NCBI GenBank assembly: GCA_963724295.1
Contig: CAVRUC010000013.1
Coordinates: 523,210-587,209, forward strand
DNA from: an uncultured Chloroflexia bacterium
GTDB lineage: Bacteria; Chloroflexota; Chloroflexia; Thermomicrobiales; UBA6265
Length of the DNA stretch: 64,000 bases
Reading direction: 5' to 3'
Shown: one piece after another, positions 1-64,000 of the stretch
Layout: every line of letters starts with the position of its first letter
Numbering within the stretch: position 1 is the first letter of the stretch
Position numbers and translations under genes: made by a program
Notes under the pieces: model-generated
The model's database searches: none
What the model was told of the DNA's origin: nothing
Seen by the model: the letters and a program-made list of their open reading frames with translations, nothing else

Positions 1-13
1 GGCAAGTTATCAG

Positions 14-832
14 TCATTCGCCGCGTGAGAAGTCCGGCATCCAGAATTGCTCTCCCCAGCGGTCCCCTTGCGGAATCAGGCGCTCCTTTCGTTCGGCTCC
101 ATCCAAGATTCTCTTGATGATCGGATGAGTGGGTTTGTGCGGCGTCCGTTCCGCCAGATACATGTAGCCGATTCCGTCTGCGGGAAGCGCATTGAACCGC
201 GTTGTCAGCGTCACAACCATGTCCGCTGCGTGAGGGTCTACGAAGTCACCGAACATTGCTTTGGTCGACCACACCGCAGCAAGCCCTTCGACAGACGAGT
301 CCAAAAGGGCGCGGACGTTTCGTTCACAGCGCTGTATCCAATACGGCCAGATGACGCACTCATCCCCGAAATGCGCTTCAACAGCCTCCTTTCGCACTAA
401 CGGCGACGAAAGGGGCCGAGCGTACTGGGGGATGAAATGCGACGGTCCAACAAACTCGACTAGCACCCGGCGTCTTCCCAGTCTCACGGCGAGATCGACG
501 CGCCTCCTGCCAAACGCAACCTGAGGTTCGACCTGCGCGTCGGGCCAGACGATTTCCACAAGTCGCTTGAGAATCAACTCGTCGAGGCTGCGCGAAGCGG
601 TCCCTATTCGAGGGGCGTGTGGACTTTGAAGTTTGCCTGATCCCCATGCCCGGTGCATATCCAGCTCGCTGACGAACTTCTCTCCGTCGTGCTCCACGAC
701 CTTCAAGTTGCTGAGCGCGGTCTCGTGTACACCGAGGATCTCAGCCGCATCCGGGACGCTGAGACAGGACCCGCACCACTGATCAGAGTCATGCAGGCGA
801 AAGATTCCGTGAGACGCCCCGATCCAAGCCAT
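14..832 (-). CDS. hypothetical protein: HTH-like N-terminus + DUF559/Vsr-like (restriction-endonuclease fold) core + unknown C-terminal domain
   Basis: Part of ORF 14..1057. The first 75 codons look non-coding (they contain repeat copy 0), so the start is placed at Met76 (cat 830-832). 'SVPDAAEILGVHETALSNL' is HTH-like. 'QVAFGRRRVDLAVRLGRRRVLVEFVGPSHF...RKEAVEAHFGDECVIWPYW' resembles the DUF559/Vsr endonuclease core. The family call rests on motif memory only. Confidence 0.5.
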   Translation of the reverse strand: MAWIGASHGIFRLHDSDQWCGSCLSVPDAAEILGVHETALSNLKVVEHDGEKFVSELDMHRAWGSGKLQSPHAPRIGTASRSLDELILKRLVEIVWPDAQVEPQVAFGRRRVDLAVRLGRRRVLVEFVGPSHFIPQYARPLSSPLVRKEAVEAHFGDECVIWPYWIQRCERNVRALLDSSVEGLAAVWSTKAMFGDFVDPHAADMVVTLTTRFNALPADGIGYMYLAERTPHKPTHPIIKRILDGAERKERLIPQGDRWGEQFWMPDFSRGE

Positions 833-999
833 GACGGGTTCTTTTGTCCTCACGCATTGAGTCGTCGCTAGGCAGTTCCAGCCGCACCACGGTGAGGCTG
901 CCGGTTCAGCCGTCGCGGCCCGGGTCTCTGCCCCAACTAACCATCGCCCCAATAGGCGCCCCAAGTGACCCAAGAGGCCATCGCACTGTTCGGTACCTT

Positions 1000-1046
1000 C
1001 ATTGCTTGGGATGACCGACAGCCGAGCTAGATGTTCGGTTTTGGGT
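1000..1046. repeat. island-boundary repeat, copy 0 (partial, most diverged)
   Basis: 'gagctagatgttcggttttggg' (1024-1045) matches 'gacctagatgttcagtttttggg' (10706-10728) with 2 mismatches and one 1-nt indel. Similarity to the left part of the repeat is weak. Confidence 0.45.
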
Positions 1047-1171
1047 GTGCTTGACACACCGTAGCCATCGAGTTGAGATTAGTCGCCAGTGGCCGTGTGC
1101 TCTGCGATTCGCAGCTGCGAAACAGTTGCAAGTTACGCCGCGATTCGGGTCGTTGCAAAGGAGCCTAACCC

Positions 1172-2218
1172 ATGAGAACCGCTCACCGACGATTGTTGCA
1201 GGCCGCCGCGACGGTAATGGTCGTCATGGCGCTTGGCACGTTGCCCCTCTCTAACTCGCTGTGGCTGGTGGCGGCGCAGTCCACTGACGTGGCCTCGGCT
1301 GCGCAACAAACCGGGATACCCGCTGCTCTACACGACGGGAGTTGCCCCGACACCGGCGCGGTTGTCGCCCCTCTTACGAACGCGGTCCTTCCTTCGGGAT
1401 CACCTGTTGGCAACATCGATGCCCTACCCGCAGCTAACTCATTTACGACCGTTCCGCTGTCGCTCGCCACGATCCTTGCATCGGATCACGCGATTGTCAT
1501 CGCAGATCCGATCGACAACGCGCCCATCGCCTGCGGTGAGATCGGCGGTTCCCTTGCTGAGGAAGAGTCGCTGGCCGTCGGACTTGCGGGCCAGCAGTCG
1601 TCCGGAGTTCATGGCATCGCGTTCCTCAGCCCCGGAAGCGATGGTGGGTCGACCGGAGTTTCGTTGTTTGTCACCGTGCCCGGCGACCTGACACAGGCGC
1701 CCGTGCCGAGCCAACCAACACCGGTGCCAGCGGCTGAACAGACTACGGCAGACATCGCTCCCATCGAATCGGGCGGCCTCGGATTACCGATCGAGGAGTT
1801 CTACGCACGTTATGGGGAGGCCGCCCCTGATCCGGTGATGGACGGTGAAGTTATCAGGACGGCCAATGGCCGCATCCGCGTCAGAGCTGCGGGCAACGAC
1901 AAGGTGAACGCTGTCACACGCTACTTCGATGAAGGGGTGACGTTCGACGAAGCGAGGGCTACTGGGCTGGGATTCGCGCCCGCGGATTCGGTGTTGCTAC
2001 AGACCTACACGACGTCCGTCGGCTCAACGGTGGATCTGTACTACAGCCCGTCGTTGGAAGCTCAGTTCTCAGAAACTCACGACGTTGACGGGATGGAGTT
2101 TCCGACTTGGGTCAACGGGGAGCCGGGGCAGTTCATCATCGGCTACGGAGGATATAACCCGGCGAATGAAGTCAACGAAGTCACACGGATCGTGATGGCT
2201 CTTGGGAACAATCCCTGA
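1172..2218 (+). CDS. secreted protein of unknown function (N-terminal domain paralogous to 16234..16833)
   Basis: AAGGAG RBS upstream of the ATG. Signal peptide 'MRTAHRRLLQAAATVMVVMALGTLPLS'. The domain 'GSCPDTGAVVAPLTN...IACGEIGGSL...LAVGLAGQQSSGVHGIAFLSP' aligns with 'GTCGSPGEVVAPLAN...VACGDVGGAL...LAVGMVGMNGSGLSGVAYFTP' of the 16.2-kb gene. Confidence 0.75.
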   Translation: MRTAHRRLLQAAATVMVVMALGTLPLSNSLWLVAAQSTDVASAAQQTGIPAALHDGSCPDTGAVVAPLTNAVLPSGSPVGNIDALPAANSFTTVPLSLATILASDHAIVIADPIDNAPIACGEIGGSLAEEESLAVGLAGQQSSGVHGIAFLSPGSDGGSTGVSLFVTVPGDLTQAPVPSQPTPVPAAEQTTADIAPIESGGLGLPIEEFYARYGEAAPDPVMDGEVIRTANGRIRVRAAGNDKVNAVTRYFDEGVTFDEARATGLGFAPADSVLLQTYTTSVGSTVDLYYSPSLEAQFSETHDVDGMEFPTWVNGEPGQFIIGYGGYNPANEVNEVTRIVMALGNNP

Positions 2219-2313
2219 GCCTTACCGACACCCCGCGATCTCTTGGGACGCATTGGCGCTCCATGTTGCCGCCATAGGCTGAAAGAAGACCACTCCGTGA
2301 GGCTGAGACGCCG

Positions 2314-3024
2314 GTGACTAGGAATCCGAACTGGACCGAGGACGAGGCGATCCTTGCCCTCGACCTCTACATCCGTTCCGGCTACCGCGTTCTGTCCGGA
2401 AACCATCCTGATGTGGTCGAACTCAGCGAGTTCATGAACTCGCTGCCGATCCATCCTCCCGAATTGCGGACGAGCAAGTTCCGCAATCCATCGGGGGTAA
2501 ACACCAAGTTGGCCAATTTTCGCCACGTTGACCCTGACCGACCGGGCGGATTGTCTGGTGCCTCGAAAATGGACTACTTCGTATGGAATGAGTACGCCCA
2601 TGACATTCCTCGCCTGCGAAAGGTGGTCGAGGCCATACGTCGAAACTACCGGCAACCTGAAGTTGAGCGGGAACTCGACGATCCCGACGAAAGTGCGCCC
2701 GAGGGGCGCGTCTTGCTTCGTTCGCACAAACTACGAGAACGGAATCGGACCCTCGTAAAGAAACGAAAAGAGCGAGCTTTAGCGGAGCATGGCAGACTCA
2801 CATGTGAGGCGTGCGGGTTCGATTATCAGGCAACGTATGGAGCGCTCGGCGATGGCTTTATCGAGTGCCATCACACGGTGCCGGTTTCCGAATTGAGTCC
2901 CGGCCACGAGACGAAGGTCAGTGACCTCGCACTTTTGTGCGCTAACTGTCATCGTATGCTCCATAGGAGCAAGACCGCGCTCACCATTGCACAGCTGAAA
3001 AGTCTATTGGTGCATAGTCGGTGA
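2314..3024 (+). CDS. HNH endonuclease (McrA/COG3183-like putative restriction nuclease)
   Basis: C-terminal HNH motif 'CEACGFDY...ECHHTVPVSEL...LALLCANCHRMLHRS' (CxxC...HH...N...CxxCH). GTG start. Confidence 0.85.
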   Translation: MTRNPNWTEDEAILALDLYIRSGYRVLSGNHPDVVELSEFMNSLPIHPPELRTSKFRNPSGVNTKLANFRHVDPDRPGGLSGASKMDYFVWNEYAHDIPRLRKVVEAIRRNYRQPEVERELDDPDESAPEGRVLLRSHKLRERNRTLVKKRKERALAEHGRLTCEACGFDYQATYGALGDGFIECHHTVPVSELSPGHETKVSDLALLCANCHRMLHRSKTALTIAQLKSLLVHSR

Positions 3025-3049
3025 TGCCAATTCTTTTGTCACGGTCTTC

Positions 3050-4117
3050 TTGCCCACACAGAGACCATCTGGCACGATCCCGCCTATGCAACAGCTAGAG
3101 CCTCCACTAACTGCACTCATTGCGACTGCGGTGGAATTGTTCGTCGCGTGGCTGATCTTCCGCGTCGTGCCTAAGTCATGGGGTGAGAACCGAGTCGCGG
3201 CGTACGTCATCGTTTCTGTGTTTCTCGTCGCCGTCAATTGGGCGTTGATTAGTCTCTCTGTCTCGGGATGGCTGGCGAAACCGGAGAACGCGTCCACCGT
3301 TCAAGCGGTCTCAACGGCTGCCCAAGCGATGTTTGCCGTGGTGTTGATCGGCGTTGCGGTCTTCACGCTCCGAGCGAACGCGGATATGGCGCGAGAGACT
3401 AAGCGGATGGCGGAGGTCGCCGTGCAACAGCAGCGCGCTGCGACGAGGCCGGTCCTCGCGTTTCGCATCCATCCGCCAGAAGGTGGCAGTGCTCCCGATG
3501 CAAGCGAGTTCGTGACCGAGGCGTTCAACGTGGGGGCGGGGCCAGCGCTCGACGCACGCGTGTTCTACACCGGACCGTTCAATTTTGCCGAACCGACAGA
3601 CTACGTTCAGCCGTGCACCATCGCGGCGGGTGAAGCAGCGACGTTTACCTTTAAGCTCGACAAGGACTCGCCTTGGCAGGACCAATCCGATCCACTGAAG
3701 TGGCCGCGCACGGAAGAGGACGCCGAACTCGAACAAGAGTCACATGCACTCAGAAACGCTCCCGCAGCGTTGCTACAGGATTCGCCGGAGAATAAACGCC
3801 GGGGAGAAGTTCACAGAAAACTTCAAATCAGGTCGAATCGGTACTTCGCCGACCTGACCGCTCGTATTGCCGAGCGACACGACATCGGCCAGATTCGGGC
3901 CGAATATCGCGATCTGAGCGGGGCCGCGCATGAATCGACCGCTGACTTGCTCGTCATCAATCCCCAATCGCGTCGAGCTGTTGAGCAGAAAGCGGATCAA
4001 TTGGGTGAATTGCCAGAGTCTCCGTCTTTCCATCCGTACTGGCCCGACCTCATGCTTGGGCGATTGTCCGTGGACCCGACTCCAGCACTGCCAGACCTCA
4101 GCAGGAGTGGTCGCTGA
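3050..4117 (+). CDS. membrane-anchored protein, unknown family (paralog set A)
   Basis: TM helices ('ALIATAVELFVAWLIF','VAAYVIVSVFLVAVNWALISL','AMFAVVLIGVAVFTL'), then a helical 'ARETKRMAEVAVQQQ' segment, then a beta-rich domain 'RPVLAFRI...FNVGAGPALDARVFY'. The N-terminal half aligns with the 6074..7246 product. Start uncertain (TTG 3050 or ATG 3086). Confidence 0.7.
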   Translation: MPTQRPSGTIPPMQQLEPPLTALIATAVELFVAWLIFRVVPKSWGENRVAAYVIVSVFLVAVNWALISLSVSGWLAKPENASTVQAVSTAAQAMFAVVLIGVAVFTLRANADMARETKRMAEVAVQQQRAATRPVLAFRIHPPEGGSAPDASEFVTEAFNVGAGPALDARVFYTGPFNFAEPTDYVQPCTIAAGEAATFTFKLDKDSPWQDQSDPLKWPRTEEDAELEQESHALRNAPAALLQDSPENKRRGEVHRKLQIRSNRYFADLTARIAERHDIGQIRAEYRDLSGAAHESTADLLVINPQSRRAVEQKADQLGELPESPSFHPYWPDLMLGRLSVDPTPALPDLSRSGR

Positions 4118-4836
4118 TGTCACTCAGGCTTCCTACACTCAGTGCGCAACGGGGTATTCCGACTCTCGTAGCTGGCGAGGCTTTGCTGATCCTGCTGGCA
4201 ATCGCTCTTGGAAGAGACCCCAACAGAATCGCGGATTACGCGACCATCCTGATCTCGCTGACGACGCTGTTCGCGCTTGCAATCTTCCATCGCGAGGTTC
4301 TGGATACTCAGTCGCGCCTGCACCGGGAAGTCATGGGTGAACAGGCGAATATACGCCGCTTGCAGACCCGCCCACAGGTACTCGTCTATTTCGCTCGCTC
4401 GCGGGATCGGAAGATGCTGGAGATGCTAGTGCTGGTCATCGAGCATTTCGGTGGGGGTCCGGCGCTCGATGTGCAGTTCACCTTCTCTCCTCCGCTCGTC
4501 AACTCCGAGGGCACAACGTTCGCCAACGAGCCACCCTTTTCAACAGGGATTGCGGTGATGGAACCGGGGTTCCGCCGCGAGATCAAATTTGACGACTACC
4601 ACCAGTTTCAAAAGCGTGCCGGAACGACCAGAATCGGCAGCAGGGTTATTAGGGCAGACATCGAAGAAACCCGGCTCGATTTTGAGGCAACCGTGACACT
4701 TCGCGATCCGATCGGTGACGATCTGCGATATGAAACCCGCTACAAACTCGATCTGAGAGACCTCATGCCGTACACGATGGACTTCCTCGCCGAAGCCGAA
4801 CCACAACCAGAGGCATGGATAAGGGGCGAGCCATAA
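4117..4836 (+). CDS. membrane-anchored protein, unknown family (paralog set A)
   Basis: The ATG overlaps the upstream stop (TGATG), implying translational coupling. TM segments 'LVAGEALLILLAIAL' and 'ILISLTTLFALAIF'. 'RPQVLVYF..IEHFGGGPALDVQFTFSPPL..EPGFRREIKFDDY' aligns with 'LPVILVRF..IHNYGGPATDVVFSFDPPL..PPGWDQEVRFDDY' of 6074..7246. Confidence 0.75.
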   Translation: MSLRLPTLSAQRGIPTLVAGEALLILLAIALGRDPNRIADYATILISLTTLFALAIFHREVLDTQSRLHREVMGEQANIRRLQTRPQVLVYFARSRDRKMLEMLVLVIEHFGGGPALDVQFTFSPPLVNSEGTTFANEPPFSTGIAVMEPGFRREIKFDDYHQFQKRAGTTRIGSRVIRADIEETRLDFEATVTLRDPIGDDLRYETRYKLDLRDLMPYTMDFLAEAEPQPEAWIRGEP

Positions 4837-4931
4837 GACCCGCCCCGTTGCCTGATCTGCCGGGTGTGAGGTGTCAGACCGCGCCCTACGCGGCGTGTTC
4901 CGGCGACGGCACATTTCCTGCTGGTGATGGA

Positions 4932-5001
4932 CTCAGGCCGCGATTTCCCGCGCCGCATCGTCAGCGGTGAAGCGGAAGATGATTGGTGCCTGACCTAGAT
5001 G
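4932..5001. repeat. island-boundary repeat, copy 1
   Basis: 58/66 nt identical to 10650-10715 (my manual alignment). It ends at '...ggtgcctgacctagatg'. Confidence 0.85.
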
Positions 5002-5048
5002 GTCCGTCGATGAGGATCATGGGTGTCCGTCTCCAAGTGCTCGCTCTA

Positions 5049-5978
5049 CTAAGCAAAGATGGAAGTAAGTACAGAGAAATCGACGTTACCACTCAGGATT
5101 TGTCGCACTGCCAATTTGAGCGCTTCTTCGCTGATCGTCTTGCCTGCGCTCCCTGCGGCTTCCGACGCCCGTTTGATCCACTGGCCGACGCGACTCTCTT
5201 CACGGTCAACATCTTCAACCCTCGATTCCTCAACAATCGGGGTAAGGTCGTCGACCTCGATTCCTTGCGCACGAAACAGGTCGTTCAATCTGTTGACGAG
5301 GATCAGGCTTTGCTGACTCACCATGTTGCTGGCAATGGGCATGGTTCCGGTCGCGACGCCTACTGTGGGGTTCCCACCGTGAAAAATGAACTGATTGAAG
5401 ACCTGCCCAATCGCTTGATCGGTGTCGGGGTCGTTTGGCAGAGCAGCTTCACTAACCTCCGGGTAGAGCGTCTCGATTTCAAGGACGAACTGGAGCAGGC
5501 CCGTGCAAATAGACGACAGAATCCCTTTGATTGAAGCAAGCGAAACCACCTGACGATCCGATACAAGTGCTTCAAGTCTTTGTTGGAGGACGACTTCGAG
5601 ATGGCGATGCGCTATTCCCGCAGGAAGAAAGCGTACGTCCGTGCCTTCACTCGCCCACGAAACAAGCTGCGCAACACTTTCTCGAACGTCAACGGATGAT
5701 GCCGATTTGTACGCAGCTTCGTCAGTGAACATGTCCCACGGCGCAGTTCTCTGTTGTTGGTACCCCACTCCCGATGCGTGATACCAAATCGAAGCCGGGA
5801 CAACGCGATAGTCTGGAAGTTCGGCGTCCTTCCCATAACCACGAAGTTCACTGTCAACCCACACTCGGAACGGTTCGTAACCCAGTCGCGTCGCGAGGAG
5901 GTATGCCCGTCTCAACGTCTTGTCGAAATCTGGGCCGCACTCGATCGCACCATCGCGGATGGCGTCAAGAAGGGACAT
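5049..5978 (-). CDS. AbiTii-like abortive-infection domain protein
   Basis: The N-terminus 'TLRRAYLLATRLGYEPFRVWVDSELRGYGKDAELPDYRVV' fits my recollection of the AbiTii N-terminal pattern (LLR..a..lA..l....F..Wv..EL.GY....vP.YR). The rest is unassigned. Confidence 0.6.
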   Translation of the reverse strand: MSLLDAIRDGAIECGPDFDKTLRRAYLLATRLGYEPFRVWVDSELRGYGKDAELPDYRVVPASIWYHASGVGYQQQRTAPWDMFTDEAAYKSASSVDVRESVAQLVSWASEGTDVRFLPAGIAHRHLEVVLQQRLEALVSDRQVVSLASIKGILSSICTGLLQFVLEIETLYPEVSEAALPNDPDTDQAIGQVFNQFIFHGGNPTVGVATGTMPIASNMVSQQSLILVNRLNDLFRAQGIEVDDLTPIVEESRVEDVDREESRVGQWIKRASEAAGSAGKTISEEALKLAVRQILSGNVDFSVLTSIFA

Positions 5979-6073
5979 TGCTCACGCCTCCCCAGCGAGG
6001 ACTCGTCTGCTGACATTTGACTCTGTGCAGCCACATTATCGCAAGGTAGAAGGGGCGACCGACGCCGCACTTC

Positions 6074-7246
6074 TTGCCCTCACAGGAACAATCTGGCACG
6101 ATCGAAATCATGTCCGACCTGATGCCCGAGATCACCGCCTTCTTGCTCGCTGCAACTGTAGTCCTGTGGGCGTCCTTCGCGTTCCTCCTCGGTCCGACCC
6201 TCTGGAAGTCGGATCGGCGGGCGTTCTACCTCTGCCTTGGCGTGGGAATCGTCTATGGGTGGCTACTCACCCGCTTTCTTGCGTCCGGGTGGCTGGGGAA
6301 GCCAGAGAACGCGACCACCGTGGAAGCGCTCGCGGCAGCCGCGCAAGCACTCTTCACTGTGGCGCTCATTGTTCTTACGGTGCGTACCGTTCAAGCGAAC
6401 GCCAAGATAGCGGATGAAACAAAGCTGATGGCGGCGGAGACAGCAAGAATGGCTTCGGAGACTGAGAAGATGGCTGCGGTTGCCGCCGAACAGCTTCGGA
6501 ACACCACACTCCCAGTGATCCTTGTGCGCTTTCGCTCCACCTTTGACATGGAGCGTGGTGCCGAGAAAGGGAGAATCTGGATCAACATCCACAACTACGG
6601 CGGTCCGGCAACCGATGTGGTGTTCTCTTTTGATCCGCCGCTAATTCGCTCGAATGGCGAAGACATAGGACTGAGGCCGACGTTCCTCACCGGCGTTCCA
6701 GTCGTACCTCCGGGTTGGGATCAGGAAGTGAGGTTTGACGACTACGACGATTACATTGATGACCTCTTTCTACAGGGAGGACGGACATACCTATTCGACG
6801 CAACCATTACTTCTCGCGATCCGTACTCCGGAGATTTCTTTCCACCAACCACAATCAGAATGGATCTCCGCCACCTCTCTCTTCAGCCGCTCGAAGGCAA
6901 TTGGGATCCGGCCACCGAGTTTAGAGACGAGCGGAACTGGCGAACCGACCCGCGGACTGACGTCGATTCTGCGCAGCTACAACGGGTTCTCGAATCATTT
7001 ACGGAGGAAGAGGTACCGAGAGAAGTGATAGGACCGTTGGATCAGCACTTCCGCCGGTCCTTTCAAAGGGCCGGCTGGTCAGTAGCCATCGGGAAACATG
7101 ACATTTGGTGGCGGGCAGTCGCAACGAAGCAATCAGGTATCCATCAGGGGACTAGTGTCGGGGCGAGCGCTTGGTCTACGCAAGCGACGCTTGCGTTCAC
7201 ACTGAGGAAAGCTCTCGATTTGGACGCGGAGGTGAGCGCGGGCTGA
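6074..7246 (+). CDS. membrane-anchored protein, unknown family (paralog set A, fused architecture)
   Basis: The N-terminal TM region plus 'GWLGKPENATTVEALAAAAQALFTVALIVLTV' aligns with the 3050 product ('GWLAKPENASTVQAVSTAAQAMFAVVLIGVAV'). The C-terminal beta domain aligns with the 4117 product. There is an internal triple repeat 'ETKLMAA/ETARMAS/ETEKMAA'. Start is TTG 6074 or ATG 6110. Confidence 0.75.
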   Translation: MPSQEQSGTIEIMSDLMPEITAFLLAATVVLWASFAFLLGPTLWKSDRRAFYLCLGVGIVYGWLLTRFLASGWLGKPENATTVEALAAAAQALFTVALIVLTVRTVQANAKIADETKLMAAETARMASETEKMAAVAAEQLRNTTLPVILVRFRSTFDMERGAEKGRIWINIHNYGGPATDVVFSFDPPLIRSNGEDIGLRPTFLTGVPVVPPGWDQEVRFDDYDDYIDDLFLQGGRTYLFDATITSRDPYSGDFFPPTTIRMDLRHLSLQPLEGNWDPATEFRDERNWRTDPRTDVDSAQLQRVLESFTEEEVPREVIGPLDQHFRRSFQRAGWSVAIGKHDIWWRAVATKQSGIHQGTSVGASAWSTQATLAFTLRKALDLDAEVSAG

Positions 7247-7265
7247 GAAGGGGCACACTATTCTT

Positions 7266-7293
7266 ATGACAGCGAGGCGGCTCTTAGTATAAG
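7266..7293 (+). promoter_or_regulatory. candidate sigma70-type promoter for the 7319-8767 module
   Basis: 'ATGACA' (7266-7271), a 16-nt spacer, then 'TATAAG' (7288-7293). The small palindrome 'ctcttagtataagag' overlaps the -10. GGGAGGAAG RBS upstream of ATG 7319. Pattern match only. Confidence 0.3.
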
Positions 7294-7318
7294 AGTCGCG
7301 GGAGGAAGACACTCTAGC

Positions 7319-8227
7319 ATGACAAGCACACAAGTCCGGTCTGCTTACATCGTCGCCTCAAAAGGTACGAATGTGGTGCCCCTTGTTGAAGCACTCGATT
7401 CTAGGGGGGTCTCAACGAAAACTAGCCCTCTCATCTTGGGCCAAGCTCGGATCGACCAAGAAATCATATCGGCTATTCGATCAGCAGATATGGTGATCGG
7501 TGTTCTTTGGGAGCGAGGCCCGGATCCCAACGTCATGGTTGAGTTAGGCATCGCGGTCGGGCTAGGTCGATCGCTCCTACTGTTTGGCGGTGAAGGCTCG
7601 AACGTACCTTCCAATCTTCGAAACTCTGTAGTGGTTGTCCGCATGTTGTCATGGAACGAAGCAATATTCCAGACCCACCTAGATCCATTCTTAGAGCAGT
7701 TGTCGTCCCGTCGAGAGCAACCGGAACGTAACACTCAAACCAGTTCGACTACCCAGCCATTGAGTCTTCATGCCTTCGAGGCCGCACTGAACCACTTAGG
7801 TTCCATTGAGTCAGCAGGCCACACTCCGAATGAGTCGGAAGTCGTTGGTCTATTGGCGACCTTTTTTCAGGCGTCCGGCTATTTGGTGTCAATCGAGCAT
7901 CGGCAGCTGCAGACAGGGCGGACGCGGCCAGATCTGGCAGTTTGGGTCGAGGATCTCCCTGCCCGAGTCGGCAGTCCTTTGCTCATCGAAGTTGCTCTTC
8001 GCAACGCGATGATCAACCAGAGACTAGCGCAGTTTCAGCACCTCTTACATGATTTCAAAAGTGAAGGAGGGCTAATAGTCACTTGGAGCGATACGAAAAG
8101 CTCAGGTATTTCAGGCAATCCGAATGACCCAAGAATCCCGATCTTGAGCGTTCGAGATCTAGTCAACGCGTTGAAGTTAGGAGTGTTCGCGGAGGTCTAT
8201 TTGCGTCGTTCTACAGCAAAATCGTAA
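7319..8227 (+). CDS. TIR-like / nucleoside 2-deoxyribosyltransferase-like domain fused to a degenerate PD-(D/E)xK (Mrr-like) domain
   Basis: N-terminal ~125 aa: 'AYIVAS...IISAIRSADMVIGVLWERGPDPNVMVELGIAVGLGRSLLLFGGEGSNVPSNLRNSVVVV'. This has the aD.vi.vl...pNV..ELG.a.glGr...l....vPSnL pattern of TIR-like/NDT-like Rossmannoid domains. C-terminal: 'VVGLLATFFQASGYLVSIEH...RPDLAVWVED...SPLLIEVALRNA...GGLIVTWSD' has an Mrr-cat-like layout, but the E-x-K lysine is replaced (E-V-A). About 53% GC. Confidence 0.6.
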   Translation: MTSTQVRSAYIVASKGTNVVPLVEALDSRGVSTKTSPLILGQARIDQEIISAIRSADMVIGVLWERGPDPNVMVELGIAVGLGRSLLLFGGEGSNVPSNLRNSVVVVRMLSWNEAIFQTHLDPFLEQLSSRREQPERNTQTSSTTQPLSLHAFEAALNHLGSIESAGHTPNESEVVGLLATFFQASGYLVSIEHRQLQTGRTRPDLAVWVEDLPARVGSPLLIEVALRNAMINQRLAQFQHLLHDFKSEGGLIVTWSDTKSSGISGNPNDPRIPILSVRDLVNALKLGVFAEVYLRRSTAKS

Positions 8228-8233
8228 GTTACT

Positions 8234-8767
8234 ATGGGTGACATTGATCCTTCAGTCATCAATGAATATCTGAGTGTTCGAATTGTGGATGGAGATACCA
8301 CGAGTCAGGGCCGAGCGCTCGAAGAGCTAATGTGCTATGTGCTGGAGAAAGTGCCCGGTTTCATTGTCACACATAGGAACACTATGAACGTCTTCCATAC
8401 TGAAGAAGTAGATGTCGCAATTTGGAATGATCCACATGAGCATGGCATCAGAACGTTTCCCGGAGCTTGGCTCGTCGAGTGTAAGAATTGGAGCGGTAGG
8501 GTTGGAAGCCAAGAGGTCGGATATTTCGCGAGAAAGCTTCTGAATCGACGAGTCGATGTCGGAGTGCTTGTCGCGCTGAATGGAATCACTGGTGTTCCGC
8601 AAGAACTTACGAACGCACACTACGAAATGGCGACAGCGCTCAAAGATGGTGCCCGTATTATTGTGCTTGATCGCGACGATTTGCTCAGACTTACTCATGG
8701 GAAAGAGCTTGCTGCGCTTATAAAGGCGAAGATTTGCGAGTTAGTGTTGACTGCCACCAACGCGTAA
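8234..8767 (+). CDS. Mrr-type (type IV-like) restriction endonuclease domain protein
   Basis: 'GRALEELMCYVLEKVPGF...EEVDVAIWND...AWLVECKNWSGRVGSQEVGYFARKL..VGVLVALNGITG'. The D...E-C-K catalytic motif is canonical and the Mrr_cat topology is typical. It starts 6 nt after the upstream stop. About 52% GC. Confidence 0.8.
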   Translation: MGDIDPSVINEYLSVRIVDGDTTSQGRALEELMCYVLEKVPGFIVTHRNTMNVFHTEEVDVAIWNDPHEHGIRTFPGAWLVECKNWSGRVGSQEVGYFARKLLNRRVDVGVLVALNGITGVPQELTNAHYEMATALKDGARIIVLDRDDLLRLTHGKELAALIKAKICELVLTATNA

Positions 8768-8780
8768 CACCCGTCTTTGA

Positions 8781-8860
8781 TTATGCCATCCTGATCGCAT
8801 CCTCCGCCGTGAACCGCAGCACCACCGGTTCCCGACGTAGAGGTTCTGTATATGGGGTTT
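8781..8860. repeat. island-boundary repeat, copy 3 (diverged)
   Basis: The minus-frame translation '...TPYTEPLRREPVVLRFTAEDAIRMA*' parallels copy 2 '...CPKTEHLGQAPLILRFTADDAVREIAA*'. On the plus strand, 'ccgacgtagaggttctgtatatgggg' matches 'ctgacctagatgttcagtttttgggc' at 19/26. Confidence 0.6.
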
Positions 8861-8991
8861 GTGGGTGAGACGCCCAACGTTGTCCGGGTCGGTGGGCGAA
8901 CGGCGACAAGCGGCTACTATCGGGTGTGACCTAATAGATCTCAATCACCCCCGGAGACCTAATCCCTAAGCGGGGCTAACTCGGCTGTGTC

Positions 8992-9336
8992 TCACTCCTG
9001 ACGCTTGGGTGGCCGACCTCGTCGTCGCTGTCCTTCTGGAGATGATGTCTGCTTCCCCTTGCGGGTCCGCGGCTCATCGGTCTTTCTGACGGCGACGAAG
9101 CCGTCCCCCTCGACGGTCTCCACCGTGAGTCCGCGACTTCGTGCAGCCCGACTGATGGCCGCACGCAGCCCCCTCGCGCTCTGCCCCTCCACAAGCGGCA
9201 CCCGCACCGGACTACCAGTTTCGATTTCAGTGAGGAGGGCGACCATCGCCGGATCGGTCTTGCGCATCTTTTGCTGTCGCAGCGAGGCGAACTCTTCTTC
9301 CGAAAACGGCGCAAATGATTCGATCTTGACAGGCAC
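8992..9336 (-). CDS. small hypothetical protein with basic AT-hook-like tail
   Basis: 114-aa ORF with plausible composition and a C-terminal 'GQRRRGRPPKRQE'. Preferred over the overlapping Arg-rich 174-aa frame (8976..9500). Confidence 0.5.
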   Translation of the reverse strand: MPVKIESFAPFSEEEFASLRQQKMRKTDPAMVALLTEIETGSPVRVPLVEGQSARGLRAAISRAARSRGLTVETVEGDGFVAVRKTDEPRTRKGKQTSSPEGQRRRGRPPKRQE

Positions 9337-9638
9337 TCGTGTCTCCTTATTGCCGCATTTCCGATCACTGCGGTGATCCTAGCACGGAGAACATTCGCAG
9401 TTTGAGACAGACGCGTAGCCATAACAACGCACTCTGACCAGAACGGTCTGACGATCCATCCGCCAATCTCCCGCTCGCGAACGTCATTTGCGATTAGCAC
9501 AAGAGCACAATAGCCAAGCGACCATAGGGTCGAGAGCGGCTGAATCGAATTGCCATCTCGCCTAGACTGGTTCAGAACGTTCTATAGGCCGATCCACCTG
9601 ATCTGGCGGCGATCTGCCCATAGGGTAGGGATTGTTGA

Positions 9639-10556
9639 ATGAGCACCTATAAAGAGAAATTCATGAGCAAAGAAGAGTTCATGAGCCAGCCGCCCGATCC
9701 TGAGCGTGAGGAGCGTTGGCGACTTGCACGACGCGATGACCTCGCGAACGTCTTTGGTGTGGTGCTAACCGTTCCAATCCACGGACAGGACGAGCTAGGA
9801 AACTGGCGATATGGGTTACCTCCGCACAGCGGCATACCAAGCCAAGACATCACGAAAGAGTTCGAGGCCGAGATGCGCTCAATTATTGTTGAGAGTGCGT
9901 CTCCTCTAGTCATAGCTGGCATCCTGTCGGAGCAACAAGTCCAACAGATCAAGAGTCACAGCTACGAAACCGGACCGGCGGCGCAGGGTTGGCCCCAGAC
10001 CTTCTTCGAGATCTATCAGCAAGTGGCGCCGATCATTGCCGGATCGGCTGACCTTATTGCTGTAGCCGACTTCGTCAAGCAGGTCGCCAGTCGCATACGG
10101 AGTTGGCAACAGCGAAGTCATGAGGAGATTGAGCGGAATCATGGAGATACGCTAGATCGCACCACACCAGTGGATCTCGATCCTCATATCGTCTGGACAC
10201 TCCCCAATCTGGTAGCCCTGTGCTACACGGATCTGGTTCAGCGCCACCATAGAAGCGGCGACTGCAACATTACCGTCTTCCCTCGAAATCGATGGGCAGG
10301 GTATGGATCTGCGGATCATCCATCGGGAGGCGAAACCTACCTTATCCGCCTCACAACGGGTGCGTCGAGTTACTTCTATCTCGTTGACGGACACGGCGGA
10401 GTCTCCGAGCACTATCGAACCAATGGTGACGATCTGGAACTACTTGCGCTTCCGGACTTACTGCCTAACGACAGGTCAGGCAACCCGTACAGGCAACCGG
10501 AGCAACCCCGGCGATTCGAGGTGCGGGCATCGGTGTCGCTAAACGAGCAAGCGTGA
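9639..10556 (+). CDS. hypothetical protein (no recognisable domain)
   Basis: 305-aa ORF with non-repetitive, balanced composition, divergent from 8992..9336 across a 300-bp spacer. Start ambiguous (several Met in the first 15 codons). Confidence 0.55.
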   Translation: MSTYKEKFMSKEEFMSQPPDPEREERWRLARRDDLANVFGVVLTVPIHGQDELGNWRYGLPPHSGIPSQDITKEFEAEMRSIIVESASPLVIAGILSEQQVQQIKSHSYETGPAAQGWPQTFFEIYQQVAPIIAGSADLIAVADFVKQVASRIRSWQQRSHEEIERNHGDTLDRTTPVDLDPHIVWTLPNLVALCYTDLVQRHHRSGDCNITVFPRNRWAGYGSADHPSGGETYLIRLTTGASSYFYLVDGHGGVSEHYRTNGDDLELLALPDLLPNDRSGNPYRQPEQPRRFEVRASVSLNEQA

Positions 10557-10645
10557 GCGCATACGGGAGCTGTCCGCGCACTGTTGTTACAGGAGCAAAC
10601 TAAGCCATCCTGCAGTGGAACTCCGAGCATGAAATACGACCCCCG

Positions 10646-10730
10646 CTCAGGCCGCAATCTCCCGCACCGCGTCGTCAGCAGTGAACCGGAGGATGAGTGG
10701 TGCCTGACCTAGATGTTCAGTTTTTGGGCA
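10646..10730. repeat. island-boundary repeat, copy 2 (abuts and includes the RBS and start of the LLM gene)
   Basis: See copies 0, 1 and 3. It contains GGAGGA (10688-10693) and GTG 10697/10700, the start of the LLM gene. Confidence 0.85.
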
Positions 10731-11794
10731 TGATCCGGACCGACAACATCTCGGAGATCGACAGCGCCGTCGCCCTGTCTGTCGAGGCCACGATCGATCC
10801 GGACTTCGTGCGTGACTTCGCCCGCGCCCACGAAGCGGCGGGGTTCGACCGGGTCCTCATCGGCTACCACTCCACCGGTCCCGATGCCTGGCTCGTCGCC
10901 GCCCACGCCGCCGCCAATACGGAGCGCCTGCACATGCTGGTGGCGCACCGGCCGGGGTTCCAGGCGCCGACGGTCGCCGCCCGTGCCGCGGTGACGCTGG
11001 ACCATTTCAGCGGGGGCCGGGTCTCGCTCAACATCGTCACCGGCGGCAGCGATAGCGAGCTGGCGCGTGACGGCGACTGGTCCGCGAAGGACGACCGCTA
11101 CCGGCGCACCGATGAGTTCCTCGACATCGTGCGGGCCATGTGGACCAGCGCCGAGCCATTCGACTACGAGGGCGAGTTCTACCAGGTGAAAAACGCCTTC
11201 TCCGACGTAAAACCGCTGCAACGCCCCTCGATCCCGATCTACTTCGGCGGCGCCTCAGGGGCGGCGGTCCCGGTCGGCGCGAAGCATGCCGACGTCTACA
11301 TGTTCTGGGGCGAGCCACTCGCGGACACCACGGCGCGGATGGATGCCGTGCGAGCGGCCGCGCCTCCGGGGCGGTCCCCTGCCTTCAGCGTCTCCGTGCG
11401 ACCGATTCTCGGCGCGACGGAAGCCGAAGCGTGGGACAAGGCGCACGGCTACCTGGAGCGGATCGTCGCCCATCGCGGGAACGGGCCGGGTTCCGCCCCC
11501 GCGGCCGGCTCGCAACGGCTGCTCGATCTCGCGGCACAACGCGAGGTCTTCGACGACCGGCTCTGGATGGCGATCGCCGCGGCCACCGGCGCGGGCGGCA
11601 ATACCTCCGCCCTGGTCGGCACCGCGGAGCAGGTCGCCCAGTCGCTGCTGCGCTACTACGACGCGGGCATCACCAGTTTCCTGATCCGCGGCTTCGAACC
11701 GCTGCAGGATGCCACCGAGTTCGGCCGGGAGCTGATCCCGCTCGTCCGCGAAGAAGTCGCCCGCCGCGACCGCGCCAGCCGGGTCGCCGTCTAG
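10700..11794 (+). CDS. LLM-class flavin-dependent oxidoreductase (SsuD/alkanesulfonate monooxygenase-like)
   Basis: 'VQFLGMI...AGFDRVLIGYHSTGPDAWLVAAHAAANTERLHMLVAHRPGFQAPTVAARAAVTLDHFSGGRVSLNIVTGG' parallels SsuD. GTG start 6 nt after GGAGGA (alternative GTG 10697). Confidence 0.9.
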   Translation: MPDLDVQFLGMIRTDNISEIDSAVALSVEATIDPDFVRDFARAHEAAGFDRVLIGYHSTGPDAWLVAAHAAANTERLHMLVAHRPGFQAPTVAARAAVTLDHFSGGRVSLNIVTGGSDSELARDGDWSAKDDRYRRTDEFLDIVRAMWTSAEPFDYEGEFYQVKNAFSDVKPLQRPSIPIYFGGASGAAVPVGAKHADVYMFWGEPLADTTARMDAVRAAAPPGRSPAFSVSVRPILGATEAEAWDKAHGYLERIVAHRGNGPGSAPAAGSQRLLDLAAQREVFDDRLWMAIAAATGAGGNTSALVGTAEQVAQSLLRYYDAGITSFLIRGFEPLQDATEFGRELIPLVREEVARRDRASRVAV

Positions 11795-11863
11795 CTCTGC
11801 CTGGCTCTAACGGCGGTAACGCCTTGCACTTGCACTAGCGGGAGTCCATCCGGTGACTGCCGT

Positions 11864-11895
11864 CCCCCTCTCCTGTCTCCGACGGGAGAGGGGGG
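11864..11895. terminator. candidate bidirectional terminator hairpin between convergent genes
   Basis: A 10-bp perfect stem, 'ccccctctcc' (11864-11873) pairing with 'ggagaggggg' (11885-11894), with an 11-nt loop. It is followed by G-tract words (GGGGGTAGGGGGGTGAGGG...GGGTAGGGGGTGAGGG) up to 11934. Confidence 0.5.
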
Positions 11896-11934
11896 TAGGG
11901 GGGTGAGGGCCGGTGCGGGTAGGGGGTGAGGGTC

Positions 11935-12447
11935 TCAAAACCGCCAGCGGGTCGCGCCATACGGCTCAGCGGTGGCGAGACCGAAAACCGTGTGGAACGT
12001 GAAGCGGTAGAGGTCCCAGGGTGGCGGTCCCGCGCTGGGAGCGCTGTACGGCGCCGTGAACGCCTCGCCCTCCACTTCCGCCGGCCACCCGCCCTCGCGG
12101 TACAGACCGGCCACCGTCTCCAGCGTCGGCCGATCGGTCACCCGGGTCGCTTCGCCCTCCAGCACGAGGTCGATGCCTTCCCGGCTGATGGAGATCGTGC
12201 AGGCCGGGTTCGCCGCCAGATTGCGCGACTTGCGGGTCCCCGGCCCGCTCGTGAAATAGACATCCCCGTCGTGCCAGCGAGCGCCGACGGGAACGGCGTG
12301 CGGTCGTCCGTCCGGACGCGACGTACCGAGGAAAACGACCGCGGACATCGGTGGCGAGGCGAGGCGGTCGCGTGCCCGGCTCCACGGCATGGCCGCGTTT
12401 CCGTAGCGGTCGAGATTCGTGACGTCGACGGGTTCTCGTTCGGGCAT
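11935..12447 (-). CDS. pyridoxamine 5'-phosphate oxidase (PPOX)-family split-barrel protein
   Basis: 'VVFLGTSRPDGRPHAVPVGARWHDGDVYFTSGPGTRKSRNLAANPACTISI' is a typical PNPOx-like motif. Confidence 0.8.
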   Translation of the reverse strand: MPEREPVDVTNLDRYGNAAMPWSRARDRLASPPMSAVVFLGTSRPDGRPHAVPVGARWHDGDVYFTSGPGTRKSRNLAANPACTISISREGIDLVLEGEATRVTDRPTLETVAGLYREGGWPAEVEGEAFTAPYSAPSAGPPPWDLYRFTFHTVFGLATAEPYGATRWRF

Positions 12448-12489
12448 CGTGCACCTCCAGTTCCTGACCCTGCTGACTTACCCAGACTA

Positions 12490-12894
12490 TCAGGCGCCTG
12501 CCGGGCGCTCCTGCACCACCCAGCCGTTGCCGTCGGGATCGCTGAAAAAGAGGAACGAGTTCCAGTCTCCGCCTCGCCCATCGACCCGGACACTACCCTC
12601 GAAGTGCTGGACCGGGCTGACCTCCACACCCCCCTGCAGCAACTCCGCCCGCGCGGCGTCGATGTCCGGGACGACCAGCTGGATCCCCTGCACCGACCCC
12701 GGCGTCGACGCGGGGAGACCCGTCCCGATGGCGATCGAGCAGGCCGAGCCGGCCGGCGTCAGCTGCACGACCCGCATCTCGTCGCCGATGCGGGTGTCAT
12801 GGTCGACAACGAAACCAACCTGCTCGCCGTAGAAGCGCTTGGCCCGGTCCACGTCCGTCACCGGGATGACCACCAGCTCGAGCTTCCAATCCAT
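12490..12894 (-). CDS. VOC (glyoxalase/bleomycin-resistance/dioxygenase) family protein
   Basis: 'LELVVIPVTDVDRAKRFYGEQVGFVVDHD...FFSDPDGNGWVVQE'. Confidence 0.85.
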   Translation of the reverse strand: MDWKLELVVIPVTDVDRAKRFYGEQVGFVVDHDTRIGDEMRVVQLTPAGSACSIAIGTGLPASTPGSVQGIQLVVPDIDAARAELLQGGVEVSPVQHFEGSVRVDGRGGDWNSFLFFSDPDGNGWVVQERPAGA

Positions 12895-12992
12895 CCACCA
12901 TCATCCTTTCCCGCGCCGGAACAACCGTTGCACTCGATAGTCGGTCGGGAGCGCCCCATATCGACATGCGGCAAGCGGTAGCATTGGTCACC

Positions 12993-14160
12993 ATGGACTA
13001 TCCCTTTCCCAGGACCGAGCGCCAGGCCGAGCTGATCGCCCTCGCCGATTCGCTGGCCGGGCCGTTCGCCGCCCGCGCCGAGAGTGTCGACCGCGACGGC
13101 AGCTTTCCGTTCCAGAACTTCCGCGAGCTGCACGATGCCGGATACCTCGGGCTCACGATTCCCAAAGAGCGCGGCGGTCTCGGCGCCACCCCGCTCGAAT
13201 ATGCGCTCGCCCACGAGCGGATCGCCCGCGCCTGCGGCTCGACCGCGCTCGCCTCGAACATGCACCTCTCGCTGATCGGCCGCATCAACGAGACCGGCAT
13301 GTGGCCGGACCAGATCCTCGATCGCGTGAACGAAGACATCATCACCAACGGCGCGCTCATCAACTCGGTCAACAGCGAGCCCGATCTGGGAAGCCCCAGC
13401 CGGGGAGGCATGCCGACGACGACAGCCGAGCGCACGCCGCGCGGGTGGATCATCAACGGCCGAAAGCGCTGGGCGAGCCTGGCCCCTGCCCTGACCTACA
13501 TGCTGACCCTGGCCACCATCGTCGATGGCGATGCACCCCCGCGGCGCGGCAATTTCCTCGGTGCCGGCGTCCTCTGCCGGCGTACGAATCGACGAGACCT
13601 GGGATAACCTGGGCATGCGCGGCACCGCCAGCGACGATGTCGTCTTCACCGACGTCGAGGTGCCATTGGATGCCCTGGTGCCGGTCGATGGGTCGTCTGT
13701 ACCGGGCGATGGTCTCGGCTGGTCCGCTTTCGGCGGCGCGGCGGTCTTCCTCGGTATCGGGCAGGCCGCGCGTGATGCCGCGATCCAGTTTGCCCACGAG
13801 CGGCGACCCAACGGCATGAACGGATCGATCGCGACGTTGCAAACGATCCAGCACCGTATCGCGGCGATCGAGCTCGATCTACTCCAGGCGCGGACGCTCC
13901 TCTACGCTACGGCCGAGTGGTGGACCGAGCGGCCCCAGGAGCGGCCGGCGAACATGTGGCGGCTGGCGGCGGCGAAGTACGCCGTGACGAACGCGGCCAT
14001 CCGCGCCACGGACGAGGCCCTCCGCGTGGCGGGATCGGCCGGTCTGGCCGCCACCTCGCCGCTGCAGCGCTACTTCCGCGACGCGCGCACCGCCATCGGG
14101 CAGCCTCCCATCGAAGACGTCGCGCTGACGACAATCGGCAAGGCGGCGCTGGGTGTTTGA
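12993..14160 (+). pseudogene. acyl-CoA dehydrogenase family gene with an apparent frameshift near 13555-13565
   Basis: ORF 12966..13607 carries the N-terminal and middle ACAD domains ('...WIINGRKRWASLAP...RRGNFL'). ORF 13525..14160 continues in another frame ('VPASSAGVRIDETWDNLGMRGTASDDVVFTDVEVP...LQRYFRDARTA'). Together they give ~385 aa. This is a real pseudogene or an assembly indel. Confidence 0.7.
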
Positions 14161-14398
14161 GGGGGTGCCGCCTTCGGCTCAGGGGGTGCCAGCCGCTTGC
14201 ACGGCTTCAGGGGGAGCCGGTCGCTGCGCTCCCTCAGGGGGTGGCGTCCGCTGCGCGGACTCAGGGGGGTAGGAGGACGACTAAGATCGCCGTCGTGCTT
14301 CTTCCCCCCTGAGCCGCAGGCGCCACCCCCTGAGGCGGTGAAACCGCCGGCACCCCCTGAGGCGCAGCCGGCACCCCCTTCGTAAAGGAGATCGGGAC
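14158..14398. repeat. nested palindromic array of TCAGGGGG[TA]G words
   Basis: Five direct units (the first overlaps the ACAD stop codon), a central hairpin at 14261-14312, then inverted units 'CACCCCCTGA' x2 plus a partial one. Confidence 0.8.
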
Positions 14399-16060
14399 AT
14401 GGCAGCCGAGATCGGACCTGAGGAACAGATCGACGCATTCTGGGAACTGACCGAAGATCAGATTTCCGTGCTTCGCCGGCATGGCCAGGTCCAGCAGACC
14501 CACGATGGCCAGGTGCTCTTCCATCAGGGCGAGCTCACCTGCGACTTCTACGTCGTTCTCGAAGGGGAGGTCGAGCTCATCGAGCCAACCCTCGTCACCC
14601 CTCGGGTCATCGGTGTGCGCAAGCCGCGCGAGATCGTCGGCGAGCTCAACCTCCTGACCGAGGAAGTCACCTACCTCTCCGCCGTCGTGCGGAAAGGGGG
14701 GAGCGTGCTGGCCATCCCCGCCGACGATCTGCGCACGATCGTCACCGATGACCCGGGGTTCAGCGACTTCCTCCTGCGCGCGTTCCTGCTCCTGCGCTCG
14801 CATCTGGTCGAGCTCGGTGCCGGGCTGAAGATCATCGGCTCCCACTTTTCGCCCGACACCAGACGGCTGCGGCAGTTCGCCGCGCGCAGCCGTCTTCCCC
14901 ACGATTGGATGGACGTTGAGAAAGACCCGCTAGCGGAATCACTGCTGCGCCAGTTCAATGTCAAGCCGGACGAGACGCCGGTGGTGATCTGGAAGGGCGC
15001 CGAGATCCTGCGCAATCCCTCGAACGCCGATCTGGCGCGAGTGCTCGGGATCGGCGACGTCCTCGATCCGGAGGCGCACTACGACTTGATCGTCGTCGGC
15101 TCGGGACCGGGCGGGTTGGCCGCCGCTGTCTACGGCGCTTCGGAAGGGCTCAAGACGCTCATCGTGGAGTCGGTCGCTACCGGCGGCCAGGCGGGAATGG
15201 CGTCCCGCATCGAGAATTACCTCGGCTTCCCGGCGGGGTTGTCCGGGGTCGAGCTGGCGAGCAGAGCGCTGTTGCAGGCCGAAAAATTCGGCGCCAGCAT
15301 CGCGGTCCCCCGCGAGGCCGTCGCCCTGCGTCGTGATGGACACACCTATGCCATCACCCTCGATGACGGGGAAGAGATCGCCGCCGGCAGCGTCATCCTG
15401 GCCCTCGGCGCGCGGTACCGCAAGCTCGACGTCCCGGGCGAGGCCGAGCTGGAAGGCGGCAACGTCTACTACGCTGCGACCGAAGTCGAGGCCCAGGTCT
15501 GCCAGGGGCAGAACATCGCGGTCGTGGGCGGCGGTAACTCCGCCGGGCAGGCGGCGTTGTTCCTGGCGGAGCGCGCGAACAAGGTCTACCTGCTGGCGCG
15601 CTGCGATGATCTGAATGAGGACATGTCTCGCTACCTCATCGACCGCATCGTGGCGACATCCAACATCGAGCTGCTGGTCCAGACGTGCGTCGCCGAATTG
15701 GTGGGCCAGAACGCGCTGACCGGAGTCAAGGTCGAGCACAAGTACACCGGCAAGGGGCGCACGATCGGCGTCGCGGCCCTCTTCATCTTTATCGGGGCGG
15801 ATGCGCCGACGGCGTGGTTGGCGGACACGCTGGCGCTCGACGAGAAGGGCTTCATCTCGACCGGGCTCTCCGTCAAGACCGCTCCCGCGTGGCAAGACGC
15901 GGCTCGCGATCCGTTCCTGTTTGAGGCCAGCCTACCGGGAGTCTTCGCCGTGGGCGACGTCCGCAGCGGAGCCATCCGGCGCGCAGCCTCGGCGGTCGGC
16001 GAGGGATCAATGGCGGTCCGGCTCTGCCACGCCTACCTGGCCGAGACCCGAGGCGCCTGA
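14399..16060 (+). CDS. cyclic-nucleotide-binding domain + thioredoxin-reductase-like FAD/NAD(P) disulfide oxidoreductase
   Basis: AAGGAG RBS. CAP_ED-like 'FHQGELTCDFYVVLEGEVELI...REIVGELNLLT'. Also 'DLIVVGSGPGGLAAAVYGASEGL', 'VVGGGNSAGQAALFLA' and 'GVFAVGDVRSG'. Confidence 0.9.
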   Translation: MAAEIGPEEQIDAFWELTEDQISVLRRHGQVQQTHDGQVLFHQGELTCDFYVVLEGEVELIEPTLVTPRVIGVRKPREIVGELNLLTEEVTYLSAVVRKGGSVLAIPADDLRTIVTDDPGFSDFLLRAFLLLRSHLVELGAGLKIIGSHFSPDTRRLRQFAARSRLPHDWMDVEKDPLAESLLRQFNVKPDETPVVIWKGAEILRNPSNADLARVLGIGDVLDPEAHYDLIVVGSGPGGLAAAVYGASEGLKTLIVESVATGGQAGMASRIENYLGFPAGLSGVELASRALLQAEKFGASIAVPREAVALRRDGHTYAITLDDGEEIAAGSVILALGARYRKLDVPGEAELEGGNVYYAATEVEAQVCQGQNIAVVGGGNSAGQAALFLAERANKVYLLARCDDLNEDMSRYLIDRIVATSNIELLVQTCVAELVGQNALTGVKVEHKYTGKGRTIGVAALFIFIGADAPTAWLADTLALDEKGFISTGLSVKTAPAWQDAARDPFLFEASLPGVFAVGDVRSGAIRRAASAVGEGSMAVRLCHAYLAETRGA

Positions 16061-16072
16061 CCGGACACAGAC

Positions 16073-16216
16073 AGGTGTCATTCCGAACCCGCCGTCACGG
16101 TGTCATCCCGAGCCCGCAGGCAACGTGTCATTCCGAGCCCACAGGCGAGGAATCTCGTCTGCGGCATATGAACGCGGCCTGCGGCCGAGATCCATCACCC
16201 GTTCAGGATGACACCG
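16073..16216. repeat. GGTGTCAT[CT]CCGA[AG]CCC word repeats (3 direct + 1 inverted)
   Basis: Direct units start at about 16073, 16099 and 16134. The third is 'gtgtcattccgagcccacaggcgaggaatc'. An inverted 'gatgacacc' lies at 16207-16215. Confidence 0.75.
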
Positions 16217-16233
16217 GTACGCTGTCGCGGGAC

Positions 16234-16833
16234 TCAGCTTGCTGTCGTGACTGACTCCGTCGTCGTGCCGGCCTCAGTCGCACCCGTGGCCGAGACCGTC
16301 TCGGGGCCGCTGCCCCCGACGAGCAGTACAGTCACCAGGGTGTTCGAGAACGTGTCGATCGGCGTGAAATAGGCGACTCCGGAGAGACCCGAGCCATTCA
16401 TCCCCACCATACCGACGGCAAGCGTGCCATCGGGGTTCAGCGCGCCACCGACATCTCCGCAGGCGACGACCGTGCTCGCCGCGGGCGATTCCCGGACAAC
16501 GACGACGTGATTGGAGGCGAGAAAGTCGGCGATGGCGAATTGCACCACCGTGCCCGATTGCTCGACCGGCGTCGCGCTGGCCTGTCCTTGCAGGTCGCCG
16601 CTGGTAATGACCAGGTTCGCCAGCGGGGCAACCACTTCTCCCGGGCTGCCACAGGTCCCGGCAAGGAGCTCCGCCGGGCGATCGACGGAAGACGTCTGCG
16701 CCAGCGTCGATGGGGTCGTCACGGCGACGACCACCAGGCTCAGGATGACGAGCCAGAGCCTCAGCGGCACGGCAGGGCACCCTGGTCGATGCGAGCCACG
16801 TTCAGCTCGCGGCCGGGAACTCGAACTCTGCAA
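16234..16833 (-). CDS. secreted protein, same unknown domain as the N-terminal half of 1172..2218
   Basis: Signal peptide 'LRLWLVILSLVVVAVTTPSTLAQ'. Domain alignment as described for 1172..2218. Confidence 0.75.
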   Translation of the reverse strand: MQSSSSRPRAERGSHRPGCPAVPLRLWLVILSLVVVAVTTPSTLAQTSSVDRPAELLAGTCGSPGEVVAPLANLVITSGDLQGQASATPVEQSGTVVQFAIADFLASNHVVVVRESPAASTVVACGDVGGALNPDGTLAVGMVGMNGSGLSGVAYFTPIDTFSNTLVTVLLVGGSGPETVSATGATEAGTTTESVTTAS

Positions 16834-17002
16834 TTTGGCCGCCTATCGTGTGGAGCGCTGATAGTAGGGACAGAGTACGGATTAGAACGGCGGAACGCAA
16901 GGTTCGCCACGGGATTCAACTCTCAAGCCCGACACATTGGAGGCGTCGAACGCTCGATCAGGATAGTTGGCTCCAATCGGCCAACGCCCCTTCCAGTTGA
17001 GG

Positions 17003-17989
17003 TTACGAGAACCACGAAAAATCAGGCGGGAACCGTGAGAAGATGAGCAGAAGCAACACGTACAGCGCCACAACAATGGCGATACCGAGCACGGTGCGTT
17101 GCCGCGTCTCGCTGCCGGCCGGCTGCGTCCACCAGCCAAAGCGACCGCTGACCCACGGAGCCACCCAGTTCAGAATCACCACGCTGGAGAGGTTGGCGCC
17201 AAACAAGCCTAGGAAGAATGGCCATCCAAACCGCCCTATCAGAATCGGATTCAGCACGAAATACCCGAAGAGAAAGACGACCGGGTAGAGCGCCAGCAGC
17301 GTCAGCATGTTCAGCTTCCAGATCGGCGCATGGGCGGCGCCCGCTACCCGGAACCACTGATCGAACCCGGTGCGGACCTTGCGGGCGTGCACTCCCGCTG
17401 AGAACCCTGTCGCCTCATCGAGCAGCTTTTGGCGCTCGGGAGAGTTCAACCAGGCGTCGAGGTGGGCCTCGGTGTCGAACGTCAGGATCGTCACCCAATC
17501 ATCCTGGACGCCGGGGATCGGCGGATTGAGCCGGTGGCCCTGGAATCCGGGGTATTGTGTCTCCGCCGCGGTGATGCGCTGGTTCCAGACGCGATATGCC
17601 TCCTCTTGACCCGGTTTGATCTCCATCGAGATGACCGCTGAAACCTCATCGGTCGGCTGCGCTGCCTCATCGCCTTCGATGATGTGCACGTCGTCCCGGC
17701 CGATCAGCATCGGCTGCGCGGTCTCCACCAAGCTGAGTCGCTCTTTGGAGCGGAGCCAGGCTTGCGCCTGCTCGCCGGTCGCAAACTTTTGCAGGATGAC
17801 CCAGTCAACCTGCTTGGGTGGGTCGGGTGGAATCACCTGGTGATCGATGAACCCCGGAAAGCCGGCCACGACGTCGCTGATACGCTGTTGCCATTCGGCA
17901 AAGTCGTCGTTACGGTCCGGCAGTACGCGCGTCTGTGTAACGATGGTGACCGGCCTGGTGGTTGCCGGTGCGGTAGGCGACGAAGCCAC
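17003..17989 (-). CDS. tandem ABM (antibiotic-biosynthesis-monooxygenase-like) domains fused to a C-terminal membrane domain
   Basis: Two 'F..W......v..fpGF......pp.......W..i..F.t...a.aWl.S.eR' repeats, followed by about 4 TM helices ('LNMLTLLALYPVVFLFGYFVL...'). Confidence 0.75.
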   Translation of the reverse strand: MASSPTAPATTRPVTIVTQTRVLPDRNDDFAEWQQRISDVVAGFPGFIDHQVIPPDPPKQVDWVILQKFATGEQAQAWLRSKERLSLVETAQPMLIGRDDVHIIEGDEAAQPTDEVSAVISMEIKPGQEEAYRVWNQRITAAETQYPGFQGHRLNPPIPGVQDDWVTILTFDTEAHLDAWLNSPERQKLLDEATGFSAGVHARKVRTGFDQWFRVAGAAHAPIWKLNMLTLLALYPVVFLFGYFVLNPILIGRFGWPFFLGLFGANLSSVVILNWVAPWVSGRFGWWTQPAGSETRQRTVLGIAIVVALYVLLLLIFSRFPPDFSWFS

Positions 17990-18432
17990 GGGAAATCCTT
18001 TCTGAGTGGCCGCCAGGTCGGCCCAGGTGCCTCCCAGAGCACGATCTGGGCTCTTCCTGGACAGCCCTCGGCCGCGGTCGACGACTCTCCGCGGTCGCGA
18101 CCATCAGCACGGTCCGACGTGTCACGAGTTGTCAGAAACCAGATTGAATCTTGCCGACACGCTACACCGGCACTATCCGTTGTCAAGTCCCAAATATGCT
18201 GCCGCACACTTGCGTTCCGTCAATTTCAGGTGTAGCGTTGCGTCACGTTTCAAATTAGCGGGGCGCACACGCTCGTTGCCGACCTGGTCGGAATCAGGCT
18301 CGTTGCGTGCGACGGCGCCCGCACCCATGTGATGTGGCGGCCGGCGTGGCCCGGAAATCGGGACCACGGTTCGTTGTCGAATGTACGAAGTCAATACACC
18401 GGGCGTTCGACAACACTCCGAGAGGATCAGGC

Positions 18433-19281
18433 ATGAACCTGAATACGATCGAAGAGGTGCGCAGCGCCGCCGCCGTCGATGGCGGCGACGTCCGGTGGCG
18501 GGAGGGGGATAGCTGGCTGGCGGGTGGAACCTGGCTCTTCTCCGAGCCGCAGCCGCACCTGCGCCGCCTGCTTGACCTGCGCGCCCTCGACTGGCCGGCG
18601 CTGGAGGTCGATGACGATGGCCTGCGCATTGCCGCCACCTGCACCGTCGCCGACCTTTACGCGTTCCCCGGGCGACCGGACTGGCCGGCGTCGTTCCTGA
18701 TCGATGAGTGCTGCCGTGCGTTCCTCGCGTCGTTCAAGATCTGGAACACGGCCACCGTCGGCGGCAACATCTGCATGTCCCTGCCGGCGGGTCCGATGAT
18801 CTCGCTCGCGACGTCCCTGGAAGGGATCTACACCCTGAGGTCACTCGACGGCAGCGAGCGCCAGGTCCCGGCCATCGAGTTCGTCATCGGCAATCATCAG
18901 AACGTGCTCCTGCCGGGTGAGCTGCTGCGCACGATCGAGCTCCCCGCCTCGGCGCTGCGGAAGCGTGCGGCATTTCGCCGGGTGTCGCTGACCCACATGG
19001 GGCGCTCGACCGCGCTCGTGATCGGCACGGCCGCTTCGCCGGATGCGACGTTCGTGCTGACCGTGACCGCGGCCACTCCCTACCCTGTGCAGCTGACATT
19101 CCCCGAGGTCCCTGATGCCCGCACCCTGCGGGAGCGCCTCCAGGAAGAGATTCCGGATAGTGGGTACTTCGACGACGTCCACGGATCGCCGGACTACCGC
19201 AAGCACATGACGCACTACTTCGCCGAGCAGATTCGGGCCGAGCTGGCAGGCGAGGGTGGCAGGGTGATGGGTGATGGGTGA
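18433..19281 (+). CDS. molybdenum hydroxylase FAD-binding (medium, CoxM/XdhB-like) subunit
   Basis: ATG 18433 after GAGGA. 'WLAGGTWLFSEPQP...LRIAATCTVADL...WNTATVGGNICMSLPAGPM...SPDYRKHM'. The ORF-track start 18307 was rejected as an upstream extension. Confidence 0.85.
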   Translation: MNLNTIEEVRSAAAVDGGDVRWREGDSWLAGGTWLFSEPQPHLRRLLDLRALDWPALEVDDDGLRIAATCTVADLYAFPGRPDWPASFLIDECCRAFLASFKIWNTATVGGNICMSLPAGPMISLATSLEGIYTLRSLDGSERQVPAIEFVIGNHQNVLLPGELLRTIELPASALRKRAAFRRVSLTHMGRSTALVIGTAASPDATFVLTVTAATPYPVQLTFPEVPDARTLRERLQEEIPDSGYFDDVHGSPDYRKHMTHYFAEQIRAELAGEGGRVMGDG

Positions 19282-19442
19282 TAGGTGTCAGGGTCGCAGG
19301 GTCGCAGGGTCGCAGGGTGGCTGGGTCGCAGGGAGAACCAGCCCGCCACCTCGCCACCCTGCCACCCTGCCACCGTGAGCGCAGCGAACAAATACCCTGC
19401 CACCACGAGCGCAGCGAGTAATCACCACGAGCGGAGCGAGTC
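19262..19442. repeat. composite word-repeat spacer inside the Mo-hydroxylase operon
   Basis: (GGGTGAT)x3 overlapping the stop codon at 19279-19281, (GGGTCGCA)x3-4, 'CCACCCTGCCACCCTGCCACC', and 'CACGAGCGCAGCGAGTAATCACCACGAGCGGAGCGAGTC'. Confidence 0.8.
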
Positions 19443-22175
19443 ATGACCTATCACGTCAACGGCAAGACGTTCTCCGAAGAGCCGGCGGCCGGCCAGTGCC
19501 TGCGCACCTTCCTGCGCGAGCTAGGCTGGTTCGGTGTGAAGAAGGGATGTGACTCAGGCGACTGTGGCGCCTGCACGGTCTGGGTCGACGGTGTGCCGGT
19601 CCATAGCTGTCTCATCCCGGCCTACCGCGCCGAGAATCTGGAGGTCACGACCATCGAGGGGTTGGCCAGGGACGGCGAGCTGCATCCGATGCAGCGCCAG
19701 TTCCTCGAGGCACAGGGGTTCCAGTGCGGGTTCTGCACTGCTGGCATGATCATGACGGCGTCCACCTTCACCGCCGAGGATCTCCAGGATCTGCCCCGGC
19801 ATCTCAAGGGCAACCTCTGCCGCTGCACCGGCTACCACGCTATCGAGGACGCGATCCATGGCGTTCGCACCGTCGAGGTGGATCAGCCCGGCACGGCTGT
19901 CGGATGCGGAGTCGGGGCCCCAGCTGGTCCTCAGGTCGTCACCGGCAAGGCCCGCTACACCCTCGACACCGCGATGGAGGGGATGCTCCACCTGAAGGTG
20001 CTCCGCTCGCCGCACGCCCACGCCCGCATCGTCTCGATCGACAAGAGCGCCGCGCTCGAGGTGCCAGGCGTGCATGAGGTCTTCACCTGGGAGGACGTGC
20101 CGCGCAAGCTCTACACCACCTCCATCCATGAGGACTTCCGCGTCGACCCCAATGACACCTACATGCTCGACAACGTGGTGCGCTTCGTTGGGGAGCGCGT
20201 GGCCGCCGTCGTGGCCGAATCAGAGGCCGCCGCCGAGGAAGGGTGCCGCAAGATCGCGGTCGAGTACGAGCTCTTGCCGGCCGTCTTCGATCCCGAGGAG
20301 GCGATGCGAGTAGGCGCTCCGGCCGTCCATGACAGGGGCGTGGACGCGTTCATTCGCAACCCGGAGCGCAACATCCTGATCGAAGTCCACGGTGGTGTCG
20401 GCGACGTCGACGCTGGTTTTGCCGGGGCGGACGTCATCCACGAAGGGACGTACTCGACGCATCGTGGCCAGCACGCGCACCTGGAGACGCACTGCTCGAT
20501 CGCCTGGGTCGACGAGGACAAGCGGCTGAATGTCCGCACCACGTCCCAGTCCCCGTTCATCTGTCGGGACAAACTCTGCTACTTGTTCGCCCTTGGTCGC
20601 CAAGACGTCCGTGTCTTCTGCGAGCGCGTGGGGGGCGGTTTCGGCGGCAAGCAGGAGGTGCTCACCGAGGATCTGACCGCGCTGGCCGCCATGAAGACCG
20701 GCCGGCCAGTGCAGTGGGAGTTCACGCGCGAAGAGCAGTTCGTGGCCAGCACCTATCGTCACCCGATGCGGACGACGGTCAAGCTCGGGGCGAAGCAGGA
20801 CGGCACGTTGACCGGCATCCAGCTCCGCATCGTCTCCAACACCGGCGCTTATGGGGGCCACGGCGGCGAGACCCTCTACCACGCCTGTAGTGAATCGGTC
20901 GCGCTCTATCGTTGCCCGAACAAGAAGATCGATGCCTACACGGTCTACACCAATACGGTGCCGTCGGGAGCCATCCGCGGCTACGGCGTGACGCAAACGA
21001 TCTATGCCGTCGAGAGCGCGATGGACGAGCTGGCCCGCGCGCTCGGCATGGATCCGTTCGAGCTGCGGCAGCGCAACGTCATCAAACCAGGCGACGCGAT
21101 GGTCTCCCTGAGCGAGGAGGCGAGCGACGCCGAGATCGCCAGCTATGGGCTCGACCAGTGCGTCGACATCGTCCGCGGCGCCCTGGCGCGCGGGAACGGC
21201 GTGACGGCCCCGGACGGAGATGACTGGCTGATCGGGCGGGGGATCGCCTACGCCATGCACGATACCGCGCCCCCCACGGAGCACCGCTCCGAGGCCCGCA
21301 TCACGCTGTTAGAGGACGGGACCTACGAGCTGGCCATCGGCACGGCGGAGTTCGGCAACGGCACCACGACCCAGCATGCGCAGATCACCGCCAGCTTGTT
21401 GGGCACGACGGTTTCCCGGGTACACGTCGTGCAGTCGGATACCGACCGCACCGGTTTCGATACCGGAGCCTTTGCCAGCACCGGCACGTCTGTCGCGAGC
21501 AAGGGGGTCGCTCTTGCCGCCGAGGCGCTGCGCGAGCGCATCCTCGAATTTGCCGCGACGCACACGCGGGTCCCCCGCGAGATGTGCCGGCTCGATGACG
21601 ACGCCGTGATCTGCGGCGAAGTGCGACTATCGCTGGCCGATCTCCACCAGGCGGCGGAGGAAGCTGGGCATCTGCTGGCGCTCTCCCGCAAGGCGTACGG
21701 ATCCCCCCGCAGCGTCGCCTTCAACGTCCATGGCTTCCGCATCGCGGTCCATCGCGTCACCGGCGAGATCACCATCTTGCAAAGCGTTCATGCCGCTGAC
21801 GCGGGCACGGTGATCAACCCGATGCAATTGCACGGACAGGTCGAGGGCGCGATATCGTGGGGGATTGGCTGGGCGCTCTACGAGCGGATCGTGATCGACG
21901 AGACTGGCAAGATCGTCAACCCGCAGTTCCGCAATTACCGCATCCCGGCCTACGCGGACATCCCGCGCAGCGAGGTCTATTTCGCGGATACGTGTGACCC
22001 GACTGGCCCGCTCGGAGCCAAGGGAATGGGCGAGTGCCCCATCAACCCGATCGCCCCGGCCCTGGCCAACGCCCTGGAGGACGCCACCGGCATCCGCTTC
22101 CGCGAACTGCCATTCCGCCCCGATTCCATCTACCGGCCGATCTTCGAGAAGCACGGAGCGGCTGTGGTTTCCTGA
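19443..22175 (+). CDS. fused [2Fe-2S] (CoxS-like) + molybdopterin-binding large subunit of a xanthine dehydrogenase/aldehyde oxidase-family enzyme
   Basis: '[16 protein letters not shown]...[13 protein letters not shown]...CRCTGY' followed by the Ald_Xan_dh large-subunit body ('GGGFGGK', 'KGMGE'). Confidence 0.9.
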
Positions 22176-22365
22176 CGTCGGAGGCTGAGACGGCCTATGG
22201 CGAGGTGAACCGGTCGTCACCGGATCGCATGTGGATTGAGGGGCTTGACGGCCGCCTCATCAGCTGAAATGATCACGCGGCACTTAATTTACTCTTCAGG
22301 GTCAGGCGGGGATCCGCCATGAGCATGTTCCCGTCATGCTGCCCACAATCCGGTGGAGGTGCGTT

Positions 22366-24231
22366 ATGGCTCGGCTGATCTCGCGACTCGTCCTCCTCGT
22401 CTCGCTCGTTGCCGTGCTGCTTGGAGTGGCTCCGGCCTCCACACTCGGCCAGGACGCCACCCCAATGGCGGCTGCCCTGCCAGACGGCGTCACCATTGTC
22501 GCCAACGGCCTGGACAACCCGCGCAACTTCACCTGGGATGAAGCGGGCGAGCTCTACCTGTCCATTGCTGGTATCGGAGGCCCGAGCATGGGCGACGTCG
22601 GCGGCTCACCCAGCGGTTTGACTGGTGGTCCGACCGCCAGCGTCGTGACGGTCGCTGACGGATGCGCCACCGTCGTGAGCGGAGAGCTCCCATCCAGCCT
22701 CTGGGAAGGCGTCGGCTGGGTCTGGGGTACTGCCGACGTCGCATTCCTCGATGGCCAGCTGTACCAGCTTGCCGCCGGCGGTGGTTCGGATTTCGGGAAC
22801 TTCGACACGCCGGCTGGTATTTATCGCATCGAAGACGATGGCTCCTCGACGCTCGTGGCTGATTTCTCCGCCTGGTCGCGCGAGAACATGCCCGAGTTCG
22901 TCCCGCCGGACTTCAACGCGGACGGGTCGTTGATCGACATGGCCGCTGCCGACGGCAAGCTCTGGGTCGCCGACGCGGTCTCCGGGCGGATCATCACCGT
23001 CACACCGGAAGGCGAGATCACGCTATTCAAGGATTATTCTGTCGATCATCCCGTGCCGACGGGCATTGTTCCGGACGGGGAGGGTGGGCTGTACGTCGGC
23101 AATCTCACCGCAATCCCCTATCCGATTGGCGCGGCCAAGGTGGTCCAGATTGCGGCGGATGGAACCGTGGAGGACATCTGGACCGGACTGACCGCCGTGA
23201 CAAGTCTGGCGATGGGACCGGATGGGGCGCTCTATGCGTCCGAGCTGGTTTCGGAAGCGATGGAGGACGACCCCTTCCTGGCGCCAAACACCGGTCGCGT
23301 GGTGCGCCAGACCGGGCCGGACAGCTTTGAAGCGGTGGTCACCGATCTGCCCTACCCCGTTTCGATCGGATTCGATGCGGATGGCGCGCTCTACATTGCT
23401 GTCCCGGCATTCGGGACGGGAACGGGTGAGGGGCAGGGAGCGCTGCTGCGGGTCGATCCCTCGGTCGCGATGCCAGTCTCCCTCGCCGGTGTGGATCTGA
23501 CGACATCGACCTGTGCGGGTCAAGCCGCCGACCAGGCAAGTGCCACGCCCGGGATGGAAGGCGCGGGCGCCACACCTGAGAGTGCAGCCACGGCCACGGA
23601 GATGACCCAACTCCTCAGCGTTCCCCTGGCCGATCAGACGATGAGTGCGGATGAAACCCTTGGCGTCACCCGCATCTCGTTCGACGCTGGGGGAAGTCAG
23701 CAAGCCAGCGCGGGCGGTGGCGCCAGCGTCTACTTTGTCGAAGACGGCACCGTCTCGCTCCTTCCAGCCGAAGACTCGCCCGCATCCCTCGTCGTGCGTG
23801 CTGGCATGGACGCTTCAGCGGCACCGGAGTCGATCGAGGCCGGCGGGGAAGCCACCCTTGAGGCGGGCGACGGGGTCATCCTGCCCGCCGGTAGTAGCGC
23901 AGAACTGCGGAATGCGGGAGATGCGCCGGCCACCGTCCTCCGCTTACTTGCCGCCGGCGATGCCGGCGCCGATGCCGAGACCGGCGTCTCGCGGGCGGTG
24001 CTGGTGCGTGATGTAGAAGCGCCCGGGGCGCCGGCGTCGCTCACGCTCCAGCAGACGACGCTGCCGGCCGGCGGTCAGTTGCCATACCCGCCCGCTCCGG
24101 TGCAAGCGATTGTGGCCGCACTGGACCGGGGGCAGGCGGTCTACCTCAGCATGGGCTCGGCCGGTGTCGCAACCAACCGCAGTCCCAATCCCATGGAGAT
24201 TTATCTGGTGACTCTCGAACCCGCGAAGTAG
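22366..24231 (+). CDS. secreted ScyD/ScyE-like (NHL-type beta-propeller) protein with a C-terminal double cupin-like extension
   Basis: GGTGGAGG RBS. Signal peptide 'MARLISRLVLLVSLVAVLLGVAPASTLGQDATP'. Also 'NGLDNPRNFTW' and 'GPDGALYASE'. The C-terminal 'GVTRISFDAGG...LEAGDGVILPAGSSAELRNAGDAPATVLRLL' resembles the 57878-59194 modules. Confidence 0.75.
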   Translation: MARLISRLVLLVSLVAVLLGVAPASTLGQDATPMAAALPDGVTIVANGLDNPRNFTWDEAGELYLSIAGIGGPSMGDVGGSPSGLTGGPTASVVTVADGCATVVSGELPSSLWEGVGWVWGTADVAFLDGQLYQLAAGGGSDFGNFDTPAGIYRIEDDGSSTLVADFSAWSRENMPEFVPPDFNADGSLIDMAAADGKLWVADAVSGRIITVTPEGEITLFKDYSVDHPVPTGIVPDGEGGLYVGNLTAIPYPIGAAKVVQIAADGTVEDIWTGLTAVTSLAMGPDGALYASELVSEAMEDDPFLAPNTGRVVRQTGPDSFEAVVTDLPYPVSIGFDADGALYIAVPAFGTGTGEGQGALLRVDPSVAMPVSLAGVDLTTSTCAGQAADQASATPGMEGAGATPESAATATEMTQLLSVPLADQTMSADETLGVTRISFDAGGSQQASAGGGASVYFVEDGTVSLLPAEDSPASLVVRAGMDASAAPESIEAGGEATLEAGDGVILPAGSSAELRNAGDAPATVLRLLAAGDAGADAETGVSRAVLVRDVEAPGAPASLTLQQTTLPAGGQLPYPPAPVQAIVAALDRGQAVYLSMGSAGVATNRSPNPMEIYLVTLEPAK

Positions 24232-24363
24232 ACAGTCGTGCGCCAACGGCGCCACTTCATCGGTTAGGCGCGAGGAGCCCTTGAACCATCGTCGTTTCGA
24301 GGCTCCTCGTAGCCCTCGGCGGATGCCGCGCACACGCGAATCGACGATCGGAGTGGATGCGCC

Positions 24364-24789
24364 ATGACCACAGTGCTCGGTGAGCGTGACCCCCGCGCAG
24401 GGGTAATCTCGCAGTCTGATCTCCGATTCCTGCGTATCATGCTGGGACTGCAGGTAGCCCTTGGTCTGCTATGGGGCGTCTCGATGCTCTTCTTTGCCCG
24501 CCAGATCGTGCTGGGCTCACCCGACGGCCCGCATATCGAAAAGATCGCCATGGAGGGCGCGGCCCACATGATGCTCGTCTTCGGCGCCATCCTCGTCTGG
24601 CGAGCCCCACAGCGCTCCCGGGACGTTCTCCTGCTGATGATCTTCCTCAACGGGCTGTGGACGCTGACCGACCTCGTCTACATTCCGCTGCTCGGCCTGA
24701 GCGAGATCGACTTCTACGCGAAGGTGATCGTCAACGCCATCCTCGCCATCGGGCTGGCGCTCTCCGGTCGCCGCGCAGGAATCCTCTAG
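24364..24789 (+). CDS. small 4-TM membrane protein, unknown function
   Basis: 141-aa ORF with four hydrophobic segments. Confidence 0.6.
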   Translation: MTTVLGERDPRAGVISQSDLRFLRIMLGLQVALGLLWGVSMLFFARQIVLGSPDGPHIEKIAMEGAAHMMLVFGAILVWRAPQRSRDVLLLMIFLNGLWTLTDLVYIPLLGLSEIDFYAKVIVNAILAIGLALSGRRAGIL

Positions 24790-24965
24790 CACCCACGGCG
24801 AGGCAATGGGTGACGGGTGATGGGCGATAGAGTAGTCCGAATTCCGGCGAGCGCCCCGGCTCATTCCCTGCCACCCTAGCACCACGAGCAAAGCGAGTAA
24901 CCACCCCGTCACCCATCACCCCGACTCGATTGGGTAACGACGATTGAGCCCAGCTAGCCGCGGCG
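24790..24965. repeat. composite word-repeat spacer between convergent genes
   Basis: 'GGGTGACGGGTGATGGGCGAT' and its inverted partner 'CCCCGTCACCCATCACCCC' lie about 90 nt apart. Between them is 'caccacgagcaaagcgagtaacc', related to the 19.4-kb words. Confidence 0.75.
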
Positions 24966-26059
24966 TCAGCTCGCCGCCACCTCCACGCGGATGATCTCAC
25001 CGGTCCCCTCGTCCGCACCAAACGCGGGCACGGCGACGTAGAGCCCCCATCGGGACCGAAGCCGAGCTCCACCGGGTAGTCGAGCCCGCTCGTCACGACC
25101 TCCTCCGTATCAGGACCGGTCTGACGGAGGATGCGCCCGCTGCCCTCCGTCAGGAATGGCTCGGCGTCGCTGGTCCGCGAGGACATCTCGGCCACGTACA
25201 ACGCGCCATCCGGTCCGACCTCGAGACCGGTGACGGTTGTCAACCCCGTCCAGACGGTAATGGCCGTGCCGTCCGGGTCGACATGCCGGACGGTGGCCGA
25301 TCCTTCGACGTACGGCGCGGGCGTCAGGTCGGCGACGTAGGCGCCTCCGGCGGGATCGGCCGCAATCCCGCTCGGCACTGGATGCCCTTCCGAGAGATCC
25401 ACGATCCGGGTGATCTCACCGGCGAGCGTGACTTGCAGCACCTGACCGTTCACCGAGTCCACGACCCAGAGCGCCTCACCAACCGGCGCCATATCGAAAA
25501 AGGATCCGCCGTTCGGAGCGCCCTCGGGGGGCGTGTGGGCGACGGGGTTCGCGTCGACCCAGGTGCCCAGATCGGCTACGAGCGTGGCCGCGCCATCGGC
25601 GGTAATCAGGTACACACCACTCGGCTGATCGGGATTCCCGGCACCGGCGCCACCACCACCGACCAGGGCGTAGAGCTGATCGCCCAGAATATCGACATCG
25701 TTGACGCCCCAGACCCAGTCGATATCGCGCCAGATGGCCGAGGCAAGCCCAGTAGCGAGCATCGTTACCTCACCGTCGCGGATGGTGGCAACGCCCGCGG
25801 TCGGCCCCCCGTGGAAGGGCGAGCCTTCGGGACCAGGCGTGTCCCCGCCATTGCCGGCCAGACCGACGAACATCGTTCCATCGGCACCCCAGGTAAAGCC
25901 GCGCGGGTTGGTCAGCCCGCTGGCGACCACCTCGACCCCGTCCGGGAGTGCGCCGGCCGTGGGCGTCGCCTCCTGGGCACGGACGGCGAACGGGGCTCCG
26001 CTCATCAGTAGGGTGACGATCAGGACGAGTGACAAGGAAACAGCAGACGTGCGGGACAT
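24966..26059 (-). pseudogene. ScyD/ScyE-like secreted propeller protein with an apparent frameshift in a C5/G5 run (25044-25048)
   Basis: GGAGGA RBS before Met at 26059. Signal peptide + 'AQEATP'. After 'GFGPDG' the listed frame becomes Arg-rich. Removing one G restores 'LYVAVPAFGADEGTGEIIRVEVAAS*' (stop 24966-24968), which matches the paralog's 'ALYIAVPAFGTGTGEGQGALLRVD'. Confidence 0.7.
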
Positions 26060-26230
26060 GGCGAGGTCCTCCATTCAGACGAACACGAGTCCTGCTCGAC
26101 GCCGGGACCGGCCGATCGACTCTGAGATTACGCTGGTATGAATATCCTAGATCCTTTTGATGAACTGTCAATGCCTCCGGCCGCTCAGGTCGACGCCGCG
26201 ACCTTTCAACGCGAGAGCAACAGCAGAGAA

Positions 26231-26635
26231 TCAGGTTGAGATCGTCTTGTGCGGCCGGAACTCCCCATCGACGAAGGCCGGCCCCTCGACGCCCCAGCTC
26301 CACGACATACGCGGCCGGACGACGATGTACTCCATCGGTCCGAACCGGCCGTTGCGATGCTCGATCGCGGCCGTGCCGTGGATCTTCACCGCAACCGGGT
26401 CCATGGGGTCGACGGAGGCGAGGCTGTCGACGATGAGCGACACCATGCCGCCCCCGGCCGCCACGTTCTTGTACTTACGCGACCCGGCGAGGTTCTGGTA
26501 GCTCCCGATCAGGATGTCGTCTCCATCCAGCTCGAAACCGACCACGTCGGCGTCAGGTTGGCCCAAAGGGGAGACGGTGGCGAGCCGGGCGAGGCGTTGC
26601 GAGCTAAGGTAGGCCCGCTCCTTTTCCGTGAACAT
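26231..26635 (-). CDS. PPOX-class (FMN/F420-type split barrel) oxidoreductase
   Basis: Start at the internal Met after GGAAGGAGA. 'FTEKERAYLSSQRLARLATVSPLGQPDADVVGF'. Confidence 0.75.
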   Translation of the reverse strand: MFTEKERAYLSSQRLARLATVSPLGQPDADVVGFELDGDDILIGSYQNLAGSRKYKNVAAGGGMVSLIVDSLASVDPMDPVAVKIHGTAAIEHRNGRFGPMEYIVVRPRMSWSWGVEGPAFVDGEFRPHKTIST

Positions 26636-26688
26636 GGCTCTCCTTCCGCGCCCGGCCGTTTCTCGCCAATGAGTGATGGAAGCGTGGG

Positions 26689-27048
26689 TCAGCCCCGCTT
26701 GGCGAACGTCTCCGCACCCATGATCTCGTACCCCACCACTGGCTCGTCGCCGATGACCCACCCGTCGTGCCCGGGAGGAATCTCGTAGACGTCTCCAGGG
26801 CCGAACTCCATCTCCGTTCCGTCTTCCATGCGGACGCCCAGGCGACCAGAGACCAGGTGACCCATGTGATGCGTCTGGCAGCTATCCGTGCCCGCTAGAG
26901 GCTTGACGTGCTCCGACCACCGCCACCCCGGCTCGAACTGGCTATTGGCGATGGCGAAATCGCCGAGCCGCACGATGTTGAATGACCCATGGGGAAAGCT
27001 CCGGGTCTCGTCGGGAGAACTCACATTTTTTCGCTGCAACGTCGCCAT
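26689..27048 (-). CDS. cupin domain protein
   Basis: Start 'MATLQRKN' after GAAAGGA. 'HHMGHLVSGRLGVRMEDGTEMEFGPGDVYEIPPGHDGW'. Confidence 0.75.
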   Translation of the reverse strand: MATLQRKNVSSPDETRSFPHGSFNIVRLGDFAIANSQFEPGWRWSEHVKPLAGTDSCQTHHMGHLVSGRLGVRMEDGTEMEFGPGDVYEIPPGHDGWVIGDEPVVGYEIMGAETFAKRG

Positions 27049-27080
27049 GATCGTCCTTTCTGTCGTTCCGCGCCGAACAG

Positions 27081-27383
27081 TTACTCTCGGATGCCCCACT
27101 CCATCTCGATGTCCTCCCAGGTCGGTTCGCCCCCGAGGACCTCATTGGCACGCAGGTAAAACTGGTTCTGCTCTGGCAGCTCGGCCATCTGACGGTAGGT
27201 CGCCTCGTCCTGGGTGAGGACGATGAAGACCACCTGCTCAGGCTGCCCGGCGCGATGGCCGAACAGCTCGACAACGGGACCGGGAATCTTGGGCCGAATC
27301 TCCCGTTTCCAGTCCTCCATCAATGCTTCGAACTTGGCCTGATCTCCGGACGTGATCGTTGCGTGGCCGATCGTCCCGAACAT
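27081..27383 (-). CDS. small ABM/Dabb-like monooxygenase-fold protein
   Basis: About 100 aa. Start 'MFGTIGH' after CAGGAGAG. Ferredoxin-like pattern. The family call is weak. Confidence 0.5.
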   Translation of the reverse strand: MFGTIGHATITSGDQAKFEALMEDWKREIRPKIPGPVVELFGHRAGQPEQVVFIVLTQDEATYRQMAELPEQNQFYLRANEVLGGEPTWEDIEMEWGIRE

Positions 27384-27420
27384 TGCTCTCTCCTGTTTCA
27401 CCAGCTAACGACGACATTGG

Positions 27421-28845
27421 TCACGCCCGCGGCGCGATGTTGAGATTCATGCGGAACAGGTTGCCCGGGTCGTATCTGCTCTTGAGCGTGACGAGCCGGT
27501 CGTAATTGGGACCGTACGAGGCGCGGAGCATCGCCTCCTTCTCTTCGCCGAACCCCGGGAAGTTCAGGTACGAGCCGCCTTTGGAGAATGGTTGCATCGC
27601 GGCGAGCGACTCCCGCGCCCACGCGATGTTCTGTTCGGTAGTGGCCGGGTCGGTCCAGGACGCCTCCGTAGCGAGCAGATACGGCGCGTCGCGGCGACCA
27701 TAGGCCGTCTCCTCCGATCCCACCCGGCCCATCGCGCCCCCCAGCTGCCAGAACGTGACCCCGGACATGAACGAGGGTCGCGCCGTCGCGATGTGGACCA
27801 TGGTGTCGATGGCTTCATCGCTCAGGTCGTCGACGTAGGTCGATTTCCAGTAGTAGAGGCGGCCCTCAGGGAAGAAGGGGTCGAAGGCGCCCTGCAGAGC
27901 CGTGTACGGAATCGGACCGCTGAGATCCATTAGCGGTGTCGCCAGTTCCCGCAACGGCTGCATGACCCGCTCGCCCTCCTCGACGGGCCCGATGTAGACG
28001 GCGGCCACGACCACGATTGGCCGCCGCCGCAGCTCCTCCGGAAAATGCTCGTCGTCCGGAACGCTCCAGAGGACCATCAGCGAGTTGAGCTCATCCGGCG
28101 CGGCGGCCGTGAAATCGCGCCAGGCCCGAATCACGGCCGGTCCATCTTCCAGCGCGTAGAAGGGCGCGCACAACTGGACGATCGGGCCGACCGGATGCAG
28201 GCGAAACTCGAAGCTGGTAATCGCTCCGAAGTTGCTGCCGGCCCCACGCACGGCCCAGAAGAGGTCTTCGTTCTCGGTCGCGCTGGCCGTCCGTACCTGC
28301 CCATCCGCGGTCACGATCTCGACGGAGATCAGGCTATCGAGGCTGAGACCGTACTTCCGTCGCAGGTGACCGTATCCACCGTGGATGGTCAGCCCGCCGA
28401 TTCCAGTGCTGGAAACGACGCCTCCCGGAACCGCCAGGCCAAAGAGCTGGGTCTCGCGGTCGATGTCTCCCCAGGTGGCCCCGCCCTGGGCGAGGGCAGT
28501 CCGCGCTTCTGGATCGACGAAGACGCCGCGCATCTGCGATAGGTCGATGACCAGCCCGCCGTCATTGACGGCGTTGCCGGCCACGTTGTGTGCACCGCCC
28601 CGCACGGAGAGCAGGAGACCATGCTCGCGCGCGAAGTTGACGCACGCCACGACGTCGGCGGTGCCGGAGCAGCGCGCGATCAGCGCCGGGCGGCGGTCGA
28701 TCAGACCGTTACGGACGGCGCGAGCCTCGTCATAGCCCGGATCATCAGGCGTCAACAGCGGACCGCGGAGACCGCCCCGGAACTCCTCGATTGTCGCTTC
28801 ATCCAGCATTCCCTCGATCGGAGGGGCAAGCAACTCTGTCGCCAT
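27421..28845 (-). CDS. FAD-linked oxidase (FAD_binding_4 + BBE domain)
   Basis: 'RPALIARCSGTADVVACVNFAREHGLLLSVRGGAHNVAG' and C-terminal 'YLNF...YDRLVTLKSRYDPGNLFRMNLNI'. Confidence 0.9.
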   Translation of the reverse strand: MATELLAPPIEGMLDEATIEEFRGGLRGPLLTPDDPGYDEARAVRNGLIDRRPALIARCSGTADVVACVNFAREHGLLLSVRGGAHNVAGNAVNDGGLVIDLSQMRGVFVDPEARTALAQGGATWGDIDRETQLFGLAVPGGVVSSTGIGGLTIHGGYGHLRRKYGLSLDSLISVEIVTADGQVRTASATENEDLFWAVRGAGSNFGAITSFEFRLHPVGPIVQLCAPFYALEDGPAVIRAWRDFTAAAPDELNSLMVLWSVPDDEHFPEELRRRPIVVVAAVYIGPVEEGERVMQPLRELATPLMDLSGPIPYTALQGAFDPFFPEGRLYYWKSTYVDDLSDEAIDTMVHIATARPSFMSGVTFWQLGGAMGRVGSEETAYGRRDAPYLLATEASWTDPATTEQNIAWARESLAAMQPFSKGGSYLNFPGFGEEKEAMLRASYGPNYDRLVTLKSRYDPGNLFRMNLNIAPRA

Positions 28846-29128
28846 GCATTACTCCTTTCACCGACAGCACCCGTGATGAACTGGCGCCGAACCGCCTGAC
28901 GAGGTTCTCCATCCGACCAGAGCCGGCCTCGTCAGCGCGATACGTGAATCACGTGGCACGCCGGTGGCGTTGAATTGCGCTAAGCGCAACGACATGATGC
29001 TCCCCGGAGCGAGGCTGCACATCGTGGAGTTGGCGGAGGCAGACTCGCGATTTTTAGGGCTAATCGGCGGAAGGGGTCAGTAATTACCGCAATCGGTGAG
29101 AATCGTCAGCTCTGTGTTGCCAAATCGG

Positions 29129-30115
29129 CTACACGGGCGACCAGGTCGTCTCCAGTGCTCGGCGCACGCGCCCAATCCACCAGGCGAGGTCAGCGGCCTC
29201 ACGCGCCCGCTTCGCGGCATCCGGGTGCTCGGCAGCGTCGAGTGCCTTGTTCCAGCCGTACTCGGCGAACGTGGCGATGAAGGAGAGTTGGAGGGCGCGC
29301 TCATCGTGGTCGTCCCCGCAGACGGCGCGGAAGTCGTCGATCAATGCTTCCCGCGTGGCCGCGATCCGAGACCAGGCGCCGGTCAAGAACGTCGTAAACT
29401 CAAAGGCGGCCGGGGCCTGGGTCGCGGTACCCCAATCGAGGATCACCACACGATCTGGTTCGAGCCCGACGTTGGCGAGCCACAAATCCCCGTGGATAAG
29501 CGTCGTCACGCACCGGTCGAGCTCGAAGGCGAGCCGGTCGGGTCGCTCGTGGATGGCGTGGACGGCCGCCGCGACGTCATGAGGCACTACATTCGGGAAT
29601 ACATCCCAGCCGCGCGCAATCCACTCGAAGACCGGGCTCGCTCCACCATGCTCGCTCGCCGCCGTTCGCGGTGTGAAGAGCGACAGGTGGTCGGTGAGGC
29701 TGCACAGCCCCTCGAGAGGCTCTCCTCGGAAGGTGCGGTGCAGCATGGAGGCCGCTTCGAGGATGCGGCGGCTCTCGGCCTGTGTCAGCACTCGATCGTC
29801 CGACAACAGCGCGCCGGAGATGTCGCGCATGATGAGGACCCAGCCGTCATCGGCAGCTTCGACAGCGACGATGGCGTGATCGATTACCGGCGGAAACCGG
29901 TCCATCACCCCGGACGTCCAGAGTCCGGCCACCCGGCCCGTGTCATGTGTGAGCCGCATAGTTGCGTCCCACGCCGGTGAGAGGTGCTTGACGACTAGCG
30001 CTCGACCGTCCGCCAGCACGACCCGCTCCAGCATGGCGCCGGAGTAGCCCTGGCTGGTCTGGCGCAGTGGCGTCCGCTCGACGACGTTGTCAAACAGTCC
30101 TGCCAGAGTCACCAC
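29129..30115 (-). CDS. aminoglycoside/choline-kinase-like phosphotransferase family protein
   Basis: 'TLIHGDLWLANVGLEPDRVVILDWGTA' (Brenner/APH motif). Confidence 0.8.
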   Translation of the reverse strand: MVTLAGLFDNVVERTPLRQTSQGYSGAMLERVVLADGRALVVKHLSPAWDATMRLTHDTGRVAGLWTSGVMDRFPPVIDHAIVAVEAADDGWVLIMRDISGALLSDDRVLTQAESRRILEAASMLHRTFRGEPLEGLCSLTDHLSLFTPRTAASEHGGASPVFEWIARGWDVFPNVVPHDVAAAVHAIHERPDRLAFELDRCVTTLIHGDLWLANVGLEPDRVVILDWGTATQAPAAFEFTTFLTGAWSRIAATREALIDDFRAVCGDDHDERALQLSFIATFAEYGWNKALDAAEHPDAAKRAREAADLAWWIGRVRRALETTWSPV

Positions 30116-30163
30116 ATAACTCCTCCCACCCTCTCTACGGGATGCGGGACAACCGCTCCGCTG

Positions 30164-32545
30164 TTAGACCAGCCCGCGTCGCACGGCGATCGCCGTCACT
30201 TCGACCCGGCTGTTGACGCCGAACTTGGCGAAGAGGCTGGCGACATGCGTTTGGACCGTGCGCGGACTGACGCGCAGAGCCTCGGCGATCTCCCGGTCGT
30301 GATGTCCCACTACCAGCAGCCGCAGGACGTCAAGCTCGCGCGGACTCAGCCGCGGCGACGACCAATCTGAGACAGAGGCGGCAGCCGGCGCCGCCAGCAG
30401 CCGCCGCGCCTCGGCAACGGCCTGCTCGATCGAGAGGGCCTGACCCTCTGTCCACGCGGTTTCGAACGCGTCATCGTCAAGCTGAGATCGAACCGCGGCC
30501 AGCACCCGCTCGGCGTGGACATGGTGCGCCAGGTAGCGAACGCCTAGAGATTCGGCCACTCCCCAGGCGGCGCCAAGCAACCGCGCCGCTCGCTCGGACT
30601 GGCCGCGACGGTTCGCCACGCCGGCGATTCCCGCGAGCGTGCCCGCGATGCCGCGGCCGTCATCGCTGTCGAGCCAGAGCGTCAGCGTCTCGTCGTAGAG
30701 CCGTGCCGCCCGGACCTGATCCCCCCGCTCGCTGGCCGCGGCGGCCGCTGTGCCCAGCGCCTGAGCGAGTCCCCACAGGTAGCCTGCCTCCCGCCAGCCC
30801 GCGACCGCATGTTCAGCCAGGGTCGCCGCCGACGCGGGGTCGCCGCGCAACAGGGCCACGTCCGCGAGATTCGCCACGGGGAGCAGCGTCCAATGCGGAA
30901 GGCGCCCAGCGTCTTCCAGGCTCTCCATGAGACCGCGCGATGCTTCATAGCGCGTGGCGGCGAGGTCGAGGTCGCCCTGCCACTCGGCGGTGATGCCCAG
31001 CGCGAGCAGTGCCCGCGCCTGACCGAAGACATAGTCGTGCGCCCGTGCCAGAGCGAGTCCTTGTTCGCTCAGCGCGGTCGATCGCGAGAAATCGCCGCGC
31101 ACCTGAGCGAGCGCCGATGCCGTAAAGAGCGCATCGACGCGCGTTTCGGGAGGGACAGCGCTTTCGTCCGCCAGCGCCGCCTCGAGCCACTGCTGACCCT
31201 CGTGCGGCTCGCCGCGGGCGTAGGCGAAGGAGAGGATCGTCCCGGCTAGCCGTAGCACCGCGGCGGCGTTACCGGAGCGCAAGGCCCAGGCGACCGCCGT
31301 GTGCAGGTTGTCTCGCTCGATGGCGAGGCGCTCGACCCAGGCAGCTGAACCCGACGCGATGAGATGCGGCTCGGCCTGCTCGGCCAGGGCCAGGTAGTGG
31401 GCCGCGTGGGCCGAGCGAGTGGCACTCTCCTCCCCGCTGGCCGCCAGCCGCTCCAGGCCGAATTCTCGAATCGTCTCCAGCATGCCATAGCGCGGCTCGC
31501 CAGGGGGCGCCTCGGTCTGGATCAGCAGGCTCTGCTCGACCAGTCCGCGCACCCCATCCAGGACGTCCAGACCAATCTCGCCGGCTCCGGACGCGACAGC
31601 CGCGACCGCTCCCAGGCTACCCCCACCGGCCAGCACGGAAAGGCGCCGGAAGAACGCTTGCTCGTCGGCGCCCAGCAGGTCGTAGCTCCAGCCGATCGCG
31701 TCGCGCATTGCTTGCAGGCGGATTGGCTGATCCCGTGGCCCGCCGGTGAGGATTGGCAACGGACGCTCGAGATGACGGAGCAGCGTCGGCGCGGGCAAAT
31801 GCCTGGTGCGCGCTGCCGCCAGCTCGATCGCCAGTGGCAACCCATCCAGCCGCCGGCAGATGGCGACGACGGCCGTGGCATTCGCCGCGGTCAGGACGAA
31901 ATCTGGCCGCGCCGCCTGCGCTCGCGCCACAAACAGCTGCACGGCAGGCGCCGCGCCTACCTCCTCCACTGTCGGCGCTGTCTCGGCATCAGGCAGCGCC
32001 AGGGCGGGGACCGGAAAATCATGCTCGCCGGAGATGCGCAGGACGGCGCGGCTCGTGGCCAGAACGCTCAGTCTGGGGCTGGCCACGAGCAGCTCGGCGA
32101 TGAGCGGTGTCGCGTCGAGCAGATGTTCCAGGTTGTCGAGAACCAGGAGGAGGTGCTTTGTGCGCAGAGCCGACACCAGCGTCTCTGCGAGCGGTCGGCC
32201 ACCAGTCTCGCGCACTCCGACACTTTGGGCGATCGCGGAGGCGACCAGCGCCGGCTCAGGGACGGCGGCAAGCGGGACGAAGACCGCCCCATCAGCGAAT
32301 GCTGTTTCCAGCCTGGCCGTGGCCTCGAGGGCGAGCCGCGTCTTGCCGACGCCGCCCGGACCCGTCAGCGTGACCAGCCGGACATCAGGGCGGCAGAGGA
32401 GGCCGGTCAAGGTCGCGACCTCCTGCTCCCGCCCGACGAGCGCCGTCAGTGGGCTGGGTAATGGTGCCGCGACGTGACCTCGACGCGGGATCGGGGCAAT
32501 CGAGATCGGCTCAGTTGGCGTTCGATCGGGCGGCGGTGCAACCAT
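30164..32545 (-). CDS. large ATP-binding LuxR-family regulator (P-loop NTPase + TPR-like + C-terminal LuxR HTH)
   Basis: Walker A 'LTGPGGVGKTRLALE', 'LLLVLDNLEHLL', and C-terminal 'LSPRELDVLRLLVVGHHDREIAEALRVSPRTVQTHVASLFAKFGV'. Confidence 0.9.
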   Translation of the reverse strand: MVAPPPDRTPTEPISIAPIPRRGHVAAPLPSPLTALVGREQEVATLTGLLCRPDVRLVTLTGPGGVGKTRLALEATARLETAFADGAVFVPLAAVPEPALVASAIAQSVGVRETGGRPLAETLVSALRTKHLLLVLDNLEHLLDATPLIAELLVASPRLSVLATSRAVLRISGEHDFPVPALALPDAETAPTVEEVGAAPAVQLFVARAQAARPDFVLTAANATAVVAICRRLDGLPLAIELAAARTRHLPAPTLLRHLERPLPILTGGPRDQPIRLQAMRDAIGWSYDLLGADEQAFFRRLSVLAGGGSLGAVAAVASGAGEIGLDVLDGVRGLVEQSLLIQTEAPPGEPRYGMLETIREFGLERLAASGEESATRSAHAAHYLALAEQAEPHLIASGSAAWVERLAIERDNLHTAVAWALRSGNAAAVLRLAGTILSFAYARGEPHEGQQWLEAALADESAVPPETRVDALFTASALAQVRGDFSRSTALSEQGLALARAHDYVFGQARALLALGITAEWQGDLDLAATRYEASRGLMESLEDAGRLPHWTLLPVANLADVALLRGDPASAATLAEHAVAGWREAGYLWGLAQALGTAAAAASERGDQVRAARLYDETLTLWLDSDDGRGIAGTLAGIAGVANRRGQSERAARLLGAAWGVAESLGVRYLAHHVHAERVLAAVRSQLDDDAFETAWTEGQALSIEQAVAEARRLLAAPAAASVSDWSSPRLSPRELDVLRLLVVGHHDREIAEALRVSPRTVQTHVASLFAKFGVNSRVEVTAIAVRRGLV

Positions 32546-32655
32546 GGTGGCCCTGCGACAGCAATCCCAACGGGGGTTCGCCGCGCATCATTGCCGCCAC
32601 GAGCGCTGTCGTCAACTTCCTCAGAGCGCCCGCGGTGCGAGACGCCCGTCGCACC

Positions 32656-33108
32656 TCACTTCGCGGCGCGGAGTCGATGCTCGACAGTCGCCAGCGCCGT
32701 GCCGAATACCGCATGGGCCGCGATCATGACCATCTGCCGCTGGTTCGAGTCATCTTCCGCGGCGGGATAGAGATTCAGCGAGGGCATCAGGCCGATGTAG
32801 CTGACGCCCCAGACCGCCGCGCCGAACAGGAGCCCCGCTGCCAGATCGGAGCGCGGTAGCACCGGGCGGATGGCAGAGAAGACCACGCCGCAGGCGGCGC
32901 CATATCCGGTGTGTGCGGCAATCCAGGCTGCCTGGAACTCCGGGCTCTGACGATCTGGATTCTCACCGGCTTGCTCCGCCATGTTCTCCGTGATCTCGAC
33001 CGGTGGAGGCGTGACCATCAGACCAGCCGCGCGGCCGGCGCCGATCACGACCGTCATCGGCACGGTCGCCGCCAGGCCAGCCAGCGCTCCGCGGGCAAGC
33101 GTCTGCAT
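32656..33108 (-). CDS. membrane protein, unknown function
   Basis: Start at the internal Met (cat 33106-33108) after AAGGGAGG. About 4 hydrophobic segments. Confidence 0.6.
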   Translation of the reverse strand: MQTLARGALAGLAATVPMTVVIGAGRAAGLMVTPPPVEITENMAEQAGENPDRQSPEFQAAWIAAHTGYGAACGVVFSAIRPVLPRSDLAAGLLFGAAVWGVSYIGLMPSLNLYPAAEDDSNQRQMVMIAAHAVFGTALATVEHRLRAAK

Positions 33109-33265
33109 CGCCCCTCCCTTCGATCCATCATCGCCCGGCCCATGGCCGCGCGCTAACAGCCGCGCCGATGGTGATCGCCACCATTCGCCCCCGCTCGACC
33201 CATACAGGCACGTACCAGCGCAAGAATCAGACCGCTCGATCCTGTTGCAGCGGCCCACCCATCGG

Positions 33266-33478
33266 TGTGATCCCGAGGGCACGAGCTTGCAGGATCTCGT
33301 CGGTGTCCTTAGCGCGGCGTCTGACCGGTCGGAAGTCGGAGGTCGGAAGTCGGAGGATTGTCCTCCGGCTATCAGCTATCGGCCATTAGCTTCCTACGAC
33401 TCACGACTGATCACGACTCACGATTCGCGGTCTCTCTTCTCCACTTACCGACTAACCGACTTACCGACTTACCGACTG
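33266..33478. repeat. modular word-repeat element, copy A
   Basis: 'gcgtctgacc', (GTCGGAA/GTCGGAG)x4, 'ccggctatcagctatcgg', (CGACTCACGA)-type words, 'ggtctctcttctc', and (CCGACTNA)x4 overlapping the stop of the DinB gene. Confidence 0.85.
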
Positions 33479-33967
33479 GCCGTCTCGCCGTCCACATAGA
33501 CAAGCAGATCTAGCCAACCAGGGGAATGACCGAGCCGGGTCAGCAACAGCGCCGCCTCACTGCGGTGCTGGGTGGCATGGTTGACCTGATGCAGGAGCTG
33601 TTGCCGGAGCGGATAGGACCACGTCTCGCCCTGGAAGTTCACGTAGGAGACGACACGCGCCAGATCGGGCTCATGCAACGTCGAGACGTATTGCGATGTC
33701 GCTGCCTCGACCTCGTCCCAGCGGGTCCAAAGTGCTGCCACGTCTGGAAAGTCGGCCGGGTTCCACAGCCCGTGCGGCGACATTTCCCGCCACCGTTGCA
33801 GCCATAGCCACTGGGCGGACGCCGTGTGAACGAGGGTGTCCCGGATCGAGTCGAAGCCGTCGCCTGGCGGTCGTGTACTGCTCCGGGGTGAGCTGCTCGG
33901 CCGTATCGAGGATGCGGGCGTTGGCCCAGGCGCTGTACGCGTAGAGCTCGCGGATCGCTTCGAGCAT
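33469..33967 (-). pseudogene. DinB-family protein with an apparent frameshift near 33866-33878
   Basis: 'MLEAIRELYAYSAWANARILDTAEQLTPEQYT' (GAAGGAG RBS) is in one frame. 'PPGDGFDSIRDTLVHTASAQWLWLQRW...HQVNHATQHRSEAALLL' is in another. Confidence 0.7.
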
Positions 33968-34110
33968 GGATGCTCCTTCAGTGTCGGCCCTTCGACCGGC
34001 CGTGGCGACGTGGAGTGACTTGACAGAATCTGAGCTAGGTGTAGGGTAGCTGGCGCAACCCAACCCGAGAGTGTCAACCGAATCTCGCCTCAGCGTAGGG
34101 AAGGATCATC

Positions 34111-35631
34111 ATGCGGCTCCATTCGTCCTTTTCCCTCATCTCCCTTCTCGTTCTCGCGATGCTCATTGGTTTCGCCCCGGTCAACGCCGGCCGCGCCCAG
34201 GAGGCAACCCCCGCGGCCACCCCGACGGCGCTCGCCTGGTCGGACTGCGCGGTTGGAGGCGGTTGGGAGTGCGCCACCCTCCCCGTTCCGCTCGACTACG
34301 CCGACCCGACCGGGCCGACCATCGACATCGCGCTGACCCGGCTACCCGCCGGCGACCCAGTTCAGCGGATTGGGGCCCTGCTCCTCAACCCCGGCGGCCC
34401 GGGCGGGCGAGGTGTCCATACCCTGCACCAGCTGGGCACGCTGATGTTTCCAGAGGAAACGCGCGCCCGGTTCGACATCGTCAGCTTCGACCCTCGCGGC
34501 GTGGGTGAGAGCGGCCAGATCGACTGCCAGCCCGACTTCGAGACCTACTACGAGCTCGACCCTTCCCCCGATGACGCTGCCGAACGGGAGGCCTGGCTCG
34601 CCGGAGGGCGTGCCTACGCTGCGGCCTGTGCCGCGAACGGCGGTGAGCTGCTGCCGTTCGTCGGCACCGAGAACGTGGTGAGCGACATGGAGCAGCTGCG
34701 GACAGCCCTCGGCGAGGAGACGATCTCATTTCTTGGCATCTCCTATGGCACCAGCCTTGGCGCCCGCTACGCCGACCGCTACCCGGAGCGCGTGCGCGCA
34801 TTCGCGCTCGACTCCGGCCTGCCCTCGTTCGTCGACCCGGTGACGTTCATCCCACAGTGGGTCGACGCCATCGAGCGCGCGTTCGACGCCTACCTCGCCG
34901 ACTGCGCTGCCGCCGTGACCTGTCCGTTCCATTCTGACGGTGACCCGGCTGCCGCCTTCGACGCGCTCATCGCCCAGGTCGATGCGGCACCGCTGGAGGT
35001 CCCAACCGAAACCGGAACGAGACTGGTCGGTCAGCGCGCCGTCCTGGCCGGTGTCGAGGCGGTGCTGTCGAATGTCGTGGCGTGGCCGCAGCTGGCTACT
35101 GCTCTGCAGGCGGCGGCCAACGGGGACGGTGCGCCGATACTCGCCTTATCGGACATGCGCAACGAACGGATGCCCGACGGTAGCTACGGTCCTGGCAGTG
35201 CCGCGTTCCTGGCCGTCGGCTGCTTGGACTTCCCTATCACCAGGGACCCAGTCGCCTACGAAGCGCTAGCTGCCAAGGCCGCGACCATCGCTCCCCGCCT
35301 CGGCGCCTACTACGCCACCTGGACCCTGCCCTGCGCCTTCTGGCCGGCACCACCGACCCCAGCTCCTCATGCACCTGTAGCCGCCGGTGCGCCGCCGATC
35401 CTCGTGATCGGCGCCACGCTCGACACCCAGGACGCCTACACCTGGTCAGTGGACATGGCCGGACAGCTAGAGTCGGGCGTCCTGTTGCGGCGTGAAGGCA
35501 CCGGGCACCCCTCTTACTTCGAGAGCGCCTGCGTCGTGGAGGCAGTAAACGCCTACTTGATTGACCTGACCCTGCCGCCCCCGGAACTCATCTGCCCCTC
35601 GACCGGCGGGTTGTTCGTAAGGTCCGAGTAG
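34111..35631 (+). CDS. secreted alpha/beta hydrolase (tripeptidyl-aminopeptidase-like)
   Basis: Signal peptide + 'AQEATP'. 'LLLNPGGPGG', nucleophile elbow 'GISYGT', and a TAP-like C-terminus. Confidence 0.85.
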   Translation: MRLHSSFSLISLLVLAMLIGFAPVNAGRAQEATPAATPTALAWSDCAVGGGWECATLPVPLDYADPTGPTIDIALTRLPAGDPVQRIGALLLNPGGPGGRGVHTLHQLGTLMFPEETRARFDIVSFDPRGVGESGQIDCQPDFETYYELDPSPDDAAEREAWLAGGRAYAAACAANGGELLPFVGTENVVSDMEQLRTALGEETISFLGISYGTSLGARYADRYPERVRAFALDSGLPSFVDPVTFIPQWVDAIERAFDAYLADCAAAVTCPFHSDGDPAAAFDALIAQVDAAPLEVPTETGTRLVGQRAVLAGVEAVLSNVVAWPQLATALQAAANGDGAPILALSDMRNERMPDGSYGPGSAAFLAVGCLDFPITRDPVAYEALAAKAATIAPRLGAYYATWTLPCAFWPAPPTPAPHAPVAAGAPPILVIGATLDTQDAYTWSVDMAGQLESGVLLRREGTGHPSYFESACVVEAVNAYLIDLTLPPPELICPSTGGLFVRSE

Positions 35632-35703
35632 AAGGTCTTGGCGGTTGATTGTGAGCTGGAGATCTGCTGACCCAACAAGCCTCATTTGGCAAAGGAGAGG
35701 ACT

Positions 35704-36904
35704 TTGCGTCTCAGTCAAGTCATCGTCTCCGTCCTCGCCCTGGCCACGGCCGGTTTCCTTCCCGTCGCCGCCCAGGAGGCCACCCCGGTCTCACCTCCTG
35801 CAGATGGGCAATTGACGGCGATCGTCGTCTCGGCGATCGGGGGTCCCATCGGCGTGCCGGGTAGCGATGGCCTGCAGCACATCGAGTATGACCTCGTGGT
35901 CACGAACGTCTTCAGTGCCCCCGTCGTGATTGTCGACGATCGAAGTCATTGGGCCTGACGGTAATCCTTTGCTGTCGCTCGCGGGCGACGCCCTCGTGGC
36001 GTCGACACAGCCACTCCTCGGATTGACGCCATTGCAGGAGATTCCCGCGTCTGGCACGGCAGCGGTCCTGATCGATGTGGCCGTTCCGCGCAACGAAGTA
36101 CCCCAGCGCCTCACCCACCGAATGACCTACACGCTTCCCGCCGATGCGCCCGGGGCGAGCCAGATCGAGAGTCTCACCGTCGATGGTCCCGAGCTGGTTG
36201 TCGATAACCGTGCCCCGGTGGTCATCGTCCCGCCCGTGCATGGTCCAGGGTGGCTCAATGCCTTCAGCTGCTGTGACGCATCGTCGATCCACCGCGGGGT
36301 CCGCGCGGCAGCCGATGGAGCCCGCATCGTGAAGTCAGAGACGTTTGCCATCGATTGGATCCTGTTCCAGGACGGTCGCCTCTTCGAGGATGACGGCTCG
36401 CGCAACGAGCAGTGGTTCTCCTACGGCGCCGAGGTCACCGCCGTCGCCCCGGGCACCGTCGTCTCCGCGCGCGACGGCCTGGCAGACGGGACGCCGAAGA
36501 GTCTGCCAGGCACGTTCCAGGAGCCACGTGACGGTGCGGGCAATCACGTCATCGTGCAGATCGAGCCCGGAGTCTGGGCGTTCTACGCGCACCTCCAGAC
36601 TGGGAGTGTCGCCGTCGAGATTGGCGATCAGGTCGTGACCGGACAGCCGCTTGGCCGGCTGGGCAACAGCGGGAACTCGATCGGGCCGCACCTGCACTTC
36701 GGGCTGATCGATGGCCCCAATCCATTGACCGCGAACAGCGTGCCGATGGTGATCGACCACTACAGTTTGACCGGTTCAGTCGACCCGGCATCGCTCTTCG
36801 CCAGCCTCGGCGATCCTGAGGCCTTGTCGCTGCGCATGGAAGCCACCGCACAACCCCAGAGCGGTACGCTGCCACTCAACATGACCATTACCGATTTCAG
36901 ATGA
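35704..36904 (+). pseudogene. secreted M23-family metallopeptidase with an apparent frameshift near 35925-35945
   Basis: AAGGAGAGGA RBS + TTG. The signal peptide 'RLSQVIVSVLALATAGFLPVAAQEATP' frame ends at 35958. The body, in another frame, carries 'HVIVQI..GVWAFYAHLQ' and 'LGNSGNSIGPHLHFGL'. Confidence 0.7.
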
Positions 36905-36931
36905 GTCGACCATGGTGATGGGTGAAGCTCT

Positions 36932-37537
36932 ATGACGCGCTCCCTCGTTATCGTCGTCCTCGCCTCCGGGCTGTCCCTGGGAGCAGTCGGTGGGGTCCTG
37001 GCCGGCTGGCACTGGTGGCAGGCGCCAGGCGGCAATACGCATGAAGTTCTCGCCGATGCCGGGATCGGTCACCCAATCTACGCGCTCGATCCGCGAGACG
37101 ATCGCGCGCTGGCTGCCTATGCGACCGATATCTTTATCGGCCGGGTCCTGGACCAGACGGGCGCCGCCGGCGCGCCGACCTCGGCGCCCGGGCAAGAGCT
37201 GCCGCAGTCGCAGTTCGCCGTAGAGGTCTTGCATGTGGTCAAGGGCCAGGCAGGAGGCGTGGTCACCGTCAACCAGGTCGGCGGCCTGGACACCCAGGTA
37301 GGGGAGCTCATGCAGCTCGAGGGGGACGCGCTCCTCCGTCCAGGGGCCAGCGAGCTGTTCCTGGTCGTGGCCGTTCCCGAGCGCGGCTGGTATCAGATCG
37401 TCGCGGCGGGACACGGCCATCTCCCCGCGGACGACCCCTCGCAGCGCGAGGCCCTGATCGACCGGTTCGCTCAGGCGACCGCACCCTCGGTGAAAGGCGC
37501 GTCTCCTGACGCTCGATCTCTGGGAGAGAGGCTATGA
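36932..37537 (+). CDS. N-terminally anchored hypothetical protein
   Basis: TM 'LVIVVLASGLSLGAVGGVLAG'. All-beta-looking core. The stop overlaps the next start. Confidence 0.6.
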   Translation: MTRSLVIVVLASGLSLGAVGGVLAGWHWWQAPGGNTHEVLADAGIGHPIYALDPRDDRALAAYATDIFIGRVLDQTGAAGAPTSAPGQELPQSQFAVEVLHVVKGQAGGVVTVNQVGGLDTQVGELMQLEGDALLRPGASELFLVVAVPERGWYQIVAAGHGHLPADDPSQREALIDRFAQATAPSVKGASPDARSLGERL

Positions 37538-38316
37538 GCCGCTGGGCGCGATCGGCAGGCATCACGAGTCTCGTCCTGACCTCGATCCTCCTGGTAGCTG
37601 GGACATCCACCCGCACCGGCGCCAGGGCGCAGGCGACCGACGAGCCGATTGATTTCATTCGCTTCAACGGCGCCGTCTATCTCTCGATCGCCTATCTCGC
37701 GGAGGACAGCCCGCCGGCTGCACCCTCGTCGCTTGCTCCCGGGGATCTGGGACCGGCGGTCGGTGAAGTGGTCACCAACTGGATCGACGGGAACGATGAG
37801 GCCCTGTATCCAAACGAGCCCTGCTATTGGGACACTCCCGACGGGACCGCGCCCCTGCTGGCGCCTGGAGACGACATCCACGCGGTGCACGGCTACGCGA
37901 CGACGTTCCGTCTCGCGGCCCGTCACGAAGGCGCCCTGGTCGCCTATCAGGTCTGGTGCAACGACGAGGCGGAGGTCGGCGCCGACCTCTTTGACATCTT
38001 CGACCGGGTGGATCGCATCAGCGTGACCGCTGACCTCTCGGAATCGTCGGGATTCGCCGTCATCGAGGATCGCGCGACGGTCGCGGATTTGGTGAACATG
38101 CTCCTGGAAGGACGGGTCATCCCGGAGGAGCTCTCCTCGGCGGCGCCCGTCACCCACCAGCTGATCTTCCATCTCGACGACGGCAGCACATTCCGCGCCT
38201 CCGCCGCACCGGGAGAGCTCCTCTGGGGGCTCGGAGCGGTCACGGTGCCGGCCGCATTCACCGAGACGCTCGACCACGCGGGGACGAGCGATCCGGGTGA
38301 GGAAGCTCCGGATTGA
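37534..38316 (+). CDS. secreted hypothetical protein
   Basis: Signal peptide 'ITSLVLTSILLVAGTSTRTGARAQA'. ATGA overlap with the upstream gene. The stop overlaps the next start. Confidence 0.6.
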   Translation: MSRWARSAGITSLVLTSILLVAGTSTRTGARAQATDEPIDFIRFNGAVYLSIAYLAEDSPPAAPSSLAPGDLGPAVGEVVTNWIDGNDEALYPNEPCYWDTPDGTAPLLAPGDDIHAVHGYATTFRLAARHEGALVAYQVWCNDEAEVGADLFDIFDRVDRISVTADLSESSGFAVIEDRATVADLVNMLLEGRVIPEELSSAAPVTHQLIFHLDDGSTFRASAAPGELLWGLGAVTVPAAFTETLDHAGTSDPGEEAPD

Positions 38317-39455
38317 GCATGAATGCCAGGCAGTGGGCAGGAACGCGCCCCGCACGAGGCCTCCTCATCGTCCTCTGCCTGCTCTTGCAGGCGCCGCTGC
38401 TCGGGTCCACTGGCGCGAGGGCGACGCAGACCGCGCCGCCGTCCCGGTCGCTGGACCCGGCATGCATCCGCTTTGACGATCCCAACGCGGTGGTCAACGG
38501 TGAGATCGTCTACGCGGCGTTCACCGCCTACGAATTTGGTCTCGACCACGCGGTCGACGCCTGGTCCCCGGCGCGGGGTTTCGCCGTTGCCTTCCGGGAG
38601 GCGGTCCCCATCGGCGACGCGGTTCCTGAAGAAGCAAATCTGATCTACCGCGACGTGGAGATTCCCGGGTCCGCGTTCAAGGGGGTGACCGTGACCTGGG
38701 CTCACGCCCCGGCGACGGTCACGCTCAACCGATCGATGCTCCCATCTCCCGAGACGACCGATCCGCTGGAGCAGGAGCTGATCCGGGCGGTGGTGACCCA
38801 TGAGACCGGGCACGCGCTGGGATTGGGCGACGTTCCGACGCCCGGCGTCAACATCCGTGAGTGCGCGAATATGCTGATGAAGCGGAGTGTCGACAAGGGC
38901 GGCGGGCACTTCACCGCGCCGCAACCGGCGGACATTGCCCTCTACTGCATGCGGTGGGGCGGAGCCATCTGCGGTAATCAGCCGGCGCCGATCGTGACGC
39001 CGGACCCGAAGCAAGGGTCGGAGCTGGAGGCGCACGCTTTCGCCTCACCAGCCCCGGCCGTCCAGAGCCAGACCACGACCGCGTATCGCTATCTCGTCGT
39101 GACGTGCGAATCGATCCCGGAAGGGGTCATCAAGCCCGATCAGGTCGAACGCGACGAGCTGCTCCTGGACTCCGGCAGCCGGTGCGTCCGCGCGCCGGCC
39201 GGCGTCTTGTTCCACGTGCACCTGAGCGATGGCGCCACGTCACTGGCGCTGACCGATCGCCGCGGCGAGTTTGCCGTTCAGAAGCCGAATGGCATCGGCG
39301 TCGAGGTTGACATGCCTGAGGGCGTGAACGGCAGGTTCCCCTCGCTCCTCGGCTACCAGCCGCTGGACGTCTTCGACCGTATCCCCGCCGACGATCCCGC
39401 ATGCCAATCTGAGACAGTGGAGGTCTGCAAGCGCGTCTATGTGCTGGTGCCGTGA
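38313..39455 (+). CDS. secreted zinc metalloprotease (HExxHxxGxxD, matrixin/snapalysin-like) with an unknown C-terminal domain
   Basis: 'RAVVTHETGHALGLGDVP'. Signal peptide 'GLLIVLCLLLQAPLLGS'. Confidence 0.75.
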   Translation: MSMNARQWAGTRPARGLLIVLCLLLQAPLLGSTGARATQTAPPSRSLDPACIRFDDPNAVVNGEIVYAAFTAYEFGLDHAVDAWSPARGFAVAFREAVPIGDAVPEEANLIYRDVEIPGSAFKGVTVTWAHAPATVTLNRSMLPSPETTDPLEQELIRAVVTHETGHALGLGDVPTPGVNIRECANMLMKRSVDKGGGHFTAPQPADIALYCMRWGGAICGNQPAPIVTPDPKQGSELEAHAFASPAPAVQSQTTTAYRYLVVTCESIPEGVIKPDQVERDELLLDSGSRCVRAPAGVLFHVHLSDGATSLALTDRRGEFAVQKPNGIGVEVDMPEGVNGRFPSLLGYQPLDVFDRIPADDPACQSETVEVCKRVYVLVP

Positions 39456-39480
39456 GCGAGGGATCAGTAGGGAGGGAACT

Positions 39481-40674
39481 ATGAGCGTCGTTCAATGCGG
39501 TTGTAATCAGTTTCGCTGGCGGCGGTTGGTCACACGTCGTCATCTCCTCAAGAGCGGCGCGGGTCTGGCCGCGCTCGGGCTGCACCTGCCCGCGTCACGC
39601 TTCGCGGCGCTGGCGCAAGAGGCGACGCCGGACGGAGCGCGCAATGGACTGGCGATGATTCAGGGCCAACATCCGTCCCCGGTCATCAATGGCTCGTACG
39701 TCAGCCCGCTGGTCGAGATCTACGGCGAGGTCGAGATCGGCCAGCGCTCCTTTATCGCCGGGAACACCCTGCTCTACGCCGCCGAAGGTGTTCGCATTCA
39801 CCTGGGTCATGAGAACAATTGCCAGGACAATGCATACCTGTTTGCGCGCGAGCAAAACCTCAGGTTCGGCGACATGGTCTCGATCGCCCATCAGGCGGTC
39901 ATCGAGAACTCGATCGTCGGAGACTTCACCTTCTTCGGTTTCCGCTCCCGCACCCGCAACTGCGAGATCGGCGAGGGCGCGATGGTCATGCACAACACGA
40001 CGGTCGAGAACGTCGTCATCCCGCCGAACCGGATTACTCCGCTCGGGGTCCGCATTACGACGCAGGCCGAGGCGGACGCCCTACCGGAGGTGACTGACGC
40101 CAACGACGAGTTCAAGCACGGGGTTCAGGAGGTCAACATCGCCTTTGTCGAGGGCTACACCGCCCTCTTCGAGCAGCTTGGCCGCGACGGAGTGGAAGGG
40201 ATTGGTCCGAACCCCGTCACGGATTTCAATCCGGTCTCGGTCTCCCCGCAGATCGGCGAGGGCGTCAGTCTCGCTGAGCTCGTCCGCATCACGGGGGACG
40301 TGCGGCTCGGGGAGGGAAGCACCGTCGGCCAGCGCTCCGCGATCCGCGCCGACGAAGGGACGCCGATCGTGATCGGGCGGCGCGCCCGCATCCGGAGCCG
40401 CGTCACGTTCCACGCTCTCGAGCACACCAGTGTCGAGGTCGGCGACAACGCCCAGATTGGAGACGGAAACGTCATCCATGGCCCTGTCAGCATCGGCGAC
40501 AACTTTGTCGCCGAAGACGATTGCGTCGTCTTCCAGGCCACGGTGGAAAACAATGTGACGGTCCGCACTGGCGCCACGGTCGCCGGCGAGTTCGTCCTCC
40601 GCGAGGGCACGATCGTTCCTGAAGGTGCGGTCGTCACCAACCAGGACGAGGCTGACGCGCTGCCTATCCGCTGA
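39481..40674 (+). CDS. Tat-signal-bearing tandem Cam-type gamma-carbonic-anhydrase-like (left-handed beta-helix) protein
   Basis: 'RWRRLVTRRHLLKSGAGLAALGL' then 'AQEATP'. There are two LbH repeats, each ending in a Cam-like 'T.Q.EADALP' motif. Details are given in the findings. Confidence 0.75.
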   Translation: MSVVQCGCNQFRWRRLVTRRHLLKSGAGLAALGLHLPASRFAALAQEATPDGARNGLAMIQGQHPSPVINGSYVSPLVEIYGEVEIGQRSFIAGNTLLYAAEGVRIHLGHENNCQDNAYLFAREQNLRFGDMVSIAHQAVIENSIVGDFTFFGFRSRTRNCEIGEGAMVMHNTTVENVVIPPNRITPLGVRITTQAEADALPEVTDANDEFKHGVQEVNIAFVEGYTALFEQLGRDGVEGIGPNPVTDFNPVSVSPQIGEGVSLAELVRITGDVRLGEGSTVGQRSAIRADEGTPIVIGRRARIRSRVTFHALEHTSVEVGDNAQIGDGNVIHGPVSIGDNFVAEDDCVVFQATVENNVTVRTGATVAGEFVLREGTIVPEGAVVTNQDEADALPIR

Positions 40675-40757
40675 TTGCCGACTCGCTCGAGAAGGCGCGG
40701 AGTCGAAATAGAGTAGTGTTTCACGGGCGGGGTAGTGGAGTTGAGCGTGGTGGGTCA

Positions 40758-41970
40758 ATGGCTGATTTCGATCTCGCGGTGATAGGCGGGGGCATCGTCG
40801 GGTTGTCGACGGCGATGCAGATGACGGAGCGGTTTCCGGGGATCTCCGTCGCGGTGCTGGAGAAGGAGCCCGCGCTGGCGCGCCATCAGACCGGGCGCAA
40901 CAGCGGGGTCATCCACGCCGGTGTCTATTACCAGCCGGGAAGTCTCAAGGCCCAGTTCTGTCGCGAGGGCGTGGAGGCGACGACGCGGTTCTGTCGCGAG
41001 CGGGGCATCGCCTACGAGCAGTGCGGCAAGCTGTTGGTGGCTACCGAGCCCGCGGAGCTTCCCCGCATGGAGGCGCTCTACGAACGCGCCCGCGCCAACG
41101 GCATCGACATCGAGCGCCTGGACAAGGCGGAGGTCGCCCGGCGCGAACCGCGTATTCGCGGGCTGGCTGGGCTCTTCGTCAAGACCACCGGCATCGTCGA
41201 CTACGCCCAGGTCGCCAAGGCGATGGCCGGCGTCGTCGCCGAGCGCGGCGGCGCGATTCTCACCTCGAGCGAGGTGGCCCACGTCGAGGAGACACCTTCG
41301 GGCGTGACCCTCGACGTGGGAAGAGATCGCATCAAGGCCCGGCACGTCATCGCCGCGGCCGGTCTCCAGGCGGACCGGATCGCGCGGTTGTGCGGCGTCG
41401 ACGTCGATTTCCGCATCGTGCCCTTCCGGGGCGAGTACTACCGGCTAGGGGCCGACAAGGACTCGCATCGTCAACCATCTGATCTACCCCATCCCCGACC
41501 CGGAGCTGCCCTTCCTCGGTGTGCACCTGACCCGCATGATCGGCGGCTACGTCACGGTCGGGCCGAACGCGGTCCTCGCCTTCGCGCGGGAGGGCTACGG
41601 CTTCGGATCAGTCAGCCTGCGCGACCTGCGCGAGATGGCGACATTCTCCGGCTTCCGCCGGGTCATCCGGGACAACCTGAAGTCCGGGGCGCTGGAGATG
41701 GCCAACTCGCTGCTGAAGTCACGTTATCTGGCGCTCTGCCGTCGCTACTGCCCGGAGCTGGAGCTGTCAGACCTCTCGCCCTATCGCTCCGGTGTGCGCG
41801 CCCAGGCCGTGCTGGCGGACGGCACCATGGTCCACGATTTTCTGATCGGCGAGACGGACCGCACCATCCACGTCCTGAACGCTCCCTCGCCGGCGGCGAC
41901 CTCCTCCATCCCCATCGGCCGCCACATCACCCGGCTGGCGGAGCAGAAGTTCGCCTGGAAAGCGGCATGA
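40758..41970 (+). pseudogene. lhgO: L-2-hydroxyglutarate oxidase with an apparent frameshift near 41455-41465
   Basis: 'FDLAVIGGGIVGLSTA...RNSGVIHAGVYY...FRGEYYRL' then, in another frame, 'RIVNHLIYPIPDPELPFLGVHLTRMIGGYVTVGPNAVLAF...NAPSPAATSSIPIG', matching my memory of E. coli LhgO. Confidence 0.75.
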
Positions 41971-42125
41971 CGCTGGAACGGCGTCTGACGAGTCGGAGGT
42001 CGGAAGTCGGAAGTCGGAAGTCGGAAGATCGGTCCGCCGGCTATCAGCTGTCAGCTATCAGCTATCGGTCTCTTCTCGTTCTAGCCGTCTAGCCGACTCA
42101 CCGACTCACCGACTCACCGACTTAC
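41971..42125. repeat. modular word-repeat element, copy B
   Basis: Same module order as 33266-33478: 'gcgtctgacg', (GTCGGAA)x4, 'ccggctatcagctgtcagctatcagctatcgg', 'tctcttctc', (CCGACTCA)x3 + CCGACTTA. It overlaps the stop of 42114..43427. Confidence 0.85.
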
Positions 42126-43427
42126 CGACTCTCGTCGCGTCCACGCCGCTGCCGCCTCGACCCGACTGACGTCGTACTCCACCCTCAGAGCCTTCTGGAC
42201 TTCGACCAACAGGGCCGACGCCTGCTCCCGCAATGGCTCTTGTTGGGTAACGGAAACGCGCGCCGCGACCGCCCCCAACGTTGTCATCAGGTGCGTGGCG
42301 ACGAGTGCGTCTCCCGCCCCATAGTGCCGGATCTGGGTGAACGCCACGTCAATCAACCGCGCAAAGGACGGACCTCGTAGCACGACACGCCCGCCGCTGG
42401 GACCTGCTAGCACTTCGGTTTCGTCGCGGCTGGCGGCGCGAACCAGGAGCTGACCGAGACGGTCGATGCACAACGTGGCCGTGGTCGGGTCGTTGACGGC
42501 CGGTGACAGGGCCCGCACCGCGATGTCGGCCAGCTGCCGAATCCCCAGCTCGACGTCTTGCTGGCGCGTTCGCTCAGGGCCGAGCACAAAGGCGGCGCGC
42601 AGCCGCTCCTCCAGGTCCGGCTCGACCATCCCCTGAGGCCAGACGGTCGCCAGGGGTGCGCCGGACAGAAGAAAGCTCCCCACCGGAGCCTCGGTTCGCA
42701 CCACCAGCCCTCGCATCCCGGCTGCCGCCAGTAAGGCCCCGGCGTCGATCGCCTCCAGGTAGCCGTCTCCGTGCGACGCGATGGTCTCCCCGGGCTCCGC
42801 TGGTAGCGCCGGCCCAGCCAACGCGGGAGCGTGGTCGTCATGAGCCTCGCCGGCGAGCGGTTCGGCGAGCAGATCCAGAGTGTCGTGAGTGACACGCTTG
42901 ATGATGACGGCGACCTGCACGGAGCGGGCGACGTGGTTGATGGTGTAGATCATGAAGCCAATGCTGACCAGCGCCAGCACGATGGCGACGGCGACCGCGG
43001 TGACCGGCACGAATCCCGGGCCGCCTCCATTCTCATCCGACGAACGCACGGCCCGCAGAACGATCAGCGCGTACGTGAAGGTGCCCAGGAAGACCCCGAG
43101 CACGACCTGCGTGCCGCGGTCTCCGGTGAGATTGCGCATCACCCGCGGTGTGAACTGAGCGGAGGCGATCTGCAAGACGACGATCGTCAGGGAGAAGACG
43201 ACGCCGAGGACGGAGAGCGTCGTACCGGCGATGGCGAAGAGGACACCCCGAGCCCCATCCGCGCCTCCGACAGCCCAGGCGTCGCGGCCCTGGGTGTCGA
43301 GTCCGAGAGCTCGATCGGCGCGCAGCAGCACCAGGGCCAGCGCGGCATACGCCAGGGCGATCACCGTCGGGGTGAACCAGAGGCTGTCGAGCAGGTCGCG
43401 CTGCAGGGCCCGCAGGCGTGCCGGCAC
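42114..43427 (-). CDS. DUF2254-like membrane protein
   Basis: N-terminal 'LQRDLLDSLWFTPTVIALAYAALALVLL' plus further TM helices and a soluble C-terminal half. The family call is from memory. Confidence 0.65.
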   Translation of the reverse strand: MPARLRALQRDLLDSLWFTPTVIALAYAALALVLLRADRALGLDTQGRDAWAVGGADGARGVLFAIAGTTLSVLGVVFSLTIVVLQIASAQFTPRVMRNLTGDRGTQVVLGVFLGTFTYALIVLRAVRSSDENGGGPGFVPVTAVAVAIVLALVSIGFMIYTINHVARSVQVAVIIKRVTHDTLDLLAEPLAGEAHDDHAPALAGPALPAEPGETIASHGDGYLEAIDAGALLAAAGMRGLVVRTEAPVGSFLLSGAPLATVWPQGMVEPDLEERLRAAFVLGPERTRQQDVELGIRQLADIAVRALSPAVNDPTTATLCIDRLGQLLVRAASRDETEVLAGPSGGRVVLRGPSFARLIDVAFTQIRHYGAGDALVATHLMTTLGAVAARVSVTQQEPLREQASALLVEVQKALRVEYDVSRVEAAAAWTRRESVSR

Positions 43428-43702
43428 GTGGTGCTCCCTCTACGACGAGTCTGGCGGCGCCATGATCCGACGTTGCGAACCATGCCCCAACGCGGCCAGG
43501 TGCCGCAACGACCCGAGCGCGGCATCGGTCATGCGGTCCCCCGCCTCCGGCGCGAGCCGGCTCAAGTGCGACCTATCTTAGAGGGAACGTGGCGATTGAC
43601 GCGGGAGCCTGGCACACAGAGATCTGTGACCAATGTGGGTGGACCGCGCGTTTCTCGAACCCCGCTACCCGCCTACAGTGGGTGACGGACAGGGGAGGCG
43701 AT

Positions 43703-43801
43703 ATGAACACATTGCTATGCCGGGTGCTCGGTCATCGCAGAGCGCGCGTGGTCTTCTCAACCAACCGGTTCTACTGCGCTCGCTGCGGTCTCGACTTATA
43801 A
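43703..43801 (+). CDS. possible 32-aa zinc-ribbon-like small protein
   Basis: GGGGAGG RBS 6 nt upstream of the ATG. 'MNTLLCRVLGHRRARVVFSTNRFYCARCGLDL'. Confidence 0.35.
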   Translation: MNTLLCRVLGHRRARVVFSTNRFYCARCGLDL

Positions 43802-43874
43802 CCGAGAGGGCGCTCGGTGGAGCGTGATCTCTGCAACGGAACCGGTCCACCACGCTCTCCGAGCGTGGTGCGCT

Positions 43875-44711
43875 TTACTCCGCCCGGCGCCGTGAGAAGC
43901 GGCGAATCTGGCTGAGGATGGTCGGGATGAAGAGTGCGCCGACGATGACGAAGGTGATGAGCGTCGTCAGCGTCCCCAGAGCGTAGAGATCCGGCTCGAT
44001 GATCTGCACGGTCAGCATTGCCCACAATTGCAGGGGCAACGTGTTCTGAGAGGTGGCGAGCACGCTCCGCTCGAACTCGTTGAGCGAGAGGGTGAAGCCG
44101 AAGAGCGCGGCGCTGAGAACGCCCGGCCAGATGATCGGGAAGACGACCTCGAAGAACGTGCGCAGCTCGCCGGCGCCGAGATCGCGCGCCGACTCCTCGA
44201 TACCGGGATCGAACCGGTTGAGGACTGCCACCATGACCAGGAACGCGAACGGCAGCGCCCAGACAACGTGCACGCCGAGCAGTGAGAGGTGACCCGGCTG
44301 CATATTCAGGAGCCGCCACCACAGGCTGACCCCCAGACCGAGCAGGATCCCGGGTGTCATCAGTGCCAGCAGCACCGTCGGGAAGAGCAGTCTCGTGCCG
44401 GGCAGCCGCCGCCGGTAGGCGAAGGCGATGACCAGGCTGAAAGCCGCCGCGATCAGGCCCGTCTCGACCGCGACGACGAGCGTGCGTACGATCGCCTCTC
44501 CCAGCTCCGATGCGCGCTCGCCGAAGAGCCGCTGCCACCAATGCAGACTCACGCCCTTCAGCGGGAATGTCATGCCGCCCTGCGGTCCCTGGAAGGAGAG
44601 CACCGCCATGATGATGATCGGTCCGTAGAGGAAAAGCAGGATCAGAGCGAAGTAGAGACCGAGACCGACGTTGAGCCACCTCCCGCCCTGGAGGCTCTTG
44701 GTCCGTCCCAT
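43875..44711 (-). CDS. ABC transporter permease (PotC-like)
   Basis: 6-TM permease. Its start overlaps the upstream stop. Confidence 0.85.
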   Translation of the reverse strand: MGRTKSLQGGRWLNVGLGLYFALILLFLYGPIIIMAVLSFQGPQGGMTFPLKGVSLHWWQRLFGERASELGEAIVRTLVVAVETGLIAAAFSLVIAFAYRRRLPGTRLLFPTVLLALMTPGILLGLGVSLWWRLLNMQPGHLSLLGVHVVWALPFAFLVMVAVLNRFDPGIEESARDLGAGELRTFFEVVFPIIWPGVLSAALFGFTLSLNEFERSVLATSQNTLPLQLWAMLTVQIIEPDLYALGTLTTLITFVIVGALFIPTILSQIRRFSRRRAE

Positions 44712-45634
44712 CAGAGCCCCTCCGCGATCCGCCCATAGCGGAAGAGGACAGCGACCCCGGCCACCGTGACCAGGACCAGGATGCTGGCGGCCGCGGCGGC
44801 CTGCGGAAACTGGATGTAGGTGACGAAGTTCTGGATACCGAGACCGACCGAGCTGGTCTTACCGCCCCCGATCAAGCGCACGGTGGCGAACTCACCCATG
44901 CTCAGCACGAAGACGAAGACCGCGCCGATCACGATCCCCGGTCGCGCCAGGGGCAGCAGAATCTCGGTCAGCATGGCCCACCAGCCGGCGCCGGAATCGC
45001 GAGCTGCCTCCAGGATCGCGGGCTCGATCGTGGAGAGCGAGAAGAAGATCGGCGAGACCATGAAAAGGAGATAGAGCTGGATCATCGCCACCCGCACGGC
45101 AAAGTCCGAGAAGAGCAGGAAGTCGAGCGGCTGCGCGGTGATCCCCAGGTTGAGCAGAGCGGAGTTGAGGAACCCTTCGCGACCCATCATCGGGATCCAG
45201 GCAATCGCCCGGATCAGGAAACTGGTGAAGAACGGAGCCAGCAAGATGATGAACAGCGCGAACTTCCGCCGCAAGTCGGGCACCACCAGCGCCAGGTAAT
45301 ACGCCACCCAGAACCCGAGCAGGAACGTCACCACGGTGGTGATCACGGCGTTGAGGACCGTGTTGCCCAGGGTGCGGATGAAGACGTCCGAGTCCGCCAG
45401 GAGCCGGTAGTTGTCGAGCGTGAAGACGCGGTTGAAGCCGCTCAGCGTCGGCTCGAAAAAGCTGACGACGAGCACGACCACCACCGGGATGATCAGGAAT
45501 GCCAGCAGCCAGGCGACAGGGAAGGCCAGCAGCAGCGCCCAGGCGCTACCCGCCGCCAGGCGTAGGCGGGAGGCTGCAGCCGGGGGCGCGGCGCGGGTAT
45601 CCGCCGCGACGCTAGGCGAGGAGGAGCTGGACAT
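44711..45634 (-). CDS. ABC transporter permease (PotB-like)
   Basis: Start placed at 'MSSSSPS...' (45634), overlapping the ATPase 3' end. EAA-loop-like 'LEAARDSGAGWW'. Confidence 0.8.
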   Translation of the reverse strand: MSSSSSPSVAADTRAAPPAAASRLRLAAGSAWALLLAFPVAWLLAFLIIPVVVVLVVSFFEPTLSGFNRVFTLDNYRLLADSDVFIRTLGNTVLNAVITTVVTFLLGFWVAYYLALVVPDLRRKFALFIILLAPFFTSFLIRAIAWIPMMGREGFLNSALLNLGITAQPLDFLLFSDFAVRVAMIQLYLLFMVSPIFFSLSTIEPAILEAARDSGAGWWAMLTEILLPLARPGIVIGAVFVFVLSMGEFATVRLIGGGKTSSVGLGIQNFVTYIQFPQAAAAASILVLVTVAGVAVLFRYGRIAEGL

Positions 45635-46769
45635 CCTCAGGCTCCCACTCCAGGCGGACCGGCTCGCCTTCCACCAGACCCTCCCAGGCGCGGACGTTCT
45701 CGGCTCGCTTCGCCACGACCGTCCGCCCATTGGCAAGGCGGCAGTGCAGCTTCACGATGTCACCCAGGTATTCCAGGAAAATGAGCGTGGCGAGGACCTG
45801 ATTTGGTCGCTCCCCAGGCACGGCGCCATCGCCGAGCGGCGGCTCGGCGGAGACGCTGCCGGCCCGTACCGACGCGTGGAGGTTCTGCCCGACGGCAATG
45901 CCGGCTCCGTCGTGGCGAGCCAGGAGCCTCAGGCCATCGCCTTCGATCCAGACCTGACCGTCGGCGATCGCGCTGACCTGACCCGGTACGACGTTGTTGT
46001 CCCCCATGAACCCGCTGGTGAAGAGGTTGGCCGGGTGCCGGTAGACATCCTGCGGTCTCCCCACCTGCTGGATCCGCCCGTCCTGCATCACCACGATCTG
46101 ATCGGCGATGGCCAGCGCCTCCTCCTGGTTGTGGGTGACGTGGATGAAGGTGATCCGCAAGCGGCGCTGCAACGCGCGTAGCTCGACCCGCATCCGCAGC
46201 TGGAGCAGGCGGTCGAGGTCGCCCAGCGGCTCGTCGAGGAGCAGCACCGTTGGCTCGGTGACCAGGGCGCGGGCGAGCGCCACCCGCTGCTGCTGCCCGC
46301 CGGAGAGCTGGCGGGGTCGCCGCTCGGCCATTGACCTGAGATCCAGAAAGTCGAGCGCTTCTTCCGCCCGCCGCCGCCGTGCCTCTCGCGGCAGACCCCG
46401 CATCTTGAGACCGAACTCCACGTTGTCCCGCACGGACTTGTGCGGAAAGAGCCCGTAGTGCTGGAAGACGGTCGAGATGTCGCGGCGGGCTGGCGGGACG
46501 TCGTTCGTGCGGATACCGTCCAGGAGGAACTCACCCTCGTCGATCGTGGCATGGCCGCCGAGCATCCGCAGCAGCGTCGTCTTGCCGCAGCCGGAGGGAC
46601 CGAGCAGCACGACGTAGCTGCCGCCAGGCACAGTCAGGTCGACCTGATCGACCGCCGTGATGCCCTCGAACCGCTTGGTGACGCCGCGCAGGACGACCGT
46701 GCCCTTACCGCTCTCCGTGGCAACGGAATCCGCGGCTGGGGTCTGTTCCCGCGTCACGACGGCCGCCAT
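45612..46769 (-). CDS. ABC transporter ATP-binding protein (PotA-like)
   Basis: 'GPSGCGKTT', '[15 protein letters not shown]' and 'LLLDEPL'. Confidence 0.9.
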
Positions 46770-46832
46770 TGCTCGCCTCTCGATGGTTGAGCGCGGGCCG
46801 CGATCCGGCCCGCGCCTCGAAGGTACCGATTA

Positions 46833-48197
46833 TCAGGACGCCAGGAACTCGTTCCACTTGCCGACGAGATACTGATGCTCGTCCATGATCGAGTTCCAGA
46901 CCGCGATGTTGGACATCCGGGTCTCGTAGCTTCCGCCGTCGCGGACCTCGCCCTTCTTGGCCACAACGCCACCGTCCGGCGCCAGCATGTCCTCGGCCGC
47001 CGGCTGGCCACCGTACCAGTAGTCCCACTCGGCCTGGGAGAGATGCTCTTTGGCATTTTCAGGAATCGAGAAGTAGTAGCCCTGGCGCGCAACCAGCGCG
47101 CCGGCCCACCCATTCATCCACCAGTCGATGTACTCGTAGATCGCGTCGAGCGTCGCGCCGGAGGCCTGGGCATTGATCATCATTCCGCCGTGCCAGCCGC
47201 GATAGCCTTCTTGCGGGCTGGCGTAGATGACCGGGATGTCGTTGGTGCGCAGCGCCGTCACCGCCGGCGACCACATGCTCTCGACGACGACCTCGCCGCT
47301 GGCCATCAGGTTGACCGACTCGTCGAAGGAGTTCCAGAAGGCGCGGAACTGCCCGGCCTGCTTCTGCTCGATGAGCAGATCCATAATCGTGTCGATCTCC
47401 TCCCGGGTCATGTTGCCGATGTCGTCGAAGGTGGTGAGCCCGGCGGCCTGCGCTCCGAGGGCCAGGTCCATGAGACCGGTTGAGGGATCGTTGAGGAGGC
47501 CAACCTTTCCCTTGTAATCGGTGTCATAGAAGATCGCCCAGGACTTCGCATCCTCGCTGTCGACAACTTCGCTGTGATAGCCGAAAGCGTCGACATTGTG
47601 GGTCAGCGGCAGCATCGAGACCTGCTCGGTCGGGTCAGAGAGGAGCGAGCCGTCGGGCTGGACGTAGAGGAGCCGCACCGGGGCGTCGCCGGCGCCGACC
47701 TTGGCCTCCTCGTTGATCTTGCCGACCGTGGTCAGGGGCGAGACGTTCTCCCACTGCGGCAAGCGAGTGACGTCGACCGGCTGGCAGACCCCGGCGCCCC
47801 AGACGATCTTGACCGAGTTGAACCACTGGTCATAGATGTCCCAGGCCTGCGGCTGCGTGACGGCGATTTGTTGTGCCGTCAAGCCGTCCTTGACGTCGTA
47901 TTGCAGGGTGATACCCAGATCTTGCTCTGCCTGCGCCTTGATCGGGTCGAGCAGGCTGACGCCGGTGCCGACCACGCGCAGCGTCGTTCCCTGCAGAAAC
48001 GCCGGCGCCGGGAATGTCGACCGCTTCGTTCCAACGAGCGGACTGGCGCCGATCGCGCTCGTGCCGGCGTGGGCGCCAAGCGCCGCCGCGGCGAGAGCCG
48101 CCGAGCCCTTGAGCAACGATCGTCGCGTCACCGCGGGCTGCTCTGGCTGCACGTTGGCGGGATGCGAGGACGTATCCGACGAACTCTTCCTGTTCAC
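46833..48197 (-). CDS. extracellular solute-binding protein with a Tat-type signal (PotD/PotF-like)
   Basis: 'TRRSLLKGSAALAAAALGA'. Size and position in the ABC operon fit. Confidence 0.8.
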   Translation of the reverse strand: MNRKSSSDTSSHPANVQPEQPAVTRRSLLKGSAALAAAALGAHAGTSAIGASPLVGTKRSTFPAPAFLQGTTLRVVGTGVSLLDPIKAQAEQDLGITLQYDVKDGLTAQQIAVTQPQAWDIYDQWFNSVKIVWGAGVCQPVDVTRLPQWENVSPLTTVGKINEEAKVGAGDAPVRLLYVQPDGSLLSDPTEQVSMLPLTHNVDAFGYHSEVVDSEDAKSWAIFYDTDYKGKVGLLNDPSTGLMDLALGAQAAGLTTFDDIGNMTREEIDTIMDLLIEQKQAGQFRAFWNSFDESVNLMASGEVVVESMWSPAVTALRTNDIPVIYASPQEGYRGWHGGMMINAQASGATLDAIYEYIDWWMNGWAGALVARQGYYFSIPENAKEHLSQAEWDYWYGGQPAAEDMLAPDGGVVAKKGEVRDGGSYETRMSNIAVWNSIMDEHQYLVGKWNEFLAS

Positions 48198-48333
48198 GAC
48201 GTTCCTCCTTCTGGTGACTCCGCATCGTCAGCGCGGCTCCCTTGCCGCGCACTCCGACAGCTCCCGCGCAATACCCCCTTTGTCTCGTGCGCGCATCGGC
48301 GCGTCCCGGATCGACCATGCTTCGGTCTCGACA

Positions 48334-49369
48334 TCATACCGCCGCTGCCAGATCCTGGAATGCCTCGAGTGACGCCTCCACCTGAGCCAGATCCAGGTCA
48401 CGCGCGATGAAGACGATCCGGCTGCGGCGGTCCGCGTCCGGCCACTCCCGCAGATGGCGCGGCACGTGGATGACGTGCTGCACGCCCTCCACCAGCAGCG
48501 GTCCTCGTCCCGCGCCGACGTTGAGCAGACCTTTCAGCCGCAGGACGCGGTCGCCGTGCCGGTGGAGCACCATGGTCAACCAGATACCGAACATCTGCCA
48601 GTTGAGCGGGCGGTCGAAGATGAGACACCGGGACGCAACTCGACCGTTCATCCCGTGCACGGCCGCCGGCGCCATCGGGTCACCATTGTCGCGCGTACGA
48701 GACTCCGCCCAACCGGCCAAACCCTACGCCATCGCGTTGCGATTCCTCACCAAGCAATGGCGCGAAATCGATGCTGCCGAAGCTGGCATCGACGACGGTC
48801 GCGGTGGGATTGATCGATCGCAACTTCGCCTTCAGCTCCTCGGTCGCCTCTGGCGTGGCCAGGTCTCGCTTGGTCACGATCACGTGGTCGGCGGCTGCCA
48901 CCTGCCGCAGTGCCTCGCCGTAGCTGTCGAGATTGCTTGCACCGGCGACGGCGTCGATCGTGGTCACTACCCGCTCCACCCGGAAATGGTTGCGGACCAC
49001 CGGCTCGGCGACGATCGTGTGCAGGATCGGCGCCGGATCGGCAAGTCCGGTCGTTTCGATCACGACGCGGCCGAAACGGGGGATCGTGCCGCGCTCCCGC
49101 TGGCTCAGCAGATGGCGCAACGCCTCGGACAGGTCGTCGCGCATCGAGCAGCAGACGCAGCCGTTGCGCAGCAGCGTCGTCCGCACATCCGTCTTCCGGA
49201 CCAGATGGTGATCGATCCCCACCTCCCCGAACTCGTTGACGATGACGGCGATCTCGCCGGCTTCGGGAGCGAGCAGGAGGTTCCTCAGCAACGTCGTCTT
49301 GCCACTGCCGAGGAAGCCGGAGACGACCAGAATCGGGATCGGGCCGTGGTCGTTTGCGAGCGCCATCAA
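48334..49369 (-). pseudogene. COG0523/CobW-family GTPase metallochaperone with an apparent frameshift near 48690-48720
   Basis: 'VVSGFLGSGKTTLL', 'GCVCCS' and 'ETTGLADP' lie in ORF 48680..49369. The CobW C-terminal domain ('LIFDRPLNWQMFGIWL...LRLKGLL') lies in ORF 48334..48720. Confidence 0.7.
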
Positions 49370-49752
49370 CTGCTTTCCGGGACCCCCGATCCACTCCGCC
49401 TCGTACGGGCCCGCACGCGGTCGAGAAATGCCGGCGCCAGCGGGTCGAGCGGCGCTCCCAGAATCTGCTCGGCCGCGGGTAAGAGGGCAGCGAGATCCGG
49501 CGCGATCGCGGTGTTCCCCTTGGCATCGCGCACGATGTAGCTACTCCCCTCCCAATCCTGGTAGTGCAGCCCGTAGCCAGCGAGGACGGCGCTGATCAGT
49601 TGGGCGCGGCTAGCCCGGTCGCGCAGCCGCTGACCGCGCCGGTCGACGTGGATCTCGAGCGCCACCGTGCCGTCTGGCGCTTCGGTCCGCTCGTCGGCCG
49701 CGACCTCAGCCCAATGCTGTTCCGTCCAGAGGGCTCCGCAGAGCACGCACAT
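49366..49752 (-). CDS. hypothetical protein, translationally coupled to the COG0523 gene
   Basis: 128-aa ORF 'MCVLCGALWTEQHW...'. ATGA-type overlap with the downstream gene. Confidence 0.5.
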   Translation of the reverse strand: MCVLCGALWTEQHWAEVAADERTEAPDGTVALEIHVDRRGQRLRDRASRAQLISAVLAGYGLHYQDWEGSSYIVRDAKGNTAIAPDLAALLPAAEQILGAPLDPLAPAFLDRVRARTRRSGSGVPESS

Positions 49753-49759
49753 CAGGAAA

Positions 49760-50695
49760 TCAGTCGGCGGCCTGGCCGGTCGGCCACTGCTCGATCACGC
49801 TCTCCGGGCGGGCGGTGCCGGAGCGCGGATAACGCTCCCTGAAATCGGCGGCGATCTCCTCGAAGGTCGCCCAGCGCACCCCGTCGTGCCCGTTGATGTA
49901 TTCGATCAGGCGCTCCAGCATCAGCAGCACCTGTGGCCGGCCGGAGACATCGGGGTGGATGGTGATGGGGAAGACCGCGTAGTCATACTCGCGGTAGACC
50001 CAATCGAACTGGTCGCGCCAGATCTCCTCCAGATGACGCGGGTTGACGAATCCGTGACTATTCGGCGCCTTCTTGATGAACATCATCGGCGGCAGGTCGT
50101 CGATGTACCAGTTGGCGCCGATCTCGACCAGGTCCGTCTCCTCGCCGCGCACGAGTGGCTTCATCCACGTCTCGGCCGACTGCGAGTAGTCGATCTTCGT
50201 CCAGCTGTCTCCCACCCGCGCGTAGAAGGGATGAAAGTCGTTGTCCATGCGGCTGTGGTCGTAGGTGATGCCATTCTTGAGGAGCAGCGCCACGGTGGCC
50301 GCGCTCAGCTCCCACCACGGCGCCACGTACCCGGTCGGACGCCGCCCGGAGAAGCGCTCGATGAGATCGATGCACTTGTTGAGGACCGTCTCTTCCTGCT
50401 CCGGCGTCATGGCGACCGGGTTCTCATGCGAATAGCCGTGCAGACCGATCTCGTGTCCGGCGTCAGCCACCATCTGCATCTGCCGGGGAAAGGTCTCGAT
50501 CGAGTGGCCGGGGATGAACCAGGTCGTGCGCAGGCCATATTTGTCGAACATCTTGAGCAGGCGAGGGCTCCCGATCTCGCCGGCGAAGAGACCGCGCGTG
50601 ATGTCGCAGGGCGAATCCTCACCGCCATACGATCCCAACCAGCCAGCCACGGCGTCCACGTCGATGCCGACGGTGCAGAAGACCTCCTTCGCCAC
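49760..50695 (-). CDS. polysaccharide-deacetylase-fold hydrolase (PuuE/allantoinase-like)
   Basis: GTG start (cac 50693-50695) after GAGGAGGA. '[15 protein letters not shown]...[13 protein letters not shown]...[12 protein letters not shown]'. Only the last 312 codons of the 775-aa ORF are kept. Confidence 0.8.
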
Positions 50696-50995
50696 GTCTT
50701 CCTCCTCACTGGAATCGAGCGGCTCCGCCGCCCATGTCCGCCTCAACCGGTGACCGGCCGGCACCTTATCACCGCCCGCTGAGGCGGTCAATTCGAGTTC
50801 TACCGACGGGTTGCGTTCAGAAGCCGATCGCCATCCCACGGCTTGGCGAAGTACCAATGCTCCCTCTCCCTGCGCCCAGGGCCGGGTACCGGGTGCCCTC
50901 TGGGCGTGGTGACGTTGGGGTGAGGGTTTTCCGCGTCGATCTCTTATGATCCCGCGCCATACGCAGTACTGGCTGGAACGACAGGAGTCCATGTG

Positions 50996-51841
50996 ATGAC
51001 CGACACGACCCGCTCGTTGCCCCGGGAACCGCTCTTGCTGGCCGATCTCTCCTCGCCCGAAACGCAAGACCTGCTGCCCCACCTCGAGCTGGTGCTGCTG
51101 CCGGTCGGGGCCCACGAGCAGCACGGGCCGAACATCGCCGTCTCGACCGACACCATCAGCGCCGATGCCTTGTGCCGGGCCGCCGCCGCACTGGTGGGAC
51201 CGGCGGTGGCCGTGGCCCCGGTTGTCCCCTGGGGCGTCTCCTGGCACCATCTGCGTTTCCCCGGCACCATCTCTCTCCGGCCGTCCACCCTGATCGCCGT
51301 GCTGGAGGACATCGTCGGTTCCCTCTATGGGCACGGCATGCGCCGCTTCCTGGTGGTCAACGGCCATGGCGGCAACAACGCGGCCATTACCACCGCGGTC
51401 GAGCAGATCAAGCACGACACCGGCGTGCCCTTGATCGCCTCCGTGTTCGGCTACGCCTTGATCGCCGAGCAAGCGAAGAAGCTTTTGCCTCCGGAGGCGA
51501 TCGGTCACGGCGGCGGTGACGAGGCGGCCCTGGTGATGGCCGTCGAGCCGCACCGGGCCAAGCCGTCTGCCTTCGCCGCACCGCGGCCGACGGGTCGTCA
51601 GGTCGAATCGGCGGCACTCCTGCGGGCGTACGGTGGCGTCCTCGCGCGCCGCTACGACGAGGTCACCCACAATGGAGCGACCGGCGACGCCACGTCGGCC
51701 TCGGCGGAAGCCGGCCGCCAGATCCTGGACGGAGCCGCGCGGCGCCTGGCCGAGATCATCGAGGTCTTGCTGCGTGAGGCAGATGCGGCGGAGGAGACCC
51801 AGGCGGGAGTGAACGAGCGAGGCCGCCGGGTGGATGGTTAG
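50996..51841 (+). CDS. creatininase-family amidohydrolase
   Basis: '[20 protein letters not shown]...[12 protein letters not shown]...VVNGHGGN'. Confidence 0.85.
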
Positions 51842-51915
51842 GCGATTGTGGAGCGTCGCCGGCAAGAGCATCGGTAGGGGCACGGCATGCCGTGCCCGGG
51901 CCACGAAGATCGGTA

Positions 51916-52665
51916 TCAACGAAGCGATGCGGACGCCGTCGACTCCTGCCCAACGTTCCGCGTCTGGAACCAGATGATCCCGTTGAGCACCAGCACCCAC
52001 AGCGGAAAGACGACCACCAGCCAGACGTTGAGCGTTGCCACCAGAAAGAGCGCCGCGGCCACGCCGTAACTGCCAAAGACGAACCACCTCGGGAGCAGTT
52101 GCGCCTCGTGACCGAGCTTGGCGGTCGTGGTCACGAAGATCGCTGCCATCCGCATCCCGAAGATCATGAGCAGCGTCCGGCTATAGAGCGGAAACTGGCG
52201 GGCCACGGCCGGATCGACCGGGAGGTTCGCTAGCTCGACGCTACTGGCCACGATTGTGCCCGCCCCGGCCGCGGCGAAGGCGAGGGTGATGAAGCCAACG
52301 CCGCTCAACATCTGAACGGTTGCCAACAGGCGATCGATCCTGCGGGAGCTCATCTCCACTCACTGCCGCAACGCGGCAATGAACCAGAGGAAAGCGACCG
52401 CGGCCAGGGGTAGTACGTAGAGGCCGCTTAGCACGAGGCGGCGCTGGGCGCCGCTGGCATAGAAGGTCACCAGCTCCTGATTGGTTGACCGGGGGCCGGG
52501 TGTCCCGGCCAGCATCGCCAGGCCGCCGAGGAACAGGACGGCAAAGGCGATGCCCAGGACGCTCGTCAGGCGCGCGGCCGCAAGATTCCCCGATGCGGCT
52601 GCCAATCTGCAGTTTTCAGCTTCCGGCACGTTTCGGAGATCGCCAGGAAGGATATCGCTTTCCAA
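51916..52665 (-). pseudogene. multi-TM membrane protein interrupted by one in-frame TGA (52360-52362)
   Basis: ORFs 52360..52665 and 51916..52359 are in the same frame and contiguous: '...LWFIAALRQ*VEMSSRRIDRLLATVQML...'. Confidence 0.6.
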
Positions 52666-52686
52666 GCGAATGGAGGTTCCTCGACG

Positions 52687-55176
52687 CTACAAGACCTTCG
52701 CGCCACCCGTCAGTTCGTCGGCGAGTGCGACCGCCTCGGTAATCGCCTCTTGCAATGGAAGTGCTCGACCGGCGTCTCGGGCTGTGGTGAACGCCTCCTC
52801 TCCGAGCGCTTCCCGCATTCTCGTGATGGCATCCTCACGCGTGGCAGTAATGAGTCCCGGGAGGGCTTGAGCGTGCCCCGCCAGGGCGTCCAATGCCCCA
52901 ACCAGGCGCACGGACCGCGCAAATTGGCCGAAACGGCTCCCGAGCCAGATGAGTCCGTGGAGGTTGTAGGACATACCGACTACGAAGTCCCCCTCCCAAC
53001 CGAGGACCAGACCCTCGCGGTAATAGTCGGCCGCCGACACCAGTTCACCACGTGCCAGGGCCAGCTCACCCCTGAAGGCGAGCGCGGCCGATAGGACTCC
53101 CTTCGAGTCGAGAGCGCGGCCAAGGGCAAGCGCCCGTTCCAGTTGCTCCTCCGCGTGGTGGAAATCCCCTCTCATCAGGGCTAACCAGCCTTGGATCAAT
53201 GCCACGAAGTTCGCCTCGAAGCTATTCGCGTCGCCGAGCGACTCGAGTAACTGCTCACTCTCAGCTATCAACGCTTCGCCCCGCGCCGGATCGCCCCCAA
53301 TTCCGACCGCACCGGCGAGGTAGGCTTGCAGGAACGCCGTCTGCCGGAGGTCTCCCAACTCACGCATGAGTGCCGCCGCCTCCTCAAAGGGCTCTATGCT
53401 GCGCGCGATGTCAACGTGTTGAAATAACACAGATCCCAGCGCCCCTAAGGCGGCGGCGGTTCCGCGCTTGTCACCTGCACTGCGGGCCAGAGCGAGGCTT
53501 TCTGAAAGCCGAGCTTCCGCGGTTCCCATGTCGCCTTCCAGCCCGGCCAGTTCCCCGGCCCATCGCAACGCGACGATGCGGTCCCCGGCTGGCGTGTCGT
53601 CGGCGGTCGGCTGCGCCAGAAACGTCTCCAGCCACGCGCGACCCTCCGCGCTGGCACTGCGCAGACGCCAGAACCCGCCTAGGGCGGCGGCCAGTCGCAA
53701 TCCGGCCCCGGTCTCCTCTCGGTCTCGCAGCCAGGTCAGGGCCACGCGCAGATTAGCCTGCTCGGCCTCCAGACGTGCGAGCCACTCCCCTGGCACCGCG
53801 GCCGCCAGGTCCGCTCCTCCCGCCTGCGCCAGTGCGACGTAGTACTGAGCATGACGATGACCGACCTGGTCCGCCTCGCCATGGATCGCCAGTCGCTCCA
53901 AACCGAACTCGCGTAGCGTCTCGAGCATCGCAAAGCGCCGCTGCCCATTCGGCTGCTCGGTAGCCTGCACCAGGCTGGCACGGGCGAGTGCTTCCAACCC
54001 TTCCAGCACGTCCAAGCCATGGCGTGCGCCACTTACCACTTCTGCCGCCTCGATCGTCCAGCCACCAGCGAAGACCGCCAGGCACCGAAACAGCGTCTGC
54101 TCCTGTGGGGCCAGCAGATCGTAGCCCCAGGCAATCGCGTCACGCATCGTGCGCTGCCGTGGCGGCAGATCCCGGTTGCCACCCGTGAGCAAGAGCAGCC
54201 GTTTCTCGAGGCGGTCCAACAGCGCATCGGGCGGCAAAACACTCGTCCATGCCGCGGCCAGCTCGATGGCGAGAGGGAGGCCGTCGAGGCGGCGACAGAT
54301 GGCGGAGACAGCAGCGGCATTGTCCGATGTGAGCGCAAAGTCCGGGTTATTCGCGGTTGCGCGCTCGATGAATAGCGCGACCGCGGGGATGCGGGCCAGC
54401 ACGTCAATCGACGGAAGGTGATCCGCTCCCGGCAACCGCAGGGGCATCAGCGGAAAGACGCGCTCGCCCCGCACGTGAAGTGCCTCCCGGCTCGTAATGA
54501 GAACAGACACCCGTGGACACCTGGCAAGCAGGGTGGCGACCTCCGCGGCAGCACCGAGAACCTGCTCGAAGTTGTCGAGGAGGAGCAGCGTCTGTTTCGC
54601 CGTGAGATCGCTGCAGAGCGTGTCAATGAGTCGTTGCCCGGCGCGCTCGCGCACACCGATCGCCGTGGCGATGGTAGAGAGAACCAGCGTCGCATCGGAG
54701 AGCGGCGCCAAATCGACAAAGACGACGCTCTCCCGGAATTCGCCTTGCAGGCGTGCTCCGACCTCGAGGGCGAGGCGGGTCTTCCCGCTACCTCCCGCAC
54801 CAGTCAGGGTCAACAGCCGGGTTTCGCCGCTGCCCACCATGGAGGTGAGCGTCGCGACTTCCTGATCCCGGCCGAGGAGCGGAGTGAGGGGTAGCGGAAG
54901 CAAGGGACAGCCACCAGAAGCAGCATCCGCCGTGTCCGGCAGCGCCCCCGGCCGTGCCGCGGCCAGGAGCGCTTGCCGGTCCGCCGGGTCGAGCCCAAGC
55001 GCATCGGCGAGCACGCGCACGGTGGTCAGATGTGGCGCGCGGCGTACCCCCCGTTCCAGGTCGCTGATCCCGCGCAGGCTCAATCCGGAGCGGCAGGCCA
55101 GCTCTTCCTGAGACAAGGCCGCAGTGGTTCGCAGATGTCGCAAGAGATCGGCGAACGAGGTAATGGCGCTGCTCAT
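52687..55176 (-). CDS. XRE-family HTH + P-loop NTPase + TPR-like STAND-type regulator
   Basis: Start 'MSSAITSFADLL' after GGAGGG. 'LSQEELACRSGLSLRGISDLERG', 'LTGAGGSGKTRLALEV' and 'LLLLDNFEQVL'. Confidence 0.9.
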   Translation of the reverse strand: MSSAITSFADLLRHLRTTAALSQEELACRSGLSLRGISDLERGVRRAPHLTTVRVLADALGLDPADRQALLAAARPGALPDTADAASGGCPLLPLPLTPLLGRDQEVATLTSMVGSGETRLLTLTGAGGSGKTRLALEVGARLQGEFRESVVFVDLAPLSDATLVLSTIATAIGVRERAGQRLIDTLCSDLTAKQTLLLLDNFEQVLGAAAEVATLLARCPRVSVLITSREALHVRGERVFPLMPLRLPGADHLPSIDVLARIPAVALFIERATANNPDFALTSDNAAAVSAICRRLDGLPLAIELAAAWTSVLPPDALLDRLEKRLLLLTGGNRDLPPRQRTMRDAIAWGYDLLAPQEQTLFRCLAVFAGGWTIEAAEVVSGARHGLDVLEGLEALARASLVQATEQPNGQRRFAMLETLREFGLERLAIHGEADQVGHRHAQYYVALAQAGGADLAAAVPGEWLARLEAEQANLRVALTWLRDREETGAGLRLAAALGGFWRLRSASAEGRAWLETFLAQPTADDTPAGDRIVALRWAGELAGLEGDMGTAEARLSESLALARSAGDKRGTAAALGALGSVLFQHVDIARSIEPFEEAAALMRELGDLRQTAFLQAYLAGAVGIGGDPARGEALIAESEQLLESLGDANSFEANFVALIQGWLALMRGDFHHAEEQLERALALGRALDSKGVLSAALAFRGELALARGELVSAADYYREGLVLGWEGDFVVGMSYNLHGLIWLGSRFGQFARSVRLVGALDALAGHAQALPGLITATREDAITRMREALGEEAFTTARDAGRALPLQEAITEAVALADELTGGAKVL

Positions 55177-55387
55177 GGCGCCCCTCCAGACAACGCGGGG
55201 CAATCGACTACACACCCCGGCCGGATGAGACCGGATAGTAGCACATGTGAGAGGAAAATTAACAAATCATTGCGTGGGCATTGCGTGGGTAATGCGCGTA
55301 GTGGCGCGGCGACTCACGGCGCAGACTGGCGACTCGGGACTGTCACGCCCGAAGCGACCTGCCCCCGATGCACCCGGAGGACCGACC

Positions 55388-55738
55388 ATGGAGTTCCACG
55401 CCCTGCTCACGCTCTCGCTTCCACTCGTCGTGCAAGACGCACTGATCGTCGTCGTCGCCGGCGTTGTGCTGCTGGCAAGCCTCGCCTTCATCAACCTCGG
55501 GATCCTGCTGCCGGGCTTGCTCACGTCGCTTGGCGGGCCTCAGCCCGACCAACGCGGTGCATACCTGGAGTTCGGCCCGGCCGGCGCACCGATCATCTCT
55601 GAACCCGCGCCGCCTCGGGCAACAGATGCGCCGATGTCCGGTTCTTCGCAGACACCAACGCGACCACAGCTCCGGCACCGCCTCTGGCGCGGCATGGCTC
55701 TCCACCTGGCTCCGCCACGTGAGCCGGTCAGGCAGTAA
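55388..55738 (+). CDS. small membrane protein, hypothetical
   Basis: GGAGGA RBS 7 nt upstream. TM 'ALIVVVAGVVLLASLAFINLGILLPGLL', followed by a Pro-rich tail. Confidence 0.4.
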   Translation: MEFHALLTLSLPLVVQDALIVVVAGVVLLASLAFINLGILLPGLLTSLGGPQPDQRGAYLEFGPAGAPIISEPAPPRATDAPMSGSSQTPTRPQLRHRLWRGMALHLAPPREPVRQ

Positions 55739-55760
55739 GAGGGAAGAGAGGTATCGCACC

Positions 55761-56322
55761 ATGCTTCGATCCGCCACGCATACGCCCAACGTCTCGATTG
55801 CTGAATCGGGACCGACCGGGTTCATCCAGCAGACCATCCCGTACGTGTACGCGTTCGCCCTGGGGGCTGCCCCTGTCCTGGACAGTCGCATGCCACTTGG
55901 CAGGATCGTCACCGTTGCCGTGGCCGATGGCACACGCCCTTCCCATGCTCCTGATGATCTGTTCGCCAGGCGAGTTCCTGGTATCCCGGCCGTCACTGGT
56001 CCAGTCCATGTGACCGGGGTCCGCCGGGGTGACAACCTCGAGATCGAGCTGATCGCACTCGAAGCGAACAACTCAGGATCGATCGGTCAGCTCCTCGCCA
56101 CCATCGGAGTCGCAAGCGGTGACGCGAGGCGAGATGCTGGATCCAGTCCAGACCACTATCCCCGTCGGCGGATTCGTGCGAATGACGGCTCGGCAACCCG
56201 GCGGTCTGTTCCTATTCGGGCCGGTTGTTGCAAGGCGGAACCGTAACGGAGCTCCGTGCGAAGAGCCCGTGGCCGCCCGGATGATGGTCCGCTGCACGGT
56301 CGTTCAGTCTGACAGCGTTTGA
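55761..56322 (+). pseudogene. short, probably degenerate acetamidase/formamidase-like gene
   Basis: 'APVLDSRMPLGRIVTVAVAD...IPAVTGPVHVTGVRRGDNLEIELIALE' resembles the FmdA/AmdA N-terminus. After about 56100 the frame becomes Arg-rich, and a second frame (56119..56322) reads 'IPVGGFVRMTARQPGGLFLFGPV...MVRCTVVQ'. Confidence 0.35.
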
Positions 56323-56324
56323 CC

Positions 56325-56669
56325 ATGGACGCCGTTCGCATTTCCCCCATCTGGGTTGGTTTGCTTGTCGCGTCGATCCTCTGTGACGTGGTTGCCACCG
56401 CCTATCTGAAATGGGCAGGCGACCGGTTTTCCGCCAACTTCCTTCTCGCCAACATCCTGAGCGTCGGCCTTTTCGCGCCGGCCATCGTCACCTTCGGTTA
56501 CGCCTTGCGCGAGGGACCGAGCTATCTCGTGACCACCCTTGTCTGGCTGGTGGGGCTGACGGTTGGCAACACCCTGGTCGGCGTACTGGCCTTCGGCGAT
56601 CCGTTCGGTCTAGCCAAAGCGGCCGGTTTGTGCGCCGCGGTGCTGGCGCTGGTACTGCTCACCGCCTGA
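56325..56669 (+). CDS. SMR/DMT-superfamily small 4-TM transporter
   Basis: About 114 aa with four TM helices. Confidence 0.65.
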   Translation: MDAVRISPIWVGLLVASILCDVVATAYLKWAGDRFSANFLLANILSVGLFAPAIVTFGYALREGPSYLVTTLVWLVGLTVGNTLVGVLAFGDPFGLAKAAGLCAAVLALVLLTA

Positions 56670-56747
56670 CTCGCGGGCCGTCGGGCACTCGGGAAGATTC
56701 CGCGTCGTCGCGGGGCGTGGGTTCGCTCGGCTGCAAAGGGACACCTG

Positions 56748-57881
56748 ATGAACGCGGAGCTGCTGCCAACCACCATCGACCCGCCGCACGCGACTCTTCC
56801 CAGCGCTCCCGCCATCGCGACTCGGTGGCGCTGGCTCGCGATCGCCTCCGTCCTTGCGGCGGCGTGCTGCTGGGCGACGCAGGGCGTCGCCTACGATTTG
56901 ATCCTCGACGGCATCCGGACCGATGGCCTGACCGTGGTGACCCTGCGGGCGATCACGGCCACCGTGCTGCTCTGGGGCTGGCTCGCGATCACCGACCGGT
57001 CAGCCCTCAAGATCCCGCGATCGGATCTCCCCGCGTTTGCCGTGCTCGGGCTCGTCGCCATCACGATCTTCTACCCGGCGCTCTTCTACGCCTACGCGTG
57101 GACGAGTGTCAGCGTCGCGAGCACGCTGCTCTACCTCGCCCCGGCGCTCGTGACCCTCGGTGCGGCCGCATTCCTGGGCGAGGCGCTGACCCGCGGCAAG
57201 AGCGTGGCGCTGGTGCTGACGTTCGTTGGTAGCGCCCTGATCGTCCAGATCACCCAGCCCGCCAACCTGACCGGCAATGCGGCGGGAATCGCGATCGGGC
57301 TCGTGGCCGCGGCCAGCTACGCCACCTACAGCCTGCTCGGCAAACACCTGCTGCGGCGGCACCGCATGGCGACCGTCCTGGCCGCCTACCTCCTGCTCGG
57401 CACCCTGCTGCTCATTGCCCTGAAGCTGGTCGTCGCCCCGCAAACCTGGCCCGCCCCCCGGGAGGCCCTGACGATCGGGCTCTACACCGGCGTGATGACA
57501 ACCCTGGTGCCGATCACGCTCTTCACCTTCGGCCTGAGCCGGCTGCCATCCGGTGACGCCACGATCCTCCTCACCTTCGAGCCAGTAGTGGCCTTTGTCC
57601 TCGCCGCCGCGGTCCTCGGGGAGTCGCTCGACACCGGCCAGTGGCTAGGGGCCGTAGCCGTTCTCGGCGGTGTTCTGCTCCTCACGATCTGCGGTCGAGC
57701 GCCTGTTCGCACTGGCAACGTCAGGCCGCGTCGCTCACATCGTGAGCCGCGACGATGCTGGATCGGCACCAGGATTGGATGCCGGCAGCCACTCCCGCTG
57801 CATCAGCCCCGATGCTTCCTCGAGTGGTCAGCCAGGGGTCGCACCCACGGTCAGTCCGTCGCGTGCCCGCTACCGAGATGA
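56748..57881 (+). CDS. EamA-family (DMT) transporter
   Basis: 10-TM pattern with two EamA repeats. The last ~60 aa are Arg-rich and may not be genuine. Confidence 0.8.
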   Translation: MNAELLPTTIDPPHATLPSAPAIATRWRWLAIASVLAAACCWATQGVAYDLILDGIRTDGLTVVTLRAITATVLLWGWLAITDRSALKIPRSDLPAFAVLGLVAITIFYPALFYAYAWTSVSVASTLLYLAPALVTLGAAAFLGEALTRGKSVALVLTFVGSALIVQITQPANLTGNAAGIAIGLVAAASYATYSLLGKHLLRRHRMATVLAAYLLLGTLLLIALKLVVAPQTWPAPREALTIGLYTGVMTTLVPITLFTFGLSRLPSGDATILLTFEPVVAFVLAAAVLGESLDTGQWLGAVAVLGGVLLLTICGRAPVRTGNVRPRRSHREPRRCWIGTRIGCRQPLPLHQPRCFLEWSARGRTHGQSVACPLPR

Positions 57882-59194
57882 GCTGGCCGCGCATAGTCTT
57901 GCTCCTCGGGACCATGCTCCTCGGTGTGCTGGGAGGGACCGCGCTCCTCCTGGCCGTGGCGATAGAGATCCCGGCGACCGCGCGTGCGGACTCCGTCGCG
58001 GAAAATGCGGCGATTGCGCGTCGGTTCTACGCCGCGGTCAACGATGCCGTGCGCACTGGTGACCTCTCTCTCCTGGACCAGGTGGCGGACACGACGGGAA
58101 CAGGGTGCGACGTGCGCTGCCGCGTGAGCGCCCTCCATCGGCTTGCCCCGGACGTGCGGTTGCAGGTCGACGATCTGCTCGTCGACGGGGACCGGGTCGC
58201 CGTCCACCTCTCCCTCCAGGGCAATGAACGGCCCGTCCTGCTCGGGCTCCCGCTCGAGGGCGACCTCGCGCCGTGGGGTCCGGTCGATTTCCTGCGCGTC
58301 GATGATGGCCAGATCGTCGAGGTGCAGCCGGCTGGCGACCTTCCGTCGCTCGTCGAGCCATTGGGACGCATGACGCTGGAGACGGTTCCTGCCGCTCCAT
58401 ACCGGCTCGGTCTCGTCCGTCTGACCCTCGAACCCAGCGCGGCAATCACAGAGTTGTCCGCGCAGGGACCGGTCTTCTTGCTCGTCGAGAGCGGAACACT
58501 GGTCGTCGACGTCGACCAGCCGTCTCGGGTCCAGAGTGCTGAAGCCGCCGGCAATCCGGGACGCGACGAGCTTCGCGCCGCCGGAGCCATCACGCTCTCT
58601 CCCGGTGAGCGGATTGCCCTTGTCGCCGGCACGGGCTACTCGCTGCGCGGCATCTGGAAACGAGCCAGCCGTCGTTCTGAGCGCCGCCGCTCTGGCGGGA
58701 GACGGGGGACCTACCGAATCGCTGGATTCGGGCGCGGTCCCTCGATGAGATCCTCTTCAATCCGGGGGAACCGGAGCTAGTGGCTCAGACAAGCGAACCC
58801 ACCATATTGGCCCCCCGGCGTGCGGAGCGAATTGATCGCCTCCGGGATCATCAAGACGCGACCGGCGGAATCAGCGACACTCGAGCTGACCCGCCTTACG
58901 CTGGCGCCGAATGCGGCGCTCCCAATCCACGATACATCAGCGGAACTGCTCGCGGTCGATACCGGCGCAGCCGTCGTTGACCTGGTCGCTGGTGATGGAG
59001 CCATGCGTTCCCGAACCCGTGCGCTGCAAGTGACAATCTGGTCCCAAGGGAGCAGCTCAGCGCGAGATTCGAGGCTGACTGAGGGTGGCGCCGCCGTGCT
59101 GCAGCCGGGATCATCCGCTGGCGTCCGCAACGTCAGGGGTGATCCGCTCGTCCTGCTGATTCTCACGATTGAACCGGATTCCGGTCCGGCATAA
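57878..59194 (+). pseudogene. membrane-anchored SnoaL-like + double cupin-like protein, apparently broken by two or more frameshifts
   Basis: 'MSWPRIVLLLGTMLLGVLGG', and 'ENAAIARRFYAAVNDAVRTGD' (SnoaL-like). Module 1 ends in 'GTGYSLR' and then goes out of frame (~58645). Module 2 is in ORF 58820..59194 ('LELTRLTLAPNAALP...LQPGSSAGVRNVRGDPLVLLILTIEP'). Confidence 0.55.
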
Positions 59195-59230
59195 CCGGAG
59201 CGTCAAGCGAAGAGGTTTTGCCAGGCGTTC

Positions 59231-59345
59231 TCAGAACTCGGCGTTGAGCCCCGCGTAGCGGATGGCCTCGTCCCAGTTGATATTGAGCCCGCGGGCCACA
59301 TGGGGCAGCAGCTCGGTCAGCTCCATGGCATACCAGGCGCACCAC
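59231..59345 (-). pseudogene. 3'-terminal gene fragment, duplicate of 63689..63850
   Basis: Minus-frame '...AWYAMELTELLPHVARGLNINWDEAIRYAGLNAEF*' against '...AWYAMELTELLPHVARGLNINWDEATRYAGLNAES*' at 63.7 kb. There is no start codon, and it abuts the DUF1579 stop. Confidence 0.6.
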
Positions 59346-59349
59346 GCGG

Positions 59350-59865
59350 CTACGTCGTCCGCCGATAGTGCGAGGTCATGAACTGCTGCCAGGTCCCATC
59401 GTCGCCCAGCACGTGCGCGGTCAGCACCCGGTGGTCGTCATCCGTGAGCTCAATCACGTCCCGGTACGTCGCCATCGTCCCGTCACCCGCCATGCTGGGG
59501 CCCTCAGCCTCCAGCGTCAGCACCTGCCCCGCCGCATCCAGCGCTCCGTCGTAGACCCAGAGGTGGGTCATCATCGACCCGATCCAGGTGCCGACGTACC
59601 GCCCCTTCTGCGCGTCGTAGCCGAGGGTCATCACCGATTGGTCGATGTCACCGTCGGGCGTTTCCCCCTCCCCCTCGGCCAGCACCCAGAGGTCCCCGAG
59701 CGAGCGCACGCGCTCCCTCCCCGTGAACGTCTCCACGGGCTGGTCTGGCCCCATCGTCGCCTCGCCGTCGAAGGTCCACGCGCCGATGAGCTTCTGCAGC
59801 CAGCGGTGTTCCTCCTGCGGGTTGGTCATCGTCACTGGTAATTGTGGTGCCTCACTCGTCGTCAT
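59350..59865 (-). CDS. DUF1579-like protein
   Basis: 'HRWLQKLIGAWTFDGEATMGPD...LGYDAQKGRYVGTWIGSMMTHLWVYDGALD'. The family call is from memory. Confidence 0.65.
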   Translation of the reverse strand: MTTSEAPQLPVTMTNPQEEHRWLQKLIGAWTFDGEATMGPDQPVETFTGRERVRSLGDLWVLAEGEGETPDGDIDQSVMTLGYDAQKGRYVGTWIGSMMTHLWVYDGALDAAGQVLTLEAEGPSMAGDGTMATYRDVIELTDDDHRVLTAHVLGDDGTWQQFMTSHYRRTT

Positions 59866-60084
59866 CGTTGCGTCTCCTTCTCGCGTGCGTGATGGCCGGC
59901 TGCGGTGCCGGGCGTCGCAGGCGGACAGAGCCCGCGCACATGTTCCTTGACCGGACCCATCCTACCGCCGAATGGGGACAGGCCGCGCCCTGAAATGGGG
60001 TCTGGGAACCGGTTTCATAACCCGAGGACAACGTGGTGAGTGGTCCCTACGGGCGGCCAAACTTTGGACCCAATCAGGACCCCA

Positions 60085-60498
60085 CTAGGCAGCCATTGGC
60101 TCGATTTCCTGCGTGCAGAAGGGGCAGCGGGTCGCGCCGAGCTGGATCTCGGAGAGGCAGAATGGGCACTTGCCGGTGAGAGGATCCGGGGTCGGCTCTG
60201 CACGCAGCCGGGTCATCATCGCGTTCATGGGTTTGACCACCAAAAAGAAGATGGCGACGGCGATGATCAGAAATCCGATCACCGAGTTGAGGAAGGCCCC
60301 GTAGAGGATCTCACTGCCATTCAGCGTGAAACTCAGGCTGGAAAAGTCGGGCTGACCGAAGATGGCCGCAATGATCGGCGTGATAATGTTCGTGACCAGC
60401 GAGGTGACGATCGCCCCGAAGGCAGCCCCGATGACGACCGCCACCGCCAGATCGATGACGTTGCCGCGCAGGATGAACTGCTTGAACTCGGTCAGCAT
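60085..60498 (-). CDS. mscL: large-conductance mechanosensitive channel
   Basis: 'FKQFILRGNVIDLAVAVVIGAAFGAIVTSLVTNIITPII'. C-terminal 'CPFCLSEI...RCPFC'. Confidence 0.9.
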   Translation of the reverse strand: MLTEFKQFILRGNVIDLAVAVVIGAAFGAIVTSLVTNIITPIIAAIFGQPDFSSLSFTLNGSEILYGAFLNSVIGFLIIAVAIFFLVVKPMNAMMTRLRAEPTPDPLTGKCPFCLSEIQLGATRCPFCTQEIEPMAA

Positions 60499-60695
60499 TG
60501 CTTTCTTCTCCTGGCTTCCTTCACCCTGTTCCGGGTGAGCATCCTAGCATTGGCGGCGGATGCCCGGCTGCCGGACGTCGGTTCTAATCATGAAACCTGT
60601 TCAGGGTGGGCACGGTCCGTGCACCGCAAACACCGTCTGGATCAAGCACCTCCGTGTCCCTTGAACCACCATCTGCGATACATAGGAGCTTGCGC

Positions 60696-61928
60696 GTGCA
60701 CTCGCTGACCGCGACCATCGATCGCCTCTTTCGCCGTGATCCCGCCTTCTTGGCTGACCCCTATCCGGTCTACCACGACCTGCGGCGGGTCGCGTCCGTC
60801 TTACGGGTCGACGGAGCGGCGGCTGACCCGCCTTGGCTCAATGCTTGGCACGTCTTCGCCTACGAGGCGGTGGCGAGTTGCCTTCGTGACGAGCGCGTCT
60901 CATCTCAGCGCCACATGGCCATGATGCCCCTTGAGCATTTCGGCATCGATCCCACCACGCCAGCCGCGCGCTTCTTCTGGACCATCCAGGCGCAAACGAT
61001 GCTCACCATGGATGGCTCCGACCACACCCGGTTGCGCCGTCTCGTTCTCAAGGCGTTTACGCCCCGCGTCGTGGAACGCATGCGCGACGACATCCAGGCC
61101 GTCATCGACGCGCTGCTCGATTCGGCCGCGCTGGAGAGCGGCGAGCGGTTCGATCTGATGTCGGATCTCGCCGCGCCCTTGCCAGCCATGGTCATCGCCC
61201 AATTGCTCGGCATTCCCTCGGAGGACTGGGCAAGCTTCAAGCGTTGGTCGGATGGCATCATCGGCTTCACCATCACGCAAGAGAAGCTCGATAACTTCTA
61301 CGCCTTGGGAGAGTACCTGCGTAGCCGCATCGCTGAGCGCCGCAATCAGCCCCGAGACGACCTCATTTCCGGCTTGACCACCGCCCGGGATCAGGACGAC
61401 GCGCTCTCCGAAGACGAACTGGTCGCCCAATGCATCGTCCTGCTCGTCGGTGGCCACGAAACCACGACACACGCCCTGGGCAATGCCGTCTACCGCCTGC
61501 TCGCCGCGCCCCCGTTGTGGGAAAGCCTGGCATCCCTCCCGATCGAACCCGTCGTCGAAGAGCTCCTGCGCTTCGACAGCCCGTTCCAGGCGCTCTCCCG
61601 ACGGGCCCGGACCGATTTCGTTCTCGGTGAGCAGGCAATCACCGCCGGCGACACAATTTGGCTCTGGATTGCCGCCGCAAATCGCGATCCAGCTCAGTTC
61701 CCGCGGCCCGATGACATCGACATGAGGCGTGAGGACAACCGGCACCTCAGCTTCGGCATGGGACCGCATTACTGCCTCGGCGCGGCCCTCGCCCGACTCG
61801 AGCTCCAACTCGCGCTCGCGACGCTGCGCCGCCGCTATCCCAGATTGCAGCTCGCCTCGGCAAACGTGGAGTGGAGGCGCGACGGAGCGATCCGGGGACC
61901 ACAATCGTTGCTAGCGACTACGGGCTGA
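60696..61928 (+). CDS. cytochrome P450
   Basis: GTG after TAGGAG. 'LLVGGHETT', and the haem loop 'FGMGPHYCLGAALA'. Confidence 0.9.
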   Translation: MHSLTATIDRLFRRDPAFLADPYPVYHDLRRVASVLRVDGAAADPPWLNAWHVFAYEAVASCLRDERVSSQRHMAMMPLEHFGIDPTTPAARFFWTIQAQTMLTMDGSDHTRLRRLVLKAFTPRVVERMRDDIQAVIDALLDSAALESGERFDLMSDLAAPLPAMVIAQLLGIPSEDWASFKRWSDGIIGFTITQEKLDNFYALGEYLRSRIAERRNQPRDDLISGLTTARDQDDALSEDELVAQCIVLLVGGHETTTHALGNAVYRLLAAPPLWESLASLPIEPVVEELLRFDSPFQALSRRARTDFVLGEQAITAGDTIWLWIAAANRDPAQFPRPDDIDMRREDNRHLSFGMGPHYCLGAALARLELQLALATLRRRYPRLQLASANVEWRRDGAIRGPQSLLATTG

Positions 61929-61985
61929 TCCCCACGTCTCCCTCCCATCCGTGACCGCTCACCTGCCCACGAACCGCTCGACTGC

Positions 61986-63191
61986 CTAGAGGTCCGCCGC
62001 CGCCTCGGCCATCGGGGTCGTCCCCGCGTGCGGCCCGGCCTCAGCCCGCCGGGCCTGCTCGGCCAGCAGCGCAACCACTACCCCGAGCAGTGCCACCACC
62101 GCCAGCCCTGCTTGCAACCCGCCGAACGCCTCCGAGACCAGCCCGATCGCCGGTGGCCCGACCAGGAACCCGGTGTAGCCAGCGGTGGCCACCGCGGCGA
62201 TCGCTGTGCCGGTTGGTACTCCCGGCGTGCGCCCGGCCGCCGAGAGGAGGACGGGAAAGGCTGCCGCCAGTCCCGCCCCGACGCAGGCGAAGCCGATCAG
62301 CGCAGCTGGCACCGTCCCGACCAGGAGTGCCACCCCCACCCCCAGTGCCACGAGCGTCCCGCCGCCCCGGATCACCCGGACTGGTCCCAGTCGCTGCACC
62401 AGCCCGTCGCCGGCAAAGCGGCCGGCAGCCATCGTCAGCGAGAAGGCGGTGTAGCCCCAGCCCCCTACCGCGGCGGTTGCCCCCAGCACGTCACGCAGGT
62501 AAACGGCGCCCCAGTCCGCCACCGCCCCCTCGGCCAGCAGGACCCCGAAGGCGAGGGCGCCCACACCAGCCAGCGGGCCGACAGGCAGAGCAAATGCCGG
62601 GCCTTCATCGTCGCCCTCGGCCGCGACAAGCACGAGGGACCGGGCGGCCGCCAGCGCCAGCACCGCCAGCGCAACTCCCGTGCAAAGCAGATGGGGGGCG
62701 GGAGGGATACCGCGGCCGGCGACCAGGCCGGCGACGAAGGAGCCGACCAGCGTCCCAGTGGAGAACATCCCATGGAATGACGACATGATCGGGCCACCCC
62801 ATCGCTCCTCAACCGCCACCGCCTGGGCGTTCATCGCCACGTCTAGTGCGCCGTAGGCCGCGCCGAAGACGAAGAGCGCGGCGAACAGCAGTGGCGCCGA
62901 GGGCGCCAGCGCAGGCAGGACCAGAGTGGCACATGCCAGGAGGGCAGTCGCAACTGTGACCCGCCGGCTGCCGAAGCGGGCAATAGTCCAACCGGAGCCG
63001 GTCATCGCCACGACGGAGCCGGCCGCCGTGCCGAGCAGGACCAGCCCCAACGTCGCGTCGTCCAGCCGCAGCTCCGCCTTGACGTCGGGAATGCGCACTG
63101 CCCAGGTACTGAACGAGACCCCTGCCAGGACGAAGTACGCGACGACGGCAGCGCGGGCACCGCCGACCTCTCCCCGGAACCACGGAACCAT
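61986..63191 (-). CDS. MFS transporter
   Basis: 12-TM pattern, 401 aa. Confidence 0.85.
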   Translation of the reverse strand: MVPWFRGEVGGARAAVVAYFVLAGVSFSTWAVRIPDVKAELRLDDATLGLVLLGTAAGSVVAMTGSGWTIARFGSRRVTVATALLACATLVLPALAPSAPLLFAALFVFGAAYGALDVAMNAQAVAVEERWGGPIMSSFHGMFSTGTLVGSFVAGLVAGRGIPPAPHLLCTGVALAVLALAAARSLVLVAAEGDDEGPAFALPVGPLAGVGALAFGVLLAEGAVADWGAVYLRDVLGATAAVGGWGYTAFSLTMAAGRFAGDGLVQRLGPVRVIRGGGTLVALGVGVALLVGTVPAALIGFACVGAGLAAAFPVLLSAAGRTPGVPTGTAIAAVATAGYTGFLVGPPAIGLVSEAFGGLQAGLAVVALLGVVVALLAEQARRAEAGPHAGTTPMAEAAADL

Positions 63192-63688
63192 GCGTGCCCT
63201 TCCCCACTGCCGCCCGGGCGGGCCGGACCACCTGTATCGGAGTGTGCAAGGATCGGGCCGCGGATCGACCCGATGAGAGAACCTGCACGGGGCTTTCGGC
63301 TCCCATAACGCCTATTATCGAGTCCACTACTTACGACTACGCGGGAGAACGCTTCTCGGCCTCGCTAGCGTCGAGTTCCACGAGGTCGTCGAGTCTGGAT
63401 CAGCCGAAGGGGCACCCGCCGACCACATGCTGGACACGCCTCAGCGCGTGACGGCTGGTCATCTCCGATAAAGACCCGGGATGTCAAGCTGAGACACGTC
63501 TCGAACGGAAGGTGTGCCGGCCATGCGCGGAGCCGGGAGATCCTCGTTGTCTCAGAAACGAGAAACTGATCACTCTGCTGCAAGCACGCTGGCGCTCCCG
63601 GCGCAGGAAACCAGGCTTGCGCGGCCGCACCGATGGAAAAGGGGTTCAGGTCCCTGAGCAATAGCCGAGACGATGGTTCTGGGCGTGT

Positions 63689-63850
63689 TCAGGACTCGGC
63701 GTTCAGCCCGGCGTAACGCGTCGCTTCATCCCAGTTGATGTTGAGTCCGCGGGCGACGTGAGGCAGCAGCTCGGTCAGCTCCATGGCGTACCAGGCGCCG
63801 CTGCCGCCGCGCGCCTGCTCGAAGGCGTGGGCGCACCATTTGTGGGTGTA
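63689..63850 (-). pseudogene. 3' part of a gene truncated by the low-GC insertion at about 63851
   Basis: Minus-frame '...HKWCAHAFEQARGGSGAWYAMELTELLPHVARGLNINWDEATRYAGLNAES*'. The coding-like sequence stops where the GC content collapses. Confidence 0.55.
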
Positions 63851-64000
63851 TAAGTAAACAAAATCCTCCGATTGCAGTGTTGAATTTCGACTCGGAATTA
63901 CGTGAACTTGAGTCGTAGTGGCACAGTCCTCAGTTGCGATTTGGCCCCAGTACTATCAGTCCGCCTGACTAGGAATATCTCTCATGGCAGTGCCAACAAT
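63851..64000. mobile_element. probable terminus of an insertion sequence or other mobile element (runs off the window)
   Basis: There is an abrupt switch from ~70% GC to AT-richer sequence starting 'TGTATAAGTAAACAAAATCC...'. A possible ORF start 'ATGGCAGTGCCAACAAT' lies at 63984. No family could be assigned. Confidence 0.4.

Follow-up and report, generated by a model that had tools for sequence, protein, structure and literature searches.

Results

Layout and gene content of the island

The window analysed here is a 64-kb stretch from a soil Chloroflexi (Thermomicrobiales) genome. Its left-hand 10.7 kb comprise three gene blocks (cassettes 1-3) separated by copies of an ~86-bp repeat unit, the last of which is fused to a core gene for an LLM-class (luciferase-like monooxygenase) flavin oxidoreductase (Table 1). 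The island extends past position 1, beyond the left edge of the window. GC content is 0.54-0.59 in the blocks, which differ from one another, and 0.57-0.61 in the units, as compared with 0.663 in the remainder of the window, and between unit D and the LLM body it rises from 0.58 to 0.705, confirming the GC drop noted in a preliminary description of this DNA. The label "defence island" used in that description suits the genes for AbiTii, the HNH/type IV-like nuclease, the TIR-like protein and the Mrr-type nuclease, but not the majority of genes, to which no function could be assigned (neither gene of cassette 3 received a family assignment). As had been suspected, ORF 4983-5534 is spurious, since it begins within unit B and overlaps the AbiTii gene in antisense. 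A Pfam scan of the ten larger island ORFs and 30 further ORFs yielded no recombinase match, and no tRNA is present in the window, in agreement with the initial impression that no integrase, transposase or tRNA is visible.

Table 1. Features of the island and its junction with the LLM gene
Feature	Position	Strand	Remarks
Left-most visible island gene	14..832	-	GC 0.59; weak HTH_17 match
Copy A	1009..1046	+	GCTAGATGTTCGGTTTTGGGTGTG; decayed remnant of start-codon and core part; no recognisable peptide arm
Cassette 1	1047..4931	+	GC 0.59
Secreted or unknown	1172-2218	+	cassette 1
HNH/type IV restriction-like	2314-3024	+	cassette 1
Paralogous membrane-anchored proteins	3050-4117 and 4117-4836	+	cassette 1
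Unit B	4932..5017	+	start-region copy gtgcctgacctagatg, then diverged core
Unit B peptide tail	4933-5001	-	HLGQAPIIFRFTADDAAREIAA, then stop
Spurious ORF	4983..5534	+
Cassette 2	5018..8780	both	GC 0.54, heterogeneous internally
AbiTii	5049-5978	-	cassette 2
Membrane paralogue	6074-7246	+	cassette 2
TIR-like/Nuc_deoxyrib_tr protein	7319-8227	+	cassette 2
Mrr_cat nuclease	8234-8767	+	cassette 2
Unit C	8781-8866	+	diverged copy; feature runs to 8880
Unit C peptide tail	stop 8781-8783	-	EPLRREPVVLRFTAEDAIRMA, then stop
Cassette 3	8867..10645	both	GC 0.57
Cassette 3 gene	8992-9336	-
Cassette 3 gene	9639-10556	+
Unit D	10646..10731	+	fused to LLM
Unit D peptide tail	stop 10647-10649	-	HLGQAPLILRFTADDAVREIAA, then stop
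Unit D start signals	10683-10688; 10697-10702	+	RBS GGAGGA; GTG GTG start
LLM-class (SsuD-like) oxidoreductase	10697..11794	+	first gene of conserved right flank
Proposed recombination core	10715..10731	+	gttcagtttttgggcat; first stretch homologous to unit-less LLM genes (GTTCAGCTTATCGGCATG in L005)

The repeat units

Of the four repeat copies originally described, B, C and D are unequivocal (E = 3e-26, 7e-22 and 1e-31, respectively, with an nhmmer profile of 18 related copies), and they alone match the 22-nt pattern TCGTCNGCNGTGAASCGSAGSA with at most two mismatches in the 64 kb (0.01 matches expected); B and D are identical at 66/76 positions (4932-5007 vs. 10646-10721). Copy A is marginal: a core remnant of ~37 nt with 73% identity to D over 37 nt (repeat family D1; about 20/23 identical, with one gap), it goes undetected by the profile at E <= 1. 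The reported position of the units just after plus-strand genes holds for B, C and D (95, 13 and 89 nt from the last plus-strand stop codon), but copy A follows a minus-strand gene. Unit D does hold the RBS and GTG start of the LLM gene, as first noted.

The left limit of unit conservation falls at the same nucleotide in nearly all copies. At the other end, all internal copies diverge just past the core, with fuzzy right-hand limits and only 13-15/18 identical core positions; unit C passes into what little remains of a radC-like 5' region (to 8880; plus frame EVLYMGFVGET). The idea that each repeat is a displaced copy of the chromosomal site mostly does not hold, as only ~18 nt (10715-10731) derive from the LLM gene, whereas the ~65-nt arm, which holds the peptide signature together with the RBS and start codon, belongs to the element and is also present at non-LLM loci.

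Coding-like conservation of the arm

A protein-coding substitution pattern on the minus strand, proposed from copies B and D (8 differences, 5 of them third-position synonymous and the other 3 conservative, I/L, F/L and A/V), was borne out by a codon-aware test over 18 copies: pN/pS is 0.53 in the peptide frame, column entropies at codon positions 1/2/3 are 0.55/0.45/0.98 (Mann-Whitney p = 5e-4), and a single stop occurs in total vs. 12-28 in the five other frames. One plus-strand frame shares the wobble phase of the peptide frame and has a pN/pS of 0.60, so the strand is assigned from amino-acid conservation, with a mean BLOSUM of 3.19 in the peptide frame against 2.38 in its nearest competitor, and from the end of unit conservation at the minus-frame stop codon. 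The peptide was also expected to identify an ancestral gene; a profile search of 1.84 billion proteins returned nothing beyond ORFs of 30-100 aa and a handful of fusions due to chance or read-through, with no full-length ancestral gene among them.

Related loci, mosaic N-termini and radC-like right arms

Empty sites, anticipated as single-copy LLM loci in relatives, were found in L005 and L006, where a divergent acetyltransferase gene and an intergenic spacer precede an LLM gene starting MPVQ[L/F]IGM, with no unit. Homology of the window to these loci and to L004, all unit-less at the LLM gene, begins at 10715. In L001, L002 and L003 the window's unit is fused to LLM and homology begins at 10646/10647, the left edge of the unit; further left, these loci carry unrelated genes (about 46-50% identity to the window in forced global alignments). 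In this comparison, made above strain level, cargo differs between the genomes. L004 contains a 4.85-kb insert between imperfect 18-bp repeats of the LLM 5' end (GTTCAGTCCATCGGGATG and GTGCAGTTCATCGGCATG); its displaced repeat copy retains a type-1 arm and the LLM-proximal side bears a different N-terminus, MGRMDNGEREPVEGRHSVQFIGM. Junctions may be closely spaced, with four in 5.5 kb in L002, including a STAND ATPase alone between two units (a single-gene cassette), and two about 140 nt apart in each of L001 and L009, near-empty cassettes being represented among the relatives.

Across 120 LLM homologues, most of which have a canonical MP.QFIGM start, the sequence before QF[I/L]GMIRT is of five or more unrelated types, and the first five or six codons of the window's LLM gene are unit-derived. 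Unit divergence is decoupled from LLM divergence: identity to L001 is 78% in the arm vs. 94.6% in the LLM body, and identity to L003 is 90% vs. 81.9%.

To the right, the unit often runs into a truncated radC-like gene, whose DNA homology begins at G-I/V-x-G-E-T, immediately right of the core. The L025 protein passes Pfam UPF0758_N (36.1 bits) and RadC (27.9 bits), and an L011 fragment matches it with 64% identity over 36 aa (E = 2e-12). Positions 4560-4690 of L002 read DGEDRSSCQFIG joined to IRGETVTDVSQRLLAQHGE, the left half matching the type-2 LLM N-terminus MDHLHDGERRSLCQFIG (followed by MIRT) of P0002. Judged by sequence, the right arms are radC.

Discussion

We consider it probable, with some reserve, that positions 1-10.7 kb represent the LLM-proximal part of an integrative cassette array, accreted by site-specific recombination at an attachment site in the first codons of the LLM gene. 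The ~86-bp unit would be the right-hand junction of each cassette, composed of (i) the element-borne ~65-nt arm, with its minus-strand coding-like tail and plus-strand RBS and GTG start, and (ii) a core of ~14-18 nt matching LLM codons 3-8 (VQF[I/L]GM). In the free or ancestral element, presumably a circular intermediate, the core would lie within the 5' end of a radC-like gene, so that integration would swap 5' ends: LLM would receive the RBS, start codon and first codons of the element, and the radC-like gene of the element would end up beside the previous junction. Each newcomer would integrate at the LLM-proximal junction and shift older cassettes to the left, giving a presumed order of arrival from left to right. 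Deletion would then erode the older ones, leaving radC remnants of 12-35 codons and some "empty" cassettes of only 100-145 nt, and the recombinase may act in trans or sit beyond position 1. The proposal of the preliminary description, that elements inserted serially or accreted in tandem at an att-like hotspot on the LLM 5' end, is supported by the empty sites, the unit-LLM fusions, the flanked insert in L004, the mosaic N-termini and the decoupled divergence, and recombination was probably site-specific rather than homologous or illegitimate.

Several observations count against this interpretation: no recombinase appears in the window ORFs or in precomputed Pfam lists for ~40 kb of related island DNA; neither an array left end with the predicted reciprocal junction nor a circular or excised form or excision junction was seen at these loci; the core copies match one another imperfectly and are ill-defined on the right; and the codon-like conservation is unusual for an att arm. 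Moreover, units away from LLM (e.g., beside a 5'-truncated sulfatase gene in L017) would have to be put down to secondary sites or subsequent rearrangement.

That integrative elements accrete in tandem and decay to CIMEs without an integrase is established (PMC5704250). The ICE/IME islands related to ICESt1/ICESt3 of Streptococcus thermophilus likewise have members without integration genes and newcomers that integrate at the junction beside the target gene (PMC5704250); in contrast to them, a protein gene is targeted here at its 5' end instead of a 3' end, no integrase-bearing member is seen, the blocks are very small (1.8-3.9 kb) and the host belongs to Thermomicrobiales. SXT/R391 does integrate within the 5' end of a core protein-coding gene, prfC (PMC4344509). 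It is, however, self-transmissible, ~100 kb long and equipped with a tyrosine integrase of its own, whereas here short cassettes have no visible recombinase and the reciprocal partner is a radC-like gene. Hochhut and Waldor reportedly observed in 1999 that SXT supplies a replacement 5' end that keeps the target gene functional. In staphylococci, composite SCC islands at rlmH (orfX) are cassette chromosome arrays delimited by integration-site repeats. Pseudo-SCC members of these arrays lack recombinase genes, and defence or restriction genes are frequent cargo; SCC elements target the rlmH 3' end by means of Ccr large serine recombinases, and no Ccr-type gene was found here.

The cassettes may never have had an integrase, the unit with its radC-like right arm being instead a dedicated site at which one recombinase encoded elsewhere captures, excises and reshuffles cassettes (integron-like or Xer-dependent, pdif-like). 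Short cargo units each ending in a conserved recombination-site-like repeat, with no integrase inside and a defence-gene-rich content, are indeed reminiscent of integron arrays and CALINs (attC clusters without an integron integrase). The sharp boundaries with their common left limit, the single-gene and near-empty cassettes, the lack of a recognisable recombinase in about ten cassettes (the window, L001, L002, L004, L025 and the P0137 contig) and the wide spread of the unit family (57 small ORFs in the profile search) would all fit. We nevertheless regard such a system as unlikely: there is no hairpin or attC-like structure (fold z-scores +0.6 to -1.9; consensus fold -3.1 kcal/mol, no covariation), no R/L box and no intI, and a dyad-symmetric, dif-like core is not apparent by eye; cassettes comprise multiple genes in both orientations; the repeat carries coding-like conservation, an RBS and a start codon; the truncated radC remnants resemble decayed larger elements rather than designed sites; and no candidate recombinase adjoins any array.

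The failure to find a recombinase at any locus examined, the variable right-hand limits and the CAGTTCATCGGCAT-like stretches common to LLM and radC-variant sequences, which could support microhomology joins, are also compatible with no dedicated enzyme at all. One or a few ancient illegitimate or microhomology fusions would have linked LLM, at the common QFIG-coding stretch, to a radC-like 5' region; later, when DNA was taken up, homologous (or homology-facilitated illegitimate) recombination with LLM and the units as anchors would have turned over the cargo. This is less likely still, as illegitimate joins would scatter, while many loci and no fewer than five independent N-terminal types share junctions at the same ~18 nt; in addition, RecA acts poorly on units of 50-86 nt that are 74-90% identical, and the L004 insertion is clean, with the core repeat on either side. 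We find it improbable that the unit serves chiefly as a small functional gene or regulatory module (a 45-aa protein antisense to the downstream 5' end, or a portable RBS/start cassette) that recurs as a companion of many genes rather than as a recombination site. The coding signature ending at its stop codon, a metagenomic family of 43-45-aa ORFs with a conserved Met, and the placement of units immediately before LLM, STAND/cyclase, radC-like and sulfatase genes at various loci speak for a function of this kind; but LLM-adjacent copies have no start codon for the peptide, no Shine-Dalgarno sequence can be read before the conserved Met in L017 or L025, the units contain no promoter or terminator consensus, Rfam family or conserved structure, and the duplicated LLM core and empty sites are left unexplained.

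Overall, under accretion of integrative cassettes, this locus is the footprint of repeated site-specific insertion by an enzyme not found in the window or the related loci examined, and no fewer than three blocks of foreign genes, some of them defence-type, are piled up on the opening codons of a core oxidoreductase gene.

Repeat units and the start of the LLM gene

The three full copies of the ~86-bp junction unit (B, C and D) are significantly similar by a profile made from 18 copies in the window and related sequences, as the preliminary description had held, with 66 of 76 positions identical across the best-matching stretch of B and D; a 22-nt degenerate pattern finds matches in the 64 kb at B, C and D only (0.01 expected). 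The additional partial repeat (copy A) is present as a short remnant, which is marginal and was missed by the profile. The placement of the ribosome-binding site (RBS) and GTG start of the core oxidoreductase gene LLM (luciferase-like monooxygenase) inside unit D is confirmed: RBS, GTG and the first 5-6 codons all lie within this low-GC unit, and the LLM 5' core is present in B, C, D and the remnant A. Duplication of the start region in B produces an ORF that had rightly been called spurious.

Repeat units, cassettes and LLM start features in the window
Feature	Position	Description	Unit profile (nhmmer)
Copy A	1009-1046	~37-nt leftover of start-codon and core part	no match
Cassette 1	1047-4931	GC 0.59	
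Unit B	4932-5017	~86 bp; repeat finding, local alignment, BLAST	E = 3e-26
Spurious ORF	4983-5534	starts in the B copy; antisense to AbiTii gene	
Cassette 2	5018-8780	GC 0.54	
AbiTii gene	5049-5978	right of unit B	
Unit C	8781-8866	diverged copy of the ~86-bp unit	E = 7e-22
Cassette 3	8867-10645	GC 0.57	
Unit D	10646-10731	~86 bp; carries LLM start	E = 1e-31
RBS of LLM	10683-10688	GGAGGA; inside unit D	
Start of LLM	10697-10702	GTG GTG; inside unit D; 365 aa, SsuD-like	
LLM sequence in unit D	10715-10731	~18 nt	

An element-borne arm with a radC-like counterpart

The repeat had been read as a displaced copy of the chromosomal site, which the make-up of the unit largely contradicts: LLM sequence accounts for only ~18 nt of unit D, the other ~65 nt (the arm) being element-borne and low in GC, and units also occur at loci other than LLM. 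They were found beside a 5'-truncated sulfatase gene (L017), behind an AAA_15 plus DUF6998 gene pair, and ahead of a cyclase/STAND ATPase gene, the last in L025, in L002 and in several small ORFs with N-terminal extensions antisense to MPDLPSGTVTF.... Many internal units are followed on their right by plus-strand sequence encoding VPDLDVLYMG(I/V)RGET(I/V)TD(V/L)SQRLL..HG, and this right arm is homologous to the UPF0758_N helix-hairpin-helix region of RadC-family proteins. The right arm of the related locus L011 shares 64% identity across 36 aa (E = 2e-12) with a RadC-like protein of L025, which clears the Pfam cut-offs for UPF0758_N and RadC; by itself, the L011 arm reaches E = 1e-3 against Pfam, under the cut-off. 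DNA homology to real radC genes starts at G-I/V-x-G-E-T, directly right of the core. At L002 4560-4690, DGEDRSSCQFIG is joined to IRGETVTDVSQRLLAQHGE, and the left half matches the type-2 class of LLM N-terminus (MDHLHDGERRSLCQFIG followed by MIRT); it follows that the alternative N-termini of LLM are those of radC variants, fused to LLM at the QFIG-coding core that both share. Unit C of the window continues into a ~12-codon radC-like remnant (EVLYMGFVGET). Viral and plasmid collections yielded no relatives of the radC-like arm.

The LLM locus in related genomes

The LLM protein assigns the window to Thermomicrobiales/Chloroflexia, and an exact-sequence look-up of this protein returned no record. 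An LLM gene free of the unit, sought as the empty site, was found in two related loci (L005 and L006), where a divergent acetyltransferase gene and a ~215-nt spacer precede LLM with its native 5' end (ATG CCC GTT CAG CTT ATC GGC ATG); the contig of the homologue P0060 (L027) has neither unit nor island upstream of LLM, which carries a non-canonical N-terminal extension there. Three loci (L001, L002 and L003) are occupied, with a D-type unit fused to LLM. Homology of the window to these three starts at 10646/10647, the left edge of the unit, with nothing related further left, and homology to the unit-less loci starts at 10715. The intervening genes, on whose variation the earlier reading depended, differ completely between the genomes compared, the cargo being unrelated among the window, L001, L002, L003 and L004 at LLM identities of 82-95%. 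Divergence of the arm is decoupled from that of LLM: L001 matches the window at 78% in its arm and at 94.6% in its LLM body, and L003 does so at 90% and 81.9%, respectively.

Four junctions occur within 5.5 kb in L002, and two units lie ~140 nt apart in both L001 and L009. A 4.85-kb insert in L004 is located between GTTCAGTCCATCGGGATG and GTGCAGTTCATCGGCATG, which constitute an 18-bp flanking repeat; the left copy retains a type-1 arm, and the LLM-proximal side codes for a different N-terminus. An 11-bp tandem duplication (TAGTGCCTGAC TAGTGCCTGAC; L004 127-148) occupies the start-codon-region position of the displaced unit. The majority of 120 LLM homologues start with MP.QFIGM, and Thermomicrobiales LLMs display at least five unrelated extensions before QF[I/L]GMIRT. 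Pattern scans of genome and metagenome collections returned short contigs only. The ENA ERZ250395xx assemblies (L001, L002 and L025) contain many frameshifted genes (e.g., LLM homologues P0059 and P0110 are out of frame), probably through long-read assembly error, and because of these frameshifts the missing Pfam hits in their cargo are weaker evidence than apparent.

Minus-strand coding-like signature of the arm

A codon-aware test upheld the proposed protein-coding pattern on the minus strand of the arm. The 23-codon tails of units B and D are separated by 8 differences, of which 5 are third-position synonymous and the others exchange I/L, F/L and A/V. Across 18 unit copies out of nine sequences, column entropy at codon positions 1, 2 and 3 is 0.55, 0.45 and 0.98 (p = 5e-4), pN/pS in the peptide frame is 0.53, and this frame contains 1 stop in total vs. 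12-28 in the other five; it also has the top amino-acid conservation of all frames (mean BLOSUM 3.19), and in 14 of the 18 copies conservation stops at its stop codon. Since one plus-strand frame with identical wobble phase gives a pN/pS of 0.60, the strand call depends on residue conservation and the stop-codon boundary, with coding of the arm in that plus-strand frame the less probable reading. Plus-strand coding in the radC/LLM frame was rejected on account of two conserved stops and of a wobble position that is the least variable column class; a promoter/terminator module was rejected as well, the units having no consensus sites.

The ancestral gene postulated behind the peptide did not emerge. 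A HMMER profile search of 1.84 billion proteins revealed no intact longer gene, its matches being 30-100-aa ORFs, a few read-through fusions and two ~2,000-aa proteins with multiple weak matches, and a word-indexed protein search queried with a tandem-duplicated alignment (at least 40 aa being needed) found nothing longer. The unit family is common in soil metagenomes, in every case called as 30-100-aa ORFs. No peptide relatives were detected in plasmids (tblastn) or in IMG/VR; a DNA-pattern scan of the latter gave one match, in a gene tail that is DUF559-like as read by eye. A DUF559/Vsr-like (PF04480/PF18741) origin was rejected after 16 peptides had been scanned with Pfam and none had matched DUF559: DUF559 matches to the peptide (E = 0.04-2, with a suggestive GWLVLRFTADD) had been picked by the word LRFTADD, so that the hhalign value of 94.6% over 16 columns is circular.

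Island composition and cargo

The reported GC drop over 1-10.7 kb is real (50-62% vs. 63-73% elsewhere in the window), with values of 0.57-0.61 in the units, 0.705 in the LLM body directly right of unit D and 0.663 in the remaining 52 kb. The cassettes carry 2-4 genes each, minus-strand genes among them; the cargo proteins that fall into an identifiable family are an HNH/type IV-like nuclease, AbiTii, a TIR-like/Nuc_deoxyrib_tr protein and an Mrr_cat nuclease, the rest having no assignment. In agreement with the preliminary description, no tRNA was found within the window by a tRNA search, and Pfam detected no recombinase or transposase domain in the ten larger island ORFs and 30 further ORFs, the array extending left of position 1. 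Precomputed domain lists for ~40 kb of related island DNA contained no recombinase, and neither a reciprocal left-end junction nor an excised form was seen. A stretch of L004 (4502-4894) considered as a remnant of a large serine recombinase coiled coil proved unsupported, as Pfam, a homologue search, tblastn against phages and a sequence search of the PDB gave no match.

Members of one membrane-anchored protein family are encoded in both cassette 1 and cassette 2 (3050-4117, 4117-4836 and 6074-7246), the last being 41% identical to the first over 155 aa and 30% identical to the second over 199 aa. A 34-nt stretch, 88% identical between 3046-3079 and 6070-6103, covers the starts of two of these genes, and the content of blocks 1 and 2 is therefore not fully independent. 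The window's lowest-GC genes are adjacent, 7319-8227 (GC 0.52; TIR-like/nucleoside 2-deoxyribosyltransferase-like N-terminus) and 8234-8767 (GC 0.49; the Mrr_cat nuclease), and may represent a candidate two-gene defence module; PADLOC gave no system match for the pair, only a weak TIR effector hit. AbiTii adjoins a unit in two unrelated arrays, on opposite sides: right of unit B in the window and left of the LLM-adjacent unit in L003 (158-430).

Repeats of other kinds and composition outliers were also recorded in the window. In each of three intergenic spots (19262-19448, 33327-33477 and 41991-42131), several arrays of 7-8-nt tandem repeats that differ in sequence lie back to back, with 4-6 copies per array (GGGTGAT, CAGGGTCG and CCACCCCG in one; AGTCGGA, GCTATCA and CCGACTCA in another). 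At 14178-14379, a 27-nt repeat precedes a 21-nt repeat, each present in 3.3 copies, and part of the 21-nt unit is the reverse complement of the 27-nt one; the two bracket the start of a cNMP-binding/pyridine-nucleotide-disulphide oxidoreductase gene, directly past which lies a separate 25-nt array of 3.1 copies (16073-16150). A G-rich stretch with repeated GGGGGTGAGGG-like motifs (11860-11940) lies in the spacer right after the LLM stop codon, and a related 30-nt match lies at 9100-9129. Outliers in composition are 62001-63000 (GC 0.73, AT skew +0.34) and 44001-46000 (AT skew +0.23 to +0.27).

Discussion

Overall, we infer that the island most likely arose by repeated integration at the LLM 5' core, with accretion and decay of the integrated elements. 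The hotspot or att-like reading proposed earlier is supported by the related loci and needs amendment in its account of the repeat, which is mainly an element-borne arm with no full-length ancestral gene and a radC-like reciprocal partner. In an integrative element family, a radC-like gene would bear the attachment core near its start, within the 5' end, and the chromosomal site would be a similar 14-18-nt core in LLM codons 3-8. Integration would exchange 5' ends, LLM receiving the RBS, start codon and first codons of the element and the radC-like gene staying at the far junction; later elements would enter at the LLM-proximal junction, and older members would be worn down by internal deletions. 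Such an accretion-and-decay route is established for ICE/IME/CIME tandems (PMC5704250), which our locus resembles in the repeated LLM 5' core (B, C, D and remnant A), in the flanking repeat of L004, in the unoccupied target in relatives (L005, L006) and in blocks that differ among genomes sharing the LLM flank. SXT integrates at the 5' end of prfC (PMC4344509). Elements of the SXT/R391 type likewise insert into a core gene within the 5' part of its coding sequence and are reported to supply a new 5' end (here unit D and the various N-terminal types); their Int_SXT-family tyrosine integrase and conjugation genes are absent from the window. Tandem accretion at the 5' end of a protein gene, in Chloroflexi and with no visible recombinase, is what is new relative to known accretion.

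We hold it unlikely that the array is instead an undescribed Thermomicrobiales cassette-capture platform, in which integrase-less small cassettes are trans-mobilised by a recombinase of unknown family. Exchange would then occur at a non-hairpin recombination module of ~90-240 bp, spanning a conserved antisense ORF of ~45 aa and the radC-like 5' end; as the capture site would lie within the opening codons of a core gene, every capture would re-prime the gene by replacing its RBS, start codon and N-terminus, making the platform a functional analogue of integrons with a different site chemistry. About ten cassettes were inspected and a recombinase was seen in none, which leaves a trans-mobilised cassette system some probability. 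Integrons proper have an intI tyrosine recombinase and attI beside the array; neither the island nor the 30 other ORFs gave a recombinase Pfam hit in this part of an array that runs on left of position 1. Integron cassettes as a rule hold one promoterless ORF each, all oriented alike, whereas cassettes 1-3 are multigenic and use both strands. Imperfect one-strand hairpins of the attC kind (R''-L''/L'-R') were rejected, since folding the three units as ssDNA gave no significant structure on either strand (z = +0.60 to -1.86); the consensus fold of 12 unit copies reaches -3.1 kcal/mol with a covariation term of 0. Xer-dependent modules (IMEX/pdif) are each flanked by a dif-like site of 28 bp whose XerC and XerD arms are dyad-symmetric; the unit core shows by eye no 11-6-11 dyad, and the sole conserved inverted repeat in the unit is 5 bp long (GCATC...GATGT). 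An IS/MITE remnant was dismissed, there being no inverted repeats around blocks or units and no transposase, as was a structured RNA or riboswitch leader, since Rfam returned nothing relevant at E <= 1 for 1-12000 and covariation was nil.

The lack of a recombinase in the inspected cassettes makes the identity of the enzyme a worthwhile target, as it would distinguish islands that have decayed in the ordinary way from a genuine cassette system mobilised in trans. Small ORFs at the junctions and LLM start codons are prone to mis-annotation. If repeated integration at the LLM 5' core is true, the locus would document a hotspot of integration in a soil phylum that has received little study, with mobile DNA landing within the start of a core gene and each insertion rewriting the translation signals and N-terminus of that gene. 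It would also show 5' ends exchanged reciprocally with a radC-like gene of the element, and the unit would provide a sequence handle to locate variable and defence regions in Thermomicrobiales metagenomes.

Follow-up and report, generated by a model that had tools for sequence, protein, structure and literature searches.

Three genes in the window (the whole 64,000-nt stretch of DNA from an uncultured Chloroflexia bacterium that was analysed), here called A1, A2 and B, are complete paralogues, in each of which TM helices are followed by a helical stalk and then an Ig-like beta-sandwich. A1 and B are preceded by a conserved 34-nt box which, judging from its sequence, most likely acts as a portable promoter from which transcription begins at the start codon itself. 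The explanation that we favour as a whole, namely, complete paralogues, a portable leaderless-promoter module and a cytoplasmic binding or exclusion role of the proteins, has somewhat better than even odds (about 0.55). The features concerned are as follows.

3046..3079, + strand: box copy A, with −35-like TTGCCC (3050-3055), a 17-bp spacer and extended −10-like TGg CACGAT (3070-3078); 7 nt further on, ATG at 3086
3086..4117, + strand: A1, 343 aa counted from the ATG
4117..4836, + strand: A2, 239 aa, matching phrog_11802 at E 1.3e-4
4823..4846, + strand: weak GC hairpin, GGGGCG...CGCCCC, across the stop codon of A2, without a clear U-tract
4932..5020, no strand assigned: att-like direct repeat, 82% identical to 10646-10734 (5′ end of a luciferase-like gene)
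6045..6078, + strand: terminator-like hairpin, GGTAGAAGGGGCG...CGCC.CACTTCTTGCC, with the first third of box copy B as its 3′ arm
6070..6103, + strand: box copy B, with −35-like TTGCCC (6074-6079) and extended −10-like TGg CACGAT (6094-6102); 7 nt further on, ATG at 6110
6110..7246, + strand: B, 378 aa counted from the ATG
6406..6479, + strand: 21-nt tandem repeat in B, encoding the stalk heptads DETKLMA, AETARMA and SETEKMA

The three open reading frames described in the earlier note are real, except that the first in-frame ATG is at 3086 in A1 and at 6110 in B, which corrects that note; the public annotation of B (P0001, 378 aa) also begins at the ATG. Pairwise protein matches bear out that the three genes are paralogues of an unnamed membrane-anchored family. 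A1 and B are 41% identical across the first ~155 residues (E 8e-25) and A2 and B 30% identical across stalk and beta domain (E 2e-16), the A1/A2 pair being marginal (BLASTP E 0.003; A1 against the A2-type profile by hhalign, 19.6% probability and E 1.2e-3 over 65 columns around RP...GxGPALD). A1 is predicted to span the membrane three times (N-out, C-in), and also has a single ETKRMA unit in its stalk, a divergent beta domain bearing a long helical insert, and a C-terminal extension; its orthologue P0003 (locus L002) has 79% DNA identity. In A2, two hydrophobic helices and an uninterrupted stalk helix precede an Ig-like beta-sandwich of 7 strands. The TGATG overlap of A1 and A2 was found as described, at 4115-4119, and points to translational coupling; A2 has its own Shine-Dalgarno sequence (SD), AGGAG, within the 3′ end of A1, and would be translated through both. 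B combines an A1/P0002-type N-terminal module with three TM helices, a long stalk, an A2-type beta-sandwich and a C-terminal domain of ~110 aa that P0065 and P0099 also have.

The earlier note regarded the family as split in the first cassette but fused in the second. One might accordingly take A1 and A2 for the split form of a B-like protein, produced by fission or fusion and with the halves forming one complex, since TGATG couples them translationally and B is A1-like N-terminally and A2-like C-terminally. However, a stalk and a beta-domain motif are present in A1 as well, and TM helices and a stalk in A2; with a full domain set in each, neither is a fragment, and we reject this reading as contradicted by domain content and very unlikely. 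Moreover, A1-like genes are solitary in L001 and L002, with no A2 downstream, A2-like genes are solitary in most loci (in P0009, P0010, P0016 and L007 they are either alone or preceded by unrelated genes), and L006 has kept A2 and lost A1. B is more aptly described as a mosaic third paralogue, in which an A1/P0002-type N-terminal module is joined to an A2-type beta domain (99.7% by hhalign), the modules meeting within the repeat-bearing stalk; B-type proteins with the extra C-terminal domain have relatives of their own (P0065, P0099). The triplicated ET.(K/R)MA unit reported for B does rest on a 21-nt tandem repeat (2.5 copies at 6427-6479 by TRF). Stalk length in the family varies through tandem heptad or hendecad duplications, with one unit in A1, two in P0003 and P0004, three in P0002 and P0032, and three units of 11 residues in P0006. 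The repeat in B probably sets the length of its stalk and may also be the recombination junction of the mosaic.

A profile search retrieved 686 cluster representatives of the family at E≤1e-3, of which 60 reached E≤1e-10; most are 200-270 aa long. Searches of the family against Pfam, PADLOC, NCBIfam and PDB sequences gave no matches. Among 64 diverse members, 55 matched phrog_11802 and 44 phrog_9607 (best E-values 7e-26 and 3.6e-21); both PHROGs are of unknown function, so that membership names the family and explains nothing, and A1 and B had no significant PHROG match of their own. In family members, one to three N-terminal TM helices lead into a stalk of variable length and an Ig-like beta-sandwich, in which no catalytic residues are evident. 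This layout recurs in the AF2 model of A2 (pLDDT 87.7), with its TM helices, unbroken stalk and sandwich of 7 strands. Foldseek searches with the model returned only generic Ig-like folds from the PDB (best E 9e-3) and three uncharacterised phage proteins of similar size from BFVD (E 1e-6 to 5e-5), one of them a 'transmembrane protein' of Rhizobium phage RHEph01. In fold class, the modelled beta domain resembles the adaptin/GGA ear, PapD-like chaperones and CopC-like proteins (Foldseek probability up to 0.98). With E-values of ~1e-2, TM-scores of 0.2-0.45 and 10-15% identity, this likeness to Ig-like interaction domains is one of fold class only, with no sign of homology or shared function. 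The predicted membrane topology draws solely on hydropathy and a count of charges; under the positive-inside rule, it places the beta-sandwich in the cytoplasm.

Genes of this family reside in mobile elements and defence islands, not in housekeeping loci. The locus in the window is an island of low-GC foreign DNA with att-like repeats: GC content is 50-61% in 1-10.6 kb versus 63-69% from 11 kb on (one bin 62%). The repeat at 4932..5020 divides the island into segment I (secreted protein, HNH, A1, A2) and segment II (AbiTii, B, NDT/TIR-like, Mrr). Elsewhere, gp49 of phage Jace is a family member, encoded by a lone gene in reverse orientation within the early region, and further members are found on actinobacterial plasmids, the one on C. 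deserti pCdes1 adjoining a Type ISP R-M enzyme and an Abi gene. In metagenomes, neighbours of the family include Mrr_cat, Hypoth_Ymh, caspase/trypsin, SLFN_AlbA_2 and XRE. The close GGGPA-type subfamily was not found in the IMG/VR viral contigs, phage records and plasmid records searched. It could be argued that the proteins are membrane sensors or effectors working with the genes that they directly adjoin in the window, HNH for A1/A2, and AbiTii or NDT/TIR-like and Mrr for B. An Mrr_cat gene follows an A2-like pseudogene in L005, and on pCdes1 the Type ISP R-M enzyme comes after the family gene. Yet conserved neighbours are lacking: HNH is absent beside the A1 orthologue in L002, L001 has metabolic genes adjacent, and other loci show DUF3892, Hypoth_Ymh, XRE, or conjugation and arsenic-resistance genes, the latter two, on plasmids, not being defence-related. 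The genes also have a promoter-like module of their own. Such variation of neighbours from locus to locus argues for autonomous genes, and we consider dedicated partnership improbable.

The 34-nt box itself is as previously described, with 30/34 identity between 3046-3079 and 6070-6103; a degenerate pattern of it with ≤3 mismatches hits exactly these two sites in 64 kb, versus 0.01 expected. The statement that the coding DNA downstream is far more diverged needs qualification, because the box is not the sole conserved block of A1 and B. Just one further block is conserved to a similar degree (3266-3300 versus 6290-6324); it encodes SGWLxKPENAxTV and has four synonymous and two non-synonymous differences, a pattern of coding sequence. 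Conservation at other homologous loci, the test proposed in the earlier note itself, was observed in L001, L002, L003 and L006. Together with A1 and B these are six copies identified via protein homology; three more (L023, L025, L031) came from a pattern scan of metagenomes, giving seven additional loci and nine copies in all. The blocks TTCTTG and TCTGGCACGAT are invariant in 9/9 copies, the invariant positions of the three scanned copies being forced by retrieval with the pattern itself; the invariant blocks measure 8 and 11 nt, the 3′ one being the longer. Any two of the nine copies share 72-97% identity, and in all nine the box is exactly 7 nt from the ATG, none of the seven columns being conserved. 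Four gene types lie behind the box: those of A1 type and of B type, A2 together with a 9-codon remnant, and a gene for an unrelated TM protein of 223 aa (L023). Where these genes differ, the first 105 nt of coding sequence are 16-45% identical. Within the orthologous group B/L001/L002/L003, identity of the whole box (75-84%) is no better than that of coding DNA (74-80%). In L006, the box, the 7 nt and the ATG have been retained and A1 has shrunk to 9 codons; in P0007 and P0009 this remnant is apparently fused in frame to the A2 body. Apart from a hairpin, the DNA upstream of the boxes is unrelated, with no further conserved stretch.

We propose that a portable expression module is built around the box, whose invariant blocks would be the −35 (TTGCCC) and extended −10 (TGgCACGAT) elements of a sigma-70-type promoter, the spacer being 17 bp long. 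Transcription would start at or beside the A of the ATG, 7 nt past the box, and A1 and B would then be translated from leaderless mRNAs. SD sequences are absent at the A1 and B starts and present for most island genes. The −10-like hexamer begins 13 nt ahead of the start codon, which matches the TANNNT signature roughly 12 nt upstream of the start codon in bacterial leaderless genes (PMC3160421). As in leaderless-mRNA promoters of high-GC bacteria (PMC3160421, PMC3898074), the hexamer has A at position 2 and T at position 6, the genes lack an SD, and the gap to the ATG is fixed in length and free in sequence. Unlike in those promoters, the hexamer begins with C rather than T, and the box, whose start site is a predicted one, also conserves the TG extension and the −35-like TTGCCC and is unusually long and invariant.

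A GC hairpin usually precedes the box, overlapping its first third, and may serve as an intrinsic-terminator-like insulator, which would make each gene a self-contained moron-like cassette of terminator, promoter and leaderless ORF; the module would have been recombined onto various gene bodies. The hairpin of B is no more stable than shuffled sequence (z −0.03), its homologues being stronger (−29.2, −31.1, −29.6, −25.1 and −28.7 kcal/mol in L002, L023, L025, L006 and L001, respectively). It is absent at A1 and L003; box copy A has the HNH stop codon 21 nt upstream. Upstream of B and L002 the hairpin faces a divergent gene and hence terminates nothing there. The hairpin at the A2 stop codon (−19.2 kcal/mol, z −0.14, not significant) resembles the strong terminator directly after the L023 cassette gene, in which a near copy of the hairpin found before the boxes is followed by GTTTTCG (z −3.3).

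Several observations would also suit a cis-regulatory site other than a core promoter, such as an operator bound by a dedicated repressor or activator, an alternative (ECF-like) sigma site or a conserved 5′UTR element in a transcript with a start further upstream. CACGAT is a poor −10, without the usually conserved first T, and the invariant blocks exceed canonical hexamers; the 3′ one in particular is longer than a −10 needs, and a dedicated regulator or an alternative sigma factor could account for it. A generic sigma-70 scan did not call the box and called a consensus-type promoter upstream of B, at 6010-6039, which would place the box in the 5′UTR of B, and XRE-type HTH genes adjoin some A2-like genes. 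On the other hand, nothing beyond the hairpin is conserved upstream between loci, Rfam has no match for the box, and no regulator gene is common to box-bearing loci. In addition, a leadered mRNA would be without a normal initiation signal, as there is no SD between box and ATG, and the fixed gap of free sequence resembles a discriminator region. We therefore hold a purely regulatory site to be possible, at perhaps a minor share of the odds; an alternative sigma factor reading both blocks would be a variant of the promoter explanation, not its rival.

The earlier note left the choice between a regulatory element and an N-terminal peptide, LP.Q..SGTI, translated from TTG at 3050 and 6074; the former option fits the data and the latter is largely refuted. 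Although the TTG frame runs on into the ATG without a stop in 8/9 copies, and a gene caller extended P0003 upstream across the box, a TAA closes this frame in L003 right ahead of the ATG, the TTG has no SD before it, and the annotated start of B disagrees. The substitution pattern is also at odds with translation, all four A1/B differences altering an amino acid and none lying at a third codon position, with the third positions of TCT GGC ACG constant in 9/9 copies. The same box, furthermore, stands before the 9-codon remnant ORF of L006 and the unrelated protein of L023, and a peptide is thus extremely improbable. Just as hard to credit is the box plus flanking hairpin as a recombinase target for cassette exchange. 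One 5′ module is indeed joined to at least four different gene bodies, and near-identical hairpins lie 5′ of boxes and 3′ of the L023 gene, but the boxes have no accompanying recombinase gene, they lie inside island segments away from the att-like borders, and their strict 7-nt spacing to the ATG fits expression rather than recombination. Ordinary homologous recombination in any conserved promoter can yield such mosaicism.

As for the proteins, the family most likely serves to exclude phages or plasmids or to defend against them, its binding domain lying in the cytoplasm. The beta-sandwich may be a binding module kept at a set distance beneath the membrane, protein function being the weakest step of the proposal. 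The proteins would exclude or abort incoming phage or plasmid DNA acting alone, rather than as subunits of the neighbouring HNH or AbiTii genes. Phage morons and similar autonomous cassettes of accessory genes on mobile elements consist of a promoter, a single gene and a terminator; many code for superinfection-exclusion proteins of the inner membrane, HK97 gp15, P22 SieA and T4 Imm among them. Like morons, the genes described here are single small membrane-protein genes with their own promoter-like element and terminator-like hairpins (promoter and terminators being predicted ones here), set in foreign low-GC DNA among variable neighbours, and the phage Jace member is a lone reverse-oriented gene. 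Unlike the exclusion proteins of morons, the family, known here from genes alone, has no sequence or fold relationship to any characterised one, and most of the copies analysed here are in chromosomal islands, not in recognisable prophages. The A1, A2 and B cassettes would be a neat example of modular accessory genes rather than a novel type of system.

The three open reading frames described in the earlier note are present in the window, and their paralogy is supported both by pairwise protein matches and by a common domain plan. These genes and the two copies of the 34-nt element (the box) are as follows:

3046-3079, box copy A, before A1
3086-4117, + strand, gene A1
4117-4836, + strand, gene A2
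6070-6103, box copy B, before B
6110-7246, + strand, gene B

A1 and B are 41% identical over the first ~155 residues (E = 8e−25), a part that takes in three hydrophobic helices, the SGWLxKPENAxTV loop and the beginning of a helical segment. A2 and B are 30% identical across the helical segment and the beta-rich domain (E = 2e−16). The similarity between A1 and A2 is marginal (E = 0.003), and the hhalign comparison of A1 with the A2-type profile gives a probability of 19.6% over 65 columns around RP...GxGPALD. The TGATG overlap at the A1/A2 junction was confirmed, with AGGAG 9 nt before the A2 start, as was the triplication of ET.(K/R)MA in B, which corresponds to a 21-nt tandem repeat. The first ATG in frame is found at 3086 for A1 and at 6110 for B, and the publicly annotated B protein (P0001, 378 aa) begins at the latter.

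The domain plan was derived from a multiple alignment, hydropathy and charge counts, and an AF2 model of A2. The model of A2 is confident (pLDDT 87.7); that of B, based on a shallow alignment, was too poor for use (pLDDT 61). All three proteins consist of N-terminal TM helices, a stalk helix and a 7-strand beta-sandwich with an inserted helix. A1 and B have three TM helices, A2 has two and most distant relatives have a single one; the last TM helix runs on as the long stalk helix. Structure prediction and Foldseek searches with the beta domain, as proposed in the earlier note, revealed an Ig-like sandwich on a stalk, matched in the PDB only by generic Ig-like sandwiches (adaptin ear, PapD-like; E about 1e−2). 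According to the positive-inside rule, applied as a hydropathy and charge heuristic, the short N-terminal tail would be outside the cell, whereas the stalk and the sandwich would be cytoplasmic. The conserved residues of the family do not suggest catalysis; they are an Arg-Pro pair where the stalk meets the sandwich, a GGPA loop, PPL and two Asp.

A1 and A2 had been regarded as the split form, and B as the fused form, of the same protein. This view does not hold, because TM region, stalk and beta domain are all present in A1 as well as in A2, and each of the two occurs without the other. A1-type genes are found without A2 in two other loci (L001 and L002), and A2-type genes are found alone in the contigs of homologs P0009, P0010 and P0016, while the one in locus L007 follows an unrelated gene. 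A gene fission/fusion pair can be rejected, since the parts of A1 and A2 are neither complementary nor non-overlapping and there is no strict co-occurrence. A1, A2 and B are three complete paralogs, not a split and a fused form. A1 has a beta domain of its own, which is of a divergent subtype and contains a longer helical insert; as judged by eye from sequence and alignment, the final two strands of this domain (GQIRAEYRDLSGAAHESTADLLVI) mirror FEATVTLRDPIGDDLRYETRYKLDL of A2. In B, the beta domain is firmly of the A2 subtype (hhalign probability 99.7%, E = 2e−25), and the N-terminal module is closest to that of P0002 (66% identity over this part), a homolog with an A1-type beta domain. Based on these affinities, B is a mosaic with its seam in the stalk, where the number of repeat units varies (one to three heptads in relatives of the A1 and B types). 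The extra C-terminal ~110 residues of B are found again in P0065 and P0099. The stalk of P0006 (L006, 143-913), a relative of A2, repeats in tandem, three times, an 11-residue unit (EALDAQSRLHR) that is single in A2. The hendecad triplication parallels the heptad triplication of B, indicating that stalk length is evolutionarily labile.

Neither A1, A2 and B nor 64 diverse relatives have a match in Pfam, NCBIfam or PADLOC. The defence HMMs of PADLOC-DB v2 gave zero matches for A1, A2 and B and, for the 64 members, only scattered matches to the TM region (E > 3e−3). Pfam searches with the C-terminal parts of A1 and B and with the protein encoded next to the box in locus L023 were negative, and a PDB sequence search with the family profile retrieved coiled-coil noise only. 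A profile search against 1.84 billion representatives collected 686 sequences at E ≤ 1e−3 and 60 at E ≤ 1e−10, mostly of 200-270 aa, so that the family comprises hundreds of 50%-identity clusters. B joins it through the A2-type profile, whereas A1 joins only weakly. Phage protein groups phrog_11802 and phrog_9607 are matched by 55 and 44 of the 64 members, respectively; the match of A2 to phrog_11802 is marginal (E = 1.3e−4), and A1 and B themselves have no PHROG match. The family is uncharacterised, yet already catalogued as these two PHROGs of unknown function. Foldseek against BFVD identified three uncharacterised phage proteins whose size and layout are similar (E = 1e−6 to 5e−5), including a 'transmembrane protein' of Rhizobium phage RHEph01. 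A search of viral contigs with the closer alignment found no relatives, and tblastn of A2 against phage and plasmid records gave no match.

GC content of the window is 50-61% over bases 1-10,600 versus 63-69% from ~11 kb (one bin 62%). The region upstream of a luciferase-like gene at 10697, together with the first 13 codons of this gene, is present twice as an 89-nt direct repeat (4932-5020 and 10646-10734, 82% identical), and a weaker third copy is located near 1000-1045. No integrase is visible in the window. The direct repeats together with the GC drop suggest two successive (tandem) island insertions at one att-like site, with the following gene content:

Segment I: secreted protein, HNH nuclease, A1, A2
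Segment II: AbiTii, B, NDT/TIR-like gene, Mrr_cat gene, two unknowns

The HNH nuclease (2314-3024) ends 21 nt before box copy A; its N-terminal domain matches the PADLOC HNH model and its C-terminus the Type IV methyl-directed restriction model. The secreted protein, which has no assigned family, adjoins an A1-type gene both in the window (1172-2218), where the two are co-directional with the HNH nuclease between them, and in L002 (6923-8011), where they are divergent and directly adjacent. The NDT/TIR-like protein, so called from a weak match to Pfam Nuc_deoxyrib_tr and a match to a PADLOC TIR effector, and the Mrr_cat nuclease (7319-8767, gap of 7 nt) look like a two-gene defence module, and the pair is also found downstream of B in a second assembly. 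Between B and the NDT/TIR-like gene there is a 10-bp perfect hairpin without a U-tract (7277-7299, GGCGGCUCUUA-GUA-UAAGAGUCGC; region z = −2.7), immediately 5′ of the ribosome-binding site GGGAGGAAG. In addition, an exact 26-nt match (GCATCCTCCGCCGTGAACCGCAGCAC) with unrelated flanks links window positions 8797-8822 to L002 6772-6798. It is intergenic in both cases: in the window it follows Mrr_cat immediately, and in L002 it is 125 nt past the gene for the secreted protein. The match may mark a junction of the island or represent a small element that has been conserved.

Metagenomic neighbors of other family genes include Mrr_cat, Hypoth_Ymh, a caspase/trypsin giant protein, DUF3892, XRE regulators and SLFN_AlbA_2. 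On actinobacterial plasmids the family gene is a stand-alone hypothetical. On pCdes1 of C. deserti its neighbors are an Abi gene and the gene for a Type ISP R-M enzyme; on a Dermacoccus plasmid it is located between conjugation genes, and on a Rhodococcus plasmid it adjoins arsenic-resistance genes. In phage Jace, gp49 is the sole gene opposed to the early operon. In locus L005 (40-1015) an A2-like gene directly upstream of a Mrr_cat gene is frameshifted, its TM and beta parts being in different frames. Across the loci examined, the settings are mobile or defence-type rather than housekeeping, and no recurrent partner gene was found.

The box is, as first noticed, identical at 30 of 34 positions between the A1 and B loci, and a degenerate box pattern (≤3 mismatches) finds just these two sites in 64 kb versus 0.01 expected. 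It is also conserved in all four further homologous loci with upstream DNA, which were found via protein homology (L001, L002, L003 and L006; L004 is an overlapping fragment of L003). A metagenome pattern scan added L023, L025 and L031, bringing the number of copies to nine; these three cannot vary at pattern-specified positions. The DNA upstream of P0007, P0009, P0010, P0013 and P0016 is left out of this comparison. The nine copies have two invariant blocks, TTCTTG and TCTGGCACGAT, separated by a semi-conserved stretch of constant length, and in all of them an ATG follows at a distance of exactly 7 nt, with no conserved column in those 7 nt. Identity of the box is 72-97% in every pair, whereas that of the first 105 coding nucleotides is 16-45% where the downstream genes differ. 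Within the orthologous set B/L001/L002/L003, the whole box is no better conserved than the coding DNA.

Four kinds of sequence follow the box: the divergent N-terminus of A1, the B/P0002 type, a remnant followed by an A2-like gene in L006, and the L023 gene. The product of the latter is an unrelated 223-aa single-TM helical protein that has only the first ~9 residues in common with the family. In L006 (75-145), A1 has been cut to a 9-codon remnant of its 3′ end, followed by TGATG and the A2-like gene, while the box, ATG and Shine-Dalgarno sequence (SD) have been kept. Judged from protein sequence, P0007 and P0009 begin (MQDMPDPAQESPPISNRLPTL...) with what looks like this remnant joined in frame to the body of A2, apparently via loss of the TGA. 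Thus, the coupled A1-A2 genes of the window, the remnant of L006 and the in-frame fusions of P0007 and P0009 would form an apparent evolutionary series. Scanning IMG/VR for the box gave no match. The same pattern scan in 185k species genomes produced 13 matches in unrelated taxa, none of them beside a family gene or with an ATG at +7; for this reason we regard them as chance or generic promoter-like sites. Two of them (L017 and L020, from Bryobacterales and Acidobacteria MAGs) have a common promoter-like site, TTGACT-17 bp-TGtCTGGCACGAT, with identical flanks. About five of the 13 carry TTGAC at the −35 position, suggesting that the box pattern tends to retrieve sigma-70-like promoters.

Two options had been proposed for the box: a regulatory or leader element, and a conserved peptide (LP.Q..SGTI) translated from a TTG start. 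Of these, the first fits. The second can be rejected: in L003 the TTG frame is closed by a TAA just before the ATG, neither candidate start has an SD although most neighboring genes do, and the four differences between the A1 and B copies are all non-synonymous, none at a third position. By contrast, the next best conserved A1/B block, the SGWLxKPENAxTV loop, has 4 synonymous versus 2 non-synonymous differences. As for the type of regulatory element, the layout of the box resembles that of a promoter, with a −35-like TTGCCC, 17 bp and an extended −10-like TGg-CACGAT. TTGCCC agrees with TTGACA at 4 of 6 positions, and the spacer to CACGAT is exactly 17 bp in 9/9 copies. CACGAT has A at position 2 and T at position 6, with C instead of the first T, and is preceded by the TG extension. 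The box was not called by a generic sigma-70 consensus scan, which picked a different site upstream of B instead. In every copy 7 nt separate the hexamer from the A of the ATG, which puts the start of the hexamer 13 nt before the start codon. This gap has no SD, which is present in 7 or 8 of the other island genes. In leaderless bacterial genes, a TANNNT signal is located about 12 nt upstream of the start (PMC3160421). The box fits a sigma-70-type promoter of a leaderless mRNA, with A1 and B transcripts predicted to begin at the start codon. Such a promoter would explain the fixed gap of free sequence, the absence of an SD and the retention of the ATG in L006 despite the loss of A1.

The invariant 3′ block is longer than a −10 element needs, and a dedicated regulator or an alternative sigma factor possibly acts on the same box blocks. 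Sigma-54 (GG-N10-GC; TGGCAC-N5-TTGC) does not account for them: TGGCACG is present, but the −12 position reads CC, AT etc. instead of a conserved GC. A palindromic operator is likewise rejected, because the symmetry is limited to 4 bp (TGCC/GGCA) and is broken in L003. Rfam had no match in the window at gathering score, and 5980-6200 produced chance-level matches only (E > 2). On the simplest view the box would be a promoter, an element of an ordinary type; what is unusual is how clean and portable its form is.

A GC-rich hairpin, GGGTAAGAA-GGGCG-loop-CGCCC-TTCTTGCCC, accompanies seven of the nine copies, and its 3′ arm is formed by the first third of the box (TTCTTGCCC). The energy of this hairpin is −25 to −31 kcal/mol in L001, L002, L006, L023 and L025, and it is weaker in B and L031. 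A1 and L003 retain the box without the 5′ arm, indicating that conservation of the box is independent of the hairpin. By inspection, most changes in the arms alter one side of a pair only (C to U, A to G). A near-identical hairpin followed by GTTTTCG right after the L023 gene is a strong intrinsic terminator (z = −3.3), and a weak relative spans the stop codon of A2 (z = −0.14). No U-tract hairpin was found downstream of B, nor does the hairpin core occur as a dispersed repeat in the window. With regard to a moron-like autonomous cassette, the terminators give a mixed picture; location in an island is supported by the GC drop and the att-like repeats. We infer that the hairpin could be a terminator-like insulator travelling with the cassette, although at B and L002, where the upstream gene is divergent, it has nothing to terminate.

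The data show paralogy, a common domain plan, a broad family that is present in a phage genome, on plasmids and in islands, and a box that recurs in fixed geometry ahead of different genes. It is speculative that the proteins bind an incoming phage or plasmid component beneath the membrane and, acting alone, block entry or abort infection. The most far-reaching possibility is that the family represents a system of exclusion or abortive infection not described before, which needs one membrane-anchored gene product only and is distributed over phages, plasmids and defence islands. In such a system, a cytoplasmic Ig-like sensor of the incoming component would be carried on a length-tunable coiled-coil stalk and the terminator-promoter-leaderless-start module would be a dedicated portable unit for swapping sensor bodies by recombination; we consider this possibility unlikely, with a probability of roughly one in five. 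The architecture itself is of a familiar kind, in which a small membrane protein is encoded on mobile elements and has a putative promoter and terminator to itself.

If the promoter reading is right, the box and its hairpin would be a clean natural example of an expression module that is portable and about 90 nt long, consists of an insulating hairpin, the promoter and a leaderless start, and has been recombined onto unrelated membrane-protein genes. This would aid the annotation of promoters and start codons in high-GC soil bacteria that have received little study. Being large, without a Pfam entry and present in phages, plasmids and defence islands, the family is a reasonable candidate for functional screens for exclusion and defence. 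Current understanding is not overturned by these findings; their value lies in annotation and candidate selection.

Follow-up and report, generated by a model that had tools for sequence, protein, structure and literature searches.

Short pAgo systems of the SPARTA/SPARDA family bring TIR-class and Mrr-like nuclease domains together in one immune effector, which becomes active when it oligomerises on nucleic acid. Type IV restriction enzymes of the Mrr kind have a catalytic domain, Mrr_cat (PF04471), and a winged-helix DNA reader, Mrr_N (PF14338). Thoeris consists of a ThsB TIR sensor and an effector; Yirmiya et al. [quoted passage not shown] The effector of retron Ec86 combines an NDT-like domain with a DNA-binding wHTH, is a dimer under the control of the DNA that it binds, and uses up adenine derivatives or NAD+ (bioRxiv 10.1101/2023.08.16.553469; PMC13276650). 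NDT domains of conflict systems have also been proposed to act on DNA itself (Anantharaman et al. 2013, PMC3710099).

The locus described here lies in a 64,000-nucleotide stretch of DNA from an uncultured Chloroflexia bacterium, which we call the window. Gene 1 (7319 to 8227, + strand) encodes a protein of 302 amino acids in which a predicted NDT/TIR-class N-glycosidase domain is fused to an Mrr-like REase-fold domain, and gene 2 (8234 to 8767, + strand) encodes a predicted minimal Mrr-like PD-(D/E)xK nuclease of 177 amino acids. We give an about even chance to the reading that the pair is a self-contained, mobile conflict module whose products assemble into a hetero-oligomeric nuclease with an N-glycosidase attached. 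The role of such a module would most likely be anti-phage or anti-MGE, a defence phenotype that its setting suggests. The module is apparently unnamed, as a first-pass annotation of the sequence had supposed: no model in PADLOC-DB v2.0.0 (2023) covers both proteins, gene 2 being unmatched there, and full-text literature searches found no description of a pair made up of an NDT/TIR-nuclease protein and an Mrr nuclease.

The two ORFs lie on the same strand and in the same frame, and both start with ATG. The distance of 6 nt given for them in the first-pass annotation is correct; it is the spacer GTTACT (8228 to 8233, + strand), from the stop of gene 1 to the ATG of gene 2. The ribosome-binding site reported upstream of gene 1 is also there, as a Shine-Dalgarno-like GGGAGGAAG at 7300 to 7308 (+ strand), about 13 nt before the ATG. 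The spacer holds no Shine-Dalgarno sequence of its own for gene 2, and the genes are likely to be translationally coupled. The low GC noted earlier holds for both genes, at 0.519 in gene 1 and 0.487 in gene 2 against a mean of 0.663 over window positions 10601 to 64000. The pair is foreign in composition, with GC3 of 0.48 to 0.54 against 0.88 in a host gene (0.535 in gene 1 and 0.483 in gene 2; the adjoining luciferase-like gene, by contrast, has GC3 of 0.877 and GC of 0.698). Because each has hundreds of homologues, the two are real genes and not chance ORFs.

The N-terminal domain of gene 1 (about residues 6 to 130; 7334 to 7708, + strand) was placed in the Rossmann-like NDT/DNPH1/TIR class from Pfam, PADLOC, Foldseek and profile matches. 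All of the peptides quoted in the first-pass annotation are present, both SADMVIGVLW...DPNVMVELGIAVGLGRSLLLF...VPSNLR in this domain and the motifs D205...E224-V-A226 of gene 1 and D60...E82-C-K84 of gene 2, and its description of the domain as NDT/TIR-like with a conserved Glu was upheld. Of the NDT and TIR models, the window protein passes only that for NDT, Nuc_deoxyrib_tr (PF05014), at 29.5 bits for a cut-off of 28.8. VMVELG of gene 1 aligns with an NDT of Chroococcidiopsis such that E75 (codon at 7541 to 7543, + strand) falls on E88, the catalytic nucleophile of the solved structure. Gene 1 has the NDT/DNPH1 superfamily fold with the nucleophile Glu in an (F/V)E-x-G motif, and E75 is kept in 148 of 157 representatives of the gene 1 family and lost in other lineages. 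To judge from the sequence, Tyr10, Asp57 and Asp69 may correspond to other residues of the NDT active site.

Which branch of this class the domain belongs to bears on what it might do. Foldseek returned DNPH1, MilB, BcmB and NDT as top matches (DNPH1, MilB and NDT at E 5e-5 to 1e-4), and the family profile matched NDT 2a0k in the PDB at E 1e-8. Among 59 family members, Pfam matches were to NDT in 51, TIR_2 in 44, PF10137 (CAP12/PycTIR) in 15 and ThsB_TIR in none. Fold and profile matches thus place the domain nearer to the NDT/DNPH1 N-glycosidases than to signalling TIRs of the ThsB type; candidate substrates are NAD+, (d)NMPs and bases in DNA. The NDT, DNPH1, MilB and BcmB enzymes, its best fold and profile matches and those that share the catalytic nucleophile at Glu75, are stand-alone proteins of about 150 amino acids from salvage or antibiotic pathways; the gene 1 domain differs in that it shares a protein with a nuclease fold, invariably has a nuclease as its partner and lies in a mobile island. 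Gene 1 also resembles the TIR-like NADase effectors Cap12 of CBASS and PycTIR of Pycsar (PF10137) in fold and in the motif around Glu (NV-x-FE-x-G); here the matches are the PADLOC 'TIR effector' model PDLC00733 (partial and weak, E 5.6e-5), PycTIR 8jsj with the family profile (E 4e-4) and the top BFVD match. The window island contained neither a CBASS/Pycsar cyclase (CD-NTase or pyrimidine cyclase) nor a cyclic-nucleotide sensor, and the families listed for 148 flanking proteins included none either.

Gene 2 matches Mrr_cat (PF04471) at E 3.3e-8, in agreement with the earlier reading of an Mrr-type nuclease with an intact motif. Its predicted catalytic residues, E30 (8321 to 8323), D60 (8411 to 8413) and E82-C-K84 (8477 to 8485; all + strand), are intact, and E30, D60, E82 and K84 are invariant in the sampled alignment. 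We found 452 homologues, and among the best 120 of the 452 nearly all are about 177 amino acids long. The AF2 model of gene 2 has a pLDDT of 89 and a pTM of 0.87, and Foldseek matched it to the REase EcoT38I and to Rpb5, while a profile search of the PDB gave no solved structure detectable by sequence. The REase-fold alignment made with hhalign covers residues 20 to 166 of 177, and outside the nuclease domain there is no Pfam, PADLOC or NCBIfam match. The nuclease core fills so much of the protein that a ligand-sensing domain would not fit in. The Mrr_N winged-helix DNA reader of Pfam is matched by neither gene 1 nor gene 2.

The C-terminal domain of gene 1 (about residues 150 to 302; 7766 to 8224, + strand) has an Mrr-like PD-(D/E)xK fold according to hhalign and profile comparisons. 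Aligning the gene 1 family with the gene 2 family gave a probability of 94.9% (E 4.6e-8) and paired E176, D205, E224 and K226 of gene 1 with E30, D60, E82 and K84 of gene 2. The gene 1 family profile also matches gene 2 proteins, and 21 of 59 gene 1 family members match Mrr_cat directly. Judged by these alignments, the domain is a paralogue of gene 2. The window's copy reads V176, D205 (7931 to 7933) and E224-V-A226 (7988 to 7996, + strand), and the C-terminal RNxxxHG motif of the family is missing from it; in other words, the intact D...ExK of an Mrr_cat domain is found in gene 2, while the gene 1 domain has the fold only. A HEPN reading of the RNxxxHG motif had no Pfam match in its favour. 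Across 157 representatives, D205 is kept in 156, E224 in 151 and K or R at position 226 in 152, and most keep E176, so that the degenerate motif of the window's copy (E176V, K226A, RNxxxH lost) is a derived condition peculiar to this lineage and seldom seen in the family. The first-pass annotation was thus right about the window's copy, in which it saw an Mrr-like domain with ExK changed to E-V-A, but because so many relatives keep these residues, an inactivated DNA-binding sensor domain is no general logic of the system.

Between the two domains of gene 1 lies a low-confidence linker (7709 to 7765, + strand), delimited by AF2 pLDDT, which falls below 50 at residues 132 to 145, and by an identity of 0.14 across the family. 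The AF2 model of the whole protein is of moderate confidence (pLDDT 70). Elsewhere in the family the linker is an insertion hot-spot for TPR, HEAT or CBM48 modules (P0283, P0291, P0257 and P0174), and inserted or fused modules in some members include TPR, HEAT, CBM48, kinase and Mrr_N, the last in only one of the architecture variants examined (P0253).

Co-occurrence of the two genes, on which the first-pass annotation had staked its claim in advance, is strict. A gene 1 homologue lies directly upstream of gene 2, on the same strand, in every testable gene 2 locus, 77 distinct loci in all; the sole exception (L043) is a locus cut at the gene. Sampling from the gene 1 side, we found a gene 2 homologue downstream in 3 of 3 cases. 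In most loci the end of gene 1 and the start of gene 2 abut or overlap, with an offset of about 0 or -3 nt. The pairwise identities of the two proteins are correlated across loci (r = 0.79), and gene 1 evolves much faster, with a mean pairwise identity of 0.28 against 0.48 for gene 2; fast divergence together with added modules is typical of immune sensor proteins. There is no third conserved gene, as no family occurs more than 3 times among the 148 flanking proteins. This strict conservation of the pair across phyla is new here.

The pair occurs in 165 of 185,579 species genomes (0.09%), with a patchy distribution over more than 10 bacterial phyla and archaea. Few plasmids carry it (4 of 72,556) and phages essentially none, and blastn with a Pectobacterium homologue as query matched nothing in 5,426 E. 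coli genomes. The gene 1 family has at least 239 clusters at 50% identity (E<=1e-30), and one homologue, P0002, is 58% identical to gene 1 and equal to it in length. A single-sequence word-index search with gene 1 returned only gene 1 itself and one homologue, a meagre result that we attribute to fast divergence and not to rarity, since profile and context searches recovered the family. These data bear directly on the possibility that a salvage NDT and a stand-alone nuclease, two unrelated housekeeping genes, are adjacent by chance. The Pfam match of gene 1 is indeed to a nucleoside 2-deoxyribosyltransferase, but two findings effectively refute this explanation: the synteny is strict over more than 10 phyla plus archaea, and the NDT-like domain is fused to a nuclease fold. 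The foreign GC, the island context and the patchy spread over 0.09% of species also speak against it, and we give it hardly any credence.

The window's pair lies in a low-GC island with an AbiTii gene (5049 to 5978, - strand; E 1.7e-27), the neighbour that had been called AbiTii-like when the island was first described as defence-type, and with an HNH/type-IV-like nuclease gene that matches the mREase_IV models of PADLOC. Homologous loci have varied neighbours: an RM methyltransferase in one set; CTD12, MC6, MC8, DUF2326 and HicB in another; an integrase, a resolvase, AbiEii and SduA in a third; a Hachiman-like DUF1837 protein with a helicase, NTase-HEPN and IS110 in a fourth; and TrbE/TraG with a transposase in a fifth. 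The flanking proteins also include ThsA/ThsB, LmuB/AriA/GajA-like ATPases and mREase_IV. Defence or MGE neighbours occur in most of the loci inspected, and many of the flanking genes have ordinary housekeeping roles. The families of the 148 flanking proteins include no methyltransferase that is conserved with the pair. Scanning the window for tRNAs and Rfam families gave no match, and so pointed to no attachment site or ncRNA component. Because it is scattered across phyla and often found beside phage-defence genes, the pair is a good candidate for a new defence system.

The integrases, transposases and conjugative elements nearby, together with the tight, translationally coupled operon, would also suit a toxin-antitoxin or addiction module, in which the nuclease-like domain of gene 1 would restrain a toxic gene 2 nuclease and the pair would serve mainly to stabilise a mobile element. 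The nuclease site of gene 1 is predicted from its motif to be catalytically dead in the window's lineage, as in pseudo-enzyme antitoxins. However, about 97% of representatives keep both the gene 1 nuclease motif and the N-glycosidase Glu, which would be in excess of what an antitoxin needs, and the pair has no DNA-binding autoregulator domain. Many toxin-antitoxin systems are themselves defence systems, so this explanation overlaps with the hetero-complex; as a separate account we consider it very unlikely.

The hetero-complex that we favour would work as follows. Translational coupling would produce the two proteins at a fixed stoichiometry, and their paralogous REase-fold domains would join them into a hetero-oligomer that binds and cuts DNA and carries the NDT/DNPH1/TIR-class N-glycosidase domain. 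We infer such a physical complex from the paralogy between gene 2 and the C-terminal domain of gene 1 and from the likely translational coupling; synteny is the one other indication. Engagement of invader DNA could turn on the N-terminal domain, since enzymes of the NDT and TIR classes are active only as dimers or larger oligomers. With substrates and trigger as predicted, the outcome would be DNA cleavage and hydrolysis of NAD+ or (deoxy)nucleotides, leading to restriction, abortive infection or both. For the window's lineage we would expect gene 2 alone to cleave DNA, with the REase-fold domain of gene 1 serving as a non-catalytic partner or a DNA-binding module. We count several points against this model: how self-DNA would be spared, given that no conserved methyltransferase travels with the pair, as well as the rarity on plasmids, the near-absence from phages, the many housekeeping flanks and the moderate quality of the gene 1 model.

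The retron Ec86 effector provides a precedent for an NDT-type domain on a DNA-binding partner. Like the Ec86 (Eco1) effector, the pair is predicted to place an NDT-like N-glycosidase domain on a nucleic-acid-binding domain in an anti-phage effector, but the partner domain in gene 1 has an REase fold and not a wHTH, and the pair needs a second nuclease protein. A retron would bring a reverse transcriptase and an msr/msd ncRNA; no reverse transcriptase was matched by Pfam among the window island ORFs scanned or the flanking-gene families listed, and no Rfam family matched in the window. The combination of TIR-class with Mrr-like nuclease domains is also a likeness to short pAgo systems; Pfam results for the module, its family and the flanking genes held no match to Argonaute or APAZ.

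Thoeris suggests a different arrangement, close to that in the first-pass annotation, which had made gene 1 a sensor or signal generator and gene 2 a separate effector: upon infection, the TIR/NDT-like domain would make a diffusible NAD+ or nucleotide signal that allosterically activates gene 2. The pair shares with Thoeris the two-gene layout, with a TIR-class domain and conserved catalytic Glu beside a predicted cell- or DNA-damaging protein, as well as the defence-island location and patchy distribution, and the TIR_2 and CAP12/PycTIR matches fit this scheme too. A ligand bound at the interfaces of an oligomer can switch on a small nuclease, as with NucC in CBASS. Putative Thoeris types with putative DNase effectors have also been listed (10.64898/2025.12.03.692087). 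Against this, gene 2 is a nuclease core with no other domain, and so has no signal-binding domain such as SLOG or Macro; none of the 59 family members matches ThsB_TIR, and in both sequence and fold the domain is matched best by hydrolases and transferases of the NDT/DNPH1 kind. Moreover, the gene 1 protein itself carries a paralogue of the gene 2 nuclease, usually catalytically intact, which would be useless to a pure signal generator. None of the validated effectors whose domains are named in the main text of Yirmiya et al., for the types other than IX, is of the Mrr type, and the main text and the supplements examined contain no Mrr or endonuclease effector strings (10.64898/2025.12.03.692087). 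The signal-and-effector scheme thus appears fairly unlikely, and a hetero-complex carrying an N-glycosidase is the most likely mechanism.

A third possibility is modification-dependent restriction of the type IV kind, with the NDT/DNPH1-like domain reading or excising a flipped-out modified base of phage DNA (hmC, hmU or a glycosylated base) and the Mrr-like heteromer cutting nearby. The pair has the E...D...ExK core of Mrr enzymes, whose catalytic domains are typical of type IV, in gene 2 and most gene 1 C-terminal domains. It likewise has no cognate methyltransferase, as would fit a modification-dependent enzyme, and both the window's HNH gene and some flanking genes match mREase_IV. Pyrimidine nucleotides, hydroxymethylated or unmodified, are the substrates of the closest solved relatives of the N-terminal domain: DNPH1 is named a 5-hydroxymethyl-dUMP N-hydrolase, while MilB is a hydrolase of CMP and hydroxymethyl-CMP. 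Unlike Mrr, however, the pair splits its nuclease over two paralogous proteins and has an NDT/TIR-class domain in place of the Mrr_N reader, save in the rare variant P0253, where the added winged helix would itself suit this explanation. We know of no NDT-class domain shown to act on polymeric DNA, which weighs against it, although action on DNA has been proposed (PMC3710099). The conserved catalytic Glu argues for catalysis and not mere reading, and the TPR and HEAT insertions hint that in some members the trigger is a protein. We regard type-IV-like restriction as unlikely. Its more specific form, in which the NDT/DNPH1-like domain flips out and excises a (hyper)modified phage base and the heteromeric Mrr-like nuclease cuts at the lesion, we regard as distinctly unlikely. 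Alternatively, the domain might make a signal from a source other than NAD+.

If the pair does defend against phages, it would be a compact two-gene system with its nuclease split into two paralogous subunits, one of them hard-wired to an NDT/TIR-class N-glycosidase, and would join DNA cleavage and destruction of NAD+ or nucleotides in one complex that uses no diffusible messenger. Base excision, were it to occur, would amount to glycosylase-coupled restriction and give the NDT fold an enzymatic role not seen before. In either case the pair would help to define NDT-like domains in immunity, which are now informed mainly by the retron Ec86 effector. With its clusters spread over bacteria and archaea, the family is big enough for comparative work, and it offers natural experiments in lineages that have lost one nuclease site or the Glu, or that have gained TPR, HEAT, CBM48, kinase or Mrr_N additions.

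The first-pass annotation began the module at 7266, at a sigma70-like promoter, but our consensus scan found none on the + strand between 6900 and 7319; the only match near gene 1 was on the - strand, and matches were no more numerous than in shuffled sequence. By eye, the best + strand candidate is TTATGA-18-TATAAG, which agrees with the consensus at about 8 of 12 positions. An ORF on the same strand (6074 to 7246) terminates 72 nt upstream of gene 1, and co-transcription of gene 1 with this ORF is possible.

Gene 1 (7319..8227, forward strand, 302 aa) and gene 2 (8234..8767, same strand, 177 aa) are present as the two same-strand ORFs 6 nt apart that the first-pass annotation described, each with an ATG start. 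The spacer is GTTACT, both ORFs lie in one frame, and a GGGAGGAAG run (7300-7308) stands upstream of gene 1. The promoter proposed at about 7266 was not recovered: a consensus scan returned no forward-strand site upstream of gene 1, and promoter-like sites were no more numerous than in shuffles. A same-strand ORF terminates 72 nt upstream of gene 1. GC is 0.519 in gene 1 and 0.487 in gene 2 (GC3 0.535 and 0.483), and the adjoining luciferase-like gene has a GC of 0.698 and a GC3 of 0.877. Because the whole of window positions 1-10600 is depressed in GC (0.569 versus a mean of 0.663 over 10601-64000), the pair is the lowest-GC portion of a foreign island that spans at least 10.6 kb and continues leftwards beyond the window.

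Also in this island are an AbiTii gene (5049..5978, reverse strand, E 1.7e-27) and an HNH gene (2314..3024, forward) with matches to PADLOC's models for HNH and type IV methyl-directed REases. Six other sizeable ORFs of the island have no significant Pfam, NCBIfam or PADLOC match, with marginal PHROG or sub-threshold Pfam matches only: 14..1057 on the reverse strand and, on the forward strand, 1172..2218, the abutting 3050..4117 and 4117..4836, 6074..7246, which immediately precedes gene 1, and 9639..10556. They are possible additional defence genes of uncharacterised type. A 553-aa protein encoded at 14399-16060, within the high-GC host portion of the window, is a fusion of an N-terminal cyclic-nucleotide-binding domain with a pyridine nucleotide-disulphide oxidoreductase.

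Among 5.8 billion proteins, gene 1 has a single close relative, P0002 (58% identity), which is followed, likewise after 6 nt, by P0003, an Mrr_cat protein of 177 aa with 75% identity to gene 2; this second pair adjoins a large N6_Mtase/Methylase_S protein. Gene 2 has at least 452 homologues, and the best 120 are about 43-54% identical, save P0003, and nearly all about 177 aa long. With one genome scanned per species, it occurs in 165 species of Pseudomonadota, Verrucomicrobiota, Acidobacteriota, Planctomycetota, Cyanobacteriota, Bacillota, Actinomycetota, Chloroflexota, Spirochaetota, Bacteroidota and other bacterial phyla, and among archaea in Methanobacterium, Bathyarchaeia and one Nanoarchaeota MAG. 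In every locus record but one (L043, which is cut at gene 2), a same-strand ORF of about 290-330 aa lies directly upstream, in most cases touching or overlapping the start of gene 2, and all of these ORFs are gene-1 homologues by the family profile (77 distinct loci). Sampling from the gene-1 side gave a downstream gene-2 homologue in 3/3 cases. In one of the three, on a metagenomic contig (L093:2837-3369), that homologue is split into two overlapping ORFs of 94 and 103 aa, through pseudogenisation by frameshift or through misassembly. An exhaustive HMMER search at E<=1e-30 yielded 239 gene-1 clusters at 50% identity. No third conserved gene was found among 148 flanking proteins, whose 110 Pfam families each occurred no more than 3 times.

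The N-terminal domain of gene 1 scores 29.5 bits with Pfam Nuc_deoxyrib_tr over aa 37-89, above the cut-off of 28.8, and gives a weak match to the PADLOC CBASS 'TIR effector' model. The best PDB fold matches of the gene 1 AF2 model (pLDDT 70) are DNPH1, MilB, BcmB and NDT (E 5e-5 to 2e-4), with slightly lower scores for TIR-1 and TIR-STING. A profile built from 59 gene-1 family members gave E values of 1e-8 for NDT 2a0k, about 1e-7 for other NDTs, 1e-5 for DNPH1 and 4e-4 for PycTIR 8jsj; classical TIRs reached only 0.02-0.1. By Pfam, 51/59 members match NDT, 44/59 TIR_2, 15/59 CAP12/PycTIR and 0/59 ThsB_TIR. The N-domain therefore belongs to the TIR-DrHyd(NDT) class defined by Aravind's group (PMC9503650), on its NDT side. 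Because the window protein aligns directly with Chroococcidiopsis thermalis NDT (…PDpnVMVELGiAvgLgrslllF versus …PDegVMVELGmAiaLnkaiflF), Glu75 can be placed on the residue that is substituted in the entries labelled 'E88A/E88Q' and that carries the modification in the one labelled 'WT ribosylated'.

Gene 2 matches Mrr_cat (E 3.3e-8), and its confident AF2 model (pLDDT 89, pTM 0.87) resembles in fold the EcoT38I restriction endonuclease and also Rpb5, a protein with an REase-like fold in its N-terminal domain. E30, D60, E82 and K84 are invariant in 34 aligned homologues. Gene 2 and the gene 1 C-domain are paralogues: gene-2 proteins are matched by the gene-1 family profile (E about 1e-5), and hhalign aligns gene-1 residues 164-295 with gene-2 residues 20-166 (probability 94.9%, E 4.6e-8), pairing E176/D205/E224/K226 with E30/D60/E82/K84. 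Mrr_cat itself is matched directly by 21/59 gene-1 family members.

The 'degenerate nuclease fold' ascribed to gene 1 is real in the window copy, but it is a rare derived state (5/157) rather than the design of the system, because both catalytic centres are conserved across family representatives (E75 in 148/157, D205 in 156/157, E224 in 151/157, K or R at 226 in 152/157). Glutamate is the majority residue at position 176, and an RNxxxHG motif a few residues from the C-terminus is nearly invariant (window equivalent aa 297-302, 8207-8224). The window protein and P0002 instead have V176 and A226 and lack the tail; this joint loss suggests that the tail is functionally part of the gene 1 nuclease site. 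Its similarity to the HEPN Rx4-6H motif suggested a HEPN reading, which we rejected as no HEPN model matched. Sequence divergence is much faster in gene 1 (mean pairwise identity 0.28) than in gene 2 (0.48), and each domain of the window gene 1 shares only about 24-27% identity with the other family members. The divergences of the two proteins correlate (r = 0.79). Some members (architecture variants P0283, P0291, P0257, P0174, P0258 and P0253) carry TPR, HEAT or CBM48 (CBM48/AMPK1_CBM) modules in the inter-domain linker, or an N-terminally fused protein kinase or Mrr_N winged-helix domain; as a set, the additions resemble interchangeable sensor modules.

NDT enzymes and TIR NADases require dimerisation or higher-order assembly. 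The earlier proposal of gene 1 as signal generator and gene 2 as effector fits the evidence less well than a hetero-oligomeric nuclease complex with an N-glycosidase domain, because the two REase-fold domains are paralogous, the genes show strict 1:1 stoichiometry and likely translational coupling, a ligand-sensing domain is lacking in gene 2, and the gene 1 nuclease site is usually intact. We favour, at about even odds, a model in which the REase-fold heteromer engages invader DNA and thereby sets off cleavage of DNA, N-glycosidase action or both; gene 2 would then be the sole DNA-cutting site in the window lineage. The existence of the complex, its substrates, trigger and phenotype are alike inferred. 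That the two genes form a TA or addiction module is improbable.

The pair fails defining features of each known family considered. Thoeris-like signalling is unlikely; the pair has no signal-binding effector domain, and its N-domain is not a ThsB-type TIR. Modification-dependent, glycosylase-coupled restriction is a little less likely again. Unlike Mrr/type IV enzymes, the pair lacks an Mrr_N reader and splits the nuclease in two. It has no cyclase, in contrast to CBASS/Pycsar, and, in contrast to retrons, no reverse-transcriptase match occurred among the scanned ORFs and flanking-gene families. The retron Ec86 effector offers a precedent for the favoured model: an NDT-like domain is fused to a DNA-binding domain in a dimer controlled by bound DNA, which depletes adenine derivatives or NAD+ (bioRxiv 10.1101/2023.08.16.553469; PMC13276650). 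PADLOC-DB v2 (2023) yielded no model for the pair, and in RefSeq the two proteins carry only the labels 'hypothetical protein' and 'restriction endonuclease'. Full-text queries turned up no description of it, a search that does not extend to the putative Thoeris candidates with a 'DNase effector' that the Yirmiya 2025 preprint (10.64898/2025.12.03.692087) shows in Figure 1C. We classify the pair as a presumptive defence-type module with known domains in a conserved, undescribed architecture.

At other loci, the flanks often contain defence or MGE genes, including integrases, ThsA/ThsB, LmuB/AriA/GajA-like ATPases, mREase_IV and PDC candidates. Individual sets comprise CTD12/MC6/MC8/DUF2326/HicB; AbiEii, SduA and a resolvase; TrbE/TraG and a transposase; an AAA and S8 peptidase pair; and, on an Agrobacterium plasmid, Hachiman-like DUF1837 with a helicase, NTase-HEPN and IS110. 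Some flanks hold ordinary housekeeping genes; that the two genes are themselves unrelated housekeeping genes is highly implausible. Candidate conflict systems adjoin the module at L091:8150-11432 and L001:7646-11721, one an AAA ATPase with an S8 peptidase, which looks ietAS-like, and the other a CTD12 / MC6-MC8 / DUF2326 / DUF3800 cluster. In a Chthoniobacterales MAG (L005:3787-4995, also L006-L008), an Hsp70 substrate-binding domain (Pfam HSP70 positions 390-548) is encoded directly upstream of the module, and its fused C-terminal domain matches the gene-1 N-domain profile (E 5e-12), making it an Hsp70-SBD and TIR/NDT-like fusion.
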